Source of the DNA: Candidatus Latescibacterota bacterium
GTDB lineage: Bacteria; Latescibacterota; UBA2968
Direction of reading: 5' to 3'
Length of the DNA stretch: 64,000 nt
Assembly: GCA_038279365.1 (NCBI GenBank)
Contig: JAYODI010000012.1
Span: 3,859 to 67,858, forward strand
Numbering within the stretch: position 1 is the stretch's first letter; every line of letters begins with the position of its first letter. Shown here in pieces: positions 1 to 64,000 of this stretch. Both the position numbers and the translations under genes were made by a program. The notes under the pieces are model-generated. The model had not been told where the DNA came from and searched no databases. It saw only the letters and a list, made by a program, of their open reading frames with translations.

Positions 1-22
1 CATTTGCCATTTGCCATTTGCC
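1..22. repeat. Heptamer tandem array (CATTTGC)x3, cut by the window edge
   Basis: catttgc catttgc catttgc c lies just downstream of the pstC stop; same unit as the 62761-62816 array. Confidence 0.85.
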
Positions 23-29
23 TGCCCCA

Positions 30-2270
30 TCAAATCCGACTATACCGTTCACGCAACCGTTGTCGAACCACTTCGGCAACGGTATTCACCACAAATGTCA
101 ATGCAGCCAACAACAACCCCGTAAGGAACAACACCCGATACAAAGTGCCCTCTTGAGGCGCTTCGGGAATTTCAACGGCAATATTTGCAGACATGGTGCG
201 CATGCCATTAAAAATAGAACTGTCCATAATGGGTGTATTTCCCGTGGCCATCAACACAATCATTGTTTCACCAACGGCCCGCCCAAACCCAATCATCGTG
301 GCCGAAAAAATACCTGGGCTGGCCGTAGGTAAAACCACGCGCATAGCCGTTTGCCAAGGAGTTGCCCCCAAAGCCAAAGACCCTGCCCGCAAATGCGAGG
401 GCACACTCGACAGCGCATCTTCACAAATTGTATAAATAATCGGCACCACAGCAAATCCCATCGCAAAACCGACCACCAAACAATTGCGTTGATCATAACG
501 CGTGTCTGACGTGGCAAACAACCATTTTTGAAAATGACCACCAAAAACAACAGCTTCCACAACAGGCCCCATCACAAACGACAACCACAAAGCCACAAGT
601 GTCACACCACCCAACAAAGCCAACATCACATGATTGGGTACCTGCCGCGTAAAGCTTTCGGGCAAGAGTGACCACCCCCAAGCACCCAAAATCACCACCA
701 CCGGCACGAAGGGCAACAGCAACAAAGCCCCAACCACTTCTTTCTCAAGCATAGGGGCCAACCAAAGACCTGCCAAAAAACCTAAAATAACACTGGGCAA
801 TGAGGCCATCAGTTCAACCACAGGTTTCACCCAATTTCGAACTTGAGGTGACGCAAATTCAGAAGTATAAATAGCAGCCAAAACAGCCAAAGGCAATGCA
901 AAAAGCATTGCATAAAATGTGCCTTTTAAAGTACCAAACAACAACGGCATAATGCTCATCTTGGGTTCAAACTCGTCCGTTCCGCCCGTCGATTGCCACA
1001 CATATTCTGGCTGGCCATATCCTTCGTACCACACCTTGCCAAAAAGTGTCTTGAGTGTTGTTTCTGGGTGTGGGTTATGAAAATCATATAACCGGATGTG
1101 CCCATCTTGAGACGCTGTAATAAACCCATTGATCTTAGGAGAAAATGCCAACGCAGAAATTCCAAACGCACTTTCGTTTAAAGAAAAAAATGTTTGTTCA
1201 GAAGTCATATGATGCACTGCAACATGACCATTTATGTCACCCGACAAAAATTGTTTGTCTCGTGACGAAGCAGCCAAAACAGTTACAGCACCATCATGTC
1301 CACGCAATGCATGGACCCGCTCAAGACTTTGTTCGTTGCCCCCTTCTCCCATCCGCACCGGCATCCAAGTGTTCACCTGCCCACCCGCATCTCCCACAAG
1401 CACAGACACATCACCCAACACAAATTCCAATGCCGTAATGGCCTGTTCCGATGCTTGAATGCGTTGCAACAAATCGGGTGAAGACTGCGGGCGCCCCACT
1501 TCCCAGCGAATAACCTCACCCCGATTGGTCCCCACCAACACATATCGCCCAGAACGTGCCACAGCCATACTCAGAGCCTGCCCTGTTACTTGCGATGTCA
1601 AATCGTGGGTAAACGTTTCCAACTTGCCACGCCCCAACAAACCCCGCCTTTGTGCCGAAACACCCAACATCAGTTGTCCCTGTTCCCCAATGGCCAAAAC
1701 AGTTCCTCGCCCATCTCCATCGTTGCGATAAACCATTTTAGACACAGGTGAATCAAACAGCTTCATCGAACCATCAATAAGCAATGAAGGCGTAACCGTT
1801 TGGGTACCATCTGTCTCAAAAACAACCTGAAAGTCCAAATGGGCCATCAACACCGCACCATCATCTAACCCCAACCCCAAATTCACATTATTCAATGCGC
1901 GATATGCCGAAACAATCCGCCGCCCTTCTAACGCTTCTATTGGAACCGGTTGAATCAAATCGCCCGAAGCAATGTCATAAAAATCGATTCCCGTTGCGTG
2001 TACGGCAAACAAAACTTTTTGATATTGATCAAGCCCCGTTGCCAACACACTCTCTCGGTGTTTCAAATTGATCTCTTGCGACAAAGAAACACGAGGTGGT
2101 GCAAACAAAGGATAAGATTCTATCAATACAAAAAAGAAAATGCCCAACACAGCAACAATCACGCTCAATCCACCAGCAGTAATCACCCACCTTCCCAGGC
2201 GATCCATCAAGCGTGCCGCAGGCGTAATACCAGGTAAACGACGAGAAGACGATTTGGCAGATAAGGCCAT
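30..2270 (-). CDS. pstC: Phosphate ABC transporter permease PstC with a large WD40/beta-propeller-like insertion
   Basis: C-terminal PstC motifs (GTLKGT, ELMASLPSVILG, EDALSSVP...SLALGATPWQT, RAVGETMIVLM) and GH..AVT/WD-like repeats. Lies downstream of pstS. Start placed at MALSAK (ORF track 2309). Confidence 0.9.
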   Translation of the reverse strand: MALSAKSSSRRLPGITPAARLMDRLGRWVITAGGLSVIVAVLGIFFFVLIESYPLFAPPRVSLSQEINLKHRESVLATGLDQYQKVLFAVHATGIDFYDIASGDLIQPVPIEALEGRRIVSAYRALNNVNLGLGLDDGAVLMAHLDFQVVFETDGTQTVTPSLLIDGSMKLFDSPVSKMVYRNDGDGRGTVLAIGEQGQLMLGVSAQRRGLLGRGKLETFTHDLTSQVTGQALSMAVARSGRYVLVGTNRGEVIRWEVGRPQSSPDLLQRIQASEQAITALEFVLGDVSVLVGDAGGQVNTWMPVRMGEGGNEQSLERVHALRGHDGAVTVLAASSRDKQFLSGDINGHVAVHHMTSEQTFFSLNESAFGISALAFSPKINGFITASQDGHIRLYDFHNPHPETTLKTLFGKVWYEGYGQPEYVWQSTGGTDEFEPKMSIMPLLFGTLKGTFYAMLFALPLAVLAAIYTSEFASPQVRNWVKPVVELMASLPSVILGFLAGLWLAPMLEKEVVGALLLLPFVPVVVILGAWGWSLLPESFTRQVPNHVMLALLGGVTLVALWLSFVMGPVVEAVVFGGHFQKWLFATSDTRYDQRNCLVVGFAMGFAVVPIIYTICEDALSSVPSHLRAGSLALGATPWQTAMRVVLPTASPGIFSATMIGFGRAVGETMIVLMATGNTPIMDSSIFNGMRTMSANIAVEIPEAPQEGTLYRVLFLTGLLLAALTFVVNTVAEVVRQRLRERYSRI

Positions 2271-2290
2271 AAAAAATCCCAACCATAAAA

Positions 2291-2322
2291 ACAAAGGGCA
2301 CGCTATCAAACGCGCCCTTTGT
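2291..2322 (-). terminator. pstS-pstC intergenic stem-loop (attenuating terminator or mRNA stabiliser)
   Basis: ACAAAGGGC...GCCCTTTGT arms followed by a T-run on the minus strand. Confidence 0.65.
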
Positions 2323-2332
2323 TAAACAATAC

Positions 2333-3304
2333 TTATTGAAGCTTTTCAAGCTCCTCTTTAACCACTTCGTAAGGAACAGGCATATACCCATCTTTAATCA
2401 CAATTTCTTGCCCTTCCTTCGAAAAAATAAACTTTGCAAATTCACGCACCAAAGGATCAAGCGGTTTCCCTGGTGCCTTGTTGATATACAAGCTCAAAAA
2501 ACGACCCAAAGGATAAGACCCATCTAACACATTTTCAAGGCTACCATCGCGAAACGGTTCTCCGTCTTCCAAGGCCAAGGGCACCACACGCACACCCGAA
2601 GTTTTGTAACCAATGCCACTATATCCCACAGCATATCGATCTTCTGCTACCCCTTGCACCACCGAAGCAGAACCGGGTTGTTCTTTTACTTCATCTTTGT
2701 AGTCACCTTTAAACAAAGCATGTTCTTTAAAAAAGCCATAGGTGCCCGAAGCTGAGTTTCGGCCATACAAGCTAAGGCCTGCATTTTGCCAATCTCCCTT
2801 CAAACCGACTTGGCCCCATTTGGAAATGTTTTCTTTGTATTCACCACGACGCGTCTTTGAAAAAATGGCATCTACTTGCGCCAGAGTTAATCCTTTAACT
2901 GTGTTATCTTTGTTGACAAACACTGCCAAAGCATCCAAAGAAGTACGCAACATCGTTGGCGGATATCCAAATTGCTTTTCAAACTTATCTACCTCTGTTG
3001 CCTTCATCGGACGCGACATCGGGCCAAACTGAGCCGTGCCTTCAATCAATGCTGGTGGTGCGGTGCTTGAACCTTTGCCTTCAATTTGAATCTTCACATT
3101 GGGATAATACTTTCGAAAGCTTTCCAACCAAAGTGCCATCAAATTGTTCATCGTATCAGAGCCAATACTGCTGGCGTTACCCGAAATGCCACTCACCTTT
3201 TTATAAACAGGTATACGTGCATCCACTTCAATCTGTTGTGCAAATACGGCTCCCGAAGCCAAAATGGCAAAAGCACAAATACTTGCACGAATCAATTTCA
3301 ACAT
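2333..3304 (-). CDS. pstS: Phosphate ABC transporter substrate-binding protein
   Basis: Signal peptide; GSDTM, GKGSSTA, MSRPMK, GRNSASGTY, YPLGRFL motifs; GGAGA RBS. Confidence 0.95.
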   Translation of the reverse strand: MLKLIRASICAFAILASGAVFAQQIEVDARIPVYKKVSGISGNASSIGSDTMNNLMALWLESFRKYYPNVKIQIEGKGSSTAPPALIEGTAQFGPMSRPMKATEVDKFEKQFGYPPTMLRTSLDALAVFVNKDNTVKGLTLAQVDAIFSKTRRGEYKENISKWGQVGLKGDWQNAGLSLYGRNSASGTYGFFKEHALFKGDYKDEVKEQPGSASVVQGVAEDRYAVGYSGIGYKTSGVRVVPLALEDGEPFRDGSLENVLDGSYPLGRFLSLYINKAPGKPLDPLVREFAKFIFSKEGQEIVIKDGYMPVPYEVVKEELEKLQ

Positions 3305-3360
3305 GGCGATCTCCCTTCTGTTACACGACGTTTTTTAGTGAACTCTCAGCGACAACGTGT

Positions 3361-3416
3361 AAGCTACCAACGCCCTGTTACGGTCGTGTGACAAATCATT
3401 GACAATTGCGTGATAA
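3361..3416 (-). promoter_or_regulatory. Pho-box array (4 units) plus -10 element of pstS
   Basis: Minus strand TTATCAC, TTGTCAA, TTGTCAC, CCGTAAC at exact 11-bp spacing, then 10 nt and TAGCTT. Confidence 0.85.
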
Positions 3417-3433
3417 ACATAAGATGACGACCC

Positions 3434-3511
3434 TGTCTCAAGGTCTCAAGTCACAGGTCAAAACATCGGACAGACATTCGACCTGTAACCTGCGACCTGC
3501 GACCTGCGACT
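3434..3511. repeat. Inverted pair of heptamer arrays (NCAGGTC-like / GACCTGC)
   Basis: tcaaggtc-tcaagtc-acaggtc, spacer, then gacctgt-aacctgc-gacctgc-gacctgc. Confidence 0.7.
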
Positions 3512-3522
3512 AATTTTACACC

Positions 3523-4485
3523 CTAAAACTTCACATACAAGGTCATACGGGGTACAACCTCGGCATCCACACCTGTGGCCTGAAAAGAGGTGACCAAAAC
3601 ATTGGGCATCACATGCACATCTTTGGTTGGCTCAAAGTCCAGCCCACCAATAAAGTACAAGGTGCGGTCATTGCCAGCTTTATTGCTGGGGTCAAAAAAG
3701 TCAACCCGACCAAAAGCTTTTGTTTTTTCGCTCACAGAACCAGAGCCAAACACCGACACCCCACGCACCTGCACATCCCCTGCAGGGTTATTGCGCTTTT
3801 GCAAAAAACCTTCAATGCCCCCTTGAAAACCATCCTTCTTAAGCCCCAAAAATCCGCCAACAGTCATGCGATCTTGACTACCTGCTCTTTTTTCCCAATC
3901 GACATATGCTGTTGCATTTAAAGCACTTGGTTTAAAATGTAACAGCGCATAAATCTTTTTGTTGTTATCCGCTTCCGAAGCCTGTCCACTGCCATTGGCC
4001 AACATAATTTGTGTATTGACTTTGCCCTCACCATCCAATTGCCCATGAAATGCCAAACCAATGTCTGCCGAGGAAGCAATTTTATTCAAATCCATAATGG
4101 TCTTCTGAACCGACCGATAACCCCAAATTTCTTCACTCACACTCCAAGTAGGTGTGCCAGACAAACCCATATAAAGCGCCTTGCCATTTTTGCGATAACG
4201 CACATACGCATGCTTTACAAAAGGCTCCATCTTATTGCCACTTCCAAAACCACCATCATTCATCTCCAAACGCACACGTCCCGAAAATTCATCATCCCAT
4301 TTCAAATCATACGTCAAGTAAATACGCCGAAATTCAAACCCATTTTGCTTCTTTTTGGTGCCAGTGGCATAATAATAATAATCTGCAAATGCCACCCCTT
4401 TGAGCGTATTTTCGGCGGCCCTTGCCTGCCCCCCCAAACTCACCACACCCAATACCAGCAAAAAACCCATAATCTTCCGCAACAT
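3523..4485 (-). CDS. Outer-membrane porin, probably phosphate-selective (OprO/P-like)
   Basis: Signal peptide, FEFRRIYL and FVKHAY motifs, alternating beta-strand pattern, C-terminal Phe; lies upstream of pstS behind a Pho-box array. Confidence 0.75.
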   Translation of the reverse strand: MLRKIMGFLLVLGVVSLGGQARAAENTLKGVAFADYYYYATGTKKKQNGFEFRRIYLTYDLKWDDEFSGRVRLEMNDGGFGSGNKMEPFVKHAYVRYRKNGKALYMGLSGTPTWSVSEEIWGYRSVQKTIMDLNKIASSADIGLAFHGQLDGEGKVNTQIMLANGSGQASEADNNKKIYALLHFKPSALNATAYVDWEKRAGSQDRMTVGGFLGLKKDGFQGGIEGFLQKRNNPAGDVQVRGVSVFGSGSVSEKTKAFGRVDFFDPSNKAGNDRTLYFIGGLDFEPTKDVHVMPNVLVTSFQATGVDAEVVPRMTLYVKF

Positions 4486-4535
4486 AGCACATTCTTCCTA
4501 TAAGTATCAAAAACCCATTTTTTGCGATACTGCTC

Positions 4536-4608
4536 GTTATTTACGCGTTACAAAAAAACCACAAAATCGTGACAAAACAGTGACGGCTTTGTTACAGTTG
4601 TGTTACAA
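4536..4608 (-). promoter_or_regulatory. Long Pho-box array (5 good and 2 degenerate units) upstream of the porin
   Basis: Minus strand TTGTAAC(4602), CTGTAAC(4591), CCGTCAC(4580), TTGTCAC(4569), degenerate unit(4558), TTGTAAC(4547), AAATAAC(4536); 11-bp period. Confidence 0.85.
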
Positions 4609-4669
4609 TTTCAAAACCGATCAGTCTTGATTTTGCCATAAGAAGAATTCCCATCCTTTTGCGTTTCAT

Positions 4670-4725
4670 TTGTCACAAAACCGCCACAAAACTGCCATAA
4701 AACCGTGACTTGCTAAGCCTACTAT
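4670..4725 (+). promoter_or_regulatory. Pho-box array (4 units) plus -10 element of the response regulator
   Basis: TTGTCAC(4670), CCGCCAC(4681), CTGCCAT(4692), CCGTGAC(4703), 10 nt, TACTAT(4720). Confidence 0.8.
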
Positions 4726-4762
4726 CAATGATCAACAGATTTTGTTACAAAGGGGCTGGCAT

Positions 4763-5461
4763 TTGGCTGAGCGAATTCTCATCATAGACAAAGAACCCAA
4801 CACAGTCGAAACGGTTCGCAACAATTTAGAACTAACAGGTTACAATGTGATGACAACGCCAAATGCAGAAACGGCGTTGAACATCATTCAACGAAACCTG
4901 CCAGATCTCATATTGCTGGATCCCATTCTACCCGGTATGGATGGTTTTACATTTTGCAAACATCTCAGACAAGAAAATAGAACCCAAGATGTACCCATTT
5001 GTGTCCTGTCTGCGCAAGATGACGAAATCAATCGGGTGCTGGCCTTTGAATTGGGTGTCGATGACTACCTCACCAAACCCTTTTCTCTCCGAGAACTCCT
5101 GCTGCGCATCCGCATCATTCTAAAACGCAAGCAGAAACAACATACCCAACCCCAAAATCGTCTGACCTACGGCGCTTTTAGTATAGACAAATCAGCCCAC
5201 GAAGTATTTTTAAACAACCAACCGCTATCCCTCACCGTCATAGAATTCCAATTGCTCACCACACTCGTGGAACGCATCGGGCGGGTTCAAACCCGCGAAG
5301 ATCTGCTCAATGCCGTGTGGGGGTATGAACACACCGGCAATGGCCGTATGGTCGATGCACACATCAGACGCATGCGAGCCAAACTTGGCAAAGCACAATC
5401 GATGATCCGCACCGTGCGTGGTGTTGGGTATTGCTTTACCCCCGAAAACCCCTCCGAATAA
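4763..5461 (+). CDS. OmpR/PhoB-family response regulator (paralog 1)
   Basis: Receiver (DLILLD, KPFS) plus winged helix (VDAHIRRMRAKL, TVRGVGY). TTG start inferred from the AAGGGG RBS (ORF track 4742). Confidence 0.9.
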   Translation: MAERILIIDKEPNTVETVRNNLELTGYNVMTTPNAETALNIIQRNLPDLILLDPILPGMDGFTFCKHLRQENRTQDVPICVLSAQDDEINRVLAFELGVDDYLTKPFSLRELLLRIRIILKRKQKQHTQPQNRLTYGAFSIDKSAHEVFLNNQPLSLTVIEFQLLTTLVERIGRVQTREDLLNAVWGYEHTGNGRMVDAHIRRMRAKLGKAQSMIRTVRGVGYCFTPENPSE

Positions 5462-5483
5462 CACCCCCTCTTCCAAAACACAC

Positions 5484-5561
5484 GTGTCGCACATCTGTAT
5501 CCATCTTGTCACCAAATCGTAACTCACCCGTAACTGCGCCTCAACATGAGCGGGGTAAATT
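5484..5561 (+). promoter_or_regulatory. Pho-box array (up to 6 units) plus -10 element of the TonB-dependent receptor
   Basis: GTGTCGC(5484), CTGTATC, TTGTCAC, TCGTAAC, CCGTAAC, CCTCAAC(5539), 10 nt, TAAATT(5556). Confidence 0.8.
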
Positions 5562-5642
5562 CGCTCTATACGTGATAACAATGGGTAAACGATGTCGCGG
5601 ATACCCAAATTTTTAATGCAGTAAGAAAGGGGATACGTCGCA

Positions 5643-8435
5643 ATGAAATATGTTTTAAGTCTGTTCGCGGTCTTTTTGTTTTGTGCATCAGTACCAGCAC
5701 AAGACATGGGCAAAATCCAAGGCGTCATCGTCGATGCCGAAACGGGGGAACCACTCATCGGCGCCAACGTCGTTATCAAAGACGAAGCCGGTGTACCCAT
5801 TTATGGCACAGCAACCAACCTCGATGGGCAATTTACACTCGCAGCCCCAATAGGCACACACAACATTGAGGTGAGTTACATCACCTACGCCACAAAAATC
5901 ATTACAGATGTCATCATCGGGGCAAAACAACCCACCACAATCAACATCTCTCTCCCTCCCGAAGGTTTACAAGCCGACGAAATCATTGTCACAGCCAAGG
6001 CCGAACAAAACAGCGAAGTCTCTATGTTGGCCATGCAACAAAAGTCGGCCATTGTGACCGATGGCATCAGTGCCGAGCTTATGAGCCGATCTTCTTCTTC
6101 CGATGCCGGTGATGCACTCAAACGTGTTACCGGTATTACTGTGGTCGGTGGCAAATATGTCTATGTGCGCGGTTTGGGCGAGCGCTACAGCAACACCCAA
6201 GTCAACGGAGCCGATATGCCAAGCCCCGAACCCAACCGACGTGTGGTTCCCATGGACATTTTCCCTGCGGGTTTGCTCGAAAACATTCAGGTCTCCAAAA
6301 CATTTTCACCCGATCAACCTGGTGATTTTTCCGGCGGTTCCGTACAAGTCAAAACACGTGACTTTCCAGACAAGTTCACATTGTCCTTCTCTGCGTCTGG
6401 CGGTTACCACTCACAAACCACATTCAAAGACGCCCAAACCTATGCCGGTGGTTCGTGGGATTTTATGGGCATAGATGATGGCGCACGCAGTTTGCCAGAC
6501 CTGGTCAAAACCCAAGCAACCGACCAACCCATTCGGCAACGCGGTCGTTTTTCGACAACAGGTTTTACCGCAGAAGAAGTGCAAGCTTTTGGCCAATCCT
6601 TCTCTAACATTTGGCAACCCCGCACCACAAGTGCCCCCGTCAACCAATCTTATAGCGTAAGCATGGGCAATGCCATTGGTGATGGCAACCGTGAGTTGGG
6701 TTATGTGGCATCCTTTACCTATGACAACAGCCTTAAAAATGCCGATGAAAATTGGAACACATATCGCATTACAGCGGATCCGTCAGGCAACCAAATCTTA
6801 AACCCATTTACAACCTACAGCGTCAAATCCACAACCAACTCCATTTTGTGGGGATCACTCTTTAATGTGAGCCTACGCTTGTCTCCACTTCATAAAATCA
6901 GTGTCAAAACCCTCTATAATCGCAACACAGACGACGAAGCCCGCACCTACACAGGGTTTAATTCCGACCGAGGCACAGATCTCCTCGACTATCGACTTCA
7001 ATTTGTAGAACGCGGCATTTTTACCAGCCAATTGTCCGGTGACCATCATTTTGGCCCCCTGCTCAATTCCAATGTCGAATGGATGGTCAGCACATCCAAA
7101 GCCACACGTGATGAACCCGACAACCGCGAAGTGCTCTACGAACAACGCAATGGAGAATGGACATTTTTCGACATCACCCAAAGCGGCAGCCGCTTTTTCT
7201 TCGACCTTGTTGACGATGCCCAAAGTGCCAAGATTGATTGGACAGTTCCCTTTTCAGGCTTTGGCTCCTTGGCATCTAAGCTCAAGTTTGGAGCCAAATG
7301 GTCAACCAAAGACCGTTCTTTCGATGCCCGCCGTTTCCGCTTTGAGCAATCCAGCGGCATTCAAAGAAGTGTTGATCTCAGCCTCGATCCTGAAGAAATT
7401 TTCGTTCCCGAAAACATTGCCCCAGGCCTGTTCCAATTGCGTGAAACCACACGCGCCACAGACAACTACAGCGCTTCTCAAGATCTTTGGGCCACCTACT
7501 TGCTCACCGACTTTCAACTGTCGACCAAATGGCGGTTTGTCGGTGGCTTTCGCATCGAAAATTCCAAACAATCACTCATCTCTTTTGATCCATTCTCTAC
7601 CACAACCCTTCCTATCGAAGTGGCTTTAGATGACACAGACGTTTTACCAGGTTTAAATCTGGTCTACAAACTCACAGACCGCACCAACTTGCGTACCGCT
7701 TATTCACGCACCGTTGCCCGACCCGATTTTCGCGAATTGGCCCCCTTTGAATTCACCGACTTTATTGGTGGACGTGCCGTATCAGGCAACCCCAACCTCA
7801 AACGTTCCAACATCGACAACTTCGATTTGCGTTACGAAACCTTTCCACGCTTGGGCGAATTGATGGCCGTGAGTGCGTTTTACAAAAAATTCCACGATCC
7901 CATCGAACAAATTATTCGCCCCACAGCTCAACTAAGTGTGACCTACCAAAACGCCAAAGCAGCTACAAACTATGGGCTTGAGCTCGAATTTCGCCGCCGT
8001 CTCGATGCCATTGCGCCATCATTTGAACCCTTATCCGTCAATGTCAACGTGACATTGGTCAAATCCGAAATCGACATTGAACCCGGCTTAGGCGTACAAA
8101 CATCCGATTCACGTGCCCTACAAGGCCAATCTCCCTATGTGGTTAACGTAACCCTTGGATACGACAATGAAGACAAAGGCTTACAAGGCAACTTGCTCTA
8201 CAATGTCTTTGGCCGCCGCATCAGCGAAGTAGGTGCCCAAGGGTTGCCCGATGTTTACGAACAACCTCGCCACCAAGTCGATTTGAATCTCAAAAAGAAA
8301 CACGGCAAGTTCACATACAAACTCTCGGCCAAAAACCTGCTCGACAGCAAAGTGTTGTACAAGCAGGCAGAAGGTGTCTATCGTGAACACCACGCCGGGC
8401 GCTCGTTCTCTCTTGGCATGAGCTACGACCGCTAA
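5643..8435 (+). CDS. TonB-dependent receptor with N-terminal carboxypeptidase-regulatory-like domain
   Basis: Signal peptide, GEPLIGANV, plug VRGLGERY, barrel motifs ARPDFRELAPF, GNPNLK, AKNLLD. Confidence 0.92.
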   Translation: MKYVLSLFAVFLFCASVPAQDMGKIQGVIVDAETGEPLIGANVVIKDEAGVPIYGTATNLDGQFTLAAPIGTHNIEVSYITYATKIITDVIIGAKQPTTINISLPPEGLQADEIIVTAKAEQNSEVSMLAMQQKSAIVTDGISAELMSRSSSSDAGDALKRVTGITVVGGKYVYVRGLGERYSNTQVNGADMPSPEPNRRVVPMDIFPAGLLENIQVSKTFSPDQPGDFSGGSVQVKTRDFPDKFTLSFSASGGYHSQTTFKDAQTYAGGSWDFMGIDDGARSLPDLVKTQATDQPIRQRGRFSTTGFTAEEVQAFGQSFSNIWQPRTTSAPVNQSYSVSMGNAIGDGNRELGYVASFTYDNSLKNADENWNTYRITADPSGNQILNPFTTYSVKSTTNSILWGSLFNVSLRLSPLHKISVKTLYNRNTDDEARTYTGFNSDRGTDLLDYRLQFVERGIFTSQLSGDHHFGPLLNSNVEWMVSTSKATRDEPDNREVLYEQRNGEWTFFDITQSGSRFFFDLVDDAQSAKIDWTVPFSGFGSLASKLKFGAKWSTKDRSFDARRFRFEQSSGIQRSVDLSLDPEEIFVPENIAPGLFQLRETTRATDNYSASQDLWATYLLTDFQLSTKWRFVGGFRIENSKQSLISFDPFSTTTLPIEVALDDTDVLPGLNLVYKLTDRTNLRTAYSRTVARPDFRELAPFEFTDFIGGRAVSGNPNLKRSNIDNFDLRYETFPRLGELMAVSAFYKKFHDPIEQIIRPTAQLSVTYQNAKAATNYGLELEFRRRLDAIAPSFEPLSVNVNVTLVKSEIDIEPGLGVQTSDSRALQGQSPYVVNVTLGYDNEDKGLQGNLLYNVFGRRISEVGAQGLPDVYEQPRHQVDLNLKKKHGKFTYKLSAKNLLDSKVLYKQAEGVYREHHAGRSFSLGMSYDR

Positions 8436-8456
8436 AACCCACAGAAAGGATATCCC

Positions 8457-9929
8457 GTGAGACGTCTTTACCGCGTTTTGCTTTTTTTGAGCCTCTCCAT
8501 AGGACTCACTGGCATCGCAAGCGCACAGGTTGCGCGTTCCGACTTTAACGCCAGTGGCACCATAGATTTTCCAGACTTCTTAGCCTTTGCACAGGCATAT
8601 GGAACCAACAATCCGCTTTTCGACTTTGACAACAGTGGCAGTGTCGATTTTCCTGATTTTCTCGATTTTGCAAACGCATTTGGGCAATCTTACACCAAAA
8701 GTGCAACCCCCAATGTGTTGTCGGGCAATATATCCAACACCACCGTACTGACCAATGCCGCAGATCACCTGTTGTCAGGGGCCGTATTTGTCCAAGATGG
8801 TGCCACACTTATCATTATGCCAGGTGTGACCATTTTTGGAGAAGGCGCAACAAATGGCACGCTCATTATTGCACAAGGTGGCAAAATCATTGCCGATGGC
8901 ACCAAAGACAAACCCATTGTCTTCACCTCCGACCAACTCGAAGGTCAACGTGATCGCGGCCAATGGGGTGGTCTCATCATCAACGGACGCGCACCCATCA
9001 ACACAGGTGCTGTCGCTTTTGGTGAAGGTGACACAGGCCAATACGGTGGCACAGACGCTGCCGATAACTCGGGCATCTTGCGTTATGTGCGCGTTGAGTT
9101 TGCAGGTATCGAATTTTCTCCAGACAACGAACTCAACGGCATCGCCTTCCAAGGCGTCGGCTCTGGCACCACAGTAGATTATGTACAAGTTCACTTTAAT
9201 CAAGACGACGGCATCGAGTTCTTCGGTGGCACCGTCAATGCCAAACACCTTTACTGCACAGGCATTCGTGATGACTCCTTCGACTGGACAGATGGTTGGA
9301 CTGGCAAAGGACAATTCTGGGTGGCCCAACAACGCGGTGATGATGCAGACAATGGCATCGAAGCAGACAATGATGGCGACAACAACGAAGCCACACCACG
9401 ATCCAATCCCACACTCTACAATCTCACTTTGGTGGGCGATCCCAACGGACCAGAGTCCGACACAGGTATGTTGTTGCGTGAAGGTACGGCAGCAACCATT
9501 CGCAATGCCATTGTCATAGGATTCAACCTATCAGGATTAGATGTTGATCAGTCTTCCACATTTAACCAAGCCAACAGCGGTGCACTCAGTGTGCAAAACA
9601 CCATCTTCTTCAACAACCGCACCAGCCAAGGCGACACCAAAGTAGCAGGGAACTTTAATCTCGATGACGATGGATTTGACGAAGCCGCTTGGGCAAAAAC
9701 TGCAAGCTTCAACAATTCAGAAAGTGATCCCGCTCTCATGGCTCCTTATAGCCATACCTTGCCAGATTATACCCCAGCTTCCAACTCTCCAGCGGCCAAC
9801 GGCACCGTAGCAGTGGCCACACCCCCCAATGATGGTTTCTTTATTCCAGTCTCTTTCATTGGTGCAATGGGGCCCAACAACAACTGGTTAGCCGGTTGGA
9901 TTACCACAGAAATGCCAAAAGGCCAGTAG
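8457..9929 (+). CDS. Secreted protein: dockerin/EF-hand-like duplicated module plus Asp/Gly-rich beta-helix domain
   Basis: Signal peptide; DFNASGTIDFPDFL...DFDNSGSVDFPDFL; PIVFTS, WGGLIING, DNSGILRYVRVEFAG, DDGIEFFGG, DDSFDW. Confidence 0.8.
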   Translation: MRRLYRVLLFLSLSIGLTGIASAQVARSDFNASGTIDFPDFLAFAQAYGTNNPLFDFDNSGSVDFPDFLDFANAFGQSYTKSATPNVLSGNISNTTVLTNAADHLLSGAVFVQDGATLIIMPGVTIFGEGATNGTLIIAQGGKIIADGTKDKPIVFTSDQLEGQRDRGQWGGLIINGRAPINTGAVAFGEGDTGQYGGTDAADNSGILRYVRVEFAGIEFSPDNELNGIAFQGVGSGTTVDYVQVHFNQDDGIEFFGGTVNAKHLYCTGIRDDSFDWTDGWTGKGQFWVAQQRGDDADNGIEADNDGDNNEATPRSNPTLYNLTLVGDPNGPESDTGMLLREGTAATIRNAIVIGFNLSGLDVDQSSTFNQANSGALSVQNTIFFNNRTSQGDTKVAGNFNLDDDGFDEAAWAKTASFNNSESDPALMAPYSHTLPDYTPASNSPAANGTVAVATPPNDGFFIPVSFIGAMGPNNNWLAGWITTEMPKGQ

Positions 9930-9951
9930 TCCCAAGCCCATAGGCAAAGAC

Positions 9952-9987
9952 AAAAGATCGGACAGGCAGTTGCTTGTCCGATCTTTT
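9952..9987 (+). terminator. Rho-independent terminator
   Basis: AAAAGATCGGACAGGCA / TGCTTGTCCGATCTTTT. Confidence 0.85.
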
Positions 9988-10065
9988 CTTTATGACCCAA
10001 ATTGACTATCTTAATCCATGATTACATTGAACACCTCAACAAACTTACACAATCAGGAATAGCCC

Positions 10066-10557
10066 ATGAAATATATTCAAGCCTTAACCCTATGTATCTG
10101 CTTGGTAATTTTGTCCTGCACCACCCCCACCATTAAACGCGGTTATGGCCAAACCCCTGAAGAACTTGGCCAAGCCATTGTGGAGGCACTCAATGCCAGA
10201 TCAGAAGAAAGTCTTCACAGCTTGCGTGTCGACAAAGAACAATATGAAAAAGAGCTGTGGCCCGAATTTCCTTCCAGCCGCCCAGAACTCAATTTCACGC
10301 CCGAATTTGCCTGGGGAAATATGAATAAAAAGTGCCTCCAAGGCGTCTCCAAATGGGTGCGTATACACGGTGGAAAAAACTATGAATTTGTGCGCATACA
10401 GTTCACAAGCCCCACACAACCTTACAAAACATTCAAGTTGCGCCGCGGTACCCTGCTCACCATTCGAAATGCAGAAGGCAAAGAACAAGACTTAAAAATT
10501 CTTGGTTCGGTGGTAGAAAAAGACAATTATTATCGCCTTCTCAGTTATGACGACTGA
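10066..10557 (+). CDS. Hypothetical lipoprotein
   Basis: 163-aa ORF with lipobox-like LSC and AGGA RBS. Confidence 0.75.
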   Translation: MKYIQALTLCICLVILSCTTPTIKRGYGQTPEELGQAIVEALNARSEESLHSLRVDKEQYEKELWPEFPSSRPELNFTPEFAWGNMNKKCLQGVSKWVRIHGGKNYEFVRIQFTSPTQPYKTFKLRRGTLLTIRNAEGKEQDLKILGSVVEKDNYYRLLSYDD

Positions 10558-11498
10558 TCGCCTCATAGGCAAAGTATGCTTTGGGCTCATTGCCACAGGC
10601 TTGCTTTTTTTTCTGAAGGGCCACTGCTTTGCACAGTCCATTCACATTCCAGAGCACATTCCCAAAGTGCTCAACACACTACCTGTTTATTTTAAGCCCC
10701 TCGAACAAGCATTGCTCATAGATGCCTCCGATGGCATCCTCAACAGTTTTTCGCTCATAGATGCGGGTCTCATTGCTTCAGGTGCAACCACCAACTATAC
10801 ACTCTCCAAACACAAACGACAGTTTAAAACCTTACAACAACATGCCCTGCTTTCTATTCCCTATCTCATGCAAACCGAACGCATGGCTGTCGAAATCTTC
10901 AACTATCTTCACCGGCGCGTCTTGCGTCGCTTTGAAACCCGCCCCGTTACCCTACTCGACCTTTGGTCTAAGGGTCGTTATAATTGCGTAACCGCATCCT
11001 ATCTTTATCTGATTATCGCACGCACCTATGATCTACCAGTGATCATTATCGAAACCCCCATGCATGCCTACATCCAACTCCAAATATCTCCCCCCTTGCC
11101 CATTGAGCTCACGGTTCCAAACGGCGGATTTAACTTTTCCCAAACCCAAGAACAAGTCATCCAAAATCTACTCCTCGTGGGGCTAATCACACCCAAAGAC
11201 CTGACAACACACACCCAAAGCATTGTTTGAGGCATATCGAGAACGACAACGCGCACTCACGCCCGTGCAAGTACTGTCCGTTTTTTTTTATAATCGCGCA
11301 TTGTCCGCATTTGAACATTATAACCCCGCAGAAGCTTTCCAACATGCCTTAGCCGCCTACCTTATCCACCCAGAAGACCACCGCTACCAACGCCTTCTCC
11401 ACGACTTTGGCCTTGCATATGCAACAACCCTACACAGAGAAAACCAACAAGATGCCCGAAAAGCCATTTTGGCATACTTGGAGACCCTCAAAGAGTAG
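10547..11498 (+). pseudogene. Transglutaminase-like/TPR protein split by a frameshift (ORFs 10547-11230 and 11223-11498)
   Basis: GRYNCVT...PMHAY Cys/His motifs in the first part, TPR-like YNRA helices in the second; the frames join if (AC)4 at 11207-11214 gains one unit. Confidence 0.6.
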
Positions 11499-11605
11499 AT
11501 GAGGTAGACTTTTGGCTTTCGGCCACAAAATTTATGCCTACCCAACAACCTCACAAACAGATCCTACTGTTCATCAATTATTTTTTCTGTCATAATACTC
11601 CAGTC

Positions 11606-11634
11606 TTGACGCAGTGCCTTTTAAATATTATTAT
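11606..11634 (+). promoter_or_regulatory. Sigma70-type promoter of ppk1
   Basis: TTGACG-17 nt-TATTAT. Confidence 0.65.
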
Positions 11635-11705
11635 ATATTTTTTAGCGGTTTACCCGCTGAATCGCCCCATACCGTGTCCCCCGACACTTTCCCTCGGAGC
11701 AGGCG

Positions 11706-13853
11706 ATGAACCTGAAAGACCCCAAACTTTACACCAACCGCGAATTGTCGTGGCTACATTTCAATCAGCGCGTACTTCAAGAAGCCCGTGACCCCAAAAA
11801 CCCACTGCTTGAGCGTGTCAAATTTTTAGGCATTGTCGCCAACAACCTCGATGAATTTTTTGAAATTCGCGTGTCTGGTTTGTTGCAACAAGTTGAGGCC
11901 GGTCTGTCAGAATATGGCCCCGATGGTTTGCTCCCAGAAGAACAACTTCAAAACATTTCCAACATTGCCCATCAAATGGTCAAAGAACAATATGCCTGTT
12001 GGAATGAAGAATTGCGCCCAGCCCTTCGCCGCGCAGATGTCTACATTCGCACTCTTGACCGACTCAATCGCCAGGAAAAAACCTTTATAGAAGATTACTG
12101 TCGCCGCGAACTCCACCCTGTGCTCACGCCACTCACGGTGAATCCTGCACACCCCTTTCCGCGCGTTATCAACAAAGCGCTTTGCATTGCCGTTTTGCTC
12201 AAAAATCAAAGTGGCGACGTACAATTGGGCATTGTTCAGGTGCCACGCCTGTTGCCACGCCTCATCCGTTTGCCTCGAGAAGAAGAAGGCAAACGCATCG
12301 ACTTTGTTTTTTTGGCTGATCTTGTGCAAGCACATATTCCCGAACTTTTTCGCGGATACCGCATCATCGACAGTGCCGCTTTTCGCATCACGCGCAACAG
12401 CGATCTTTATTTAGACGAAGAAGAGGCCGATGATCTCCTCATTGCCATCCAAGACGAATTGCAAAATCGGCGCAAAGGAGATACAGTTCGGTTAGAAATT
12501 GAGCATGATGCAACACCGCAACTCGTCAAACGCTTGCAATCCATCTACAACCTCACAGAAGTACAGGTCTATCAAGTCAATGGCCCAGTCAACCTCAACC
12601 GCCTGTTGGGGCTTTACAGTGCCATTCCGCGCCCAGATCTCAAATTTGCACCCTATCAACCCATCGACCATTCCTTTGAAGAACTCGATACCCTATTTGC
12701 CGAAATGCGCCAACGCGACCTGCTTCTGCATCACCCCTACGATTCATTTAATCCCATTGTCCAATTTGTGCAAGCCGCGGCCAAAGATCCCACGGTCTTA
12801 GCAATCAAACAAACCCTTTACCGCACCAGTGAAGACTCACCCATCATAGATGCCCTTATTCGAGCAGCAGGCGCAGGCAAAGAAGTTACCGTAGTGGTCG
12901 AACTCAAGGCACGATTTGACGAAGAAACCAACATTCGCTGGGCACGTCGACTACAAGATGCGGGTGTGTATGTTGTTTACGGTGTGGTGGGCCTTAAAAC
13001 CCATTGCAAATTGTCCATGATTATCCGCCGTGAAAACGATGGCCTAAGACGATATGCCCATATCGGTACCGGCAATTACAATTCTTCTACCGCACGTTTT
13101 TACACAGACCTAAGCCTCATGACGGCCAGAGAAGACATCACCACCGATGTGGCCGAAGTATTTAACTTACTCACCACACAATCCGATCATCCCCAAGTGC
13201 GAAAAATTCTCGTAGCACCTCACACCATGCTCGATACCGTCGTTGGCAAAATTGAACGCGAAATGGAGCATGCACAAGCGGGTCGCCCTGCCCGCATTGT
13301 GGCCAAAATGAATTCCTTACAGGACGCCGAAGTCATTCGCGCCCTTTACCGGGCCTCACAGCAAGGTGTAGAAATTATTCTGATTGTTCGTGGCATCTGT
13401 TGCTTACGCCCAGGCATTGAAGGTGTCAGTGACAACATTCGCGTGATCAGCATCATTGGGCGGTACTTGGAGCACAGTCGTATCTTCTCTTTTGAAAATG
13501 GCGGCACCCCCGAAGTGCTCATTGGCAGTGCCGATTGGATGCCACGCAATTTACGACGGCGGGTTGAGATTTTATGCCCAGTAGAAGACCCCAAACTCAT
13601 CCAACGCATTCGCAGTGAAATTCTCAGCATCTGCATTGCAGACAATGTCAAAGCCCGTGAACTCTTACCCGATGGCAGTCACCAACGCATCACCATCCCT
13701 GCGGGCATCCCAAAAATATCTTCTCAAGACATATTGATGAAATTGGCCAATGGTGAACAAATCGAAATTCCCGACTTCTTTGCCATCCCCCCTGCCATAC
13801 ACAAACCAACACCCGCCGAAACGACGCCAGCGTCTGCAAATGCAGCCGACTAA
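11706..13853 (+). CDS. ppk1: Polyphosphate kinase 1
   Basis: NRELSWLHFNQRVL, NLDEFFEIRV, HHPYDSF, ELKARFDE, KTHCK, GTGNYN, LEHSR, SADWMPRNL. Confidence 0.97.
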   Translation: MNLKDPKLYTNRELSWLHFNQRVLQEARDPKNPLLERVKFLGIVANNLDEFFEIRVSGLLQQVEAGLSEYGPDGLLPEEQLQNISNIAHQMVKEQYACWNEELRPALRRADVYIRTLDRLNRQEKTFIEDYCRRELHPVLTPLTVNPAHPFPRVINKALCIAVLLKNQSGDVQLGIVQVPRLLPRLIRLPREEEGKRIDFVFLADLVQAHIPELFRGYRIIDSAAFRITRNSDLYLDEEEADDLLIAIQDELQNRRKGDTVRLEIEHDATPQLVKRLQSIYNLTEVQVYQVNGPVNLNRLLGLYSAIPRPDLKFAPYQPIDHSFEELDTLFAEMRQRDLLLHHPYDSFNPIVQFVQAAAKDPTVLAIKQTLYRTSEDSPIIDALIRAAGAGKEVTVVVELKARFDEETNIRWARRLQDAGVYVVYGVVGLKTHCKLSMIIRRENDGLRRYAHIGTGNYNSSTARFYTDLSLMTAREDITTDVAEVFNLLTTQSDHPQVRKILVAPHTMLDTVVGKIEREMEHAQAGRPARIVAKMNSLQDAEVIRALYRASQQGVEIILIVRGICCLRPGIEGVSDNIRVISIIGRYLEHSRIFSFENGGTPEVLIGSADWMPRNLRRRVEILCPVEDPKLIQRIRSEILSICIADNVKARELLPDGSHQRITIPAGIPKISSQDILMKLANGEQIEIPDFFAIPPAIHKPTPAETTPASANAAD

Positions 13854-13873
13854 AGCGAAAGCAGAAAAATATC

Positions 13874-13908
13874 AAAGCCCCAGAGAATCAGATTCTCTGG
13901 GGCTTTTT
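13874..13908 (+). terminator. Rho-independent terminator after ppk1
   Basis: AAAGCCCCAGAGAATC / GATTCTCTGGGGCTTTTT. Confidence 0.9.
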
Positions 13909-13972
13909 CATTTATCAACCAATCGATCAAATATCTCAGACATCGCTATGGATAAATAAACATAATTTAAAC

Positions 13973-14020
13973 TTGATAAAACTCTACATATCTGTATATT
14001 CGGATATTCAAATATATAGA
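13973..14020 (+). promoter_or_regulatory. ars promoter with putative ArsR operator
   Basis: TTGATA-16 nt-TATATT overlapped by the 30-bp imperfect palindrome TCTGTATATTCGGATATTCAAATATATAGA (13991-14020). Confidence 0.65.
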
Positions 14021-14048
14021 CATCAAATACTGCCAAAGGACTCCTAAA

Positions 14049-15125
14049 ATGCCAAACAAACCCAAACAACTTTCTTTTTTAGATCGCTACCTCACACTTT
14101 GGATATTTCTTGCCATGGCCATTGGTGTCGGTATAGGATATTTTGCGCCCAGCACCGTCAATCAAATCACTCAATTCCAAACAGGCAGCACATCTATTCC
14201 CATAGCCATTGGCTTAATTTTAATGATGTATCCCCCCCTTGCCAAAGTCAAATATGAAGAACTGGGAGAAGTCTTTCGCAATACAAAAATATTGGTCATT
14301 TCTCTCATTCAAAATTGGGTCATTGGCCCAATTTTGATGTTTGTATTGGCCATTGTCTTTCTGCACGATTATCCCGAATACATGATTGGTCTCATTATGA
14401 TTGGCTTAGCAAGATGTATTGCCATGGTCATCGTCTGGAACGAACTTGCCGATGGCGATTCTGAATATGCAGCCGGGTTGGTTGCATTTAATTCCGTTTT
14501 CCAAATCTTATTTTTTTCGATTTATGCCTATGTTTTTATCACCATATTACCCACTTGGTTTGGCTTAGAAGGCGTTGAAGTGCATATCACCATTGGGCAA
14601 ATCGCCAAAAGTGTATTTATTTATTTGGGCATCCCATTTATTGCGGGTCTGCTCACACGTGTCATATTGCTCAAATTAAAAAGCCGCACGTGGTATGAAC
14701 AAGTCTTCATTCCCAAAATCAGTCCCATCACGCTCATTGCCTTGCTCTTTACCATTGTGGTTATGTTTTCACTCAAAGGGGAATTCATTGTCAAAATCCC
14801 ACTCGATGTGTTTCGCATTGCCATACCGCTCATTATTTATTTTGTGATCATGTTTTTGATCTCTTTTTTGATGGGTAAAAAAGTGGGTGCCGACTACAGC
14901 AAAACCACCACCATTGCATTTACAGCCGCAAGCAACAATTTTGAGTTGGCCATTGCTGTCGCCATTGCCGTATTTGGCATTCACTCTGGGGCCGCGTTTG
15001 CGGCGGTGATCGGCCCATTGGTCGAAGTGCCCGTGCTGATCAGTTTGGTCAACGTTGCTTTCTTCTTTCAAAAAAAGTATTTTACCTACGATGCCAACCG
15101 CCCCATAAAAATTGAGGCCCCATAA
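14049..15125 (+). CDS. acr3: ACR3-family arsenite efflux transporter
   Basis: [52 protein letters not shown]. Confidence 0.96.
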
Positions 15126-15157
15126 AAAGCATGAGGCCTATCAATAAGGAGTGTTTT

Positions 15158-15523
15158 TTGAAAGAAGATCTTGCCATTTTCAAAGCCTGTGCAGATGAAA
15201 CCCGTTTGCGTATCCTCTTTTTACTTTCAGAACGCGAATTATGCGTGTGTGAATTGGTGGTCTTACTCAATCTGCCCCAAAGCAAAATATCACGCCACTT
15301 GGCCATTCTCAAAAATGCAACTTTGGTTTCTGACCGCCGCGATGGCACATGGATATATTATTCACTATTCAAAGCCAATACGGGTTTAAAACGCAAACTC
15401 CATACTTATTTGCGCCAAGAACGCACACACCTGCAAGTTGCTAATCAAGACATCGCGCGCTTGAATACCTTGGCCGATCAAGACAAAATTTGTGTGCCAA
15501 AACCTTCTTTGCAATCTGTCTAA
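15158..15523 (+). CDS. arsR: ArsR/SmtB-family repressor
   Basis: ADETRLRIL, ELCVCEL, SKISRHL. TTG start after AAGGAG (ORF track 15131). Confidence 0.92.
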   Translation: MKEDLAIFKACADETRLRILFLLSERELCVCELVVLLNLPQSKISRHLAILKNATLVSDRRDGTWIYYSLFKANTGLKRKLHTYLRQERTHLQVANQDIARLNTLADQDKICVPKPSLQSV

Positions 15524-15540
15524 CCTGAAAGTGCATGCTT

Positions 15541-15987
15541 ATGACCCCCAAGCTCCGCATCTTATTTCTTTGTACGGGCAATTCTTGTCGCAGTCAAATG
15601 GCCGAAGGATGGGTGCATCACCTAAAAAGCGAATATATAGAAGCCTATTCGGCTGGTATAAAAACGCACGGCTTAAACCCTAATGCGGTCAAAGTCATGG
15701 CCGAAGCCGGCATTGACATTTCGCATCAAAAATCTCAACATGTCGATGACTTCAAAGATATCCAATTTGACTATGTGATTACAGTTTGTGCCCATGCCCA
15801 CGAAAGTTGCCCCATATTTACGGGGTCGGCCCATATCATACACAGAGGCTTTGACGACCCGCCACACTTAGCACAAAATGCAAAAACAGAAACCGAAGCC
15901 CTCAACCACTATCGACGGGTCAGAGATGAAATTAAAACATTTGTACAATCACTGCCCGACGTGTTGCCTTCCAAAAACACCACTTAG
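15541..15987 (+). CDS. arsC: Thioredoxin-dependent arsenate reductase (LMW-PTP fold)
   Basis: CTGNSCRSQMAEG, VC..A..SCP, FDDP. Confidence 0.93.
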   Translation: MTPKLRILFLCTGNSCRSQMAEGWVHHLKSEYIEAYSAGIKTHGLNPNAVKVMAEAGIDISHQKSQHVDDFKDIQFDYVITVCAHAHESCPIFTGSAHIIHRGFDDPPHLAQNAKTETEALNHYRRVRDEIKTFVQSLPDVLPSKNTT

Positions 15988-16027
15988 TACGCATTTCACT
16001 TCGTAACCCTGCTTACAACTTCCAATA

Positions 16028-16243
16028 TTAACCTCTAACCCCCAATATCGCAGCCTTCCCCTCCTGAGATACATAGGCAGAAGCTACCTGATACAATTGT
16101 TGATTGACCTGATTGACAAAACGAACCACTTCTTCTTGGTCTTCCCAACTTTGAACACTGCCCAAAGAAATATGCTTATTACCCGTTTCCAAAGACACCC
16201 GAATATCACCCAACAAGCCCTTTTCACATCGCAATCTGCTCAT
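16028..16243 (-). CDS. Hypothetical 71-aa protein, probably Pho-regulated
   Basis: AAGGAG RBS and its own Pho-box promoter upstream. Confidence 0.7.
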   Translation of the reverse strand: MSRLRCEKGLLGDIRVSLETGNKHISLGSVQSWEDQEEVVRFVNQVNQQLYQVASAYVSQEGKAAILGVRG

Positions 16244-16333
16244 ACCACAGTCTCCTTAACCAGCGAAGTGTAAAAAACGAGACCCGCAATAGAATCTCTC
16301 CAAGAACATTGGGGGAGAACATTGAACGTCTTA

Positions 16334-16389
16334 AACATAAATATGAGGCGTTACAATTGTGTCACAGTTAGATCAAAGCTATGTGACAA
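16334..16389 (-). promoter_or_regulatory. Pho-box array (4 units) plus -10 element
   Basis: Minus strand TTGTCAC(16383), CTTTGAT, CTGTGAC, TTGTAAC(16350), 10 nt, TATGTT. Confidence 0.75.
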
Positions 16390-16418
16390 AAAAAAGCCGC
16401 AACAATTTGTTGCGGCTT
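16388..16418 (-). terminator. Rho-independent terminator
   Basis: AAGCCGCAACAA / TTGTTGCGGCTT with a long T-run on the minus strand. Confidence 0.85.
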
Positions 16419-16438
16419 CATTTTTAATCTTTCGTGAT

Positions 16439-16726
16439 TTATAGAACCGTTAACAAACAGTTCTTTTCCCCAAATTCATTGGAAACTTTTTCTGCTTCTG
16501 CATCATTTTGCCATTCCCCATCCACAACATAACGATATTCATACGTGCCCGGAGTGAGCAACATACTGGTCTTCCAAATATCTTTGGCATCACGTCGTAA
16601 CACCCGTGCCGATGTATCCCAGTTATTAAAAGAACCCACTAAGTTTACTTTTTTGGCGCCAGGTGCACAAAACTTAAACGAAACTCTCCGCCGAGAGGGC
16701 GCTTTCCGACCGTTTTTTCGAGGCAT
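16439..16726 (-). CDS. Stand-alone glycogen-binding (CBM48 / early-set) protein
   Basis: APGAKKVNLVGSFNNW, GTYEYRYVVDGEW, NEFG. Start at MPRKN after GGGAG. Confidence 0.88.
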   Translation of the reverse strand: MPRKNGRKAPSRRRVSFKFCAPGAKKVNLVGSFNNWDTSARVLRRDAKDIWKTSMLLTPGTYEYRYVVDGEWQNDAEAEKVSNEFGEKNCLLTVL

Positions 16727-16984
16727 ATTCACACTCCCTGATAAAAAACCTGATTTTGTAAATGAGCGTTTGCTTCGACGCATTGTATTGACGCAATTCA
16801 ATACTTAAAAAACAAAACACACGTCCAAAGCAAAACATCTTCCACCATTGAACACCTCAAAATATACAAGCAAATTTTTAAGTTTTTGTGAACATTTCAT
16901 AAAAAAATGAATACCAATGAAAAAATCTTAACAATTTATGTTACAAGTAGATTTCGATACCAAACACGTTTTCTGGACCGTGTT

Positions 16985-18826
16985 TTAAGCCAATGGCAAT
17001 GTCAAACCAAATGTCGATCCTTTACCTTGTTGGCTTTCTACATATACCCGTTCGCCATGTGCTTCCATAATATGCCGCACAATTGAAAGCCCCAAGCCCG
17101 TACCACCAACAGCACGTGACCGAGCTTGGTCCACGCGGTAAAAACGTTCAAAAATGCGCGACATAGACGCCAAAGGAATGCCAATGCCCGTATCTTGTAC
17201 TTCTATGGCAATGCGTTTTCCACTCACCATTTTATGTTCATTTGCCTGTTTTTGTTGCACGGGTACCACCATATGTGCAACAGGCCTCGTATCTTCTTTC
17301 GAAAAATAATTGGCCCGAACACGCACCGCCCCCCCTGTGGGTGTATACTTCACCGCATTGTCTAATAAATTGACCAACGCCTGCTCAATCAATTTGTGAT
17401 CACACCGCACCCAAATCTCTTCATCTAAAAAAATTTGTAAATCAATGTTCTTTTCAACAGATCTTGCCTTAACCTGCTCAATGGCTACTCCAACCATTTC
17501 TTGAACCGAACACACTTCGGGTTCAACAACCATCGTCCCCGACTCCATGCGAGACAAATCTAAAATATCTTCAACCAAATGATGCAATCGGTCTGCGTGA
17601 TTGTTGATCATGTCTACAAAGCGCTTGGCAGCATCAGGATCATCTAAAGCACCATCTGCCAATGTTGCAGCACATCCTTTGATTGCTGTCAAAGGGGTAC
17701 GCAACTCATGGGAAACATTGGCAACAAAATCCTTGCGTATGCGCTCCAATCTACGCAATTCTGTAATGTCATAAAAAACCGTCACACTCCCCACACACGC
17801 ACCATCTTGTAAAATGGGGGCCACATGGACATCCAAATAACGCTCTAAGCCATCTGACAACATCAAATTGAGATAAACCACTTGCCCAGACTTCATCGTC
17901 ATTTCAATGGCATCTTGTACATCTCTTTGACGCACCAATTCAATAGGCATACGCCCTATAGGATCTTGTGTTAAACCAAACAATTTTTCAAACGCGCGGT
18001 TTGCCATAGACACACGCCCGCTTTGTTCGGTCACCAAAATCCCTTCCGTAATGCTAATCAATACGGCTTCTAAGCGAGATTTTTCAAGTGTAATTTGACC
18101 AATTCGCGCCTGTATTTGCCGGCGCATTTCATCAAGCGCAGCCGACAAATCCTGTAACTCTTGACTGGTCGCCCCTGCCGGATGTCGTTGTGTATAAACA
18201 CCCGAAGCCACATCACGTGCAATACGTGTCATTTCAACAATCGGTCGAGACACATATCTCGAACTGCCATAAGACAACAGCAATGCCAACACAAGCCCCA
18301 ATACCGAAGCCATCCAAATGGCACGAGAAACAGGTTTTTTCATAAGCCCAACATCGCGCAATGGCATCGCAAGCCGCAACACAGTACGGCCATCTCCCAA
18401 CCCAGGCAAAGTGGCCGCCACATAAAGCATATCCGTATCCAAAGTTTGGCTATATCGCAACCGCCAACCTTGCCCTTTTTCCCAAGCCTCTTGTATTTCG
18501 GGGCGATCCGAATGATTTTGCAGCGCCTGAATGCCCTTTATAGGTACAGCCGAATCACCCAACACATTGCCTTTTGGGTCAATCAATGTCACACGCACAG
18601 CCAAAAGTTGACCCAATTCATCGGCCAATTGGTCAAACGACACATTTACCTGTGTGGCCTTTTCAGTGATCACCGCACGTGCCAACCGGGTTTCACGCAT
18701 CAGCGTTTCAGTTAAGTGATCAACCAAAAAGGTATGCATGGCCCGGTCCAAATACACATGCACCGACGCCATTACCATCACAACCACCGATACATATGTG
18801 AGCATCAGTTTCCAGTGCAAACGCAT
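16985..18826 (-). CDS. phoR: Phosphate-regulon sensor histidine kinase (HAMP-PAS-HisKA-HATPase)
   Basis: DFVANVSHELRTPLT, NLLDNAVKY, DTGIGI, FERFYRVD, GGTGLGL. Confidence 0.93.
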   Translation of the reverse strand: MRLHWKLMLTYVSVVVMVMASVHVYLDRAMHTFLVDHLTETLMRETRLARAVITEKATQVNVSFDQLADELGQLLAVRVTLIDPKGNVLGDSAVPIKGIQALQNHSDRPEIQEAWEKGQGWRLRYSQTLDTDMLYVAATLPGLGDGRTVLRLAMPLRDVGLMKKPVSRAIWMASVLGLVLALLLSYGSSRYVSRPIVEMTRIARDVASGVYTQRHPAGATSQELQDLSAALDEMRRQIQARIGQITLEKSRLEAVLISITEGILVTEQSGRVSMANRAFEKLFGLTQDPIGRMPIELVRQRDVQDAIEMTMKSGQVVYLNLMLSDGLERYLDVHVAPILQDGACVGSVTVFYDITELRRLERIRKDFVANVSHELRTPLTAIKGCAATLADGALDDPDAAKRFVDMINNHADRLHHLVEDILDLSRMESGTMVVEPEVCSVQEMVGVAIEQVKARSVEKNIDLQIFLDEEIWVRCDHKLIEQALVNLLDNAVKYTPTGGAVRVRANYFSKEDTRPVAHMVVPVQQKQANEHKMVSGKRIAIEVQDTGIGIPLASMSRIFERFYRVDQARSRAVGGTGLGLSIVRHIMEAHGERVYVESQQGKGSTFGLTLPLA

Positions 18827-18829
18827 AGC

Positions 18830-19528
18830 TTACATATTCCCCGAACGAAAGCGATACCCCACACCACGCACCGTTTCTACCAGATCACTGGCTTCACCCA
18901 GTTTTTCTCTCAACCGGCGCACATGTGTATCAACAGTGCGCCCATAACCACTGTATTCATATCCCCATACCGTATCCAACAAATCGTCGCGTGTCTGCAC
19001 ACGCCCACGCCGTTCTATCAGTGTAATCAACAACTTAAACTCCGTGCTGGTCAAATCCAAGGGCACATCGCGCAACAGAGCCTGATGTGCCGCTTTATCA
19101 ATGGTTAAAACACCTGCTTTAACAACCGCATCACCATCAACGACTTGTGTGCCAACACTCTGATTGCGTTTTAAAATGGCCCGAATGCGCAACACCAACT
19201 CACGCGGAGAAAACGGTTTGACCACATAATCATCGGCCCCCAACTCCAACCCCACAATTCGATCAATTTCCTCTTTGCGTGCAGTAAGCATCAAAATAGG
19301 AATTTCGCGTGTATTGGCATCTTGCTTTAACCGCTTACACACTTCTAACCCATCAATACCTGGCAACATTAAATCCAAAATGACCAAATCTGGGCGATCT
19401 TCATTGACGTGCTGTTGCACCAAATCACCCGCTTCAAGAACGGCCACCTCAAAACCTGCTTGTGCCAAATTATAGCGTACCATTTCTAAAATATCGGGCT
19501 CATCTTCTACAATTAAAACTTTGTTCAT
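18830..19528 (-). CDS. phoB: PhoB/PhoP response regulator cognate to PhoR
   Basis: VEDE, LDLMLP, KPFSPREL, RTVDTHVRRLREKL; adjacent to phoR. Start at MNKVL (ORF track 19570). Confidence 0.9.
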   Translation of the reverse strand: MNKVLIVEDEPDILEMVRYNLAQAGFEVAVLEAGDLVQQHVNEDRPDLVILDLMLPGIDGLEVCKRLKQDANTREIPILMLTARKEEIDRIVGLELGADDYVVKPFSPRELVLRIRAILKRNQSVGTQVVDGDAVVKAGVLTIDKAAHQALLRDVPLDLTSTEFKLLITLIERRGRVQTRDDLLDTVWGYEYSGYGRTVDTHVRRLREKLGEASDLVETVRGVGYRFRSGNM

Positions 19529-19626
19529 AACCCACCTTTCGAGAAAATGCTGAAAGCGTGTCTTAAGCACTCCAGTGATATCTACAAATATAAATAGAAT
19601 ACCAAAAATAAAAGACCATTTTCTAT

Positions 19627-19669
19627 AAAAAAAAACCCACTTCCCTGTCTATCAAACAAGGAAATGGGC
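19627..19669 (-). terminator. Rho-independent terminator
   Basis: Minus strand CCCATTTCCTTGT...ACAGGGAAGTGGG followed by T9. Confidence 0.8.
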
Positions 19670-19704
19670 TAATTCAAGCTTTATATATTCAGGAAGATCA
19701 GATA

Positions 19705-20058
19705 TTACGTTTCATTTAACGCCCGATGAACAGCAATCTTCAAATCACCTAAATTAAAAGGTTTAGGAATAATGGAAAACGGTTCCAAATTGCCCAAATT
19801 TTCTTCACTTACATTGGCAGATACAAAAATAAAAGGCAATTCGGGTTTTATTTTTTGTGCCTCAGACATCAGTTCAATACCGCTCATGCGAGGCATTTTG
19901 CAATCGCTTAAAACCAAATCAAGGGGTTCTGTTTTAACAATATCCAATGCAACCAAACCATCTTCGGCCTCAACAACATCTATCTCACCATCAGAAAACA
20001 ACAACGTATAAACCATTCTCACTTCTTCTTTATCATCAACAACAAGAATTCGCTTCAC
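19705..20058 (-). CDS. Single-domain response regulator (CheY-like)
   Basis: VVDD, LSDCKMP, FVSA, PKPF; no output domain. Confidence 0.9.
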   Translation of the reverse strand: MKRILVVDDKEEVRMVYTLLFSDGEIDVVEAEDGLVALDIVKTEPLDLVLSDCKMPRMSGIELMSEAQKIKPELPFIFVSANVSEENLGNLEPFSIIPKPFNLGDLKIAVHRALNET

Positions 20059-20112
20059 TTAAATGCCCCCCCAGGCAATATCATTGAAGAATCATTTAGA
20101 CAGGTGGCAAAG

Positions 20113-20168
20113 AATATAAAACAACTTCATCACACACCATTGACATCAATATGACAAGAATATGACAA
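20113..20168 (-). promoter_or_regulatory. Pho-box array (4 units) plus -10 element
   Basis: Minus strand TTGTCAT(20162), TTGTCAT(20151), ATGTCAA(20140), GTGTGAT(20129), 10 nt, TATATT. Confidence 0.85.
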
Positions 20169-20207
20169 ATCCGGTCAAATTTAAAATTTAATTGCTGCAA
20201 CACCTTA

Positions 20208-20915
20208 TTACCCATCTAAGCGAATGCGATAACCCAATCCGCGAATGGTTTCTATGCAATGACTTGCACGACCCAATTTTCGGCGCAATCGCCCCACATG
20301 TGTGTCTACAGTGCGCTCATACCCTCTAAATTCGTATCCCCAAACTTCCTCTAACAAGACATCACGTGTGGCAACCCGCCCTTGTCGTTTGGCCAACGCC
20401 AATAAAAGCTTAAACTCTGTTGCCGTCAAATCCAAATCCTTTTCATCTAAAAACGCGCGATAACCCTCAGGATCAATCATCAAGTCACCCAACTGAATTT
20501 CTCGCGACATCGCAGTCGGTTTTGGGGTTGGTGCACTGCGCTTTAAAATCGCCCGAATACGCAAAGCCAATTCTCGTGGAGAAAATGGCTTTATTACATA
20601 ATCATCTGCCCCCACTTCCAAACCCAAAATACGATCTATTTCTTCAGTGCGCGCCGAAAGCATTAAAACTGGAATGGTGGCAAATTCTTCATCGTCTTTT
20701 AATCGGCGACAAACTTCCAAACCATCAATACCAGGCAACCCGAGGTCGAGCAAGATCAAATCTGGGCGATCTTCTCTTACACGCCACAGAACTTCTTCGC
20801 CCTGTGCCACACATACCACATCAAAACCTTCTTTTTGAAGACTATGTGAAATAATGGCTTGGTAGTCGGCTTGATCTTCAACCACCAAAATTTTTGGTTT
20901 GGTATCTAGTTTCAT
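20208..20915 (-). CDS. OmpR/PhoB-family response regulator (paralog 3)
   Basis: VEDQ, LDLGLP, KPFSPREL, RTVDTHVGRLRRKL. Confidence 0.9.
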   Translation of the reverse strand: MKLDTKPKILVVEDQADYQAIISHSLQKEGFDVVCVAQGEEVLWRVREDRPDLILLDLGLPGIDGLEVCRRLKDDEEFATIPVLMLSARTEEIDRILGLEVGADDYVIKPFSPRELALRIRAILKRSAPTPKPTAMSREIQLGDLMIDPEGYRAFLDEKDLDLTATEFKLLLALAKRQGRVATRDVLLEEVWGYEFRGYERTVDTHVGRLRRKLGRASHCIETIRGLGYRIRLDG

Positions 20916-20927
20916 GGCATCATAATA

Positions 20928-21575
20928 TCAATGTGTATTTTGACCTAACAAATCGAACGGGTTGGCAATACTGGAAGCAATATTCGACAAATGGGCACTG
21001 ATGCGTCGCAAATATTGTGCACAACTGCTACAAACCACATCTTCACGCCCACCGCCCATATTTTGCATGAGCGCTTCCTGTATTTTATGTGTTTTTGCTT
21101 TAATCACGCGATTTTGATTCATCACCTTACGTGCTTCTTCGGCATCGCCTTCCTGAATGGCCTTTAGAGCCTGACCAAACATCGGTTCAATGATATTGCG
21201 TATTTCTGTGCAAACTTGCACCTGGGCATGTTGCAAAAAAGAATCGGTGCGCCATTGAGCCAAATAAAGCAAACTCTTATTATAATCTCCAATACGTTCG
21301 GCATCGTGAACCACACTCACCAAAGCCAATGCCGACGGCAAATCTTGGTCGGGATTCACCATGATATGTTGAAACACCAATCGACGCACCATGCGTTCGC
21401 CCATATCTATGTTTTCATCTTTTTCTACCACATCAATCGCAGGCTCTTTCCCTTCTAACAATGCCGCCATAGATGCAACAAACATGTGCTCACTTTCTAC
21501 AATCATCCGACAGGTTTCTTCTATCGCATCTCCCAATAATCCTGCATCTTTATCTCCAAACAATTTTTCAAACAT
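20928..21575 (-). CDS. PhoU-domain protein
   Basis: D..ID..ER, DAERIGDY, LRRISAHLSNIA; GGAGG RBS before MFEKL. Confidence 0.85.
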   Translation of the reverse strand: MFEKLFGDKDAGLLGDAIEETCRMIVESEHMFVASMAALLEGKEPAIDVVEKDENIDMGERMVRRLVFQHIMVNPDQDLPSALALVSVVHDAERIGDYNKSLLYLAQWRTDSFLQHAQVQVCTEIRNIIEPMFGQALKAIQEGDAEEARKVMNQNRVIKAKTHKIQEALMQNMGGGREDVVCSSCAQYLRRISAHLSNIASSIANPFDLLGQNTH

Positions 21576-21577
21576 AC

Positions 21578-22672
21578 CTACCTCCAAACAAATACAATCA
21601 CGCCAGGTATAATATAAAATACCAAAACAAGATACACAATGGCCAGCCCCCGAGCCTTGCTCGTCAATTCGGCCAAACCACGCGCAAGACGCAATGGTAT
21701 GGCCCGTATTTGACGAATGGGATAGACCAAAACAATGCCGCTCACATTAAAAAACAAATGAGCAAACGCAACAATACAGGCCGCAGGATTGCCAGTTGAA
21801 AATGCCGCCAAGAGAGCCGTAACCGTGGTCCCCACATTGGCACCTAAAGTATAAGGGAACACCTGCTCAAGCGTCACAATGCCCGCCCCCACCAAGGGAA
21901 TGATCAGCGATGTCGAAATGGAACTGCTTTGCACCAAAACGGTAAGAACCACACCAAAAACCATTGCCTGAAAAACACCACCAAACATATACTGATTTAA
22001 AACACGTTCTGCTCGAGAAATGACCAAACTCTTGGCCAAAACCACCAAATAGCGCAAAGCCAAAAACATCATCACCAAAGAAACAATCAAAACCAACCAA
22101 GGTTGTTGCCCCAACAAGTCTACCAAAAATCCAATGGCAGGTTTGGTGGCCAGCTTAAGGGGGCTTGCAAAATGTAGCCCCCCCATGCCTTCAAATACAT
22201 GCTCTACAAAAGTTGACAAATGCCTTAAATAACCAAAGGCCATTTCAAGCGGAAACAAGATCACTACCGTGATCAAATTAAAAAAATCGTGTACCGTTGC
22301 TCCTGCCAATGCGCGTTTAAATTCTTCACGTCGGGTAATGTGCCCCATAGAAACCAAGGTGTTGGTCACGCTGGTGCCTATATTGGCTCCCATAATAATG
22401 GGTATGGCTCCTTCAACAGTCAATGACCCAGCAGCCAAAAGCCCTACCGTAATAGATGTTGTTGTTGACGAACTTTGAACCAGCGTCGTGGCCAATATGC
22501 CCGTAAATAACCCAACCAACGGATTGGCCGTCATGGTCATGAGCTGATTGGCAACACCTTTGCCAAATATTTTAAACGCTTCCCCCATCAAACCGATACT
22601 GACCAAAAAGGCATACAAAATGCCCAACAACACAACAACACGCAACAACGTCTTCAAACCCTCCGAACGCAT
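21578..22672 (-). CDS. nptA: Na+/Pi cotransporter (SLC34/NptA family)
   Basis: Duplicated VQSSS and GANIGT/GANVGT motifs. Start at MRSEG. Confidence 0.92.
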   Translation of the reverse strand: MRSEGLKTLLRVVVLLGILYAFLVSIGLMGEAFKIFGKGVANQLMTMTANPLVGLFTGILATTLVQSSSTTTSITVGLLAAGSLTVEGAIPIIMGANIGTSVTNTLVSMGHITRREEFKRALAGATVHDFFNLITVVILFPLEMAFGYLRHLSTFVEHVFEGMGGLHFASPLKLATKPAIGFLVDLLGQQPWLVLIVSLVMMFLALRYLVVLAKSLVISRAERVLNQYMFGGVFQAMVFGVVLTVLVQSSSISTSLIIPLVGAGIVTLEQVFPYTLGANVGTTVTALLAAFSTGNPAACIVAFAHLFFNVSGIVLVYPIRQIRAIPLRLARGLAELTSKARGLAIVYLVLVFYIIPGVIVFVWR

Positions 22673-22802
22673 CTGCCCTCCCACACTTAAAATGGTTTTA
22701 CATGGCAATACATCCAATTACCATAACCGCGACAAATCAATGTAATTCTTCTATGCGCCAGTGTCAAAGCAAAATGCCCAAGCCTATTGGCTTGGGCAGC
22801 AA

Positions 22803-25169
22803 TCATTTGCTATTTAATACAAAGCGCATCTCAATGTTTTTTAAAGACGTCGTAATACGCTCAAAAGGTGTTGTCGAAACCAAGGTGTCAGGAGGAGATT
22901 CTACCTGCTTTAATTCCTCCAACAAACCAACAAGTTGGAGGTTATCTACTATGCGTTGTCGCTTTACATCATACCCTTTTGCTTGCACCTCAATAAGACT
23001 GGTTGGTGGCACCCATAACCGAAATTGACCATTCCGAGCGGTCGTTTGCAAAATCACTTGTCCCAATGGGTTTTTGACAAACACCTGCGCTTCCAATATC
23101 GGTTTCCCATCTGCCATTTGAATATCGCCGCGCACCACAGCTTGCACGGGCTCTGGAGGTTGATAGTCTGGTGCCCGAAAATAAATAGGATTGGTTAACG
23201 CAACCTGTGTTTCATCCGCACCGTAACATTTGGCAATATACCAACAGCCCACCGTATCTTGCAATGTCACAGCCAACTTATGGCTACGCGGGTGATCATC
23301 CAAAAGCCAAGTGTCTGCCACCTCACCATTGCGAATCAATTCGATACGTGTTAAATAATCGTCTCCGCCGCCTGCCCAAGCTTGTAGCGTTGCGCGCCGT
23401 TTACGCCCCACAGGTAAATCACTACCCGGCCCAGCTGCAAACACTGAAAACAACAACACAGGGCCACTGCTTACAAAACTGTGACCTTGTGATAATGCTT
23501 GTGACAAACGCCCCAAGGTCACATCGCCATCTAAACGCACATAGGTGCGAAATGTGCCTGGCAAAACCGGGTTATCACCATCTAATACCGCCCCGGATGA
23601 TGCCGTAGCAGCAATGCGATACCCACGGTTAAGCAAATCAAACCACATTTTTTGTGCTTGAATATCATCGGCTTTTTCTGACATCACATCCAAGCAGTCA
23701 AACGTTGGACCAGACAGCACATCAAAAACCACCCCGCTGGCATGGCGCTTGCGAGTAAACAAATTCGTATGTCCCACAAGCCCACGATCATTGTGCGCCA
23801 ACTCTTGTGCCCCCAAAACATCTTCAGCCTCTTGCGAAGAGGCCCCCATCATCCACACATCTCTCAATGGCGTTTCAAAAAAACGCCCCAAAAACGCGTA
23901 AAACCCAGTATGCATCTGCAACTCATCTTCCACCTGATATGGCAAAAGCGTCGCATCCAAATAGTTGGTAAAAACTGCCCAATCCAAACCCACAGCGCGC
24001 GTTGCTCTTACCACATCACCCATGGCAATCAAACGTTTCATTTCGCCACTGACACCCTTTACATTTACATCTCCGGCCAACCAACCCCGCGCTTTCAAAT
24101 CTATCCAAGACCGAATGGGTAAATCGACAACAACAGAATCACCTGCAACCACCGCTATTTCTTGCACTGGAGGAACGATTTGTGTTGGTCCAACTTGTGC
24201 AGTTATCCACCAGGTGCCAGAGGGCACAAATATCTCATATACACCCAGACAGGCTTGGCGCCAGACAACCTGTTTGAGTGAATCTTGCACCACCACAAAC
24301 CCCGATTGATCCAATTGGGTTTCGGCATCAAAAAGACGCCCAACAACACGCCCAGCCCAGGCATCGCCCAAAACATATTGTGCCGATACATCACCCGACC
24401 GCGCCCACACCTTGCCCCCCCCAACAAAGGGATCACCAACTTCCAATACAAACGCAACGCTGCCATTTTGTGTGGTAAGCCAACGAGGTGCTTTCCCGAC
24501 ATCAGAATCCAAAACGACCACCGTGCCATCTTTGATGGGCATCCCTGTGCTGTCTTGAACCACAACCTGCACCCGTGTTTGGCGTTTATTCGAAACCAAA
24601 CGGGTAGAAACATCTATTTTTTGGGGGGCTACATCTGAAAAATGCGAAAAAGAAACCGAATCGAACCACACGTCAAATGGCTCAAAATTTTTGTCCCAGT
24701 CTTCTGCCAAACACAAGATGCGAGCAAACTGAGCCATTTTAGGAGCAACAACAGTACCTGCAACTTGCTCCCACTCATCTCCTCCAAGGGCCTTTGACGA
24801 GGTTCCCCAAGGCCAAACCATTTGTTTCATATTGGCATCAAACCATTGTACATTCAAAAAAGCACGCCGTGTAAATGCTGCATCAAATTTAATATGGGCT
24901 CGCAGGTTGTAGGTGGCTCCGCCAATAACAGAAACAGCCTGAGAAACCATGCCTGTTCCCAAACGGGGTTTCACCACAGACACACGCCCAGAAGCTTTTC
25001 CCTGATGTTTCACAGACCGATCAGCAACCCCCTCCAACGCATGATGAGGTTCCCAACCTATGAGATGATCAGATTGCCCAATTTGCTCAAAATCAGCATT
25101 TAAAACAGGCGCTGCATCCAAACGCAATGCAAATAAAAAACACAAACCCAATAATCGCCAATGCATCAT
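22803..25169 (-). CDS. Secreted CehA/McbA-like PHP-fold protein with N-terminal carbohydrate-binding-like domain
   Basis: W.DLLNRGYRI, FRTYV, G.SFVSSGP, ALTNPIY; the metal-ligand motifs look degenerate. Confidence 0.7.
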   Translation of the reverse strand: MMHWRLLGLCFLFALRLDAAPVLNADFEQIGQSDHLIGWEPHHALEGVADRSVKHQGKASGRVSVVKPRLGTGMVSQAVSVIGGATYNLRAHIKFDAAFTRRAFLNVQWFDANMKQMVWPWGTSSKALGGDEWEQVAGTVVAPKMAQFARILCLAEDWDKNFEPFDVWFDSVSFSHFSDVAPQKIDVSTRLVSNKRQTRVQVVVQDSTGMPIKDGTVVVLDSDVGKAPRWLTTQNGSVAFVLEVGDPFVGGGKVWARSGDVSAQYVLGDAWAGRVVGRLFDAETQLDQSGFVVVQDSLKQVVWRQACLGVYEIFVPSGTWWITAQVGPTQIVPPVQEIAVVAGDSVVVDLPIRSWIDLKARGWLAGDVNVKGVSGEMKRLIAMGDVVRATRAVGLDWAVFTNYLDATLLPYQVEDELQMHTGFYAFLGRFFETPLRDVWMMGASSQEAEDVLGAQELAHNDRGLVGHTNLFTRKRHASGVVFDVLSGPTFDCLDVMSEKADDIQAQKMWFDLLNRGYRIAATASSGAVLDGDNPVLPGTFRTYVRLDGDVTLGRLSQALSQGHSFVSSGPVLLFSVFAAGPGSDLPVGRKRRATLQAWAGGGDDYLTRIELIRNGEVADTWLLDDHPRSHKLAVTLQDTVGCWYIAKCYGADETQVALTNPIYFRAPDYQPPEPVQAVVRGDIQMADGKPILEAQVFVKNPLGQVILQTTARNGQFRLWVPPTSLIEVQAKGYDVKRQRIVDNLQLVGLLEELKQVESPPDTLVSTTPFERITTSLKNIEMRFVLNSK

Positions 25170-27188
25170 CTACTCCGGTTTCAATGATTCTAAAATTTCT
25201 TTCACTTTATCGTGCTTGTCACCCAAATCACCCAAAGCAAGATAACCTTGGTAAATGCTCACTGCATCATCTATCCGCCCGGCTTGTTGATAATAACCGC
25301 CCAAGTTAAACAACACATCAGGCGAAATCGGATTGTTTGTCAAAAAGTCTTCGCATGCCACAATCGCTTGATCAACATTACCCTGTGAATAATAGGCTCC
25401 GCTCAAGTTCACAACAACTTCTGGGTCTTGAGGTGACAGGGCTAGCAGTTGGGTGTAAATCTCAGCAGCGCGTTTAAATGTGCCCAGCTTCATATATAAA
25501 TCACCCAATTTGCGATATGTTTCTAAATTGTTGGGATGAAGTACAATAATGCCTTCCAAACAGGCAGCCGCATCGGCTGAATACCCTCGGGCCACATAGG
25601 CATCAAACGAAACCTGATAGGCAGCCACGGCAAAGTCGGGGTTTTCCGTTTGAGGCCACCCTGGCAACAGACGAAACAACTTCCCAGCCTCAAAACCATC
25701 AACAGGCAGTGCAGACATCCAAGTTTTGACTTGGCTAGCATGCAAAAAAGGAAACGGTTCAGGCGACAAAAATCTTTGTCCTGCGCGCAAACTGTGTCCA
25801 ATAAAAGCATCATCCACTACCGTGCGTTGATGCATCCATTGCCAAGTGCGCCCCGTGTTTTTGGGGTTGGTATAAAATACCCAACCCGCTTTTGTTTTTT
25901 CAGCCCAAATAAGCTGACGTTTACTTTGCCAAACCACCGCCCAAGGAGATGCCACAACGCCAAAAGCACCAGGTCGTGCATCTTCTGGTATCACCACAAT
26001 CATATCTCCAGGTTGGGTTTTGGCTTGAATTTTTGCACCAAAATCAACCATGTTTTGCAATTTCGAAGCATAAGCAACACGTCTTTCTATAGAAAATCCC
26101 CACGTATTTTCTGTGTATCTCACACACACCACCTGGATTACCACCAATGCCACGGCCAAAACCCATACCATGGTTTGAACAGTTTCCTGTAATCCTTCTG
26201 CCAAATAGTGGCTTCCCTCACGCCAGACAGTCCCCAAACCCAATACATAAATGGGAGCCCAAACAGCCAAAAACACACCCTCATCGCCACCTGTCACACG
26301 GGGCAACTGATACACAAAAAAAGGCACACAATAAGCACACAACCAAATAAACCGCTCACGATGCAAAAATGCCATCAAACACATACCTAAAATACCAAAG
26401 ACAAACCCACCCCAACCAAACAGTTGGGCATGCATTGAAATTTGTCGAACCAAACCCGATAAAAGCGCGCTGGGACCCAATTCGCCATAACCGTCTGCGA
26501 CACCTCCCAACATATAAGTCAACCAAGACCCTTCGGCACCCGAAGATCGAAATAAGAAAAACAACCACAACCAACCAAGCCCAACAACTATGCCAGCCCC
26601 CAGGGCCCACTTTTTAATCTCTTGACCACCTTCTTGACGCAACAAAAAGCCAAAACCAGCCAAAGTAAGCAACGCTACAGGATGCACACCAACTGCCACA
26701 CCAAACAAAATCCCAGAAATAAGATATCGCTGTGTATGATGAGACAACAATACTGCCAAACTAAGCCCCAAGGCCCCAAACAATACAGCACCAGGTTCTT
26801 GCACGACACTGAGTCGCATTAACAACGGAAACAAAACCAACAACAAACCACCCAAAAGCGTTTGTAAGCGATCTTTGGTTAAGCGATCCACCACAAACAT
26901 CATAGCCCCAACCCCAACAATGCCACCCAACAAAGCCAGTAACCGCAACCCCAAATCTGGGGCAAAGAAAATGCCCATCAATTTTCCCAACCACAGATAA
27001 ATAGGTTGGGGATCAATAGGCACAAATCCCAATCCGACAGCACACACCATTTCTGGTGCAATGCCCCAAAAAGGTTGTGCAAAAGTTGTCCAATGCCATA
27101 GCCAAACCACACACCCGACCAACACAACCCCAACCACACCGTACATCATATTCTGCGCCCCACCATCCACACCTTGCTGTTTATTCAC
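25170..27188 (-). CDS. Multi-pass membrane protein (GT-C/DUF2723-like) with C-terminal TPRs
   Basis: About ten hydrophobic segments followed by clear TPR repeats. Confidence 0.7.
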   Translation of the reverse strand: MNKQQGVDGGAQNMMYGVVGVVLVGCVVWLWHWTTFAQPFWGIAPEMVCAVGLGFVPIDPQPIYLWLGKLMGIFFAPDLGLRLLALLGGIVGVGAMMFVVDRLTKDRLQTLLGGLLLVLFPLLMRLSVVQEPGAVLFGALGLSLAVLLSHHTQRYLISGILFGVAVGVHPVALLTLAGFGFLLRQEGGQEIKKWALGAGIVVGLGWLWLFFLFRSSGAEGSWLTYMLGGVADGYGELGPSALLSGLVRQISMHAQLFGWGGFVFGILGMCLMAFLHRERFIWLCAYCVPFFVYQLPRVTGGDEGVFLAVWAPIYVLGLGTVWREGSHYLAEGLQETVQTMVWVLAVALVVIQVVCVRYTENTWGFSIERRVAYASKLQNMVDFGAKIQAKTQPGDMIVVIPEDARPGAFGVVASPWAVVWQSKRQLIWAEKTKAGWVFYTNPKNTGRTWQWMHQRTVVDDAFIGHSLRAGQRFLSPEPFPFLHASQVKTWMSALPVDGFEAGKLFRLLPGWPQTENPDFAVAAYQVSFDAYVARGYSADAAACLEGIIVLHPNNLETYRKLGDLYMKLGTFKRAAEIYTQLLALSPQDPEVVVNLSGAYYSQGNVDQAIVACEDFLTNNPISPDVLFNLGGYYQQAGRIDDAVSIYQGYLALGDLGDKHDKVKEILESLKPE

Positions 27189-27760
27189 GCAGAAACTCTC
27201 CCTTCCTGATTTTCAAATTTGCGCAACATCCGTTTGATTTCGCGATATTCACCAAGTGTTTCATTCAACCGCCGTGTCATAATGTTATTTAAACGCCATA
27301 TAATCTTAAAACCCAATCGAGGTGCATGTTCAATAAGCCCCATCAAATCGGCTCGAAAAAACCCCAACACATGGGTACGCTCTGCAGCAATAACAGATGC
27401 TGCTCGAGGTGCACCATCAAGCAAAGACATTTCGCCAAAAAATTGTTGTTCACCCAACCGAGCCAAATGAATATGTGACCCATCGGGCGTTTCAAGTTCC
27501 ACATTGGCACTACCCGATTGTATAATATACATCCCCACACCAGGTGCACCTTGATGAACAATCATTTCATTGGGTGAATACGCGCGCGTATGAAGCATCC
27601 AACCCACTTTGCGCAATTCGTCAGAATGTAAATCTGAGAAGATTTCAATTTCAGACAAAATCTCGCGAATATCGCGAGATCGCTGACGAGCAACCTCTAA
27701 ATCGACATCCCACTCTTCGTCAACGACAAATCGAATCTGTTTTTGTTGACCTTTCGCCAT
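27185..27760 (-). CDS. Cyclic-nucleotide-binding domain protein without HTH
   Basis: GMYIIQSG, FFGEMSLLDGAPRAASV. Confidence 0.88.
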   Translation of the reverse strand: MAKGQQKQIRFVVDEEWDVDLEVARQRSRDIREILSEIEIFSDLHSDELRKVGWMLHTRAYSPNEMIVHQGAPGVGMYIIQSGSANVELETPDGSHIHLARLGEQQFFGEMSLLDGAPRAASVIAAERTHVLGFFRADLMGLIEHAPRLGFKIIWRLNNIMTRRLNETLGEYREIKRMLRKFENQEGRVSA

Positions 27761-27836
27761 AGGCCCCACCTACTCATCCTCTCAAAATCAACCACCAAAC
27801 ACCTATAATCATGACAAATCGTTCACTAATATGGAC

Positions 27837-27887
27837 AAAAAAAAGCGGAGGGGCAAGTCTTCCGTTTCTGGGAGACCACCCTTCCGC
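27837..27887 (-). terminator. Long-stem terminator of the molybdoenzyme operon
   Basis: Minus strand GCGGAAGGG...GAAA...CCCCTCCGC followed by T8. Confidence 0.7.
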
Positions 27888-27907
27888 CATTATAAACCCA
27901 AATAAAA

Positions 27908-28147
27908 TCAAACAGATCGTATCAAACTCGACTTGTAACAACTGCGATGTGAGCCACAATTACTGGGGCACACATAATCATCATCTGGGCCAATCACGCC
28001 CATCGTACGCACGCACCAATACCCAGTTTCCGAGACGTCTTCGGTTAGGTAGGTTGCAGGAGGATCATCAGAAATGTAAGACCTTTTGCTACGTAATTGC
28101 GTACAAAAATCCAATTTAATCGGTGTTACGTTGATGGTATCTGCCAT
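27908..28147 (-). CDS. Small Cys-rich protein (79 aa), last gene of the molybdoenzyme operon
   Basis: GAGG RBS; C..LRSK, YWC..T...GPDD..VC...C...R.CY pattern. Confidence 0.75.
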   Translation of the reverse strand: MADTINVTPIKLDFCTQLRSKRSYISDDPPATYLTEDVSETGYWCVRTMGVIGPDDDYVCPSNCGSHRSCYKSSLIRSV

Positions 28148-28195
28148 ATTAAAAATCCTCAGGTAATGTACAAGCTACGGTGGTTCTTATCACGT

Positions 28196-29164
28196 TTATA
28201 CCAAAGCCATCACACCGCGTTTGACCATTGTTTTGCTCAATGTCACTTTAAAAGCATTATCACGTAGCGGTTCGGCATCCTTTAATGCCCTATTGGCAAA
28301 TGCCACAACACGCTCTTCGGTAAGCGCCTGCCCCACCAAAGAAGACGCATCAACTTGCCAAGGCTTGGGTGCCACACCTCCCAAAACCACTTGTGCTTCA
28401 CGGCAAACCCCACCCTCAACACGCAAGGCCACAGCCGCTGCCGACAAGGCAAAATCCATAGACCCTTTTTCCTTAAATTTCAAATAGGTGCTCTTGCTCC
28501 CAGACTTGGGTTTGGGCACAAACACTTCGGTAACCACTTCATTGGGCAACAAGACTGTTTCTTGGTATAAATTTTCCATGGGCAAAACAAAAAACTCAGA
28601 TGCAGGCACAGTGCGCTCACCTGTTGGCCCTTGAATTTTAATGGTCGCCTGAAGGGCAATCAACGCCGGTGCCGTATCTGAAGGATGGACAATATGACAA
28701 GGCCCCCCTCCCATAATGGCATGGTATTTGTTTTCACCATCTACAGCAAAACACTTATGACCACCCTTTTTCAAACAGTGGAACTCTTCGCCCCGATAAT
28801 ACCAACAGCGCGGGCGTTGGCACAAATTGCCACCGATCGTACCCACATTGCGAATTTGCAAAGACGCAACCGAGGCAGCAGCCTCAGACAAAGCCGTATA
28901 CATTTTAACGACATCGGCATCAGATGCCACATCGCTCAGTGTTGTGGTTGCACCAATGCGCACACCGTCTTTGCCATGCCGAATATAGCGCAAATCTAAA
29001 GCCTTGATATTAACCAGGCGATTTGGTGCAATTAAATTGTCTTTTAACTCCCCCAACAGATCAATGCCACCGGCCATCACCACCGATTTGCGGTCGCGTT
29101 TTTGGCTCAACAACTGAGGCACATCCTTCAGGTTCGACGGATTGACATATTCAAAAGCATTCAC
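28196..29164 (-). CDS. Xanthine dehydrogenase-family FAD subunit with 4Fe-4S insert (PaoB/YagS-like)
   Basis: AGGIDL, QIRNVGTIGGNLCQRPRCWYYR...C...GG..C, HPSD. Confidence 0.93.
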   Translation of the reverse strand: MNAFEYVNPSNLKDVPQLLSQKRDRKSVVMAGGIDLLGELKDNLIAPNRLVNIKALDLRYIRHGKDGVRIGATTTLSDVASDADVVKMYTALSEAAASVASLQIRNVGTIGGNLCQRPRCWYYRGEEFHCLKKGGHKCFAVDGENKYHAIMGGGPCHIVHPSDTAPALIALQATIKIQGPTGERTVPASEFFVLPMENLYQETVLLPNEVVTEVFVPKPKSGSKSTYLKFKEKGSMDFALSAAAVALRVEGGVCREAQVVLGGVAPKPWQVDASSLVGQALTEERVVAFANRALKDAEPLRDNAFKVTLSKTMVKRGVMALV

Positions 29165-31284
29165 GATGCTGCCTCCTTGTTACCTTGAGCCAACGCATTT
29201 AATACCTTGTCGGGCGTCATAGGAAAATCGGTCACCCACACACCAATTGCATTATAAACGGCATTTGCCAAAGCACCTGCCGTGGGAATGGTTGCCGGTT
29301 CACCCAAACCAATCACACCCCGTTCGGGCATATCCATCAAAATGGGTACAATCTCGGGCATCTCCAAAGCACCTGCTACTTTATAGGCTTCCATGTTGGG
29401 GTTCACCATCACGCCCGTTTGCCGATCTAAAAGCCGATCTTCTAACAAGGCATAACTCAAACCACCGATCACTCCGCCATTGACCTGACTTTCGGCCAAA
29501 AGCTTGTTCACCACAAGGCCACAATCATTGACAGCCACAATTTTAATGGGCTGAATCCGACCTGTTTCAACATCTACTTCGACCTCAGCAAAATGCACCC
29601 CCGCTGCTCCCGAGCTGTGATACCCATCATCGCGATTGGCTGTGACCACAATATCACTGGCCAATTGGGCAGTAGCCTCAGACCAACTGATACTTTTGCC
29701 ATTGCCAATCACCTGAATTTTGCCTTGGCGCGTTTCAAGCGTGGAAGCATCAACACCCAACAATGGCGCAACAAATGCCAACAATTCACCCTTGGCTTTG
29801 CGTGCCGCTGTTTTGGCGGCAGGAACCATAGATGGGGTCGTACTGCTGCCCCCACTGCCCGTTCCTGGTGGAAAATGGGTATCGCCAATGTGTGGGGTCA
29901 CCTGATCCATTGTGAGGCCCAATTCTTCGGCAACCGTCATGGCCAAAATCGTTCGAGAACCTGTACCAATATCTTGTATGGCACACTTGGCATCTACAGT
30001 ACCGTCAGAGTGAATTTGCACTTCGACATAACTGTTTCTATTGCCACCGCCTCCCCACATACCACACCCCATACCCAAGCCACGCTTCACGGGCCCCTTG
30101 GCCGAACCTGCTACTTTGTTGCGCCGTTCCCACCCAATGGCTTTGGCACCGATTTCATATTGTTTGAGGCGAATGTCATTGGCACTGGAACCATTGGCCT
30201 TGCGAAAATCCAAAGGATCCATCCCAACCGATTCGGCCAAAGCATCCAAAGCACAATCCATCGCAATTTCTGCCTGAGGATGCCCTGGTGCACGCATTGC
30301 CCGAGCACCGCCTGCGTTAATATGTACATCTTTAAGCTCAGACTTGTAGTTGGCAATGTCGAACACATAGGGCAGTGGAATGTTTCCGATGCCCCCCACG
30401 CCACCCGTGCCATAGGTTTGTGACTGGAAGGCCGTAATTTTCCCGTCTTTTTTGGCCCCCATCTTAATCGTCATCACCGCTGAAGGGCGATTGCCAACTG
30501 CCAGTTGTTCTTCTTTGCGGTTGAGCATCAGTTTTACGGGCACTTGTGCCATACGCGCCAAAGCGCTCACCGCCAAGCCTTCGGCGCCCGCACCAAATTT
30601 ACTCCCAAACCCACCCCCCATATATTGACAAATCACCTGAACACTTTCTTTTGGCAACTTATAGTGCTCGGCCAATTCATCGCGCACACTCACCACCCCT
30701 TGCGTGGAACACCAAACCGTGAGTTTGTCACCCTCCCATTGGGCCACCGCGCCATGCGTTTCCAAAGAGTTGTGCACTTGCACAGGCACCCGATATGTCT
30801 TTTCAATAATGGCATCTGCTTCGGCAAAACCAGTAGCCACATCGCCTTTTTCGCGTTGACCACGCCCTGGCATTTCCACATTACCCCGTGGATGAATTTG
30901 CGCGGCACCATCGGCCATAGAGGTCTCTTCACGCACACTAAAAGGCAATGTTTCATATGTCACATCAATCAACCTTAATGCTTCTTCAGCCACCTCAGGA
31001 GAGATTGCCGCCACAGCGGCCACTTCTTCGCCTGCATAACGCACCGTCTGTTTTTCAAAATCATAAACGGCTTTTACACCAGGATGTGCCGACGCGCGCG
31101 TCAAATCCACTTTTATCACTTTGGCATGTGGATGTGGAGATCGCAAAATTTTGCCATACAACATATTGGGCAAATTGAGGTCGTATGTATATTTTGCTCG
31201 CCCAGTGACCTTATCTTCGCCATCGAGCCGTATTATGTTGGTGCCCGTCAAATACCGTTCACCCCATGGTTTCATGTCTGCCAT
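29161..31284 (-). CDS. Xanthine dehydrogenase-family molybdopterin subunit (PaoC/YagR-like)
   Basis: KVTGRAKY, GGGFGSK, AMRAPG, QDIGTG, GLGEP. Confidence 0.93.
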   Translation of the reverse strand: MADMKPWGERYLTGTNIIRLDGEDKVTGRAKYTYDLNLPNMLYGKILRSPHPHAKVIKVDLTRASAHPGVKAVYDFEKQTVRYAGEEVAAVAAISPEVAEEALRLIDVTYETLPFSVREETSMADGAAQIHPRGNVEMPGRGQREKGDVATGFAEADAIIEKTYRVPVQVHNSLETHGAVAQWEGDKLTVWCSTQGVVSVRDELAEHYKLPKESVQVICQYMGGGFGSKFGAGAEGLAVSALARMAQVPVKLMLNRKEEQLAVGNRPSAVMTIKMGAKKDGKITAFQSQTYGTGGVGGIGNIPLPYVFDIANYKSELKDVHINAGGARAMRAPGHPQAEIAMDCALDALAESVGMDPLDFRKANGSSANDIRLKQYEIGAKAIGWERRNKVAGSAKGPVKRGLGMGCGMWGGGGNRNSYVEVQIHSDGTVDAKCAIQDIGTGSRTILAMTVAEELGLTMDQVTPHIGDTHFPPGTGSGGSSTTPSMVPAAKTAARKAKGELLAFVAPLLGVDASTLETRQGKIQVIGNGKSISWSEATAQLASDIVVTANRDDGYHSSGAAGVHFAEVEVDVETGRIQPIKIVAVNDCGLVVNKLLAESQVNGGVIGGLSYALLEDRLLDRQTGVMVNPNMEAYKVAGALEMPEIVPILMDMPERGVIGLGEPATIPTAGALANAVYNAIGVWVTDFPMTPDKVLNALAQGNKEAAS

Positions 31285-31285
31285 A

Positions 31286-31924
31286 TTATGCCCCTCCCCG
31301 TTGCAATTTGGCAGCCGTCAAAGCCGCATCAAAAACACGTGGATAGGTGCCACACCGACAAGTATTGCCAGATACGGCCTTTTTAACATCATCCAGAGTG
31401 GGATTGGGGTTGCGATCCAATAATGCACGTACAGAAACCACAAACCCTGGCGTGCAAAACCCACACATTTGTGCATCGTGTTGTAAAAATGCCTCTTGTA
31501 CAGGATCCAACTCACCGTCTTTTGACAACCCTTCCACCGTGGTAATTTCTTTTCCCACAGCATCAATGGCCAGCATCATACATGAATAAACAGGCTGTTT
31601 ATCAACCATCACCGTACATCCACCACACGAACCCCGCTCACAAATGGGCTTTGGGCCCGTAATGTCTAACTTTTGCCGCATCACATCTAAAAGGGTATGA
31701 CGCGGTTCAATGGCCGTTTTGTGTTCTGTGCCATTGATCTTTAAGGTGACTTGTGAGGCTTGGGGGCCAATGGTCTTACCCAAGGCTTTTTTTGCTTCAA
31801 CTGTTTGGGGGGGCACAACAACCGTTAACAAACCCGTTGCCGCAGCACCAGCACCCAAACCTTGCAGAAATGTGCGTCGAGACATACCCGACGTGTTTTC
31901 TGAATGATTCGGTTCTTGTTTCAC
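31286..31924 (-). CDS. 2Fe-2S subunit with Tat signal (PaoA/YagT-like)
   Basis: SRRTFL twin-arginine motif; CERGSCGGC, MCGFCTPG, CRC; AGGAGG RBS. Confidence 0.93.
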   Translation of the reverse strand: MKQEPNHSENTSGMSRRTFLQGLGAGAAATGLLTVVVPPQTVEAKKALGKTIGPQASQVTLKINGTEHKTAIEPRHTLLDVMRQKLDITGPKPICERGSCGGCTVMVDKQPVYSCMMLAIDAVGKEITTVEGLSKDGELDPVQEAFLQHDAQMCGFCTPGFVVSVRALLDRNPNPTLDDVKKAVSGNTCRCGTYPRVFDAALTAAKLQRGGA

Positions 31925-32157
31925 TCTTGCACCTCCTGATCGTATTGGTTTGCCATCTAAAATTTAGCAAACCTCGGCGCGAAATGATAATACATCAATA
32001 TTCGTTTATATACCCTAAGCAATGATACGCTCGATTTTGTAGGTCTGTCAAGCTAAAATACCCAAATCTTGGCGTTGCGACCAGAGCTTATTTGTCTACC
32101 GATACCAAAGTGAGGTAGATTTATCATGTTGGGAGTCTTTACAGAAGGAGACGTTTC

Positions 32158-32280
32158 ATGATCACGCTCAAAGCACAACAAAGGGACGCAGACCGGGTGG
32201 GCCACATGTTTGAAATTGCCCTCAAAATTCTCGGAGGTCTTGTGATTCTCACAATTGGTATCGGCATGATGTTTCCATAA
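32158..32280 (+). CDS. 40-aa single-TM small protein, absent from the ORF track
   Basis: GAAGGAGA RBS, ATG, MITLKAQQRDADRVGHMFEIALKILGGLVILTIGIGMMFP*, followed by a terminator. Confidence 0.65.
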   Translation: MITLKAQQRDADRVGHMFEIALKILGGLVILTIGIGMMFP

Positions 32281-32316
32281 TTAACGCACACACCGCCACA
32301 CCAGACTCCCAAATGT

Positions 32317-32360
32317 AAACAAAAGCCCTTAGATTTTTAACAATCTGAGGGCTTTTGTTT
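32317..32360. terminator. Bidirectional terminator
   Basis: AAACAAAAGCCCTTAGATT / AATCTGAGGGCTTTTGTTT. Confidence 0.85.
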
Positions 32361-32382
32361 GATATTTAGATCACAACCGTCA

Positions 32383-33414
32383 TCACTTTATGGCGCGTTC
32401 TACCGCATTGCGCATAGCAAGCATTTGGCCAATGGCAAAAGCCCACCCCATACGTGTATCAACCGTATCGCCATCAACAATAGGGGTATGGTCGGGATCA
32501 ATTAAGCCATCGTACCCCACCTCATGAAAAGCCTGCATACACGCAAACATATCACAGTCACCTTCATCGTGAAACACTTCTACATACTTAAAACGAGGTG
32601 TTTCCACACGCACATTTCGAAAATGCACCGTACCTATTCGCTTCCGCGAGCCAAAATACCGAATCATCTCCACCGCATCGGCACCCTTTTCGGTCATCAC
32701 GCCTGTATCAAAAAACACGCAGTTTGACGGACTATCTACCACCTCAATCAATCGCTTCATACCGGCCACATCGCCCATGGCCTGTGCCACACCGCGATAA
32801 ACCGGCACCGGTGGATCATTGGGATGAACAGCCAACTTGACACCTGCTTTTTCAGCGGTCGGAATGACGGCTTCTAAAAAATAAGCCACCCGATCCCACA
32901 TCTCTTCATGTGAATGACACCCCACCGACTCTAAGGGTGGCAAATCTTTGATGCGATCATAGTCAAAATCGCGCAAATCGGCTCCACCACGCCCACCACC
33001 CATTCGTGGGCCATACCCTTCAGAAGCACGCAACGCCGTAAAATTGTATGTCAACACACCCAACCCAACACGCCCCGCTATTTCGATATTGGCCTTAACC
33101 GTTTCCAAATCGTCATCGCGCCCATCTTGCCCCATCAAAATATTGCCCGACACCCCCAACGCAGCCACCGTGGGTTTTAAACCAAACGATTCGATACGCG
33201 CCCGAATACGCAACAACAATTCTTCATCCCACATATGACCTTGCCCACCCACTGGGCCAGTTTGTGTTGGCGGAACAAAAGGACGCGTGGTGCCCCCAGT
33301 GCCGGGTTCTTCATTCCACCGTGTGGGCATGCTGACCTCTTCCACACCCAACTGCTTAAAAAAGCGCAATGTTGTTTCAGCCACATCGCCTAATCCTTTT
33401 CCAATCTTAATCAT
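32383..33414 (-). CDS. uxuA: Mannonate dehydratase family protein
   Basis: LTYNF, LAVHPNDPP, VHFRNV, EGDCDM, PDHTP. Confidence 0.8.
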   Translation of the reverse strand: MIKIGKGLGDVAETTLRFFKQLGVEEVSMPTRWNEEPGTGGTTRPFVPPTQTGPVGGQGHMWDEELLLRIRARIESFGLKPTVAALGVSGNILMGQDGRDDDLETVKANIEIAGRVGLGVLTYNFTALRASEGYGPRMGGGRGGADLRDFDYDRIKDLPPLESVGCHSHEEMWDRVAYFLEAVIPTAEKAGVKLAVHPNDPPVPVYRGVAQAMGDVAGMKRLIEVVDSPSNCVFFDTGVMTEKGADAVEMIRYFGSRKRIGTVHFRNVRVETPRFKYVEVFHDEGDCDMFACMQAFHEVGYDGLIDPDHTPIVDGDTVDTRMGWAFAIGQMLAMRNAVERAIK

Positions 33415-33470
33415 AAAATGCTCCCATCAAAGATATCATATGACAATAAATAGCTCATTTCCAACACCCC

Positions 33471-35396
33471 TTATGCCCATGGCAAACGATAAGACGGCTC
33501 ATGCACATGCCGTTCTAATCCAAGCACCAACCGAATCTCCGTGCCCAACGGCAACGTCACCTGCAAATGGGCATCATCAACGGTAACGGTCTCCAAGACC
33601 GATTCAACCTCAGGTGCCGCATAGTCACCCACCTTGCCCGGATACACACTCACAATTTGATTAAATGCAACCTGTGTAAATTGATGTTCACCCAATGTAC
33701 CGGCCTGTATCAAAACCCTACGCGCATGTCGCGCACTTAAATTCACCAAATGGAGCACAATCTGATCACGGGAAACAGTCTCAACCAACGCCCCCACATC
33801 AGGTGGCAAACCGGGGCGTTTTTTATCGGCATCAAAATAGCGCAATGGCGCAAGCAACAGCCCACCATTATACAAAAGTTGTGGGGCGCCCAACGTCAGC
33901 TGAATCAATGCCTCAGTTGTCACCGGATTCAACTGCTGCCACCAATGAATATGATTGTTGCGTGGGTCTGTCTCATCTTCTCGCACCTGCGCCATACGCT
34001 TGTAAACCTGTGCCAAGCTCGCCTGTAATATTTGCTCAGGATAGTTGGGGTTGTCCCCATTGATATACGCAAACCACGGTTGCTCATGCCCCGCATCTTC
34101 TTTGGAATGAAACGAAAACACCTGAGACCAATCATATGTCTCTTTTTTGCGGATCGTTTCAACCATCTCCAAATCCACATCATCACCACTTACATTCCAC
34201 AACGTCAGTGGATAAATAGGAGCCAAGGGTTGCCAATCAAACCACCCCGAATCGGCATACCGATAGGGCACCACCCACGTCTCTTTGTGATCGCCCAACG
34301 CTTTCATCTGCGCAATCCAATGGTGCCGCAAGCTCATCTGTAAATCGTCTACATTCGCCATTTTCCCTTCGGCCATCACCTTGCGCAATTGATTGCGTGG
34401 CAACTCCAAATACTTTTGATCACGCGTTAGCAAAAAACACCCTACCCCCGCCAAAATAGCAGCCATCGCAATGTTGTATAATCCATGTGGCCATGTCCAA
34501 CCATACATACTGCCATACCACTTGCCATTCATATGCTCACCCACCACACCCGATGGACCTACATTGTCAGGCAAAAAACCATCATGGGCATTGGCACGTG
34601 CAATCCACGCATCCACATATTCCAACAACCAGTTTTTGTATTTCTCGTCGCCCGTCAGCAAAAACGCATTTGTAATGAGCGAGCAAACATGCAGGTTTGT
34701 GGCCACGTCCCCCTGGGCCATGCGGTCTTTCATCACCTGCCCCATCCGCCGAGCCAGCTCAGGGTCTTTCAAATCTTCAATGCACGAAACACCCTCTACA
34801 TCTTCAAATGGAATGCCATACACGGCCATACCCGGTGAATAACCATAAGAAGGCGTTTCATTCTCTTCATAAAGCCAGCGCGGGCCTTTAGACCCATTAT
34901 GCGCACAACGCAACGTCTTTGTCTGTGGGTCATAATTTTGTGCTTCGGGATCTTCATTTAAGAAAAAGCCAGCAAAACGGCGGGCCCGATCAATGTTCTT
35001 CTCATGTTTGGGATCGGCCAAACACAGCAAGTAAAAATAAATGTAACTTTCACTTTGATGAAATTGATCATAACCAATCTCATATTCTTTGTAAACATGC
35101 CCAATTTCTTCCATCAACTTCGTCGTGGCATCCCACTGGCGGTGCCCCAAATCCAACAAATGATCGCCACCACCCAACAAATAAAGCAACGGCCAATTGT
35201 AAAAACTCTCATAAAAATCGTCGGCACCATCACGGCTTTGATGAATGCCTTCTTTCCAAATCAAACGACCATCGGGATGGGTATATTTTTCCAAGAAAGG
35301 ATAAACAGCCTCCTCCATAACAGCAATCAATTGGCGTTCCAACACCGCCCAAGCCGGTGCCTTTTCCAATGGCACACTTGCCACAATTTCCATCAC
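33471..35396 (-). CDS. Hypothetical protein, possibly an alpha-toroid carbohydrate-active enzyme
   Basis: 641-aa ORF; aromatic/acidic motifs DGADDFYESFYNW, YDQFHQSE, YGWTWPHG. Confidence 0.6.
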   Translation of the reverse strand: MMEIVASVPLEKAPAWAVLERQLIAVMEEAVYPFLEKYTHPDGRLIWKEGIHQSRDGADDFYESFYNWPLLYLLGGGDHLLDLGHRQWDATTKLMEEIGHVYKEYEIGYDQFHQSESYIYFYLLCLADPKHEKNIDRARRFAGFFLNEDPEAQNYDPQTKTLRCAHNGSKGPRWLYEENETPSYGYSPGMAVYGIPFEDVEGVSCIEDLKDPELARRMGQVMKDRMAQGDVATNLHVCSLITNAFLLTGDEKYKNWLLEYVDAWIARANAHDGFLPDNVGPSGVVGEHMNGKWYGSMYGWTWPHGLYNIAMAAILAGVGCFLLTRDQKYLELPRNQLRKVMAEGKMANVDDLQMSLRHHWIAQMKALGDHKETWVVPYRYADSGWFDWQPLAPIYPLTLWNVSGDDVDLEMVETIRKKETYDWSQVFSFHSKEDAGHEQPWFAYINGDNPNYPEQILQASLAQVYKRMAQVREDETDPRNNHIHWWQQLNPVTTEALIQLTLGAPQLLYNGGLLLAPLRYFDADKKRPGLPPDVGALVETVSRDQIVLHLVNLSARHARRVLIQAGTLGEHQFTQVAFNQIVSVYPGKVGDYAAPEVESVLETVTVDDAHLQVTLPLGTEIRLVLGLERHVHEPSYRLPWA

Positions 35397-35483
35397 GTAT
35401 CCCTTTCACACATCAACACACAGAGTCGCATCACGAATCACAAAAACATCACGCAATAAATGCGTCACACCCAAGCCAAGACT

Positions 35484-37292
35484 TTACCGTTCCACAATAT
35501 CCACAATCGCCACAGCCACCTCCCCCATCAACTGACCATTTCCCCCAACTTCTCCCCCAATGAGAAAACGGCCCCCTTTTATCTTTTTGGGAATCACCAC
35601 ATCAAAACTTATTCGACGTTTTTTATGCCCCAAAACAGTGAGCGACCGTTGTCTCTGTTTTGAGGTCCACCCCTCAGGCAATGTTGGCGAAACGGTCACA
35701 GACATCTTTTGATCACGTGCATTCTCCACATAAAAACGCAAAGTAATGGTTTGTCCAGCACGTGCTTCGGTTCGAAATGGTTCCCACCCCATCATTCGCG
35801 GATCATAATCTTGCACCCAATCTCCAGATGGACACAAATCACGTACTGCTTTTTCGGCTTGTGTGGCCCATTTCAAAATGCGCCGATATAGATCAGCATC
35901 ATAGCGATACACACAACCATGACCATTACATATCAAATCGGGTTTTAAGTCCAATACCACCTGTGCCGACCTGCCAAACCCATCTATGAACCGACTGCCA
36001 TTAAACGCACAAAATCCACCCGTACCATTCCAACGTGTAGGCGGCTGAAAATTATCACCCGAAAACAAAACATGCTGGCCAAATATGTCGGTATCAAATG
36101 CACAATGCCACAACGTTTGCCCCGGAAAAGGGCGAATTTGAAAATCATATTCTCCCCACTTAAATGCCCCTTCTTCGGGCAACAAACGATCAGGGACAAT
36201 AGAATCAGCCGGCAACCACGGCACATCCATCACATTGCGATCCACCATCGGTTTGGCCACCCACGGGTGCAACCACACCTTGGCACCATATTGTTTACGC
36301 ACCCAATTCAGCCCATCGCTGTGATCCCGGTGATAATGTGTGGCCGTGGCCACCGTTACCCGATCCACACCCGCAATCGCCATCACCTCGCCAATGCGTT
36401 CAATACTTGGCAATGTGGGGTCAATGATCAAACCCTCACCATTTTGTCCTGCCAGCAAATATGTATTGCTTCCCCATATAAACAAATTGGGCAACACGCG
36501 AGAAATGCCATTGCCCAAAACCTCGACACCAAACCAATGATCTATCGCACCCGCACAGACAGAACCCTTGGCTTTCACAAAAGCCAAAATGCGTTTTTGG
36601 GTTTGCCGAACACACGCACGGGCACCTTTTGCAACAACCGCACCATGCGACGGACACAACAGATCGATTCGACACCCACCCAAACGCTCCAAACCATACC
36701 AAGCAGACAGTGCACCTTCACCCGTCCAATGATCCCATTCCAAATGATAAGGCTGATGTAACTTGCCATTTTCCAAAACAGCATCACCACAAAAGACAAT
36801 GGATTTCCCTTGCCAATTCACCACATAACTCACAGCCCCACGCGTATGCCCCGGTGTGGGAACAACACCCACCGTCACCCCTTCCCAAACCAATTCGGAG
36901 GCATCACCCACATCCCCTTTCACAAAAGGCAATGGCACGCTTGGAGCCGAATAATTGGGTGGACAACCACCTGCTTGATAGGTTCGCCAAAAAGCCAGTA
37001 AACGATCGGCCTGAAAAAAACGCCCATCTTCGCCCGAACAATGCACCTCAAATGGCCATTCCGATTGTGTGGACAAACCATAACATTGATCGCGATGTGC
37101 ATGCGTCAACAACACATGCCGAAGGTTTTTTACACCAATTTCAGCAAGGTGGGCCAACCACTTTCCCGAACCAAAATCAATGGCAATGGCATCCTCTCCA
37201 CATTTGAGAAGATAAACATTGCACGCATCTTGAACATGGTAAACACTGGGCAGGATTTCTTTAAACATCGTTTTGGGCATACACCTATCCAT
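35484..37292 (-). CDS. Tandem metallo-beta-lactamase-fold hydrolase
   Basis: Two MBL motifs (THAHRDQ, THYHRDHSDG), PGHT, GD, HG; C-terminal Ig-like domain. Confidence 0.85.
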   Translation of the reverse strand: MDRCMPKTMFKEILPSVYHVQDACNVYLLKCGEDAIAIDFGSGKWLAHLAEIGVKNLRHVLLTHAHRDQCYGLSTQSEWPFEVHCSGEDGRFFQADRLLAFWRTYQAGGCPPNYSAPSVPLPFVKGDVGDASELVWEGVTVGVVPTPGHTRGAVSYVVNWQGKSIVFCGDAVLENGKLHQPYHLEWDHWTGEGALSAWYGLERLGGCRIDLLCPSHGAVVAKGARACVRQTQKRILAFVKAKGSVCAGAIDHWFGVEVLGNGISRVLPNLFIWGSNTYLLAGQNGEGLIIDPTLPSIERIGEVMAIAGVDRVTVATATHYHRDHSDGLNWVRKQYGAKVWLHPWVAKPMVDRNVMDVPWLPADSIVPDRLLPEEGAFKWGEYDFQIRPFPGQTLWHCAFDTDIFGQHVLFSGDNFQPPTRWNGTGGFCAFNGSRFIDGFGRSAQVVLDLKPDLICNGHGCVYRYDADLYRRILKWATQAEKAVRDLCPSGDWVQDYDPRMMGWEPFRTEARAGQTITLRFYVENARDQKMSVTVSPTLPEGWTSKQRQRSLTVLGHKKRRISFDVVIPKKIKGGRFLIGGEVGGNGQLMGEVAVAIVDIVER

Positions 37293-37349
37293 TTTTTTAC
37301 GAATGATACGACAAGCTTGGAGATTTAGTTTCAGCTTTCACTGTCCTGT

Positions 37350-37377
37350 ATTCAGCGTTCAGCATTCAGCGTTCAGC
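37350..37377. repeat. Heptamer array (RTTCAGC)x4
   Basis: attcagc gttcagc attcagc gttcagc, plus a stray unit at 37329. Confidence 0.85.
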
Positions 37378-37420
37378 AATCCGTTCTCGGCACCCAATCC
37401 GGAAAGATGTGTCCACCTTT

Positions 37421-38350
37421 TTAAGGATTCAGTTCACAGGCCAATTCCATAGACGGAAACACATCGGCAATGGTGGGCCACATCGCACGTTTTTCAATGA
37501 GTGCCGTCACAAACTCATGGGTTTCGGCATAAGGACCAATGCGAATAAAATGAGGCTCATCGGCATCGGGTTGTTTGTCAATCACCAACTCATTGTTTTT
37601 CCAACATTGCAAACGGGGTTCGCGAGAATTTTCTACAGCCATATTGACCCGATATCCTTCGCCATAAATTTCATACCTTTCTTCGGCGCATCCATCTGTC
37701 GTGAGCACATCAAAACTACCCAACGCGCCCGACTCAAAATGCAATACAAAATGATGCCACGGCGTACCATCATTTTGTGAAAAAGATTCTGTGCGAACCA
37801 CATCACCTGCAATAAATCGCAACGCATCAATGCTGTGAATGCCCGTGCCAGACACAAAAAAATCTTCGCGGCGATTGTGACGCAACATGGATGCCCGCAC
37901 AAACCGAATGGGCCCTTGAGCCAATGCCCACGCACGCCCTTCACAAATAAGCGGTTGAAACCGTCGATTCACCGAAATCATATGAGGTGTTCCTGTTGCC
38001 TTGGCAATTGCAAGCAACTCGCGTCCTTCTTCAACAGATGCGCCCGGCGGTTTTTCGATGGTCACAGGCATACCCATTTCCATCAATTCTTTGGCCAACG
38101 GCACAATCAATGGAATGGGCATCACGCACACACACCCATCGGGCTTTTCCTTTTCAATCATCTCACGATGATCTGTATAAGCCGACAGAAAACCATATTC
38201 TTTCGCAAATTGATCGGCCTTATCTTGCACCAAATCGCAAACAGCCACCAACGAAACCCGATCTGCGTGATCTTTTGCATATTGCGCCAATGCGGGTGCA
38301 TGATTGATGCGACAGTGATTACCTGCGCCGATGAGTGCAACCTTTACCAT
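37421..38350 (-). CDS. Gfo/Idh/MocA oxidoreductase
   Basis: IGAG, EKPP, NRRF, GIHSID. Confidence 0.9.
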   Translation of the reverse strand: MVKVALIGAGNHCRINHAPALAQYAKDHADRVSLVAVCDLVQDKADQFAKEYGFLSAYTDHREMIEKEKPDGCVCVMPIPLIVPLAKELMEMGMPVTIEKPPGASVEEGRELLAIAKATGTPHMISVNRRFQPLICEGRAWALAQGPIRFVRASMLRHNRREDFFVSGTGIHSIDALRFIAGDVVRTESFSQNDGTPWHHFVLHFESGALGSFDVLTTDGCAEERYEIYGEGYRVNMAVENSREPRLQCWKNNELVIDKQPDADEPHFIRIGPYAETHEFVTALIEKRAMWPTIADVFPSMELACELNP

Positions 38351-38366
38351 AAACGATCCTCTCCGT

Positions 38367-39131
38367 TTAAAATCGTGATTTGGCTTTTAATAAACGCAAG
38401 GCATTGCCACCTAAAATCGCCTCAGCCACATCGTCAGCAACGTCTGTCACCACACGGCCCAAAGCGGCATGAGGAATAAACAATGGGGCGTGAGAACCAA
38501 ACGCCAACCGTGCCCCCAACCCCTTATCGACCAAAACCTTAACCGCATCCAAACCGTCTACCTGTGAAGTATCGGCATACACATTGGGCAATGCCACTAT
38601 ACGCTCTGCCAAAGTGCGCAACTCGGCCGCCTTTGCCCCACCAATCACCACACACAACTCAGGCAATTGTTCGGCCATATCCACCACCACAGAAGCGGCC
38701 AAACTTGGCACAACTGCCAAAGGATGATGACGACGCGGATCTTCCAAACAAATCTGCACCATCACAGATAAATGCGCATCGTGTATCGCCTGCAAAAAGT
38801 CCTTCTCGCTGGCCAAATCATACCCGCCGTAATTAGGCAACAACCGAACCATTTGTACACCATCATGTTCACACGCACATTTTAATTCCTGCTGCCAATT
38901 TGCCACCGTCGGATCTAATACTGGCACTGGGGATACATCGTCAAATGCATCACTTGCCTCAAACAAAACACGATTATATACATGAGGGTTACGACACCAC
39001 ACAGAACCCAAATGTGACGCAAAAATACGCGTTACACCAACTTCCCGCAACGAAGGCCACACATCTTCAGGATCGCCCATCACAGGATGAGAGGGCCACG
39101 TGCCAATAAAATTGTTCAAGTCAATAATCAT
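38367..39131 (-). CDS. Amidohydrolase_2-family protein with degenerate metal site
   Basis: IIDLN, YADTS, FGSHAP, ILGGNA. Confidence 0.75.
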   Translation of the reverse strand: MIIDLNNFIGTWPSHPVMGDPEDVWPSLREVGVTRIFASHLGSVWCRNPHVYNRVLFEASDAFDDVSPVPVLDPTVANWQQELKCACEHDGVQMVRLLPNYGGYDLASEKDFLQAIHDAHLSVMVQICLEDPRRHHPLAVVPSLAASVVVDMAEQLPELCVVIGGAKAAELRTLAERIVALPNVYADTSQVDGLDAVKVLVDKGLGARLAFGSHAPLFIPHAALGRVVTDVADDVAEAILGGNALRLLKAKSRF

Positions 39132-39145
39132 ATTCAAATTCCAAA

Positions 39146-39979
39146 TTAAATTTGTGTGATACCTGTCCAAGCGGGCAACAACTTGGCCGTATTGTTCCAA
39201 AGAATTTTTCGCTTCACCACATCTGATAAATTTGTTCCCAATGTTTTGCCCAACTGCACAGCAAAATGACGGATAGGTGCATCTGAGCCAAACACCACCC
39301 GATCTTCACCCAACATATTTACAGCCGCTTCAACCATGCCACTTTCTGGGTCGCCACCCGATGTATCAACCACCAAGTTCTCGCAATCGGCAACCGCCGC
39401 CAAGCCACGCAACCCACACCCATTGAGATGTGCCATAATAATGCGGGCCTTGGGATGGCGTTTTGCCAAGTCAGCAACATCCCAAGGAAAAGACTCGCCC
39501 TCCAAATTACCCGTTGTTTTTTCCCACGCATGTTGTAACACGGGCACATCCAATGCCACAGCGCGTTCCATTATTGGGTCTAATCCCAAATCGGTTGCAC
39601 GCCGTGCCACCCAAAGTTTGATGCCACACATTCGTCCCACACCCACCGTCCGATTCATTTCGATCACAGACTCTGCTGGATACATCGGATTGACATAACA
39701 AAATGGATAAAAAACATCGGGCGCAATTTTTTGCATTTGTAATGCATAATCATTTGCCTCACGACATTGGTCCATCGTGGGTTCACGTGGCACAGTTGTA
39801 TGAAGCGAAAACAGCACCATCTTTTCCACACCCGATCGCCTGGCAGATGCGATAAGCCTTTGGGCATCTTCTTCGGCCGAAGTCACAGCATACATACCAA
39901 AATTATCTAACGGGTGCACATGCACGTCGAATGCCGGAAACGGCGTTTTTAGTTGTGCACGCAACTCAGTAAGTCCCAT
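39146..39979 (-). CDS. Amidohydrolase_2-family protein
   Basis: DVHVH, GIKL, LQHA, MAH, DTSG, FGSDAP. Confidence 0.88.
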   Translation of the reverse strand: MGLTELRAQLKTPFPAFDVHVHPLDNFGMYAVTSAEEDAQRLIASARRSGVEKMVLFSLHTTVPREPTMDQCREANDYALQMQKIAPDVFYPFCYVNPMYPAESVIEMNRTVGVGRMCGIKLWVARRATDLGLDPIMERAVALDVPVLQHAWEKTTGNLEGESFPWDVADLAKRHPKARIIMAHLNGCGLRGLAAVADCENLVVDTSGGDPESGMVEAAVNMLGEDRVVFGSDAPIRHFAVQLGKTLGTNLSDVVKRKILWNNTAKLLPAWTGITQI

Positions 39980-40115
39980 ATACCCAACCTTGTATGGAGT
40001 TAAAAACAGAGTACACATCATAAGTGTATCAAATGAAATCTTTGAATAAGCCCACCGAAAAGCAAGCCCTAAAACAAACGCCCCAACACGTCGCAGAGGC
40101 GTTTCTTATTTTTGC

Positions 40116-40144
40116 TTGATCTAACCCCATCTCTCTCTTATACT
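40116..40144 (+). promoter_or_regulatory. Sigma70-type promoter of the kinase operon
   Basis: TTGATC-17 nt-TATACT. Confidence 0.6.
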
Positions 40145-40192
40145 GTGAAACCGATTTTTACATTTCCAACGCCAATCGCAACACAATGACTT

Positions 40193-41383
40193 ATGCCAAC
40201 ACTTGTCGATCAACTCATATCTGAAATGCACAAACGATTTGGCATTGCACCTGCCCATGTCAAAATTGTGCGTTCACCCTATCGCATCTGCCCATTGGGT
40301 GCACACATAGATCACCAGTTGGGTGCCGTGACAGCCATGGCAATTGATCAGGCCGTTTATTTGGCATTCGCCCCCACAAACAACACCAAAATACAACTGC
40401 AAAGCCTCACATTTGATGGCCAAGTTCGCTTTGACATTCTTGATGTGCCCCAAAAGCAAAGCAATGACTGGGGTAATTATGCACGTGGGGCCGTTTATGC
40501 ACTCCAAAACCAAGGACACACACTCACCAAAGGCTTGGTGGGGCTCACGAGTGGCAGAATGGACGAAGGTGGTCTCAGTTCATCAGCGGCCATTGGTGTG
40601 GCCTATTTGCTTGCGCTTGAATACGTCAACCAAATTGAGATCACGGCAGAAGAAAACATTCGCCTCGACCAAGCCATCGAAAATGGGTATCTCGGCCTTA
40701 AAAATGGGATTCTCGATCAATCGGCCATTTTGCTTTCACGCAAAGACCATCTCACGCTGATTGATTGTGCATCTGTCGATTACGAATGCATACCCAAATC
40801 TCAAGAGATGCCCCCCTTTGATATCTTAATTGCACAATCGGGGCTCAAAGAAGCACTCGTCAGCACCGGATATAACACCCGCGTAGATGAATGTGCACAG
40901 GCCGCTCATTTGTTATTAAACGCGGTTGGGCGTTCTCACCAAGCACCATTGTTGGGCAATATTACAGCAGCAGAATACCACACCCATCAACATGTTCTCT
41001 CAGGCGATATTGCCAAACGTGCGCGCCATTTCTTTGGTGAATCAACACGTGTCAAGCAAGGCATAGAAGCATGGCGCACAGGAGACCTCAACACATTTGG
41101 CAAACTGGTTGCCGAATCGGGTTACAGCTCTATTCACAACTACGAATGTGGCAGCACAGCACTCATAGATCTCTACCACATCCTCATGGAAACCGAGGGC
41201 GTTTATGGTGCACGATTTAGCGGTGCAGGGTTTCGAGGGTGTTGTGTGGCGCTTGTAGACCCATCAAAATCAACCGCAGCACGCGAACAGGTTCACAGAC
41301 AATACCACGAAAAACAGCCTCGCCTTGCCAAAAATGCCTCTTCCTTCACCTGTCACCCCGCCGATGGAGCACACATCCTGTGA
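40193..41383 (+). CDS. GHMP sugar-1-kinase of the plant galacturonokinase type
   Basis: PYRICPLGAHIDHQ, GLSSSAA, ENGYLGLKNGILDQSAILL, GYNTRVDEC, GARFSGAGFRGC. Confidence 0.85.
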   Translation: MPTLVDQLISEMHKRFGIAPAHVKIVRSPYRICPLGAHIDHQLGAVTAMAIDQAVYLAFAPTNNTKIQLQSLTFDGQVRFDILDVPQKQSNDWGNYARGAVYALQNQGHTLTKGLVGLTSGRMDEGGLSSSAAIGVAYLLALEYVNQIEITAEENIRLDQAIENGYLGLKNGILDQSAILLSRKDHLTLIDCASVDYECIPKSQEMPPFDILIAQSGLKEALVSTGYNTRVDECAQAAHLLLNAVGRSHQAPLLGNITAAEYHTHQHVLSGDIAKRARHFFGESTRVKQGIEAWRTGDLNTFGKLVAESGYSSIHNYECGSTALIDLYHILMETEGVYGARFSGAGFRGCCVALVDPSKSTAAREQVHRQYHEKQPRLAKNASSFTCHPADGAHIL

Positions 41384-42150
41384 AAGCCATTATACTTGCA
41401 GCCGGTTATGCCACACGCCTTTACCCCCTCACCAAAGACTTTCCCAAACCCCTACTTGAAGTGGGTGGGCAAACCATTTTAGATCACCTGATTGACCAAC
41501 TTAAAACCATTCCAGAACTCGACCATGCCTACTTGGTCACCAATGCACGGTTTCATAATCATTTTACAAATTGGGCGCAAAACCGTGCCGCCAAAGCCCA
41601 AGAATCGGAACAAGCACATGTGGGGCTGCGCACAGACATTCTTGACGATGGCACATCTTCTAATGAGGATCGACTCGGTGCCGTGGGCGATCTTCAATTT
41701 GTCATAAATGCACGCGACATTCACGATGATGTGCTCGTTTTGGCAGCCGACAACATTCTCCAATTTTCACTGCAAAAACTTATCAACACCTTTAAAAACA
41801 ACCCAGCACCACACATTACCGTAAGATCCAATCCCGATGTGGAAGATCGCAAACGCAGGGGCAACGCACGCCTTGACACCACCAACAAAGTCATTGAGTT
41901 TATCGAAAAACCCAAAACACCCATTTCAGAATGGTCTGTTCCTCCCTTCTATATTTATCCCACAGCCGTATTACCACGCATCACCGAATACCTCGACAAT
42001 GGGGGCAACCCCGATGCACCGGGGCATCTGATTGAATGGCTCCATAAAGAAGAAGCGGTCTATGCTTACGAAATTGAAGGCGAAATTATAGATATTGGCA
42101 ATCACGAATCTCTTGCTGAAGCACGACGTATCTTTGGTGAAAAAACCTGA
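41380..42150 (+). CDS. Sugar-1-phosphate nucleotidyltransferase
   Basis: AIILAAGYATRLYPLT, PKPLL, FIEKP, DIG. GTG start overlaps the kinase stop (GTGA). Confidence 0.9.
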   Translation: MKAIILAAGYATRLYPLTKDFPKPLLEVGGQTILDHLIDQLKTIPELDHAYLVTNARFHNHFTNWAQNRAAKAQESEQAHVGLRTDILDDGTSSNEDRLGAVGDLQFVINARDIHDDVLVLAADNILQFSLQKLINTFKNNPAPHITVRSNPDVEDRKRRGNARLDTTNKVIEFIEKPKTPISEWSVPPFYIYPTAVLPRITEYLDNGGNPDAPGHLIEWLHKEEAVYAYEIEGEIIDIGNHESLAEARRIFGEKT

Positions 42151-42199
42151 AACGCTTATCGTTATATTTCACAATCTTAAAGTTAGAGAGGCAACATCC

Positions 42200-43399
42200 A
42201 TGGCAAGTGTTAACATCATTCGTCACAAACCCATTCCCATCTTTTGCAGCACCGCCGAAGTCGTCATCACATACGATGACAATCAGATTGTTCGACTCAT
42301 AGAACCCAGCGGCAATGTGGGCACACAATATTCACAAGAACTGGGTTCGCAGTGGTTTGGTACCATTCAAAACCTCAATCCTGGCCTTGAACGAGGTGGT
42401 GCAAATTGGGGCGATGTTTATAAAACCGATGTGCTCTGGACAACCCCATCACCCGACCGCGATGTTTGTGAAGCCTATCGCAACGACTACAATGCCGTTT
42501 ATGGCCCCATGATCCAAGCGGTCACGGGTTGTACGCTCAAATCCAATCGCATGGCGCGCTTCACACATTCAGAAGGCTTTCCCGATCCGAAAGCGCGTTT
42601 TGAAGTTCAAATCAAAGCCATCAAAGGCGAAGGCATCTCCTTTGGAAATGGCAAAATTGAATTGGGTGCTTGGACAGATTTCCAACCCAGTGGCGCTTCC
42701 GTACAACACACCGACGACAAAGGCAACTTGGTCACCACCTTAGGTGACGATGTCAAAAAAGAAATGGAATTTGTACTGGTTGAACAATATGAAAAAAAAC
42801 TCGCCAAAGAGGGTGTTGACTTCAAAACCCAAACGGCTTGGTTAGAAGTACTCGTTGCCATTGATGACGATCCATCGACCACCTGGCAACGCATTGAGGC
42901 TGTGCGTGAAGTCATTGCCGAATACTTTGGCGACAACCGCCCTGCTGGCAAAATTTACCCCGTCTCACGCATCCCCAACCTCGATGGCATTGTTGAGCCC
43001 CAACCGCGCTGCGTCACGGGCGATGTCAAAATTGATCGTTCGGGAGAAATTATCGATGGGTTTAGCACCTGGACAGCCATTCGGCGCAAAGGTGTTTCAG
43101 AAGTACTCGTAAGTGGTGTGGGGGGTGACAATGCCAACACCATTCTCAACACCATTGACAAACACATCAAAGCAGCCGGTGGACAAGGTTTAAAAGAAAA
43201 TGGCGTTTTTAACAATGCCTACATCGTTGCCGGTGCCAACACGGAAGAAAGCCGTGCACGACTCGTTAAATTCAATGAACAATTTTCGGGTTATTATACA
43301 GGTGTCGCACCTTCTGGGCGCACAGCACAATATTTACCAGGCTTTATGCAAGAACGTTACATCTGTGGCATATCCAACCGCGCCATTTATGCGGGTTAG
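42200..43399 (+). CDS. Protein with three tandem RidA/YjgF-like domains
   Basis: Three repeats ending MAR...FEVQIKAI, PAG...IVEPQ and PSGR...ISNRAI; GAGAGG RBS. Confidence 0.7.
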   Translation: MASVNIIRHKPIPIFCSTAEVVITYDDNQIVRLIEPSGNVGTQYSQELGSQWFGTIQNLNPGLERGGANWGDVYKTDVLWTTPSPDRDVCEAYRNDYNAVYGPMIQAVTGCTLKSNRMARFTHSEGFPDPKARFEVQIKAIKGEGISFGNGKIELGAWTDFQPSGASVQHTDDKGNLVTTLGDDVKKEMEFVLVEQYEKKLAKEGVDFKTQTAWLEVLVAIDDDPSTTWQRIEAVREVIAEYFGDNRPAGKIYPVSRIPNLDGIVEPQPRCVTGDVKIDRSGEIIDGFSTWTAIRRKGVSEVLVSGVGGDNANTILNTIDKHIKAAGGQGLKENGVFNNAYIVAGANTEESRARLVKFNEQFSGYYTGVAPSGRTAQYLPGFMQERYICGISNRAIYAG

Positions 43400-43418
43400 T
43401 CAAAAATGCAGATAAAAT

Positions 43419-43449
43419 AAATGGCGCGAGTTTATAACTCGCGCCATTT
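43419..43449 (+). terminator. Rho-independent terminator
   Basis: AAATGGCGCGAGTT / AACTCGCGCCATTT. Confidence 0.85.
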
Positions 43450-43552
43450 GTGTTTCTATGATCAAATAGATATTTTATCACTTGACATCTGCCCACATAT
43501 TCCACATTAAACGCAAGCAAATCGTCCATCGCATAAACACGGATACGAACCG

Positions 43553-44821
43553 ATGACCGCTTGGCAATTCACACCCATCGCTTACCTTTATTTTATAGCC
43601 GCTGCAAGTGCGCTCTATTTGGGCGTTTATGCCTATCGACTGCGCCCAGTGCGTGGAACAACCTACTTTTGCTTATTAAGTGTCTCTGTAAGTATTTGGA
43701 CATTGGGTTATATCTTAGGGTTGCTCAACCCCAGTTTAAGTGGCAAACTTCTTTTTTTGCGTTTGGAATATTTGGGCATCATTGCTACCAATATCTTCTG
43801 GCTTCTGTTTATTATCACGTATATCTACCATAACCATTGGCTCACAAAAACCACGCTCACACTCTTAAGCATTATTCCGATAATCACCTACATTCAAATT
43901 CTCACTGTAGAGCAACACAATTTCTTTTATCGCGTCTATGAACTCACAACCGTTGACAACCTCGTTGTGACCCGCAAAGTATATGGCACAGGATTTATCT
44001 TGTGGTCAATTTATGCCTATACCACTTTTTTTATAGGCGAAATGCTTCTTATTTGGAGCATTTTTCGCATGCCCGACCAATTTCGCAAACAAGCCATTCC
44101 CATCGTGTTCATTGTCGCAATGGCCATGGTACCCAACTTTCTCTACATCACAAACAGCAACCCCATTGCCCCTTACGATCCCACACCCTTACCGTTTGTT
44201 ATATCAAGTATCTTATTTCTACTCATGATTCGCCACTATGGGTTTTTGAATATTGTACCTGTTGCCTATAATCTCATCTTCAAAAATGTCCACAGTGGCA
44301 TCATCATTCTCGATGAACACCACCGCATCATAGACATTAATCCCATTGCAACAAACATCATAAAAAGCACACAATTGGATATTTTAGGTAAACCATTGGC
44401 CGATTTTTTTCCAGAAATAAAAGATCATATTCATCCTGAAAACAAACAAAACAACATTGAAATTGAAAAAGACGAACATACTTACGAAATACAATCTACG
44501 CCGTTATCCTATCATAAAAATAAATCCGCCGGCCAAATCCTCATGCTCTATGATGTTACCGCTCGAACATTTTTAGAACAACAACAAAGCCTGCTCATCA
44601 AGGAATTAAGAGACGCACTCGATCAAGTCAAAACGCTAACGGGTCTCTTGCCCATTTGTGCCAACTGCAAACAAATACGCGACCCAGATGGGGCCTGGCA
44701 ACAAGTAGAAACCTACATTCAAAGCCGTTCCAGTGCCCATTTTACACACAGCATTTGCCCCACCTGTGTAGAAGAATTATACCCCGATTACATCCAAAGA
44801 AGAAAGCAAAAATCCCAATGA
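43553..44821 (+). CDS. 7TM (HisKA_7TM-type) sensor with PAS and C-terminal Cys-rich module; no kinase core
   Basis: Seven TM segments, PAS (DINP.A), LPICANCKQIRD...FTHSICPTC. Confidence 0.8.
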   Translation: MTAWQFTPIAYLYFIAAASALYLGVYAYRLRPVRGTTYFCLLSVSVSIWTLGYILGLLNPSLSGKLLFLRLEYLGIIATNIFWLLFIITYIYHNHWLTKTTLTLLSIIPIITYIQILTVEQHNFFYRVYELTTVDNLVVTRKVYGTGFILWSIYAYTTFFIGEMLLIWSIFRMPDQFRKQAIPIVFIVAMAMVPNFLYITNSNPIAPYDPTPLPFVISSILFLLMIRHYGFLNIVPVAYNLIFKNVHSGIIILDEHHRIIDINPIATNIIKSTQLDILGKPLADFFPEIKDHIHPENKQNNIEIEKDEHTYEIQSTPLSYHKNKSAGQILMLYDVTARTFLEQQQSLLIKELRDALDQVKTLTGLLPICANCKQIRDPDGAWQQVETYIQSRSSAHFTHSICPTCVEELYPDYIQRRKQKSQ

Positions 44822-45510
44822 ACACACAACGCGAAATCTTTCTGCTCATCGGTCAGTCCAATATGGCAGGCCGCGGTCTCTTAGACACCACCACACCTTT
44901 AACCCACCCCAACATTTCCATGTTTCGCGACGGGCAATGGCAAATGGCAAAAGAACCGCTTCATACCGACAAAACCACAGCTGGCATCAGCTTGGGCATC
45001 AGCTTTGCGTATCACCTATTCACCCAAGCGCCCAACAAACAAATTGGCCTCCTGCCTTGCGCGGTAGGTGGCACGCCATTAAGCCGTTGGATGCCTCAAA
45101 ACGATCTCTACGAAAATGCTGTGTCCATTGCCAAAACAGCCTTATCCAATGGCAACATCCTCAAAGGAATTCTGTGGCACCAAGGTGAAGCCGATTCCAA
45201 AGACATTCCCACAGCCAACACCTACGGCACACGCCTCACCACCATGATCTCAACCTTGCGCATAGCACTCCAGGCCGATCATGTGCCTTTTATTTCGGGT
45301 GAATTGGGTCATTTTCTTCAAAATCATGAACAATGCACCTACTTTACCCAAATCAATTACACTTTGCGTACCCTCAAACTGCCACATTACACGTGTGTCA
45401 GTGCCCATGGCCTCACAGACATTGGTGACAACGTGCACTTTGATGGCCCCTCTTTGCGTGAATTTGGCCAACGATATGCCATTCAATATCTCAAAATGTC
45501 CCACCATTAA
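44818..45510 (+). CDS. SASA/CE6-type carbohydrate acetylesterase
   Basis: GQSNMAGRG, CAVGG, WHQGEAD, DNVHF. ATGA overlap with the upstream gene. Confidence 0.9.
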   Translation: MNTQREIFLLIGQSNMAGRGLLDTTTPLTHPNISMFRDGQWQMAKEPLHTDKTTAGISLGISFAYHLFTQAPNKQIGLLPCAVGGTPLSRWMPQNDLYENAVSIAKTALSNGNILKGILWHQGEADSKDIPTANTYGTRLTTMISTLRIALQADHVPFISGELGHFLQNHEQCTYFTQINYTLRTLKLPHYTCVSAHGLTDIGDNVHFDGPSLREFGQRYAIQYLKMSHH

Positions 45511-45549
45511 TCCCAATGAAGATCACATCAACCAAAGAAAAACACCCCA

Positions 45550-46821
45550 ATGTCAAACCTCCCCAAAGTGGGTTATCTTCAACTCATTCGTAACAACAAA
45601 AACTGGCGTTATCTTTGGTTGGGGCAAATCGTCAGCCTCTTAGGCGACTGGTTCAACCTCATTGCCTCAGCCTCTCTTATTGCCACCCTAACCGATTCCG
45701 GTTTTGCCATTGGTGGGCTCTTTGTCGTACGTGCATTGGCTCCGTTTCTCATCAGTCCGTTTGCGGGCGTATTCACCGATCGCTATAACCGCAAGTACAT
45801 CCTCATTACCTGCGATCTTGCCCGCATTTTTATTGTACTGGGTTTCCTCTTTATTAAAGACCCACAATTTACGTGGGTGATCTATGCTTTGACAGCATTT
45901 CAGTTGGCCATTGGCGGCATCTTCTTTACCGCCCGCCGTGCCATCACGCCCGACATTGTGGCCCCCAACGAAATTGGCCCCGCAAATGCCATCGGTTCAG
46001 CCACCTGGTCGGTAATGCTCGCCATTGGTGCCGCCATTGGCGGTCTGGTATCTGGTGCATTTGGCGTTTACACAGCCTTTGCCATCGACAGTGTCACATT
46101 TATCATTTCGGCACTCATCATCACCCGCGTGCAGTATCATGTGCCCGACGAAGTCACCCAATCGCGTAGTGTGTCCATTTGGCATTTTCACAAACAATAT
46201 TTAGAGGGTTTGCGCTACCTCAAAAAATACCCAGAAATTCTCGCCATCACACTCAACAAAGCCGCCCTACAACTCACCTTAAGTTCGGGGTATGAAATTG
46301 CTCAAGTGCAAATTGCCAAAGACATCTTTCCAATGGGTGTGGCCGGTGGCATCAGCTTGGGGTTGCTCTACGCCACTTCAGGGGTAGGCAGTGGCGTAGG
46401 CCCTATTTTGGCACGCACGTTCACGGGAGATCGCATATCGCGGCTGCGCCTCACCATCACCTCGGGTTATTTCATTGCTGCCATAGGTTTGGCCATCATT
46501 GCCACCTTACACAGTTTTCCCATCGTCATCTTCGGCGGCCTGTTACGCAGCATTGGCGGTGGTATTGCTTGGGTCTTTTCCACACAACTCCTACTCCAAC
46601 TGGTGCCCACCCACATTCGAGGGCGCGTCTTCTCTTTTGAACAAGCCTGCTTCGCCCTCACCAGTTCTATTGCCGCCGCCACAAGTGGCCTTCTCCTCGA
46701 CGCTTTCCCTCAGTTGCCACACGTTATTTTGGGCATGGGTGTTCTTACCCTTATCCCCGGAACCTTCTGGGCCATTTGGTGTTTCAAACGCCCCATGACC
46801 GACGACTTTCGTGCCGATTAA
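45550..46821 (+). CDS. MFS transporter (DHA3/MFS_3-like)
   Basis: GQIVSLLGDW, GVFTDRYNRK, RGRVFS. Confidence 0.9.
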   Translation: MSNLPKVGYLQLIRNNKNWRYLWLGQIVSLLGDWFNLIASASLIATLTDSGFAIGGLFVVRALAPFLISPFAGVFTDRYNRKYILITCDLARIFIVLGFLFIKDPQFTWVIYALTAFQLAIGGIFFTARRAITPDIVAPNEIGPANAIGSATWSVMLAIGAAIGGLVSGAFGVYTAFAIDSVTFIISALIITRVQYHVPDEVTQSRSVSIWHFHKQYLEGLRYLKKYPEILAITLNKAALQLTLSSGYEIAQVQIAKDIFPMGVAGGISLGLLYATSGVGSGVGPILARTFTGDRISRLRLTITSGYFIAAIGLAIIATLHSFPIVIFGGLLRSIGGGIAWVFSTQLLLQLVPTHIRGRVFSFEQACFALTSSIAAATSGLLLDAFPQLPHVILGMGVLTLIPGTFWAIWCFKRPMTDDFRAD

Positions 46822-46858
46822 AAAAAAGCACCTCTTGGCATTGCGATCAAGAGGTGCT
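46820..46858 (-). terminator. Terminator between convergent genes
   Basis: AGCACCTCTTG / CAAGAGGTGCT with T8 on the minus strand. Confidence 0.8.
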
Positions 46859-46882
46859 CTCAAAAGGAATAAACGATGCGTG

Positions 46883-47650
46883 CTATCCCTTAATCATCGC
46901 CATCACATCATCAAACAACGCGCCATTGGTGGCAACAGCTTCATCTCCCCAAATGGTCGCTTTCCCATTCCAATCGGTAAACGTGCCACCAGCTTCTTCC
47001 ATAATCGGTGCCAATGCCGCACAATCCCACACATTCATCTTCGGGTCAAGCTGTACTTCGGCACGGCCTGTGGCGACCAGTGCATATCCATAACAATCGC
47101 CCCACCCACGCACCAACTTGGCTGCGCCACACAGCCGCTCAATGGCGGCATCTTTGCCATATTTATTCATATAACTGGTCATAATCACTGTTGCATCCTT
47201 CATATCCGACACGCCCGACACCCGTGCCCGTCGCCCATTCCACCACGCACCCAACCCTTTGGCGCCACTAAGCATTTCATTCAACGCAGGAAAGTTTACC
47301 ACTCCCACCGTTGGCACACCTTCAAATTCCACCCCCACCATCACCCCATAAAGCGGCACCCCGTGAACAAACGACTTTGTGCCATCTATCGGGTCCACAA
47401 TCCACCGCCGCCCCGTAGTACCCTCTTTATCGCCGTGCTCTTCACCCACAATGCCGTCATTGGGAAAACGCGTTTCTATCATGTCGCGCAACAACGTCTC
47501 CGCACCTTTATCAGCAATTGTCACCGGTGATTCATCTGCCTTTTCTTCAACCACCACACCCGTTTGAAAATGCCGCAACGTTAACCGCCCGGCCTGCCAA
47601 GCCGCTTCCATTGCAAAATCCAACACCTCACGCACAGACTCATTTGCCAT
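46883..47650 (-). CDS. hisN: Histidinol-phosphatase, inositol monophosphatase family
   Basis: SPVTIAD, GEE, DPIDGTKSF, GDCYGY, WDCAA. Confidence 0.85.
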   Translation of the reverse strand: MANESVREVLDFAMEAAWQAGRLTLRHFQTGVVVEEKADESPVTIADKGAETLLRDMIETRFPNDGIVGEEHGDKEGTTGRRWIVDPIDGTKSFVHGVPLYGVMVGVEFEGVPTVGVVNFPALNEMLSGAKGLGAWWNGRRARVSGVSDMKDATVIMTSYMNKYGKDAAIERLCGAAKLVRGWGDCYGYALVATGRAEVQLDPKMNVWDCAALAPIMEEAGGTFTDWNGKATIWGDEAVATNGALFDDVMAMIKG

Positions 47651-47858
47651 GATATTACCTCCCCAAGTTGCTAAAGATCAACGCTTGAATAAACGCACTC
47701 AATCTACGTGCCCCACCCTTTTAAGTCAAGCCACTCAAAGTACGTTGACATAAACAATTATTTATTATAATCCATCTTCATTTTCTAAGTTTGGGTTTCA
47801 CTTGCATTTTATTCCAGTCTCCAACATATTCTATCGCCACTTTAAAAAAGGAGTCCTT

Positions 47859-48908
47859 ATGGAACACCCCAATCACTCAGAGCCCATTCGCGAATATTTG
47901 TCACACCTTTACAATGACACGCATCGTTATGTTGCCTGCCGTGCTGAAAATTCTCAAGACTTTCTCAAATGGCAAGATGACGCCCGCCCAGTACTTCAAC
48001 ACATGCTCGGCCTTGAAAGCATCGGTGCCACCATGGGTGACCACGTCATTCGCGTGGAACTTGGCCCCTTGGAAGACCTTGGCGATTACACCCGCAGACA
48101 CGCCTATATCAGCACCGAGCCCCATTTTCGTCTCCCATTTTGGTATCTCCTCCCCAAAGGCGAAGGCCCCTTCCCTCTGGCCCTCTTGCCACACGGACAC
48201 GACAACCATGGCAAAGACACCTATGTGGGCATCGCACACGATGACACACACAAACAAAAAATCGAAACCGAAGACCGCGATGTGGCCATTCAAGCCGTCA
48301 AGCGTGGCTTTGCCGCCATATCACCCGGCGTGCGTGGCCAAGGAGATGTGGGCATTCCCGACATCAACAAACGCCACAGCGCCCGCGATTGTCGCAGCCA
48401 ATTTATGCACGCCATTTTAGCTGGTCGCACCGCCACCGGTGAACGCGTGTGGGACATGATGCGCCTGATCGATTGGGCACAAGACATGCCCGAAATAGAC
48501 ACCACCAACATCCTCCTCATGGGCAACTCTGGCGGTGGCGTCATCACTCTTTTTACAGCAGCTGCAGACACCCGCGTCACCATTGCTGTACCCAGTTGCT
48601 CTTATTGCACCTTCATTGGCAAAAGTGGCCTTTTACACCACTGCGACTGCAATGCGGTACCTGGTGCCTTGCGTTTTGGCGAAATATGGGACGTGGCCGC
48701 TCTTATCGCCCCACGCCACCTTTGCATCGTCAATGGCAAAGAAGATACCCTCTTTCCCCTCGAAGAAGTTGACCGTGCCGTCTCTCGTGCCAAAGCCCTC
48801 TACCAAATCGCCAACGTGCCCAACAACATCGAACACCACTACGGTTCAGCCGGTCACCGATTTTACAGCGACCTCATGTGGCCCTTCATTGAATCACGCC
48901 TCATATAA
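47859..48908 (+). CDS. Alpha/beta hydrolase (acetylxylan esterase / Abhydrolase_7-like)
   Basis: PHGH, GNSGGG, IAPR, D..FP, GH; AAGGAG RBS. Confidence 0.85.
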   Translation: MEHPNHSEPIREYLSHLYNDTHRYVACRAENSQDFLKWQDDARPVLQHMLGLESIGATMGDHVIRVELGPLEDLGDYTRRHAYISTEPHFRLPFWYLLPKGEGPFPLALLPHGHDNHGKDTYVGIAHDDTHKQKIETEDRDVAIQAVKRGFAAISPGVRGQGDVGIPDINKRHSARDCRSQFMHAILAGRTATGERVWDMMRLIDWAQDMPEIDTTNILLMGNSGGGVITLFTAAADTRVTIAVPSCSYCTFIGKSGLLHHCDCNAVPGALRFGEIWDVAALIAPRHLCIVNGKEDTLFPLEEVDRAVSRAKALYQIANVPNNIEHHYGSAGHRFYSDLMWPFIESRLI

Positions 48909-48977
48909 GTAAACACATCAAAATTCTATTTTACCCACGGGTAGAATAGAATGATTCAATCAAACCAAAGGAAAAAA

Positions 48978-50981
48978 ATGGCAACCGAACCTCTCAACCT
49001 CCCCGACAATTTCAATCCCAAAACCAACCTGCTCTCCAAAACCACCGAAAACGGTACCTTTCACGAATCTCGCGCAGGCGCAAGCCTGGCCGAACGTCTC
49101 CTCAAAAACGGCCACCCCAACGACATCACCCAAGCCATCAAAACCCTTGAAGCCACGTTGGCCTGCCAAGAAACCCACCCCAATGACCCCCATTATGGCA
49201 ACTTCTTTTGGATGGCCGAAGACGATGTGGTCGGCGACCTCAACGCCGTCGAATTTTGCCTCGAAAGCCTCATCCCCATGATGATTGGTCAGGGCAATCT
49301 TTTACCTCAAGACATGCAAAAACGCGTTCTCAACGCCATCCGTTTAGGTCTCGACGAAATACGACGCATCAATGTACGCGTCACCTACTCCAATATCACC
49401 GCCCTCGACATTCTCAACTCTTGCTTGGGTGGCGAACTTCTCAACGACGCAGCCATCTCTCAAAGAGGTTATGACAAACTCGAAGAATGGATGGCCTACA
49501 CCGACCTTAATGGCACCCCCCGGGAATTCAACAGTCCCACCTACATCGGCGTCTTTATCAACGCTTTTAAACGTCTCTCCGATCATGTACAACACAAACC
49601 CACCCAAGTGCGTGCCCGAACCATGGCGGCACGCCTCGCCTTTAGCGTGGGCCTCCACATTCACAAATCAACCGGTCGCTGGTCTGGCCCGCACAGCCGT
49701 GCCTATCACCCATCTGTCGTTTGTGAAGCCCCTGCCGAAATCAACCGTGTCAACCAATGGTTCGAATCGGGTGCCCTTCCCAAATGGGCCAATGACGTCC
49801 TCAACTACCCCACCCCCATCGACGTTATCGAAACCGCCGACCTCGAACTCAAAAGCTGTCTCACCACCCACCAAAGCAATTCATTTTGTTTGGGCACAGC
49901 CACACGCCAATATGGCGGTCAATCCGATGTTCTTATGGCCCATTACACCCGCGAAGGCACAGACCGCCCCGGCGTGCTCTACACCCGCTACCTCCTCAAC
50001 GACAAATGGTTGGGCGATTTCTACCATGCCACCGACCGCACCAAGTCGCGCAACCTCGTAGACGAAGGTCAATTTAGAGGCGTACAACACGGCTCTCGTG
50101 CCATTGGCCTTTACACCCCCCAAAGTGTGGGCAACATCACCAGTGCCAAAGCGTGCTTCATCTTCACCCAACGCGAACACATTGACGAAATTTGGGTCGG
50201 CAATCAACAAATCACAGCCCTACCCGCCGACGTGCCCGAAAACCAAACCATCACCATCGCTTCAGGCACCACGCTCTTTGCCATTTGCCCTCTTTCACGC
50301 ACAGATATTGGGCGCAATGCCCCCATTCGTCTTGTAGACAAACAAGGCGACCTCGTGCTTGAAACCTATAACTACCTCGGTTCAGAAAAATCCTTTTGGG
50401 AAATGCGCCCAGATGGCCCATTCTTTCAAGGCCACCCCAAAAACGGCATCTACATCGAAATGGCCGAACGCTCTGCTTATCCAAACGCGCAAACCTTTGG
50501 GCAAACAGTTTCCTCTGGTTCCCTAAGTGAAGAAACCGATGCACCCACGGTTTACGATGGCAAAACCCCACGCAACTGGCGCGTAGAATACGAACGTGAC
50601 AACCAAAAAATTGGCATCGAAATAGACCTGATGCAATGGGATCTGAAACGCCGTTGGACGCATGAGGGCGATCTCGACTTTCCCATGCTCACAGCACCCA
50701 TTGTTCATCAATCACGCAGTGGAAAAATAGAAATTGACCATGCATCACTTACATTTGGCAATGGCGCAGGGTGGCTTTACAAAAGCCCAAATCAAGACCT
50801 ATGCATTGCAGGGTATCACGGCCCCAACCCAGGGCCTATGACACTTACCCTACCCAATGGCCAAGTCGCAATCGAATCCCTCACATGTGGCACCATCATT
50901 TGGCAAAATGGCAAAGTAACCATTGATGCACTCAATCTAAAAAACGCGCCTCAAGTAACAGGTGGCCAACTCATTTCTTAA
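48978..50981 (+). CDS. Hypothetical protein with lyase/heparinase-like architecture
   Basis: YSNI, EFNSPTY and GPHSRAY motifs; helical N-half and beta-rich C-half. Confidence 0.55.
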   Translation: MATEPLNLPDNFNPKTNLLSKTTENGTFHESRAGASLAERLLKNGHPNDITQAIKTLEATLACQETHPNDPHYGNFFWMAEDDVVGDLNAVEFCLESLIPMMIGQGNLLPQDMQKRVLNAIRLGLDEIRRINVRVTYSNITALDILNSCLGGELLNDAAISQRGYDKLEEWMAYTDLNGTPREFNSPTYIGVFINAFKRLSDHVQHKPTQVRARTMAARLAFSVGLHIHKSTGRWSGPHSRAYHPSVVCEAPAEINRVNQWFESGALPKWANDVLNYPTPIDVIETADLELKSCLTTHQSNSFCLGTATRQYGGQSDVLMAHYTREGTDRPGVLYTRYLLNDKWLGDFYHATDRTKSRNLVDEGQFRGVQHGSRAIGLYTPQSVGNITSAKACFIFTQREHIDEIWVGNQQITALPADVPENQTITIASGTTLFAICPLSRTDIGRNAPIRLVDKQGDLVLETYNYLGSEKSFWEMRPDGPFFQGHPKNGIYIEMAERSAYPNAQTFGQTVSSGSLSEETDAPTVYDGKTPRNWRVEYERDNQKIGIEIDLMQWDLKRRWTHEGDLDFPMLTAPIVHQSRSGKIEIDHASLTFGNGAGWLYKSPNQDLCIAGYHGPNPGPMTLTLPNGQVAIESLTCGTIIWQNGKVTIDALNLKNAPQVTGGQLIS

Positions 50982-51001
50982 AAACAATATTGGAGTTTTT
51001 T

Positions 51002-53251
51002 ATGTCGCAAACTTTTGATATTGCACTCAAAACAGGTGCAACAGTAAGGGTGCAACCCATTTCAGAACACACCTTTCGCATTCGTCTGCGCCCCGACCAT
51101 CTTTTTGAAGAACCAGCCCTCATTCGTTACAACATTCTCAAAAATGATTGGCCAGAGACAAACATCCAACAAGAAGAAAACGATCAAAACACCACCCTTG
51201 TCACAACACAGACGCGCTTACTCGTCAATAAAAACAATGGGCAAATCACCTTCCAAAAAGCATCTGGCGAAACCTTACTCACCCAAACAGCCCCCCCCGT
51301 CTCTGACCCACAACGCGGTTTTCGCGCCGAGTTTGCACTGGCCCCCGAAACCAAGCTTTATGGTTTGGGCGATGAAACCCGTGAAACCATTCAGAAACGC
51401 GGACGCATCACCACCATGTGGGTTAAAAATGTATCGTGTTATGTACCCATTCCTATCTTACTAAGCACAAGCGGTTGGGCCATTCTTGCCAATACCACCC
51501 ACAAACATTACTTCGATTTAGGCCACAAAAAAACCGACCGTCTTGCTTTTGGTGGACGCACTGGAGAACTCGACTATTACCTCATTGCAGGTGAAGACCT
51601 TCCCACCCAAATAGACCGCTACACCGCCATTGCAGGAAAACCCCACCTGCTCCCTCTATATGGTTATGGTCTCACCTTTGTTTGCAACCAACAAGCCAAT
51701 GCCCGAGAAATGATCGACGACGGTCTGAATCTGCGTAGAGAAAACATCCCTTGCGATCTCATCGGTCTCGAACCCGGCTGGATGGCCACACGCTATGACT
51801 ACACCACCGAAAAAAAATGGCATCCAGAAAGGTTCTTCATCCCACCTTGGTCCCCCCAAGGTCCTGGAAATTTCTTTAATGCTCTCGACCGAATGGGCTT
51901 CAAAATGAGCCTATGGCTGTGCTGTGATTACGACTTAAGTTATGAAGAAGAACGGCGCGCAGGACAGCAGATAGACACGCGCTCAGGCCCCGATGATGTT
52001 CACCCCGACGATTTTGAACAAGACCAAAATTTTGGACATGGGCCCATTTACCAAGACAAACAAACCAAACCCGATGAAGCCTGGTTTGAACACCTTAAAA
52101 AATTTGTCGACCAAGGTGCATCTGCGTTTAAAATGGACGGAGCCCTGCAAGTCAACGAGCACCCAGACCGATTATATGGCAACGGCATGACCGATGCCGA
52201 AATGCACAACCTCTATCCCACATTGCTCAACAAACAAATGAGCTTAGGGTTTAAAGAACATACCCAACAACGCGCCATGATCTACAGCTCTGGTGGATAT
52301 TTGGGCATCCAACAATTTGCAGCCACCTGGGCAGGCGACACGGGCGGTGGCCCAAAACCACTGGTCTCCATTCTCAACCACGGCCTATCTGGTCACACCA
52401 ATGCCAGTTGTGATATGGATGTTTTCACCCCCGAAGGCATTCACTTCGGTTTCTTCATGCCCTGGAGTCAAGTTTGTAGCTGGGCCTATTGGCGGCACCC
52501 CTGGCTCTTAGGCGATCACCTAAGCAACATTTTCAAATTCTATGCACGGCTTCGTTATCGCCTCTTGCCTTACATTTACGCCATGGCACACCAAGCCACC
52601 CGCACTGGCCTACCCATTATGCGTGCCATGTCCCTATCCTTTCCCGACGACCCAAAGTCAGACGAACTCATCAACCAATACATGTTTGGCGATGCATTTC
52701 TTACCGGTGCATTTATAGATCAGATTCACCTGCCCGAAGGCCGTTGGATTAACTATTGGACAGGTGAAGTACACACTGGCCCCAAAGACCTCCCGTGTGA
52801 CACACCCGAAAATCGAGGCGGTCCACTTTTCATTCGCGCAGGAGCCATTATTCCCCATTGGCCAGACATGCAATACGTTGGGCAAAAACCCACCGACATT
52901 CTGGATTTGCATGTTTATCCACATCAAGACAGTTCATTCACGCTTTTTGAAGATGATGGTCTGTCTTATGAATATCAAGAAGGGGCAATGGCCACCACAG
53001 ACATTGGATGCAGTGCATCGCAAAACAACATCACCCTCGTTGTTGGATCACGTATGGGGACGTATCAGGACATGCCCATAAACCGGAGTTACAATCTTTA
53101 TATCTACACACCACAAATACCACAATCACTCACCATTGATGATCACCCCCTCAATACAGAAGAATGGTTTTACGACGAAACCCTTGGTGCCACTCGCCTC
53201 TCTGTCACCGAAGCTTCGGGTCGCTCAGTGACCGTGGCACTGGATCTATAA
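51002..53251 (+). CDS. Glycoside hydrolase family 31
   Basis: YGLG, FKMDG (nucleophile), WAGD (acid/base), LRYRLLPYIY, G.PIMRAM, QYMFG. Confidence 0.9.
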   Translation: MSQTFDIALKTGATVRVQPISEHTFRIRLRPDHLFEEPALIRYNILKNDWPETNIQQEENDQNTTLVTTQTRLLVNKNNGQITFQKASGETLLTQTAPPVSDPQRGFRAEFALAPETKLYGLGDETRETIQKRGRITTMWVKNVSCYVPIPILLSTSGWAILANTTHKHYFDLGHKKTDRLAFGGRTGELDYYLIAGEDLPTQIDRYTAIAGKPHLLPLYGYGLTFVCNQQANAREMIDDGLNLRRENIPCDLIGLEPGWMATRYDYTTEKKWHPERFFIPPWSPQGPGNFFNALDRMGFKMSLWLCCDYDLSYEEERRAGQQIDTRSGPDDVHPDDFEQDQNFGHGPIYQDKQTKPDEAWFEHLKKFVDQGASAFKMDGALQVNEHPDRLYGNGMTDAEMHNLYPTLLNKQMSLGFKEHTQQRAMIYSSGGYLGIQQFAATWAGDTGGGPKPLVSILNHGLSGHTNASCDMDVFTPEGIHFGFFMPWSQVCSWAYWRHPWLLGDHLSNIFKFYARLRYRLLPYIYAMAHQATRTGLPIMRAMSLSFPDDPKSDELINQYMFGDAFLTGAFIDQIHLPEGRWINYWTGEVHTGPKDLPCDTPENRGGPLFIRAGAIIPHWPDMQYVGQKPTDILDLHVYPHQDSSFTLFEDDGLSYEYQEGAMATTDIGCSASQNNITLVVGSRMGTYQDMPINRSYNLYIYTPQIPQSLTIDDHPLNTEEWFYDETLGATRLSVTEASGRSVTVALDL

Positions 53252-53257
53252 CCCAAT

Positions 53258-53289
53258 AAAAAAGGCGTGCTAAAAAGCACGCCTTTTTT
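53258..53289. terminator. Bidirectional terminator
   Basis: AAAAAAGGCGTGCT / AGCACGCCTTTTTT. Confidence 0.9.
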
Positions 53290-53312
53290 AAACTTTGTTC
53301 ACTCGCATCCTC

Positions 53313-55280
53313 TCACACCATCCCAAAAGAAATCTCCAAATCCCATACATCCACACGATTTAACCGCACAGAAATCATCTCACCAGGTGTCACATCCTTG
53401 TTCACTCGCACGTCGGTTTGCCAAGCAAAATCCACCACTTCCACTTTACAATTGTGTGACCACACATCCAAAACCAAAGCATCAAATGTTTGGCCGCGTA
53501 GAGCCATCAAATATTGACACAGCCAATAACGCTCCCGCAAACGCTCCAAACGCCCAATTGTACGCACCCGATCGGCATTGCCTTCACTCAAAGTATTAAG
53601 CATTTCTTCGTTATACGGCGCACCCTGACCAGACAAAAACCCAGACAACTGACGTTGGGTAACCAAGTCTAAATATCGGCGCAAAGGAGAGGTGACCTGA
53701 CAATAGGGCGTCACACCCAATCCTCCGTGGGTGCCAGGCGTCAAAGAAGTCGTTGCAGGGCGCATTTGTTTCAACACACGATACCGATGCAAACGTTCAT
53801 TTTCCGTGGGTTCCATCTCAGAAATGTCAGGTGCTTGTTGCACCCGATAAAAAACGGGGATCTCCTTTTCTGCACACAAGCGCCCCACCTCGGTATTGGT
53901 AAACACCATCAACTCGCTCACCAACAAATCGGCTCGCGAATGACGAGTTTGCACCGACACCGAAATGTCACCACCGTCCAATATTTCAACCCGACGATTG
54001 AGATTGGCCACCGACAAAGCCCCCGCATCAATGCGATTCATTAACAATTGCTCACCCACTTGAAACAACGCATTGAGCATTGGGTATCGAGGATGTGTTG
54101 ACTCATCTAAAATTGCATCTACTGCATCATAACTCAACTTTTCACGACATCGAATCACAGCACGCAAAAACTTTGTATCTCCCAACAATCCATCGCGTCC
54201 TACATTGCAAAGCATACTAATCACCAACCGATCTTTCCCGGGTTGCAAACTGCCCATGCCTTCTGATAATTGCGCAGGCAACATCGCTATTTTTTGATCG
54301 GGAAAATACAAACTTGCAGCCCGTTGAGCTGCATCCACATCCATAGCCGAATCCATCGGGATCAAAGCAGACACATCGGTGATATGTACCCCAATTTGAT
54401 ATGTGCCATCCTCAAAAAATTGTACCGATACGGCATCATCCATATCTTTGGTAGATGCATCATCAATGGTTACCGCATCCACGTGGCGCAAATCTTCTCG
54501 TGAAGAATCGGATAACAACGCGGCAAAGTCAATTGTGTCAACCGCATCAAGTGCCGCTTGCGAACATGGTACTTCAATGGCCTCGCGAATCAAGTCGAGA
54601 AACACATGTTTGTGCCACACACCTTGGGCAACCAATCGCTCAAATGCCCGCTTTGGTGGAACAACCTCCCCAACCATCCGTTCTAACCAACGCATCTCAC
54701 TGCTGTGTTCACCATTAACAACCACATCTTGAACACGACGTAGCCAATCTTCCTCTGGATCTCCTACCCCATTAACAAACCAATCAACAAACTTAAGCCG
54801 TTCCTCTTCACGCGCCTCCTCCTTAACCGCATGGGCCTCACGCAACAAAATCGTTTCGGTATCCAAAGCACGAAAATGAACCCCATCGGCTTCAAAATAA
54901 TCACCGCGCTCCAATGCCATCACAAAGGATGCCAATTGATTTGTATCCACATCATTGCCAAAATACAATTCGGCCAATTCTTCAAAAGCCCAAACACCGT
55001 CTTCTTCATTCACCAGCGTCCACAACTCCTGAAGGTGTACGTTTTGGCTTAATTGTTCTAGATCTTCTTGCCATTTCATCGCATCATTTTTATTCTCTGC
55101 CATTTGCCCAGTAAGCAACAACACATTCTCCAACGGAACATTGACCGACTCCTTAGGCGACACGGCAATACGCACCTTTGCACGCGCCGCCTGCAGGCAA
55201 ACCCCAGTCATTAACCGATTGCGATAGCGAAACAAAACAATCTCATTTTCGCGGGGTAATCGATCCAAAAAACACCTCAT
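53313..55280 (-). CDS. RNase II/R-family (RNB domain) exoribonuclease
   Basis: TIDDASTKDMDDA, HITDV, LVSELMV, TSPLRRYLDL. Start is ATG 55280 or TTG 55268. Confidence 0.92.
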   Translation of the reverse strand: MRCFLDRLPRENEIVLFRYRNRLMTGVCLQAARAKVRIAVSPKESVNVPLENVLLLTGQMAENKNDAMKWQEDLEQLSQNVHLQELWTLVNEEDGVWAFEELAELYFGNDVDTNQLASFVMALERGDYFEADGVHFRALDTETILLREAHAVKEEAREEERLKFVDWFVNGVGDPEEDWLRRVQDVVVNGEHSSEMRWLERMVGEVVPPKRAFERLVAQGVWHKHVFLDLIREAIEVPCSQAALDAVDTIDFAALLSDSSREDLRHVDAVTIDDASTKDMDDAVSVQFFEDGTYQIGVHITDVSALIPMDSAMDVDAAQRAASLYFPDQKIAMLPAQLSEGMGSLQPGKDRLVISMLCNVGRDGLLGDTKFLRAVIRCREKLSYDAVDAILDESTHPRYPMLNALFQVGEQLLMNRIDAGALSVANLNRRVEILDGGDISVSVQTRHSRADLLVSELMVFTNTEVGRLCAEKEIPVFYRVQQAPDISEMEPTENERLHRYRVLKQMRPATTSLTPGTHGGLGVTPYCQVTSPLRRYLDLVTQRQLSGFLSGQGAPYNEEMLNTLSEGNADRVRTIGRLERLRERYWLCQYLMALRGQTFDALVLDVWSHNCKVEVVDFAWQTDVRVNKDVTPGEMISVRLNRVDVWDLEISFGMV

Positions 55281-55318
55281 AAAAAATAAAGGGCAGGCGG
55301 GAGAAGAGCCCGCCTGCC
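55281..55318 (-). terminator. Terminator after the peroxiredoxin gene
   Basis: GGCAGGCGGG / CCCGCCTGCC followed by TTTATTTTTT on the minus strand. Confidence 0.8.
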
Positions 55319-55343
55319 AGACAACCATCATAAAATTATAAGT

Positions 55344-55787
55344 CTATATGGTAGGCAACAACGTTTCAGGGTGCTCCCGAGCAACCACTTCGGCATGCAC
55401 TTGTAACACCTTGCCATCGGGTCCAATAACATAAGAAATCCGTTTGGCAGCACCATCTTCGGCCGTTGCACAAGCACCATAGGCCAAACAAATTTCACGT
55501 TTGGTATCGCACAAAAGTGGATACGTAAAACCCTGCTCTGTTGCAAACTTGGCATTGGCATCCACACCATCTGTGCTCACACCCAAAATTTGTACATTTT
55601 TAGCATTGTATTCTTGGATTCGCGCCTGGAATCCTAAACCTTCAGCCGTTCAACCACCGGTACTGGCGCGTGGATAAAACCACATCACCACTGTTTTGCC
55701 CTGATAATCGCTAAGCGCAACTTCTTTTCCCGTGTGATCCAAAACGGAAAAACCAGGGGCAATATCACCAACCTTCAACATAGGCAT
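55344..55787 (-). CDS. bcp: BCP/PrxQ peroxiredoxin, predicted selenoprotein (147 aa)
   Basis: GAGGAG RBS, MPMLKVGDIAPGF...WFYPRASTGG-TGA-TAEGLGF...ILGVSTD. TGA (55650-55652) is in frame with the ORF-track fragment 55344-55586. Confidence 0.9.
55616..55634 (-). promoter_or_regulatory. Putative bacterial SECIS hairpin
   Basis: GGATTC-CAGGCGC-GAATCC starting 15 nt after the in-frame UGA, with G in the loop. Confidence 0.7.
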
Positions 55788-56017
55788 AAGTGCCTCCTCT
55801 ATGGGATGTTTCATCAACCAAACGAACGGGCATAATATAGGCTCAGAAAGCCAACAATGCCAGCATAATTACAACAGGATCATCGGATGTGTTTACAACT
55901 CATACCAAGCTATTGACACAACCACACACGTCGGGTATTTTTTACCACCTTATTTACAAATGACATCCATCTCATCAAACTTACCCCAATACCACCGCTC
56001 AAAGACTCGGAGTCGTT

Positions 56018-56590
56018 GTGTCATTTTTTGCACGCCACACCTTCAGCCTCATCTCTGCCACTGTTTTTATGCTCTTTGCCAGTCTTGTATTGTGGGCTTA
56101 TAACCACGATCTGGAACGTGACCTTCAACGCCCCATCTCCCCCACATACCCCACCGAACAAAGCAAAGTCATCATCGCTTACCACAATCGGCCAAACATC
56201 CCACACATCAATTATCTGCTTACCAACACGCTCACACAAAACCCGATCAAAAAAATAGCCTATACCCTTTTACTTGCAAGCAAACCACAACACAAAATCC
56301 TCACAGCTTATGCCTATTATGCCCAATTTGGCCAAGTCCAAGGTCTTGCCAAAGCCGCACACAGTTATTTTGGCGTTTCTGTCCAACACCTTTCCATAGG
56401 CGAAACACTCCTCCTGCTTGAGCTCGCACAAAATCCACACTTACCCATTACCACACCCACCACGGCCCTCCAATTGCGCGATCGCCTCTTGTCAGACCTT
56501 TACAACCACCACACCCTCACCCAAACACAATACCAAACCGAATGCCAAAAGGCACTCGCGCTCGCCGCAGACCATAAGCCAATCAATTAA
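56018..56590 (+). CDS. Degenerate peptidoglycan transglycosylase-like membrane protein
   Basis: TLTQN, AAHSYFG, LSIGETLLL resemble GT51 motifs; no EDxxFxxHxG motif. Confidence 0.6.
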   Translation: MSFFARHTFSLISATVFMLFASLVLWAYNHDLERDLQRPISPTYPTEQSKVIIAYHNRPNIPHINYLLTNTLTQNPIKKIAYTLLLASKPQHKILTAYAYYAQFGQVQGLAKAAHSYFGVSVQHLSIGETLLLLELAQNPHLPITTPTTALQLRDRLLSDLYNHHTLTQTQYQTECQKALALAADHKPIN

Positions 56591-56804
56591 AAATATTGCG
56601 CCTACAACTGGTCATACCAACATACCCAACCTTACCAAATCCCTCACCAAACCCAATCATTTCCATCTTGTCATCCGTTGTAAACCTTTAAATGCCCAAA
56701 TAGACCAAATTGTAACACAATCTTCACTTGCCCTTAATGTAAGCGAAACAAATTTTGTTTACTTTTGTGCGTCCAAAACGACACACCTTACGAAAGGAAG
56801 GGAT

Positions 56805-57644
56805 ATGGCACACGAAGACAAAGATATGGTTCTGGATTATTACCTCAAAGAACTCGCCACATCTCACCCATTATCTGGAGAACAAGAATGCAATTTGGCA
56901 GTACGCATGAAAAATGGTGACCAATCGGCACGCAACGAACTCATCGAAGCCAATTTGCGGTTTGTGGTCTCTATCGCGCTCAAATACAAAAACAGAGGCG
57001 TTCCCCTATCAGATTTAATCAGCGCAGGCAATGTGGGTCTCATCACCGCCACCGAGCGATTTGACGAAACACGAGGCTACAAATTTATCTCGTATGCAGT
57101 TTGGTGGATTCGCCAATCCATTTTACAAACTTTGGCAGAGCATGGGCGCTTGGTTCGCCTCCCCATCAATCGCTCCGATCTGTTGCGGCGCATCAACAAC
57201 TTTACCACCGACTTTCAACGTCAGCACAGTCGTCCCCCAACAGAAGAAGAGATGGCCAAAGAGTTTGACCTCTCCGAAGACCAAATTGTCGATACCTTAG
57301 CGCACAGCCCCGTAATCATGTCTCTCGACACCCCCGTGCGCAACGACAAAACATCCCTGCTCGAAATTATGCCCGACGACACCCAAGATTCACCCGAAAC
57401 AGCCATGCTCCAAAACGCGCTCAAAAACGACATCCACGACTTACTCGACACCCTCACCGATCGAGAAAGTGATGTCATTCGCCTCTACTTTGGCCTTGAA
57501 GGACAAGAGTGGACACTCGAATCCATTGCGCAAAAATACAACCTTACCCGAGAACGTGTGCGCCAAATCAAAGAAGTGGCGCTTCGCAAACTCCGTCATC
57601 CTATTCGTGGACGCAAACTTATTTCTTATGCAGAAGCCGTGTAA
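56805..57644 (+). CDS. RpoD/SigA-family sigma factor lacking region 1.1
   Basis: ANLRFVVSIA, DLISAGNVGL, KFISYAVWWIRQ, LTRERVRQI; GGAAGGG RBS. Confidence 0.93.
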   Translation: MAHEDKDMVLDYYLKELATSHPLSGEQECNLAVRMKNGDQSARNELIEANLRFVVSIALKYKNRGVPLSDLISAGNVGLITATERFDETRGYKFISYAVWWIRQSILQTLAEHGRLVRLPINRSDLLRRINNFTTDFQRQHSRPPTEEEMAKEFDLSEDQIVDTLAHSPVIMSLDTPVRNDKTSLLEIMPDDTQDSPETAMLQNALKNDIHDLLDTLTDRESDVIRLYFGLEGQEWTLESIAQKYNLTRERVRQIKEVALRKLRHPIRGRKLISYAEAV

Positions 57645-57708
57645 AAGCAGTGAAACGGCAAATGCAAAAGAAAAAACAAAAGCTTTCTTTCATCTGCCGT
57701 TTGCCGTC
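57642..57708. repeat. Inverted heptamer element, short copy
   Basis: TAAAAGCAGTGAAACGGCAAATG...CATCTGCCGTTTGCCGTC between convergent stops. Confidence 0.75.
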
Positions 57709-58220
57709 TACAACGTTTTATAATACGTCACGTTCTCTTGTCGAATGTCAAATCCAGCCTTTTCATAAGCACGTCGGGCTGGTGCATGACCTTCATCCAA
57801 CCCCGTGGTAACCGAAGCAAACCGCAACCCCATCGCTTTAAAAGAATCCAATACATAACGATGCATTGCAGCCCCCAATCCACGCCCTTGTAGATTGGGT
57901 GCTATTGCGTTGTTCCCAATCGTCCCCAATGATTTTTCCTTGTTGATACGCACGGTCACAAAGCCCACCACTTTCTCATCTGCCTCTTGAACCACCACAT
58001 AAAACCAATTGGGGTGATGTTCAAAGTGCCCGCGTACTTGTGTGGCCTTGCTGTCTTCCCAGTTGGCACATACCACCTCGTGCATCTCTGCCCCCATAAT
58101 CGTTCGGAAACTGTCATGGATACGTGCCCATGCACCTTTTGCAATTTCACACGCATCATCCACATCTTCTTTTTGTGCCTGACGTATCACATATCCCGAA
58201 GTTAAAACATGTTTTTCCAT
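57708..58220 (-). CDS. GNAT-family N-acetyltransferase
   Basis: QGRGLG, PARRAYEKAGF; AAGGTG RBS. Confidence 0.88.
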   Translation of the reverse strand: MEKHVLTSGYVIRQAQKEDVDDACEIAKGAWARIHDSFRTIMGAEMHEVVCANWEDSKATQVRGHFEHHPNWFYVVVQEADEKVVGFVTVRINKEKSLGTIGNNAIAPNLQGRGLGAAMHRYVLDSFKAMGLRFASVTTGLDEGHAPARRAYEKAGFDIRQENVTYYKTL

Positions 58221-58311
58221 ATCACACCTTTCATTTGACAAACCCGTTTGAATCCCTATCTTTGGTGCCGCAAAACATATTATCTATCTCTCACACATGA
58301 AGGAGCCTGTT

Positions 58312-59076
58312 ATGAAATTAGGGTTTGTTACCTACAACATTGCCAAAGATTGGGATGCGGCCACCATCATCGAAAAATGTAACGCATTGGGTTACCAAGG
58401 CGTTGAAGTGCGCACCACACATGCACACGGCATCGAACCCTCTCTTTCAGCCCAACAAAGAAGAGATGTACGCAAACAATTTGAAGATGGTGGCGTTGAA
58501 ATTGCCGGCATTGGTTCCATTCACGAATACCATTCCGACGACCCTGCCATTGTACGCGAAAACATCCATGCGACCATCGAATCGGCCAAACTCGCTGCAG
58601 ACATCGGTTGCCCAGGCGTAAAGGTGCGCCCAAATGGTTTGCAGGTAGACAAAGGCATTCCAGTAGAAAAAACGCTCGAACAAATTGGCAAAGCCGTTGG
58701 TGAATGTGCCGCTGCCGCCGCCGACTTGGGTGTGCAAATTCGTGTCGAAGTACACGGCAGAGAAACCAAACGCCCCGACTATATGCGCACCATCATGGAT
58801 CATGCCAACCACAGCAACGCTTATGTCTGTTGGAACTCAGACTTTGGCGAAGTTGAAAATGGCTCCATCCAAAAAAACTTTGATCTGCTCAAACACAAAA
58901 TTGGTTTGGTTCACATCACCGAGCTTTGGAAAACAGAATACCCTTGGCGCGAGCTCTTCTCATTGCTCAAAGCCCAAAATTACGCGGGTTATACATTGGC
59001 CGAAATCCCTGGCAACGAAGATGCCGACCGCATCTTAAGATATTACAAAGCCCTCTGGGATGCCTATACAGCATGA
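58312..59076 (+). CDS. Sugar-phosphate isomerase/epimerase (xylose-isomerase-like TIM barrel)
   Basis: GYQGVEVR, VEVHG, VHI, LAE; AAGGAG RBS. Confidence 0.85.
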   Translation: MKLGFVTYNIAKDWDAATIIEKCNALGYQGVEVRTTHAHGIEPSLSAQQRRDVRKQFEDGGVEIAGIGSIHEYHSDDPAIVRENIHATIESAKLAADIGCPGVKVRPNGLQVDKGIPVEKTLEQIGKAVGECAAAAADLGVQIRVEVHGRETKRPDYMRTIMDHANHSNAYVCWNSDFGEVENGSIQKNFDLLKHKIGLVHITELWKTEYPWRELFSLLKAQNYAGYTLAEIPGNEDADRILRYYKALWDAYTA

Positions 59077-59150
59077 TAATGCAAAATTTAACATTGGGTG
59101 GATGGTTCTTTTTTTAATTTTTTTATTGGACACTCATAACACACCAAAAC

Positions 59151-59219
59151 AAACGGCAAACATATGACCACCCATCTCCGTGGATCCATACGTTTGCCGT
59201 TTCACATTTGCCGTTTGCC
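59151..59219. repeat. Inverted heptamer element
   Basis: AAACGGCAAACATATG / CATACGTTTGCCGTTT (15 of 16 complementary), then CACATTTGCCGTTTGCC. Confidence 0.8.
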
Positions 59220-59227
59220 TTTTATCT

Positions 59228-59920
59228 ATGAACAACAACCGAAAAATTCATGACCTCAAACGCGAGCTCTCTGGTCGCTATCACCTATCCGAAGAACGCC
59301 ACAACATTTGTGGGCGCAACCTCGCCATTACCTGTGTCGAAGATGCCGAAGCACTCTTTAGCAAAATGATCGTGGCCGACCCCAACAGCCTCGAAGTAAA
59401 AGACGAGCGCCTGCCTTACTGGGCTACACTTTGGGGGTCTGCGCTTGTTTTGGCCGATGCCATTTTAACAAACGACCTAATCACCCCAGGCGAACAAGCC
59501 CTCGAGTTGGGCTGTGGCCTCGGTCTTGCATCAGCCATTGCCGCACTCAAACGCGCCAAAGTTACGGTTTCTGATTACCAAGCCGATGCCCTTAAATTTG
59601 CACGCCTCAATTGCCTACAAATATCTGGGCAAGATCCCGAAACATTGTTGCTCGACTGGCGAGAGCCTCCCACAGAGAAACAATATCCCCTTCTCTTAGG
59701 TGCCGACTTGGTTTACGAATCGCGTTTTTTTGCCCCACTCATCAACACCTTTAACACCCTGCTCGCGCCCAATGGCCGAATCCTGTTTGGTGAACCCAAC
59801 AGAATGCTTGGCAAACCCTTCTTCGACAAACTCGAAGAAAACCACTGGACATTCACCCCGCTGTTAGAAAACGAAGACGGTACCGTGTATGAAATTAGGC
59901 GCATAGACGCACAGCCGTAG
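59228..59920 (+). CDS. Class I SAM-dependent methyltransferase (Methyltransf_16-like)
   Basis: PYWATLW, LELGCGLG, LDW, GADLVY. Confidence 0.88.
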   Translation: MNNNRKIHDLKRELSGRYHLSEERHNICGRNLAITCVEDAEALFSKMIVADPNSLEVKDERLPYWATLWGSALVLADAILTNDLITPGEQALELGCGLGLASAIAALKRAKVTVSDYQADALKFARLNCLQISGQDPETLLLDWREPPTEKQYPLLLGADLVYESRFFAPLINTFNTLLAPNGRILFGEPNRMLGKPFFDKLEENHWTFTPLLENEDGTVYEIRRIDAQP

Positions 59921-59959
59921 GCTACAACGAGCGTAGCGAGTAATAGACGAATAGGTTTT

Positions 59960-60030
59960 GATTCGTAGATTCGTAGATTCGTTCATTCATTCATTCGTTC
60001 ATTCGCTGATTCGCTGATTCGCTGATTCGC
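59960..60030. repeat. Octamer array (SATTCGYN) x9
   Basis: gattcgta x2, gattcgtt, cattcatt, cattcgtt, cattcgct, gattcgct x2, gattcgc. Confidence 0.9.
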
Positions 60031-60034
60031 GCCT

Positions 60035-60919
60035 TTAATAAAGATCCAACCCCGACGCATCCAACTCGCTGCGCAACGAAGCCAAACCCGCCTCATCCAA
60101 TGGCCGTGTTGGTTTAACAGGGTCACCACAGTCAATGCCTTGCCAACGCAAAATGGCACGCACACTGGCATGCCCACCATAGTTTTGACAAATGCGAATC
60201 AATTGGTTCACTTCACCTTGAAGTTTACGCCCTGTTTCTAAATCGCGGTTATGAACCGCCTCATAAATGCCCACAAAATGGGCTGGCATCAAATTGTAAA
60301 ATGTACCAATACCGGCCTGTGCGCCCATTGTAATTCCAGCCAATGCCACTTCATCGTGTCCATTAAACACATGGGGTTTGTGACGCCCATTTAGAATGCC
60401 TTCCATCAAATAGAGGTTGTGATTGGTAAATTTCAACCCAACCACCCCATCAATATCCAACATTGCCTCCACCTGATCCAAGGTAAACTCTTGATGGGTA
60501 ACCACTGGAATATAATAAACAAACAAAGACAAATGCTCAGCTAAAACGCGATAATAAGACAATATATCGGCAAACTTATACCCTTGCACATAAGGTGGCA
60601 AACTCGAAATGGCATCGGCACCCGCATCGGCGGCGTGTTTGGCCAGTTCCACAGCGTCGCGCTCAGAAGGCGCGCCCACATGCACCACCACGCGCCCATT
60701 GCCACGCGATGTTTTGACCGCAATTTCAGTGGCCAATTTGCGCTCAGCCAACGTCATCAAATACCCTTCACCCGTATTGCCCGCCACATAGACACCGTGT
60801 GATCCCTGTTCATAGATATGCCCAATCAACTTCTCAAATGCACTGGGGCTAAATTCACCCTTATCATCGCGTGGGCTCACCAACGCAGGATACATCCCAT
60901 TAAATCCGTCAAGCAACAT
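60035..60919 (-). CDS. DHDPS/N-acetylneuraminate lyase family aldolase
   Basis: GNTGE, VHVG, YYIP, GLKFT, NGHDE, IGTFYN; GGAGG RBS. Confidence 0.9.
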   Translation of the reverse strand: MLLDGFNGMYPALVSPRDDKGEFSPSAFEKLIGHIYEQGSHGVYVAGNTGEGYLMTLAERKLATEIAVKTSRGNGRVVVHVGAPSERDAVELAKHAADAGADAISSLPPYVQGYKFADILSYYRVLAEHLSLFVYYIPVVTHQEFTLDQVEAMLDIDGVVGLKFTNHNLYLMEGILNGRHKPHVFNGHDEVALAGITMGAQAGIGTFYNLMPAHFVGIYEAVHNRDLETGRKLQGEVNQLIRICQNYGGHASVRAILRWQGIDCGDPVKPTRPLDEAGLASLRSELDASGLDLY

Positions 60920-61270
60920 CCAAATCCTCCCGGTCAATAGTTTTTCGCTAAAATATCAGAGCCAGCCATTCAAGAATGGCCCCCTTCCACAATTCATCCA
61001 ATCATCTGCCCCCCCCGTCGGGCCAAACACCCCACAGATTGCTCAGAACAGCCGCAAAGGTATCGACATCACCACGCGTTGTCAATGCTCTTATGAGGGT
61101 GGTGTCAAAAAATTTTGGGCCACGCCAAAAATCTATAATGCCCAACAACCGCCATCGTTCCTCTAGCAGCTCAAGTAAAGTCTTATTTTGCCATTGTCCC
61201 ACCCCACCCCACAGTGTATCTTAGCATTCCTTTTTGCTTCAATTTTCATATCCAAAACGACAGTGACCTC

Positions 61271-62641
61271 ATGATGCACGCATCTCAAAAACTCGGCCTT
61301 TACTTGGGTCTACTCCTGCCCTTTACCATATTCCTCATACCAGGGCTGAACGGCCCGTCACAGGTGGCACTTGCCATAGCCGTCTTTGCCATTGTCTATT
61401 GGACCTTCGAACCCGTTCCCATTCCCTACACCGCAATTCTCATGCTCACGCTGTACCCCTTACTTAATGTATTGCCCTTCGAAACCACATTCAACGCATT
61501 TTCGGGCAAAGCCATTTGGCTTGTTTTTTCGGGCATGGCACTCAGTTTGGGCATCACCGAAACACCGCTTGGTTTGCGTATCTCCCACCTGATCTTAGAT
61601 CGGGTGCGATCATATCAACAACTCCTCTTTGGCTTGCACTTACTTGGCCTCATCATGGCCTTGCTCATCCCTTCAGGTGTTGTGCGCGTGCTCATTCTTA
61701 TGCCCATGGTCTTAAGCCTGCTCAAATCACTAGGGGAAAAGCCTGGGTCTAAAATCAGTGCCGCCTTTGTGCTTGCAGTGGTCTGTTCCACCTATTATGG
61801 TGGCGTAGGCATTCTCACCGCATCAGTGCCCAACCTCGTTTTGTTGGGTGTGCTCGAAGCCCACAACATCACTCTTTATTGGAGTCAATGGGCCTACTAT
61901 CTGTTTCCCGTCATTGGCCTGCTTCGCGTAGGTGTCGTTTATTTGCTCATTCGCTTTATTTTTCATACCACACAAGAACCCGACCTCTCCAAACCACCCA
62001 CTATTGGTGATGTGCCTCCCAATCTCACCACAGCCGAAAAAAAAGTGCTCGGTGTCTTACTCACAGGCATCCTTTTATGGGCCACAGATGCCATCCACGG
62101 GATACATCCTGTCTTCATAGGCCTCGGCATCGTTTTATTTATTTACTTACCCGTTTGGGGTCCCCTTCAATTTGAAACCATCAAAAAAGTCAATTTTCCA
62201 CTCCTCATCTATATTGCCGCCACATTCACCATGGGGTATGCCCTCGAACACACGGGCCTCAACAATCATCTCACAGCCATCTTTACGCCATTCCTTCAGC
62301 AAATCACATCGCCCATTACCCTCTTAGGGTGTGTCACCTATCTCGCGATTCCTTTCAACTTTCTCATGGATACGGCCGTTGTTGCTGGCGTGCTGACCCC
62401 ACTCATACTCGACCTTGCCACCGCTCTCAACTTGCCCCCACTCCCCTTAGCCCTCAGCCTCGGCATTGGCACGGGCATTGTCTCAATCCCATACCAAGGC
62501 GCACCCTTTGTCGTTGCCTACAGCTTTCGCCAAGTCACCATGAGCCAATTCATCCTTATTATGATGCTCATCACACTGATCTCACTCACCGTGCTGGTTC
62601 CCCTCAACCTTCTCTATTGGCACCTGATAGGGTTTGTCTAA
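61271..62641 (+). CDS. SLC13/DASS-family anion transporter
   Basis: WTFEPVP, IPSGVVR, TASVPN, LWATD..HG; multi-pass membrane protein. Confidence 0.85.
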   Translation: MMHASQKLGLYLGLLLPFTIFLIPGLNGPSQVALAIAVFAIVYWTFEPVPIPYTAILMLTLYPLLNVLPFETTFNAFSGKAIWLVFSGMALSLGITETPLGLRISHLILDRVRSYQQLLFGLHLLGLIMALLIPSGVVRVLILMPMVLSLLKSLGEKPGSKISAAFVLAVVCSTYYGGVGILTASVPNLVLLGVLEAHNITLYWSQWAYYLFPVIGLLRVGVVYLLIRFIFHTTQEPDLSKPPTIGDVPPNLTTAEKKVLGVLLTGILLWATDAIHGIHPVFIGLGIVLFIYLPVWGPLQFETIKKVNFPLLIYIAATFTMGYALEHTGLNNHLTAIFTPFLQQITSPITLLGCVTYLAIPFNFLMDTAVVAGVLTPLILDLATALNLPPLPLALSLGIGTGIVSIPYQGAPFVVAYSFRQVTMSQFILIMMLITLISLTVLVPLNLLYWHLIGFV

Positions 62642-62819
62642 AAGCAGTGAAACGGCCAAAATGTGAAACGGCAAATGTGAAACGGCAAAAGTAAAATCTT
62701 AAAATCTGTAAAACAAAACCCCAATATATCGCGCAATTAAATAACATTGTTGATTCGTCTGCCGTTTGCCATTTGCCGTTTGCCGTCTGCCATTTGCCAT
62801 TTGCCATTTGCCATTTGCC
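62639..62819. repeat. Inverted heptamer element, long copy
   Basis: TAAAAGCAGTGAAACGGC-(AAATGTG/AAACGGC)n, AT-rich spacer of about 65 nt, then (GCCRTYT)x8. Confidence 0.9.
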
Positions 62820-62906
62820 CTCTCTTTCCCCCTTGACAATCCCCCCCCGATACACTTTACTATTCACACGGTTCTCATTCAACGTATATCTTGTAGGAGC
62901 AAACGC

Positions 62907-64000
62907 ATGTCTCAATCTATTGCAGGTGAAAAAGCATTGGCCTGGGGGGCCATAGAAGCGGGTGTTCATTTGGTAACGGGGTATCCCGGCTCTCCCGGAA
63001 CCAACACTTTTATCAACTTGGCCGAAGCAGCCAAAGACCACGGCCACCACGCCGAATGGTGCCTCAACGAACGCATCGCTCTCGATATGGCCGCAGGGTC
63101 TTCGCAAGCTGGCAAACGCGCCCTTGTATGCCTCAAAAGTGTGGGCATGAACGTTGCGCTTGATACGCTCATGGTCTTAAACATGACGGGCGTCAATGCG
63201 GGCCTCGTCATCGTTATGGGTGATGACCCAGGTGCTTGGGGTTCTCAAAATGAGCAAGACACACGCCCACTTGGCCCATTGGCCGAAGTGCCCATGCTCG
63301 AACCTGCCACCCCGTCAGAAGGCCGTGCCATGATGCGCTGGGCCTTTGACTACTCCGAATCCCTCCAATCGGTTGTCATCTTGCGCATTACACGCAGCTA
63401 CAGCACAAGCACCGAAGAGCTCCCACCTCTTAATGCACCCGCTTCAAAACCCACCAAACCCGCCGACCGAGAGCCATTAAGTTGGATTTCGGCCCTGCGC
63501 ACAACAGAAGCCAACCACACCCAACTTCACAAAAAACTCGCCAAAGCCACACAAGACTTTAGCGAGTCCACATTCAATCGGGTCAATGGTTCTGGAAAAA
63601 AAGGCATCATTGCAGCGGGTATGGTACACACAAAACTGATGGATGCGCTCAAAGGGGCCGACATTTCAAGCCTCGCTATTCTCAAACTCAGTGCCATATA
63701 TCCCCTCCCCCAAGACCTCATTGCCACCTTTATGGCCCAATGTGATGAAATTCTCGTCTTAGAAGAAGTAGACCCCTATGTTGAAGACAACATCAAAGCC
63801 ATTGGTTATGATACAGGCAACACCCCCACCATCATCGGCAAACGCACAGGGCATGTTGCCAGTGTGGGGGAATTGTTCCGCTGGCAAATCCAAAAAGCGC
63901 TCGATACCTTTTTACCCGGCTTTTCACCTGAAACACGTTACACACAAGAAAATTGGGAAAGTGAAAAACCCTTTCGCAAAAACCATTGCGCGGGTTGTCC
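62907..64000 (+). CDS. iorA: Indolepyruvate:ferredoxin oxidoreductase alpha subunit (5' part, runs off the window)
   Basis: Not in the ORF track. AGGAG RBS, MSQSIAGEKALAWGAIEAGVHLVTGYPGSP, NERIA, KSVGMNVALD, DDPGAWGSQNEQD, ending at HCAGC. Confidence 0.9.
   Translation, partial: MSQSIAGEKALAWGAIEAGVHLVTGYPGSPGTNTFINLAEAAKDHGHHAEWCLNERIALDMAAGSSQAGKRALVCLKSVGMNVALDTLMVLNMTGVNAGLVIVMGDDPGAWGSQNEQDTRPLGPLAEVPMLEPATPSEGRAMMRWAFDYSESLQSVVILRITRSYSTSTEELPPLNAPASKPTKPADREPLSWISALRTTEANHTQLHKKLAKATQDFSESTFNRVNGSGKKGIIAAGMVHTKLMDALKGADISSLAILKLSAIYPLPQDLIATFMAQCDEILVLEEVDPYVEDNIKAIGYDTGNTPTIIGKRTGHVASVGELFRWQIQKALDTFLPGFSPETRYTQENWESEKPFRKNHCAGC

Follow-up and report, generated by a model that had tools for sequence, protein, structure and literature searches.

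A plant-type galacturonokinase homologue in a putative uronate salvage unit of a Latescibacterota bacterium

Arrangement of the locus

The window, by which we mean the whole 64,000-nucleotide stretch of DNA that was analysed, carries three genes on the same strand between positions 40116 and 43449, which encode a GHMP kinase, a PF00483 nucleotidyltransferase and a 399-residue protein and are followed by a strong hairpin terminator (Table 1). The stop codon of the kinase gene (TGA, 41381-41383) overlaps the start codon of the nucleotidyltransferase gene (GTG, 41380-41382) within the tetranucleotide GTGA, and a GGAG sequence lies 10 nt upstream of this GTG, in agreement with the translational coupling that had been proposed for the pair. 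The third protein begins at the Met codon at 42200, a start shared by all aligned homologues.

Table 1. Genes and signals in and beside the three-gene unit (window coordinates)
Feature	Position	Strand	Basis
Predicted GHMP anomeric sugar kinase, plant galacturonokinase (GalAK) type, 396 aa	40193..41383	+	Pfam, trees, identity, signature residues
Sugar-1-phosphate nucleotidyltransferase (PF00483), 256 aa, GTG start	41380..42150	+	Pfam; overlap with kinase stop
399-aa protein, three tandem YjgF/RidA-like domains, chorismatase-like fold (predicted), ATG at 42200	42200..43399	+	Homologues, predicted structure
Promoter-like hexamers TTGATC-17-TATACT	40116..40144	+	9/12 positions match; in 171-nt divergent intergenic region
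Bidirectional intrinsic terminator hairpin	43417..43451	both	16 pairs, 7 GC pairs, T-run on each strand
Divergent block: two Amidohydro_2 genes, GFO/IDH/MocA oxidoreductase, MBL-fold protein	35484..40021	-	Pfam

The original prediction described a unit running from promoter to terminator, and of these two ends only the terminator, with its paired stem and T-run, stands. Promoter-like sites of the same quality were found 5 times, where shuffles of the region give 4.9 +/- 2.5; because this count equals the chance expectation, a promoter function of the hexamers is unsupported. Run X15 yielded RNA-library contigs over portions of each of the three genes, and runs X16-X18 over portions of the third gene; the stretches of the kinase and nucleotidyltransferase genes left uncovered in X16-X18 count neither way. 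No contig from these libraries bridges a junction between any of the three genes, and DNA carry-over is possible. A link to inositol through an IMPase-family neighbour gene (46883-47650) was considered and rejected; this gene scores above the cut-off of the HisN histidinol-phosphatase model (276.9 vs. 275.15).

The kinase and its relatives

The translation of the first gene contains PYRICPLGAHIDHQ at residues 29-42, WGNYARGAVYALQ at residues 93-105 and ENGYLGLKNGILDQSAILLS at residues 163-182, and most residues of the three motifs do not vary among 24 aligned homologues. The features on which the original prediction was built are all present in this translation, namely a non-galactokinase motif in place of GRVNLIGEHxDY and motifs of the WGxYARGAVYALQ and ENGYLGLxNGILDQSAILLS types. 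Three Pfam domains score above their cut-offs: PF10509 (GalKase_gal_bdg) at 42.5 bits, PF00288 (GHMP_N) at 40.2 bits and PF08544 (GHMP_C) at 36.4 bits. An ordinary galactokinase in a galactose salvage operon would fit the best named matches, which are the galactokinase signature domain of Pfam and the NCBIfam GalK models. We regard this as very improbable, as the kinase stays below every NCBIfam GalK cut-off (215 vs. 226.65 for TIGR00131 and 238 vs. 385 for NF003705), and a GalK-model check on the source genome, which the window kinase fails at 214.6, is passed by a separate GalK on contig C20 at 391.8 bits. The window kinase is 30% identical to this GalK of its own genome (393 columns, E 2e-49) but 46% identical to the galacturonokinase of Camellia sinensis (423 columns, E 1e-121, BLASTP), it has alanine at the position of the Glu of GEHxDY, and the trees separate the GAHxDHQ clade from GalK with 100% support. 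In GalK, this Glu contacts the sugar C6. Judged by these comparisons, the kinase is of the plant galacturonokinase type and is not an ordinary galactokinase, as had been proposed.

In the larger homologue search the Camellia protein (P0246) was match 6 of 9462 (E 3e-105, 51% identity over the matched stretches), and overall the identity of the window kinase to named plant galacturonokinases lies at 46-51%, where the plant proteins carry their names by homology and do not include the Arabidopsis enzyme that was characterised experimentally. The match to the GalK of L. lactis (1pie) scores 147 bits. Further named matches include a Wolffia “galacturonic acid kinase”, Tetracentron and Acorus proteins named “Galacturonokinase”, and proteins of Zygnematophyceae. 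Among the best 150 representatives the motif GAHxDH[QN] occurs in 104, the GalK-type GEHxDY in 8 (the first at rank 131) and neither in 38. All seven clade-signature positions (A37, H41, Q42, V231, S313, G320 and P376) are common to the window kinase and the Camellia protein; a position was counted as a signature when one residue occupied it in 90% or more of 115 ingroup rows and a different residue was shared by at least 70% of 10 GalK rows. Residues of the GalK catalytic type are retained (R31, H38, D40 and D175). At about 50% identity, sugar specificity may diverge. Relatives in JGI and some NCBI MAG records already bear the label “galacturonokinase” by auto-annotation, so the assignment of the kinase is not new as annotation; in the literature searched, neither a study of a bacterial galacturonokinase nor activity data for any bacterial member came up.

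Trees were computed with FastTree (125 rows) and with an IQ-TREE quick search (PMSF, 59 rows). The window kinase falls into a 39-row clade (SH-aLRT 99) that holds the streptophyte GalAK rows and leaves the Chloroflexota homologues outside. Both the window kinase and the streptophyte rows are nested inside a large bacterial GAHxDHQ clade, so that the predicted grouping with plant galacturonokinases is recovered and a grouping with GalK is absent. It had further been suggested that such genes may be related to the origin of the plant enzyme. The nesting favours a bacterial origin of plant GalAK, although not significantly: when all 46 bacterial rows, a group chosen after the tree was seen, were held together, the likelihood was 33.7 lnL units worse and the AU test did not reject this alternative (p 0.085). 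Because its members adjoin the streptophyte enzymes in the trees, the family bears on how plants may have acquired their pectin-salvage kinase.

With an alignment as query, 549 or more matching stretches were retrieved from contigs of bacterial genomes, and the phyla among the matches listed are Latescibacterota, Planctomycetota, Verrucomicrobiota, Gemmatimonadota, Sumerlaeota and Chloroflexota; a single-protein query of the genome contigs had given 47 pattern matches, none of which was confirmed. The neighbourhood is conserved in part. A nucleotidyltransferase homologue adjoins the kinase in 32 of 80 loci, which come from Latescibacterota and Verrucomicrobiota; in 19 of 25 Latescibacterota-type and 5 of 7 Verrucomicrobiota-type loci the two matches meet, that of the nucleotidyltransferase starting on the final base of that of the kinase. 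In the other 48 loci tblastn (E 1e-5) detected no such homologue up to 6 kb on each side, several loci being shortened by contig ends. The divergent block keeps at least its two Amidohydro_2 genes in L001, L002, L021, L023, L024, L125 and L126 and is absent within 6 kb in L003-L020; conserved beside the unit in some relatives, it is at most a candidate part of the pathway. A uronate-related context is seen in Chloroflexota loci, which place the kinase beside a UDP-glucose dehydrogenase and an NAD epimerase/dehydratase (L072), beside NAD epimerase, sulfotransferase and PAPS synthesis genes (L068, L076, L080), or beside a PAPS-synthesis gene only (L071). Apparent fusions of the kinase with the nucleotidyltransferase (P0303) and with UDP-glucose dehydrogenase (P0352) both lack GHMP_C and were treated as gene-call or assembly artefacts. 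The N-terminus of P0352 is common to another chimera, P0346.

The source genome is that of a marine-sediment-type bacterium. It is 98.5% complete and contains 37 matches to the lyase domain Hepar_II_III_C, and no match to UxaC, KduI, GH28 or GH88/105 was found in it. Given these lyase-domain matches and the absence of a GH28 match, pectin is not an obvious substrate of this organism. The same observations leave room for enzymes of the same family acting on another sugar acid or sugar set free from marine polysaccharides, with the nucleotidyltransferase activating the product: GlcA, IdoA, ManA/GulA or a modified hexose is a possible though doubtful substrate. The breadth of the GAHxDHQ clade, which reaches down to about 35% identity, and its varied genomic contexts, including the clusters of sulfated-polysaccharide type in Chloroflexota, point in that direction. 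The complete set of signature residues and the long sugar-site motifs common to plant GalAK speak against it, as does the position of the window kinase in a well-supported subclade with the plant enzymes.

The nucleotidyltransferase and the third protein

The PF00483 domain of the second gene product scores 96.4 bits and spans residues 49-296 of the long frame, and the protein carries an N-terminal loop resembling G-x-G-T-R, LAAGYATRLYPLT. None of the NCBIfam equivalogs (RmlA, GalU, GlgC, GMPP, MurU and others) was passed, the best score (74.7 bits) falling far short of its cut-off (400), and the closest PDB relatives are the RmlA-type 3hl3 (55 bits) and GMPPB (50 bits). The Pfam list consists of PF00483, PF12804 and PF01128 only, and no UDPGP-type domain was found. 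By homology the protein is an RmlA/GalU-like PF00483 enzyme and not of the plant UDP-sugar pyrophosphorylase (USP) type. The proposed parallel with the plant route therefore applies to the kinase step and fails at the second step, since an enzyme non-homologous to USP leaves only the first step common by descent. In two genomes of the same order (G042, G061) the nucleotidyltransferase and third genes stay adjacent and the kinase is gone, so the nucleotidyltransferase need not depend on a GalAK-type kinase.

The third protein had been described as a triple RidA protein, a description that holds for the fold but not for the Pfam family. Its AF2 model (pLDDT 83.5, pTM 0.88) contains three beta-alpha-beta-alpha-beta units, while the score against PF01042 is 17.2 bits (cut-off 27.3), the phmmer matches to RidA entries of the PDB are weak (E 0.08-0.25), and the protein passes none of the Pfam or NCBIfam models for chorismatase or RidA. 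The model superimposes on the chorismatase 4bps with Z 21.1 and an r.m.s.d. of 3.2 Å over 276 of 331 residues, at 9-11% identity to chorismatases; the next unrelated structure is FBXO22 (Z 13.9). Residues 143-278 and 273-399 are each matched by single RidA chains with Z 7.4-7.8 and an r.m.s.d. of about 2 Å, and the “Toblerone” fold of the cyclic amide hydrolases AtzD and barbiturase is a far weaker match than chorismatase (Z 7.3-8.2, r.m.s.d. about 6 Å). According to the model, three YjgF/RidA-like domains form a pseudo-trimer in this protein, whose nearest match in fold is chorismatase, far ahead of a plain RidA trimer (Z 21.1 vs. 7.8). The protein probably works as an enzyme on some substrate with a carboxylate group.

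The search returned 188 homologues, of which the best 120 listed are 60-90% identical; the gene is single-copy and its family is confined to Latescibacterota. In a survey of 168 Latescibacterota genomes the third protein occurs in 102 and the kinase in 38. The link between the two holds in one family only, and in the 7 genomes of family f4 that have both, the genes lie on different contigs. Since most genomes with the third protein lack the kinase, the protein cannot be counted on as part of a uronate pathway. Lyase abundance was rejected as a correlate: Hepar_II_III_C is present in 156 of the 168 genomes, and every genome of genus g10 (third protein in 0 of 15) carries 15 or more matches, whereas g25 (29 of 31) mostly has one. 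The neighbours of the third gene in family f4 were likewise rejected as general partners, as the NPN isomerase (C6) and TIGR04282 (C37) genes of the source genome lie on other contigs in unrelated contexts. The gene marks an unstudied, strongly conserved family of chorismatase-like fold.

A putative uronate salvage route and its known counterparts

We give somewhat better than an even chance to the proposal that the first two gene products form a salvage route from a free uronic acid, of which D-galacturonate is the most probable, to an NDP-uronate. The GalAK-type kinase would phosphorylate the anomeric C1 of the uronate with ATP, and the coupled PF00483 enzyme would turn the uronate-1-phosphate into an NDP-uronate (nucleotide unspecified) for glycan synthesis. 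The first step would mirror plant GalA salvage by common descent and the second would be carried out by a non-homologous enzyme; the third gene travels with the unit in one bacterial family and is untied from the kinase elsewhere. Among specific schemes, GalA to GalA-1-P to NDP-GalA, in the anabolic direction, is the most likely reading of the sequence evidence.

Could the pair instead serve catabolism? In an organism without uronate isomerase, GalA would be activated to NDP-GalA in a Leloir-like entry and, once epimerised or decarboxylated as a nucleotide sugar, would supply central metabolism. The missing UxaC and KduI matches and the abundance of uronate-releasing lyase domains would suit such a scheme, which we nevertheless consider quite unlikely: the pyrophosphorylase route costs one NTP per sugar, the unit contains no uridylyltransferase-type exchange enzyme, epimerase or decarboxylase, and the Chloroflexota contexts look biosynthetic. 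Also unlikely is a broader combination, in which the chorismatase-fold triple-YjgF protein would represent a new enzyme family that protonates and hydrolyses 2-amino- or 2-alkoxy-acrylates to 2-keto acids by the chemistry of RidA and chorismatase, acting on 4,5-unsaturated uronates from lyases or on the uronate activated by the kinase and nucleotidyltransferase; this would amount to a new uronate pathway in bacteria without UxaC, KduI and GH88, with streptophyte GalAK derived from the bacterial clade.

The characterised bacterial galacturonate routes are the isomerase and oxidative pathways. If the activities predicted for the salvage route hold, it would be a third one, in which the sugar acid is recycled directly into a nucleotide sugar. 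In a passage by one group (PMC7984243), plant GalA kinase is described as too unstable and too weakly active for the synthesis of GalA-1-phosphate, and a suited kinase as lacking. If active as predicted, the bacterial kinase could become a practical tool for this synthesis.

Arabidopsis galacturonokinase was reportedly characterised experimentally by Yang et al. in 2009. The window kinase resembles plant GalAK (EC 2.7.1.44) in its GHMP architecture, in the motifs GAHIDHQ, WGNYARGA and ENxYLGLKNGILDQSAILLS and in its subclade, whereas it lacks an insert of about 30 residues that the plant enzyme has after residue 85, is bacterial, lies in an operon with a nucleotidyltransferase and has a predicted activity. 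With GalK it shares the superfamily, the fold, the Arg/Asp catalytic pair and the sugar-site His and Asp; it differs in having Ala for Glu at residue 37, DHQ for DY(N) and five more clade-specific changes, besides falling below the family cut-offs in a genome with a paralogous true GalK. In plants, as three papers describe, USP converts a sugar-1-phosphate and an NTP into an NDP-sugar downstream of an anomeric kinase (PMC2823444, PMC3659416, PMC4002622). The same reaction at the same place is predicted for the window nucleotidyltransferase, but the plant enzyme is of the UDPGP family, for which PF00483 would be a non-homologous replacement.

One chain with three YjgF/RidA-like domains forming a pseudo-trimer is what the third protein is predicted to have in common with the chorismatases FkbO and Hyg5 (4bps, 5a3k, 5ag3) and with 3x-RidA proteins, as these appear in one paper (PMC4433059). 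It differs from the chorismatases in its low identity, in the lack of an aromatic-pathway context and in its restriction to one phylum.

Pairs of an anomeric kinase and a nucleotidyltransferase serve sugar salvage in other bacteria, with AmgK-MurU acting on MurNAc and the Bacteroides protein FKP combining fucokinase with GDP-fucose pyrophosphorylase. The window pair shares their two-step logic and tight genetic coupling, and MurU and the window nucleotidyltransferase are both PF00483 proteins, the latter with weak N-terminal matches to MurU. The AmgK kinase lineage is distinct, the window nucleotidyltransferase reaches 43 bits against the MurU cut-off of 250, and kinase and nucleotidyltransferase, fused in FKP, are encoded by separate genes in the window.

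Relationship of the kinase to plant galacturonokinase

We compared the kinase with ordinary galactokinase (GalK) and with galacturonokinase (GalAK), and found that the three motifs on which the original prediction of a plant-type galacturonokinase operon was based occur exactly in its translation. All five NCBIfam galactokinase equivalogs score the protein below their cut-offs, the nearest being TIGR00131 (215 vs. 226.65). The genome itself (6.03 Mb in 199 contigs, completeness 98.5%, contamination 7.4%) carries a separate gene on contig C20 that passes TIGR00131 at 391.8 bits, while the window kinase reaches 214.6 in the same search; the two proteins are 30% identical over 393 columns. Two more GalK-like GHMP paralogues of this genome, with frames of 547 aa (C34:24191-25636) and 472 aa (C46:21886-23028), share just 24-26% identity with the window kinase.

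In a collection of 5.8 billion proteins, the 120 best homologues are 57-91% identical to the kinase, and all 120 contain GAHxDH[QN]. Their JGI names, where given, are mostly 'galacturonokinase' (three are 'galactokinase'), and those from NCBI MAGs are 'galacturonokinase', 'galactokinase family protein' or 'hypothetical protein'; the label is not new, since automatic annotation already uses the name galacturonokinase. A HMMER scan covering 1.84 billion representatives returned 9462 matches, and among the best 150 of these the same motif is present in 104, the GalK-type GEHxDY in eight (the earliest at rank 131) and neither in 38, many of which are short and probably fragments. The Camellia sinensis 'Galacturonokinase' (UniRef V9QNR1) stands at rank 6 (E 3e-105; 51% identity over the matched stretches); by BLASTP it is 46% identical to the window kinase over 423 columns, at full length (E 1e-121). 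Further named matches come from Tetracentron and Acorus ('Galacturonokinase') and Wolffia ('galacturonic acid kinase'), and other matches are proteins from Spirogloea, Mesotaenium, Closterium, Psilotum and Musa.

Signature positions were defined on 115 ingroup and 10 GalK rows, the latter including the genome's own GalK, as those where one residue is kept by at least 90% of the ingroup and a different one is shared by at least 70% of the GalK rows. There are seven, given with the GalK residue in brackets: A37 (E), H41 (Y), Q42 (N), V231 (R), S313 (L), G320 (S) and P376 (G). The window kinase and the Camellia protein have all seven in common; R31, H38, D40 and D175 are found in both ingroup and GalK rows. 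The GalK glutamate, whose place is taken by Ala-37 here, presumably touches the C6 hydroxyl of the sugar, and the specificity of plant GalAK has reportedly been shifted by point mutations.

Trees were calculated with FastTree (125 rows) and IQ-TREE (quick, LG+C20 PMSF, 59 rows) from those of the 150 representatives that are 355-490 aa long, plus 25 of the 80 best kinase loci, with fragments left out. Both set a GAHxDHQ clade apart from GalK with 100% support, and in both the window kinase groups with Latescibacterota loci. It sits with streptophyte rows, in a 39-row clade (SH-aLRT 99) composed of nine rows of streptophyte type (SH-aLRT 86), a group of 23 bacterial rows (SH-aLRT 82; Verrucomicrobiota, Planctomycetota, Sumerlaeota, Latescibacterota and Gemmatimonadota) and seven unnamed rows. 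The Chloroflexota homologues fall outside this clade, and three 'plant'-clade rows (P0256, P0269, P0296) stem from unnamed metagenome or run assemblies. At the level of sequence, membership of the kinase in the plant GalAK lineage, and not in GalK, is well supported.

Is the plant enzyme of bacterial origin? Constraining the 46 bacterial rows to monophyly lowers the log-likelihood by 33.7 units, yet the AU test gives p = 0.085, so the suggested relation of such genes to the origin of the plant enzyme is favoured by the tree but not established. Within the locus set, a single Pirellulaceae contig has a kinase locus at both ends in opposite orientation (L032 and L033), which may be an assembly artefact, and the kinase of L051, from a MAG labelled Bifidobacteriaceae, has its place among Verrucomicrobiota, perhaps through a binning error.

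Organization of the unit and kinase neighbourhoods

The three-gene unit at 40116-43449 is real, with all genes in one orientation. The GTG start of the nucleotidyltransferase (NT) gene overlaps the kinase stop TGA as GTGA, and GGAG lies 10 nt upstream of this start; the overlap bears out the translational coupling originally described. The start of the third protein is supported by 25 of 25 aligned homologues, which begin at the Met encoded at 42200. From the proposed promoter-to-terminator arrangement the terminator hairpin is retained, while promoter-like matches are as frequent as in shuffles (5 observed vs. 4.9 +/- 2.5 expected).

Features of the unit and of nearby genes in the window
Feature	Position	Strand	Description
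TIM-barrel gene	32383-33414		UxuA-like (mannonate dehydratase C-terminal half)/xylose-isomerase-like
Promoter-like TTGATC-17-TATACT	from 40116	+	present; match frequency equals chance
Kinase (gene 1)	40193-41383	+	396 aa; galactokinase signature, GHMP_N, GHMP_C
NT (gene 2)	41380-42150	+	256 aa; GTG start; NTP_transferase PF00483, 96 bits
Third gene	42200-43399	+	399 aa; ATG start behind AGAGAGG
Hairpin and T-run	43417-43451	both	16 pairs; reads as terminator either way
Sensor gene	43553-44821		7TM (HisKA_7TM) and PAS, no recognised kinase domain; Cys-rich C-terminal tail
SASA-family esterase	about 44818-45510		
MFS transporter	45550-46821		
IMPase-family gene	46883-47650		passes HisN histidinol-phosphatase model
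alpha/beta hydrolase	47802-48908		glucuronyl-esterase-like

The sensor gene sits between the unit and the esterase and transporter genes, the latter two being syntenic also in locus L001. In L003 and L022 the adjoining IMPase-family and hydrolase genes come as a pair directly behind the third gene.

The NT approaches none of the NCBIfam equivalogs (best 74.7 bits vs. a cut-off of 400), and its nearest solved relatives are RmlA-type 3hl3 (55 bits) and GMPPB (50 bits). Among the 80 best kinase loci, of at least 549 confirmed stretches, an NT homologue lies directly downstream of the kinase in 32. The third gene is also present in 25 of these (L001-L024, L052) and absent from seven (L035, L041, L047, L057, L060, L063, L064), which are labelled Verrucomicrobiota or 'uncultured bacterium'. 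The kinase and NT matches share one base, the last of the former and the first of the latter, in 19 of the 25 loci with the third gene and in five of the seven without. The other 48 loci yielded no NT homologue within the stretch examined, several ending early at contig ends. In some relatives the NT and the third gene are separated, either by Uma2-family endonuclease genes, one to three in tandem (L005, L017-L020), or by a TIM-barrel gene of xylose-isomerase-like type (L021, L024, L052).

At 25 loci without an NT homologue, 93 of 185 listed ORFs were scanned. Among Chloroflexota, a different NT (PF00483 plus hexapeptide) adjoins the kinase in L066, and NAD epimerase/dehydratase and UDP-glucose dehydrogenase genes stand beside the GalAK-type kinase in L072. 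NAD epimerase and sulfotransferase genes accompany it in L068, L076 and L080, with ATP sulfurylase/APS kinase in the last two; of these partners, L071 has only ATP sulfurylase/APS kinase. The neighbourhoods of these loci fit nucleotide-uronate and polysaccharide biosynthesis. Those of L068, L071, L072, L076 and L080 point to clusters for sulfated uronate-containing polysaccharides. Truncated GalAK-type N-terminal parts joined to NTP_transferase, AAA_25 or UDP-glucose dehydrogenase domains (P0303, P0346, P0352) were set aside as probably chimeric gene calls; the fusion partners NT and UDP-glucose dehydrogenase echo the kinase neighbourhoods.

Part of the stretch is contained in 14 DNA runs from nine studies, with at least half its words in 10 of the runs; the DNA assemblies where it occurs are metagenomes with the labels estuary, marine, marsh, salt-marsh and 'outdoor'. 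We also aligned contigs from four RNA libraries (X15-X18), in which DNA carry-over is possible. Those of X15 cover parts of the kinase, where 10 differences indicate a related strain, of the NT and of the third gene; in X16-X18 only parts of the third gene are covered, apart from the upstream amidohydrolase in X16. None of the contigs from these libraries crosses a gene junction.

The third gene and its product

Pfam gave the third protein, originally called triple-RidA, a sub-threshold RidA match only (17.2 vs. 27.3), and phmmer against the PDB found two RidA-family chains at E 0.08-0.25. Its AlphaFold2 model (26-row alignment; pLDDT 83.5, pTM 0.88) does contain three beta-alpha-beta-alpha-beta units, but the fold is closest to chorismatase. 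Foldseek retrieved the chorismatases 5a3k, 5ag3 and 4bps (E 8.5e-9 to 6.8e-8), and VIA-align gave Z 21.1 for 4bps (rmsd 3.2 Å, 276 aligned), 13.9 for FBXO22, 7.3-8.2 for cyanuric acid hydrolase/barbiturase (rmsd about 6 Å) and, per domain, 7.3-7.8 for single RidA chains (rmsd about 2 Å). We predict from the model that the third gene encodes a new chorismatase-fold family. Tandem '3x-RidA' proteins are a known class (PMC4433059), and in comparison the present family is far more diverged. It has 188 homologues in total, the best 120 of which are 386-421 aa long (nearly all 391-407), with identities of 60-90%; the names that some of them bear are 'hypothetical protein' or 'enamine deaminase RidA'. 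In relatives the third protein is better conserved than its neighbours (identities in L003: kinase 71%, NT 66%, third protein 82%).

Across 168 Latescibacterota genomes, the third protein occurs in 102, almost always singly (family f1 29/30, f2 4/22, f4 68/76, remaining families 0), and the kinase, counted at E <= 1e-90, in 38 (f1 28/30, f3 2/3, f4 7/76, f2 0/22). In the window's genome and all 28 kinase-bearing f1 genomes the two matches share a contig, at a distance of 0.8-4.4 kb; in the seven f4 genomes with both they are on different contigs.

At 14 third-gene loci without a linked kinase, 62 of 123 listed ORFs were scanned. The f2 loci L125 and L126 lack a kinase, and an NT of about 62% identity immediately precedes their third gene; two divergent Amidohydro_2 genes are also kept, and a Uma2 endonuclease gene (L125:8129-8767, genome G042) stands in place of the missing kinase. 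Twelve loci are from f4. Seven have a long GHMP kinase nearby, its C-terminus resembling the FKP fucokinase domain (E 6e-43, below cut-off), four an adjacent TIGR04282/DUF2064 CofC-like transferase, eight a nickel-pincer 'group 22' isomerase adjoining the third gene, mostly on the same strand, and two an added KduD-like reductase; in several (at least L121, L122, L128, L130) a sulfopyruvate/phosphonopyruvate-decarboxylase-like TPP enzyme is directly downstream. These genes, sometimes with the reductase, and an NYN_YacP gene make up a recurrent f4 cluster with the third (triple-YjgF) gene (around 6000-7200; L120-L122, L127, L128, L130, L133), which may represent a hydroxy/keto-acid pathway not yet known.

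As partners of the third gene in the window's genome, the group 22 isomerase and TIGR04282 genes were rejected, both lying on other contigs in unrelated contexts; the neighbours of the third protein therefore differ between families. The Hepar_II_III_C lyase domain, present in 156 of the 168 genomes, does not track the third protein either. All that recurs near the third gene is a GHMP kinase of anomeric type, a nucleotidyltransferase-like gene or both, and this could be coincidence.

Uronate metabolism and comparison with known routes

UxaC, KduI, GH28 and GH88/105 had no match in the 98.5% complete genome, control genomes being positive in each search. Hepar_II_III_C has 37 matches, on contigs other than the window's, and the UDP-glucose/GDP-mannose dehydrogenase family one strong match (C172) and a weak second (C51). 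The window encodes its UxuA-like/xylose-isomerase-like protein despite the lack of a UxaC match.

The galacturonokinase literature searched, which covered few subscription journals, concerns plants only. By title or abstract opening, none of the mostly plant or nucleotide-sugar studies had bacterial GalAK as its topic; GalAK combined with horizontal gene transfer gave unrelated work only, and a kinase route for galacturonic acid (GalA) in Latescibacteria was not found in this literature.

The most economical reading, drawn from homology and gene coupling, is a two-step salvage in which the kinase and then the NT would yield an NDP-uronate. The window NT falls outside the family of plant UDP-sugar pyrophosphorylase. 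Published Latescibacteria single-cell genomes have, according to PMC4454575, the usual route from GalA/GlcA to KDG, from which the genome studied here appears to differ.

Follow-up and report, generated by a model that had tools for sequence, protein, structure and literature searches.

Peroxiredoxins carrying selenocysteine (Sec) in place of the peroxidatic cysteine have been catalogued since at least 2006; in the excerpt of that survey 12 Sec-peroxiredoxin genes and five Cys-to-Sec events are counted, and the Acidobacteria are credited with four selenoproteins of three families (PMC1794560). Table 1 of a further catalogue, as excerpted, lists 'Peroxiredoxin (Prx), COG1225 (Bcp), TxxU' as a known prokaryotic selenoprotein family (PMC9312934), and the sections consulted of a 2026 review repeat the family with the domain PF00578 and the motif PxxxTxxU (PMC13188914). 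PrxU of Eubacterium acidaminophilum is cited, in excerpts of reviews, as an experimentally shown Sec-peroxiredoxin. The same sections of PMC13188914 contain 0 occurrences of Latescibacterota, and within the text of one open-access library, which is not proof of absence, no mention of Latescibacterota selenoproteins was found; a literature search for Latescibacteria and selenoprotein returned only a paper that names a Latescibacteria bin and contains no selenoprotein analysis.

In this study, we examined a gene that, judged from its sequence, very probably encodes a Sec-containing peroxiredoxin of the BCP/PrxQ type in an uncultured Latescibacterota bacterium. The gene belongs to the established Sec-peroxiredoxin class and opens no new category. 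With the catalogued Prx family (COG1225/PF00578, WP_011365628.1) it has in common the AhpC/TSA domain, Sec within PxxxTxxU, Cys homologs and Sec-decoding hosts; it differs in having neither resolving Cys and in its ASTGG loop, WP_011365628.1 having been compared by description only. Like PrxU, it has Sec in place of the peroxidatic Cys, but it reaches only 52.3 bits against the PrxU profile (NF040737, cut-off 270), which has 233 positions compared with 147 residues here, and on this comparison PrxU is a different peroxiredoxin subfamily. Three further thioredoxin-fold selenoprotein families have other Sec motifs, and their profiles scored 25.3 bits of 298 (Prx-SUH, NF045827), 22.5 of 300 (WAxxUGC, NF041054) and 18 of 100 (TUGYCR, NF053656).

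The gene and its peroxidatic site

On the minus strand of the window, by which we mean the whole 64,000-nucleotide stretch of DNA that was analysed, translation table 11 yields two fragments only, 55650-55817 (55 aa) and 55344-55586 (80 aa). The original prediction held that the frame of the 80-aa fragment extends upstream through a single TGA to an ATG with a strong ribosome-binding site, and this is what we found: reading through the TGA joins both fragments into one frame of 147 residues. The features of the locus are as follows.

55344..55787, minus strand: coding sequence of a BCP/PrxQ-type peroxiredoxin, UGA probably read as Sec; 147 residues, ATG 55787-55785, TAG stop 55346-55344
55650..55652, minus strand: in-frame UGA, codon 46, at the peroxidatic position of P39-xxx-T43-xx-U46
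55635..55649, minus strand: 15-nt spacer from UGA to hairpin, ACGGCUGAAGGUUUA, its first three codons synonymously constrained as well
55616..55634, minus strand: SECIS-like hairpin with GGAUUC 55634-55629, loop CAGGCGC 55628-55622 and GAAUCC 55621-55616
55793..55797, minus strand: Shine-Dalgarno sequence GGAGG, 5 nt upstream of the ATG, orthologs sharing GGAGG/GGAG spacing
55834..55863, minus strand: promoter-like CTGGCA-18-TATATT, a consensus match only and weak evidence
55282..55318, minus strand: intrinsic-terminator-like hairpin and T-run, 10 pairs (9 G-C), 26 nt after the stop codon

A ribosome-binding site and a terminator of its own make the gene look monocistronic. Contigs assembled from RNA libraries cover 55365-55812, 55461-55800 and 55332-55482, and so extend hardly beyond the gene, as a monocistronic transcript would; two of them end downstream of the promoter-like site, at 55812 and 55800, and one ends at 55332, near the terminator-like hairpin. 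Such contigs may hold DNA carry-over and do not prove transcription, and promoter-like sites around the gene numbered 2 compared with 1.1 expected. The neighbouring genes encode an RNB exoribonuclease, a sigma-70 factor, a GNAT protein, a GH31 protein and others; a link to redox metabolism was sought among them and none was found, hence we make no operon argument.

At the protein level, the read-through product matched Pfam AhpC-TSA (PF00578) in one stretch spanning the TGA (E 1.7e-33, 115.6 bits, cut-off 26), with residues 6-128 aligned to profile positions 1-122 of 124. The top NCBIfam match was the BCP-type thiol peroxidase NF006960, at 101.5 bits and below the cut-off of 140, and by this score the protein is a relative, not an equivalog, of E. 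coli-type Bcp. The closest sequence match in the PDB was X. campestris BCP/PrxQ (E 3.9e-20), with whose Arg Arg116 aligned. An AF2 model computed from a 60-sequence alignment (pLDDT 95.8) predicts residue 46 in the first turn of helix alpha2 (44-55), and the top Foldseek matches to it were M. tuberculosis BcpB (TM 0.89), X. campestris PrxQ, Xylella PrxQ and Sulfolobus Bcp1/Bcp4 (TM 0.83-0.91). Cys-type BCP/PrxQ proteins (X. campestris 5iiz and 3gkk, M. tuberculosis BcpB 5epf, Xylella 3ixr) thus have the same fold (TM 0.84-0.91) and, in the alignment, the same Pro/Thr/Arg active-site residues, but carry Cys where this protein has Sec.

The active-site stretch reads WFYPRASTGG-U-TAEGLGF and contains the motif YPRASTGG-U-TAEG that had been reported for it. 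The peroxidatic signature is complete, comprising P39-R-A-S-T43-G-G-U46 and Arg116; Pro39, Thr43 and Arg116 are invariant across 60 aligned homologs, and Arg116 is so in an alignment of 17 as well.

Conservation of the UGA and of the hairpin

The comparative set consisted of 41 related genomes including the source genome, 25 of them in family f1 and 16 in the sister family f2. All 25 f1 genomes have an ortholog with exactly one TGA, at 61-86% identity, and in all 25 this TGA falls at the same alignment column of a coding frame that has no other stops or frameshifts. The f2 genomes (16 of 16) have only stop-free paralogs at 34-36% identity. In one f1 row a TAA, placed just ahead of the start codon, is also counted. 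Downstream of the TGA, dN/dS was 0.07-0.17 in six of eight pairs, dS being saturated in the other two, and upstream it was 0.05-0.19 where estimable.

Among 16 database homologs, the TGA column holds Cys in 14, at 49-61% identity, and W in two closer ones (P0002 and P0003, 72% and 68%). The W is most simply explained by gene calls made with TGA=W. Two entries in public databases, 83 and 80 aa long (P0035, P0097), match the C-terminal part only. A wider scan, with one genome per species, yielded 595 relatives, of which the best 80 loci were kept; the closest of these are titled Candidatus Latescibacterota, followed by Acidobacteriota classes and others, and their catalytic column reads TGA in 69 and TGC or TGT in 11. 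The Cys/TGA pairing that had been expected at this position is therefore seen both in the proteins and in the loci.

The original prediction also described a GGATTC/GAATCC hairpin 15 nt after the UGA, and it is present at 55634-55616, beginning exactly 15 nt past the TGA, with 6-nt arms and a 7-nt loop. Like the elements that the bSECISearch model describes, it is a stem-loop embedded in the coding sequence directly downstream of the UGA. That model, as given in the Fig. 2 legend of PMC13188914, allows 3-9 nt for the loop, 4-16 bp for the stem and 16-37 nt between UGA and loop, and it calls for a G at the first or second position of the loop as well as an MFE of -7.5 kcal/mol or lower. The hairpin stays within the allowed ranges for its stem (6-7 bp), for its loop (4 or 7 nt) and for the distance of about 22 nt that separates the loop from the UGA. 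Its energy is borderline, since the hairpin alone gives -5.5 to -7.0 kcal/mol, weaker than -7.5, and only the 60-nt fold passes, at -10.1. The G in the loop depends on the MFE fold: a G stands second in the apical loop only if the extra C-G pair of that fold forms, the 7-nt loop beginning with C and A.

In this one sequence the energy of the 71-nt fold is unremarkable (z = 0.34; 119 of 200 shuffled sequences reach an equal or lower energy). Across the f1 orthologs, not one of the 25 lacks the hairpin, 100% of its cells are paired, and the stem varies only in three sequences, where A-U has become G-U. Compensatory double changes were seen in none of its six pairs among these 25 orthologs, as the helix is almost invariant and leaves no covariation to detect. 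Synonymous diversity tells the same region apart: in the hairpin codons, +6 to +11, it is 0.083 compared with 0.416 gene-wide, the lowest of 139 six-codon windows, and in codons -1 to +3 around the UGA it is 0.12. Structural support for the putative SECIS of the Latescibacterota form thus rests on conservation, not on covariation. A lower SECIS stem, formed by ACGGCU with downstream codons, was considered and rejected; MFE folds vary among orthologs, and RNAalifold kept nothing but a 4-bp helix around the UGA and the upper hairpin. An Rfam scan of 55250-55900 (E up to 10) matched no SECIS family, a result uninformative for bacterial SECIS elements, and its sole match was a sub-threshold L20-leader (22 bits; cut-off 58.7).

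Selenocysteine machinery and the reading of the UGA

The source assembly is a metagenome-assembled genome (MAG) of 6.03 Mb in 199 contigs, with 98.5% completeness and 7.4% contamination, and the window lies on its contig C93. The original prediction expected selA, selB, selC and selD elsewhere in the genome, and a separate contig, C34, was found to carry selA, selB, selD and tRNA-Sec together. SelA scored 592 bits, SelB 379 (cut-off 242) and SelD 367; selD has one in-frame TGA itself, in the motif GGU-ASK, i.e. it is Sec-containing, and the tRNA-Sec has the anticodon tca (ARAGORN; Rfam RF01852, 68 bits compared with 47). GC content is 0.473 for C93, 0.464 for C34 and 0.465 for the genome. In single-chromosome assemblies of relatives, selA and the Sec-peroxiredoxin ortholog are on one chromosome, and selA is above the cut-off in 40 of the 41 related genomes. 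Elsewhere in the source genome, TGA is a normal stop, as prfB is present (514 bits, cut-off 370) and, among the 2999 open frames that reach 300 codons or more, 664 end in TGA.

Taken together, the TGA conserved at a Cys column, the conserved hairpin, the full sel set and the otherwise ordinary use of TGA as a stop support Sec recoding. The proposal of Sec recoding was borne out by every check suggested along with it, and the incorporation of selenium is inferred from these sequence data.

We weighed this reading against three others that concern the UGA itself. The codon might be a sequencing or assembly error for TGC or TGT, a concern that a MAG of 199 contigs naturally raises; yet four runs from as many studies, two of DNA and two of metatranscriptomes, gave contigs that agree on TGA at 55650-55652 while showing strain variants at 55709 (D27N) and 55753 (G12D), and 24 other genomes have the same TGA. 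We reject this reading, whose probability is negligible, given that the TGA is seen in independent contigs and in those other genomes. A BCP gene killed by a TGC/TGT-to-TGA change at its catalytic codon, with a merely coincidental hairpin, would account for gene callers splitting the gene into entries such as those of 83 and 80 aa, which cover the C-terminal part, and for a hairpin energy that is unremarkable in this sequence alone. Such a nonsense pseudogene is nevertheless effectively refuted by the TGA kept in 25 of 25 genomes and by purifying selection past it; the decay in relatives that would be expected of it is absent, the hairpin codons are synonymously frozen, and the TGA recurs in 69 of the best 80 relatives, other phyla included. 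Its probability is accordingly minute.

Finally, the UGA might be decoded but not as Sec, either by read-through or in a lineage code in which TGA means Trp or Gly. The two W-bearing homologs and the use of TGA=W by some pipelines would suit this idea, but an alternative genetic code is rejected by the presence of prfB and by TGA being an ordinary stop. Moreover, the homologs have a catalytic Cys at this column, irreplaceable by Trp or Gly, and the genome has a dedicated selA/selB/selD/tRNA-Sec set as well as a conserved hairpin at SECIS distance, which makes decoding as anything but Sec very improbable.

Proposed recycling of the enzyme and two hairpin designs in the wider family

By analogy to known systems, SelB-GTP-Sec-tRNA(Sec) would bind the hairpin and deliver Sec to UGA-46. 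From family chemistry, the selenolate, flanked by Pro39, Thr43 and Arg116, would be expected to attack peroxide and form a selenenic acid. How the oxidised enzyme might then be recycled is suggested by the cysteines. Position CP+5 holds Leu51, and L, V, I, A, Q or N is found there in the 25 orthologs, so that the CxxxxC resolving Cys is missing as originally described. Ala82 aligns with the helix alpha3 Cys of X. campestris BCP, probably its resolving Cys84 to judge by the entries titled 'C48S mutant' and 'C84S mutant', and this resolving site is empty too. The three distal Cys that had been pointed out are indeed there: all 25 orthologs have Cys93 and Cys100, 24 of them have Cys106, and Cys100 aligns with a Cys also found in X. 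campestris BCP. As neither CP+5 nor the alpha3 position has a Cys, we favour a 1-Cys-type cycle, in which a thiol reductant (thioredoxin, glutaredoxin or similar) would most likely recycle the oxidised enzyme directly. Alternatively, a selenenylsulfide might form with Cys93, Cys100 or Cys106, the first two being conserved in the clade. A resolving Cys is not universal in the BCP/PrxQ subfamily, and 1-Cys BCPs that have none are known and active.

These same cysteines could also point to a genuine selenoprotein that is no peroxidase, namely a thiol-disulfide/selenenylsulfide oxidoreductase or a redox sensor acting via Sec46 and one of the three. Both canonical BCP resolving positions lack Cys, the distal cysteines are nearly or fully invariant, the loop is ASTGG where the wider family has ADTPG, the score against the BCP equivalog model stays under its cut-off, and catalogues, as excerpted, class several selenoproteins with the AhpC/TSA fold as oxidoreductases whose function is not known. 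However, the Pro39, Thr43, U46 and Arg116 signature is intact, U46 occupies the first turn of alpha2 in the model, as is the case in peroxiredoxins, a UxxC or CxxU redox motif is absent, and the existence of active BCPs that have no resolving Cys takes weight from the missing cysteines. We therefore regard a non-peroxidase function as unlikely and retain the Sec-containing peroxiredoxin as the preferred reading.

Standard gene calling breaks this gene up or cuts it short, and some public entries carry W at the Sec column. Annotation of this kind implies that, in samples from estuaries, marshes and soil, too little antioxidant capacity and selenium dependence is credited to Latescibacterota and Acidobacteriota. 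A poorly studied candidate phylum would, with this gene, join the known Sec users. The family further offers a compact natural series in which to follow SECIS remodelling inside coding sequence and the benefit of Sec to a peroxiredoxin: its Sec forms differ in whether they have the CP+5 Cys, its SECIS elements come in two designs, and some of its Cys forms have retained the hairpin. Of specialist interest are the clade-specific loss of the resolving Cys and the occurrence of two SECIS designs in one orthologous family.

Among the best 80 of the 595 relatives, every Sec locus has a hairpin (69 of 69), as opposed to 2 of the 11 Cys loci. The Sec loci divide by hairpin as follows.

Type A, the design of the gene described here: 26 of 69 Sec loci
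Type B, a 9-bp stem with a GUU loop: 42 of 69 Sec loci
Both types: 1 of 69 Sec loci

The 5' arm of type B includes the CP+5 codon. In type B 93% of cells are paired, and one pair covaries (GC 34, CG 7, GU 1): a change of the CP+5 codon from UGC to UCC is matched by CGC to CGG, with a score that 0 of 500 shuffles reach. The CP+5 Cys is kept by 26 of the Sec forms among these 80 loci and is missing from 43. In the Acidobacteriota orthologs the resolving-Cys codon UGC is folded into the 9-bp stem, and in the Latescibacterota orthologs the same GGRUUC hexamer is reused as the 5' arm of a different hairpin. What is mildly new here is that the Latescibacterota clade has lost both canonical resolving-Cys positions and that its probable SECIS design differs from that of its Acidobacteriota relatives.

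Cys100, which is clade-invariant and sits on helix alpha4, occurs among the best 80 relatives only in the 17 Latescibacterota-type loci, all of which have no CP+5 Cys. It is possible, although we hold it as a tentative and somewhat doubtful idea, that the Latescibacterota clade is a distinct '1-Sec' PrxQ lineage in which Cys100, with the family-wide Cys93, took over as selenenylsulfide partner, a position unused by characterised BCPs, and that this coincides with the rebuilt SECIS. If so, active-site chemistry and recoding signal would have co-evolved in one orthologous family. As regards the 11 Cys loci, nine have neither hairpin, and the two that keep type A (L067 and L068) are both from genomes with selA.

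Selenoprotein genes and Sec machinery outside the window

The genome to which the window belongs carries two further loci of interest on other contigs:

Contig C124, 15162-15473, minus strand: second Sec-peroxiredoxin paralog
Contig C34, 31069-36924: cluster of selA, selB, selD and tRNA-Sec

The open reading frame of the paralog contains a single in-frame TGA within the motif FFPAALTGG-U-TRQ, begins with a signal-peptide-like N-terminus and shares 30% identity with the peroxiredoxin of the window; the same TGA is present in a related genome (G007, contig C36). SelD of this genome is itself also a selenoprotein, with the Sec motif GGU-ASK.

SECIS designs and the Sec column among relatives

In the majority of Acidobacteriota Sec orthologs the SECIS is unlike that of the window gene (GGAUUC, 7-nt loop, GAAUCC), consisting instead of a GUU loop closed by a stem of 9 bp. 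This second design was found in 43 of 80 loci (the best 80 of 595 relatives), where it spans positions +12 to +32 downstream of the TGA. Its 5′ arm includes the codon for the canonical resolving-Cys position, five residues after the peroxidatic Cys or Sec, and in seven sequences a UGC-to-UCC change of this codon is paired with a CGC-to-CGG change on the opposite arm of the stem.

The hairpin type of the window gene, as GGGUUC-N7-GAAUCC, is retained in two Cys-form (TGC) orthologs on Blastocatellia MAG contigs (L067 and L068, both at 1629-1690), whose genomes both have selA. Sec may recently have been converted to Cys at these loci, with the SECIS remaining as a fossil, or the genes may be Cys paralogs primed for conversion.

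Two database homologs (P0002 and P0003) have W at the Sec column, and their source contigs measure 673 and 937 nt, which suggests that public gene calls applied a TGA=W code to short contigs actually encoding selenoproteins.

Surroundings of the peroxiredoxin gene

Further observations concern neighboring parts of the window:

48951-50981, plus strand: 676-aa ORF that immediately precedes the gene for a GH31 glycoside hydrolase
55280-55331, minus strand: listed start of an RNB-domain exoribonuclease ORF together with the terminator hairpin of the peroxiredoxin gene
56100-56800: region of strongly negative GC skew (−0.4 to −0.6; plus strand G-poor)

The 676-aa ORF matched no family in a Pfam search (E up to 1e-5). 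The exoribonuclease ORF (RNB domain, 672 aa) is listed with an ATG at 55331, upstream of the terminator hairpin, and its true start is probably further downstream. The skewed region holds a 190-aa plus-strand ORF, whose Transglycosylase domain match is restricted to the C-terminal half (profile 90-175 of 178), as well as the N-terminal extension of a sigma-70 ORF (~130 aa, without domain).
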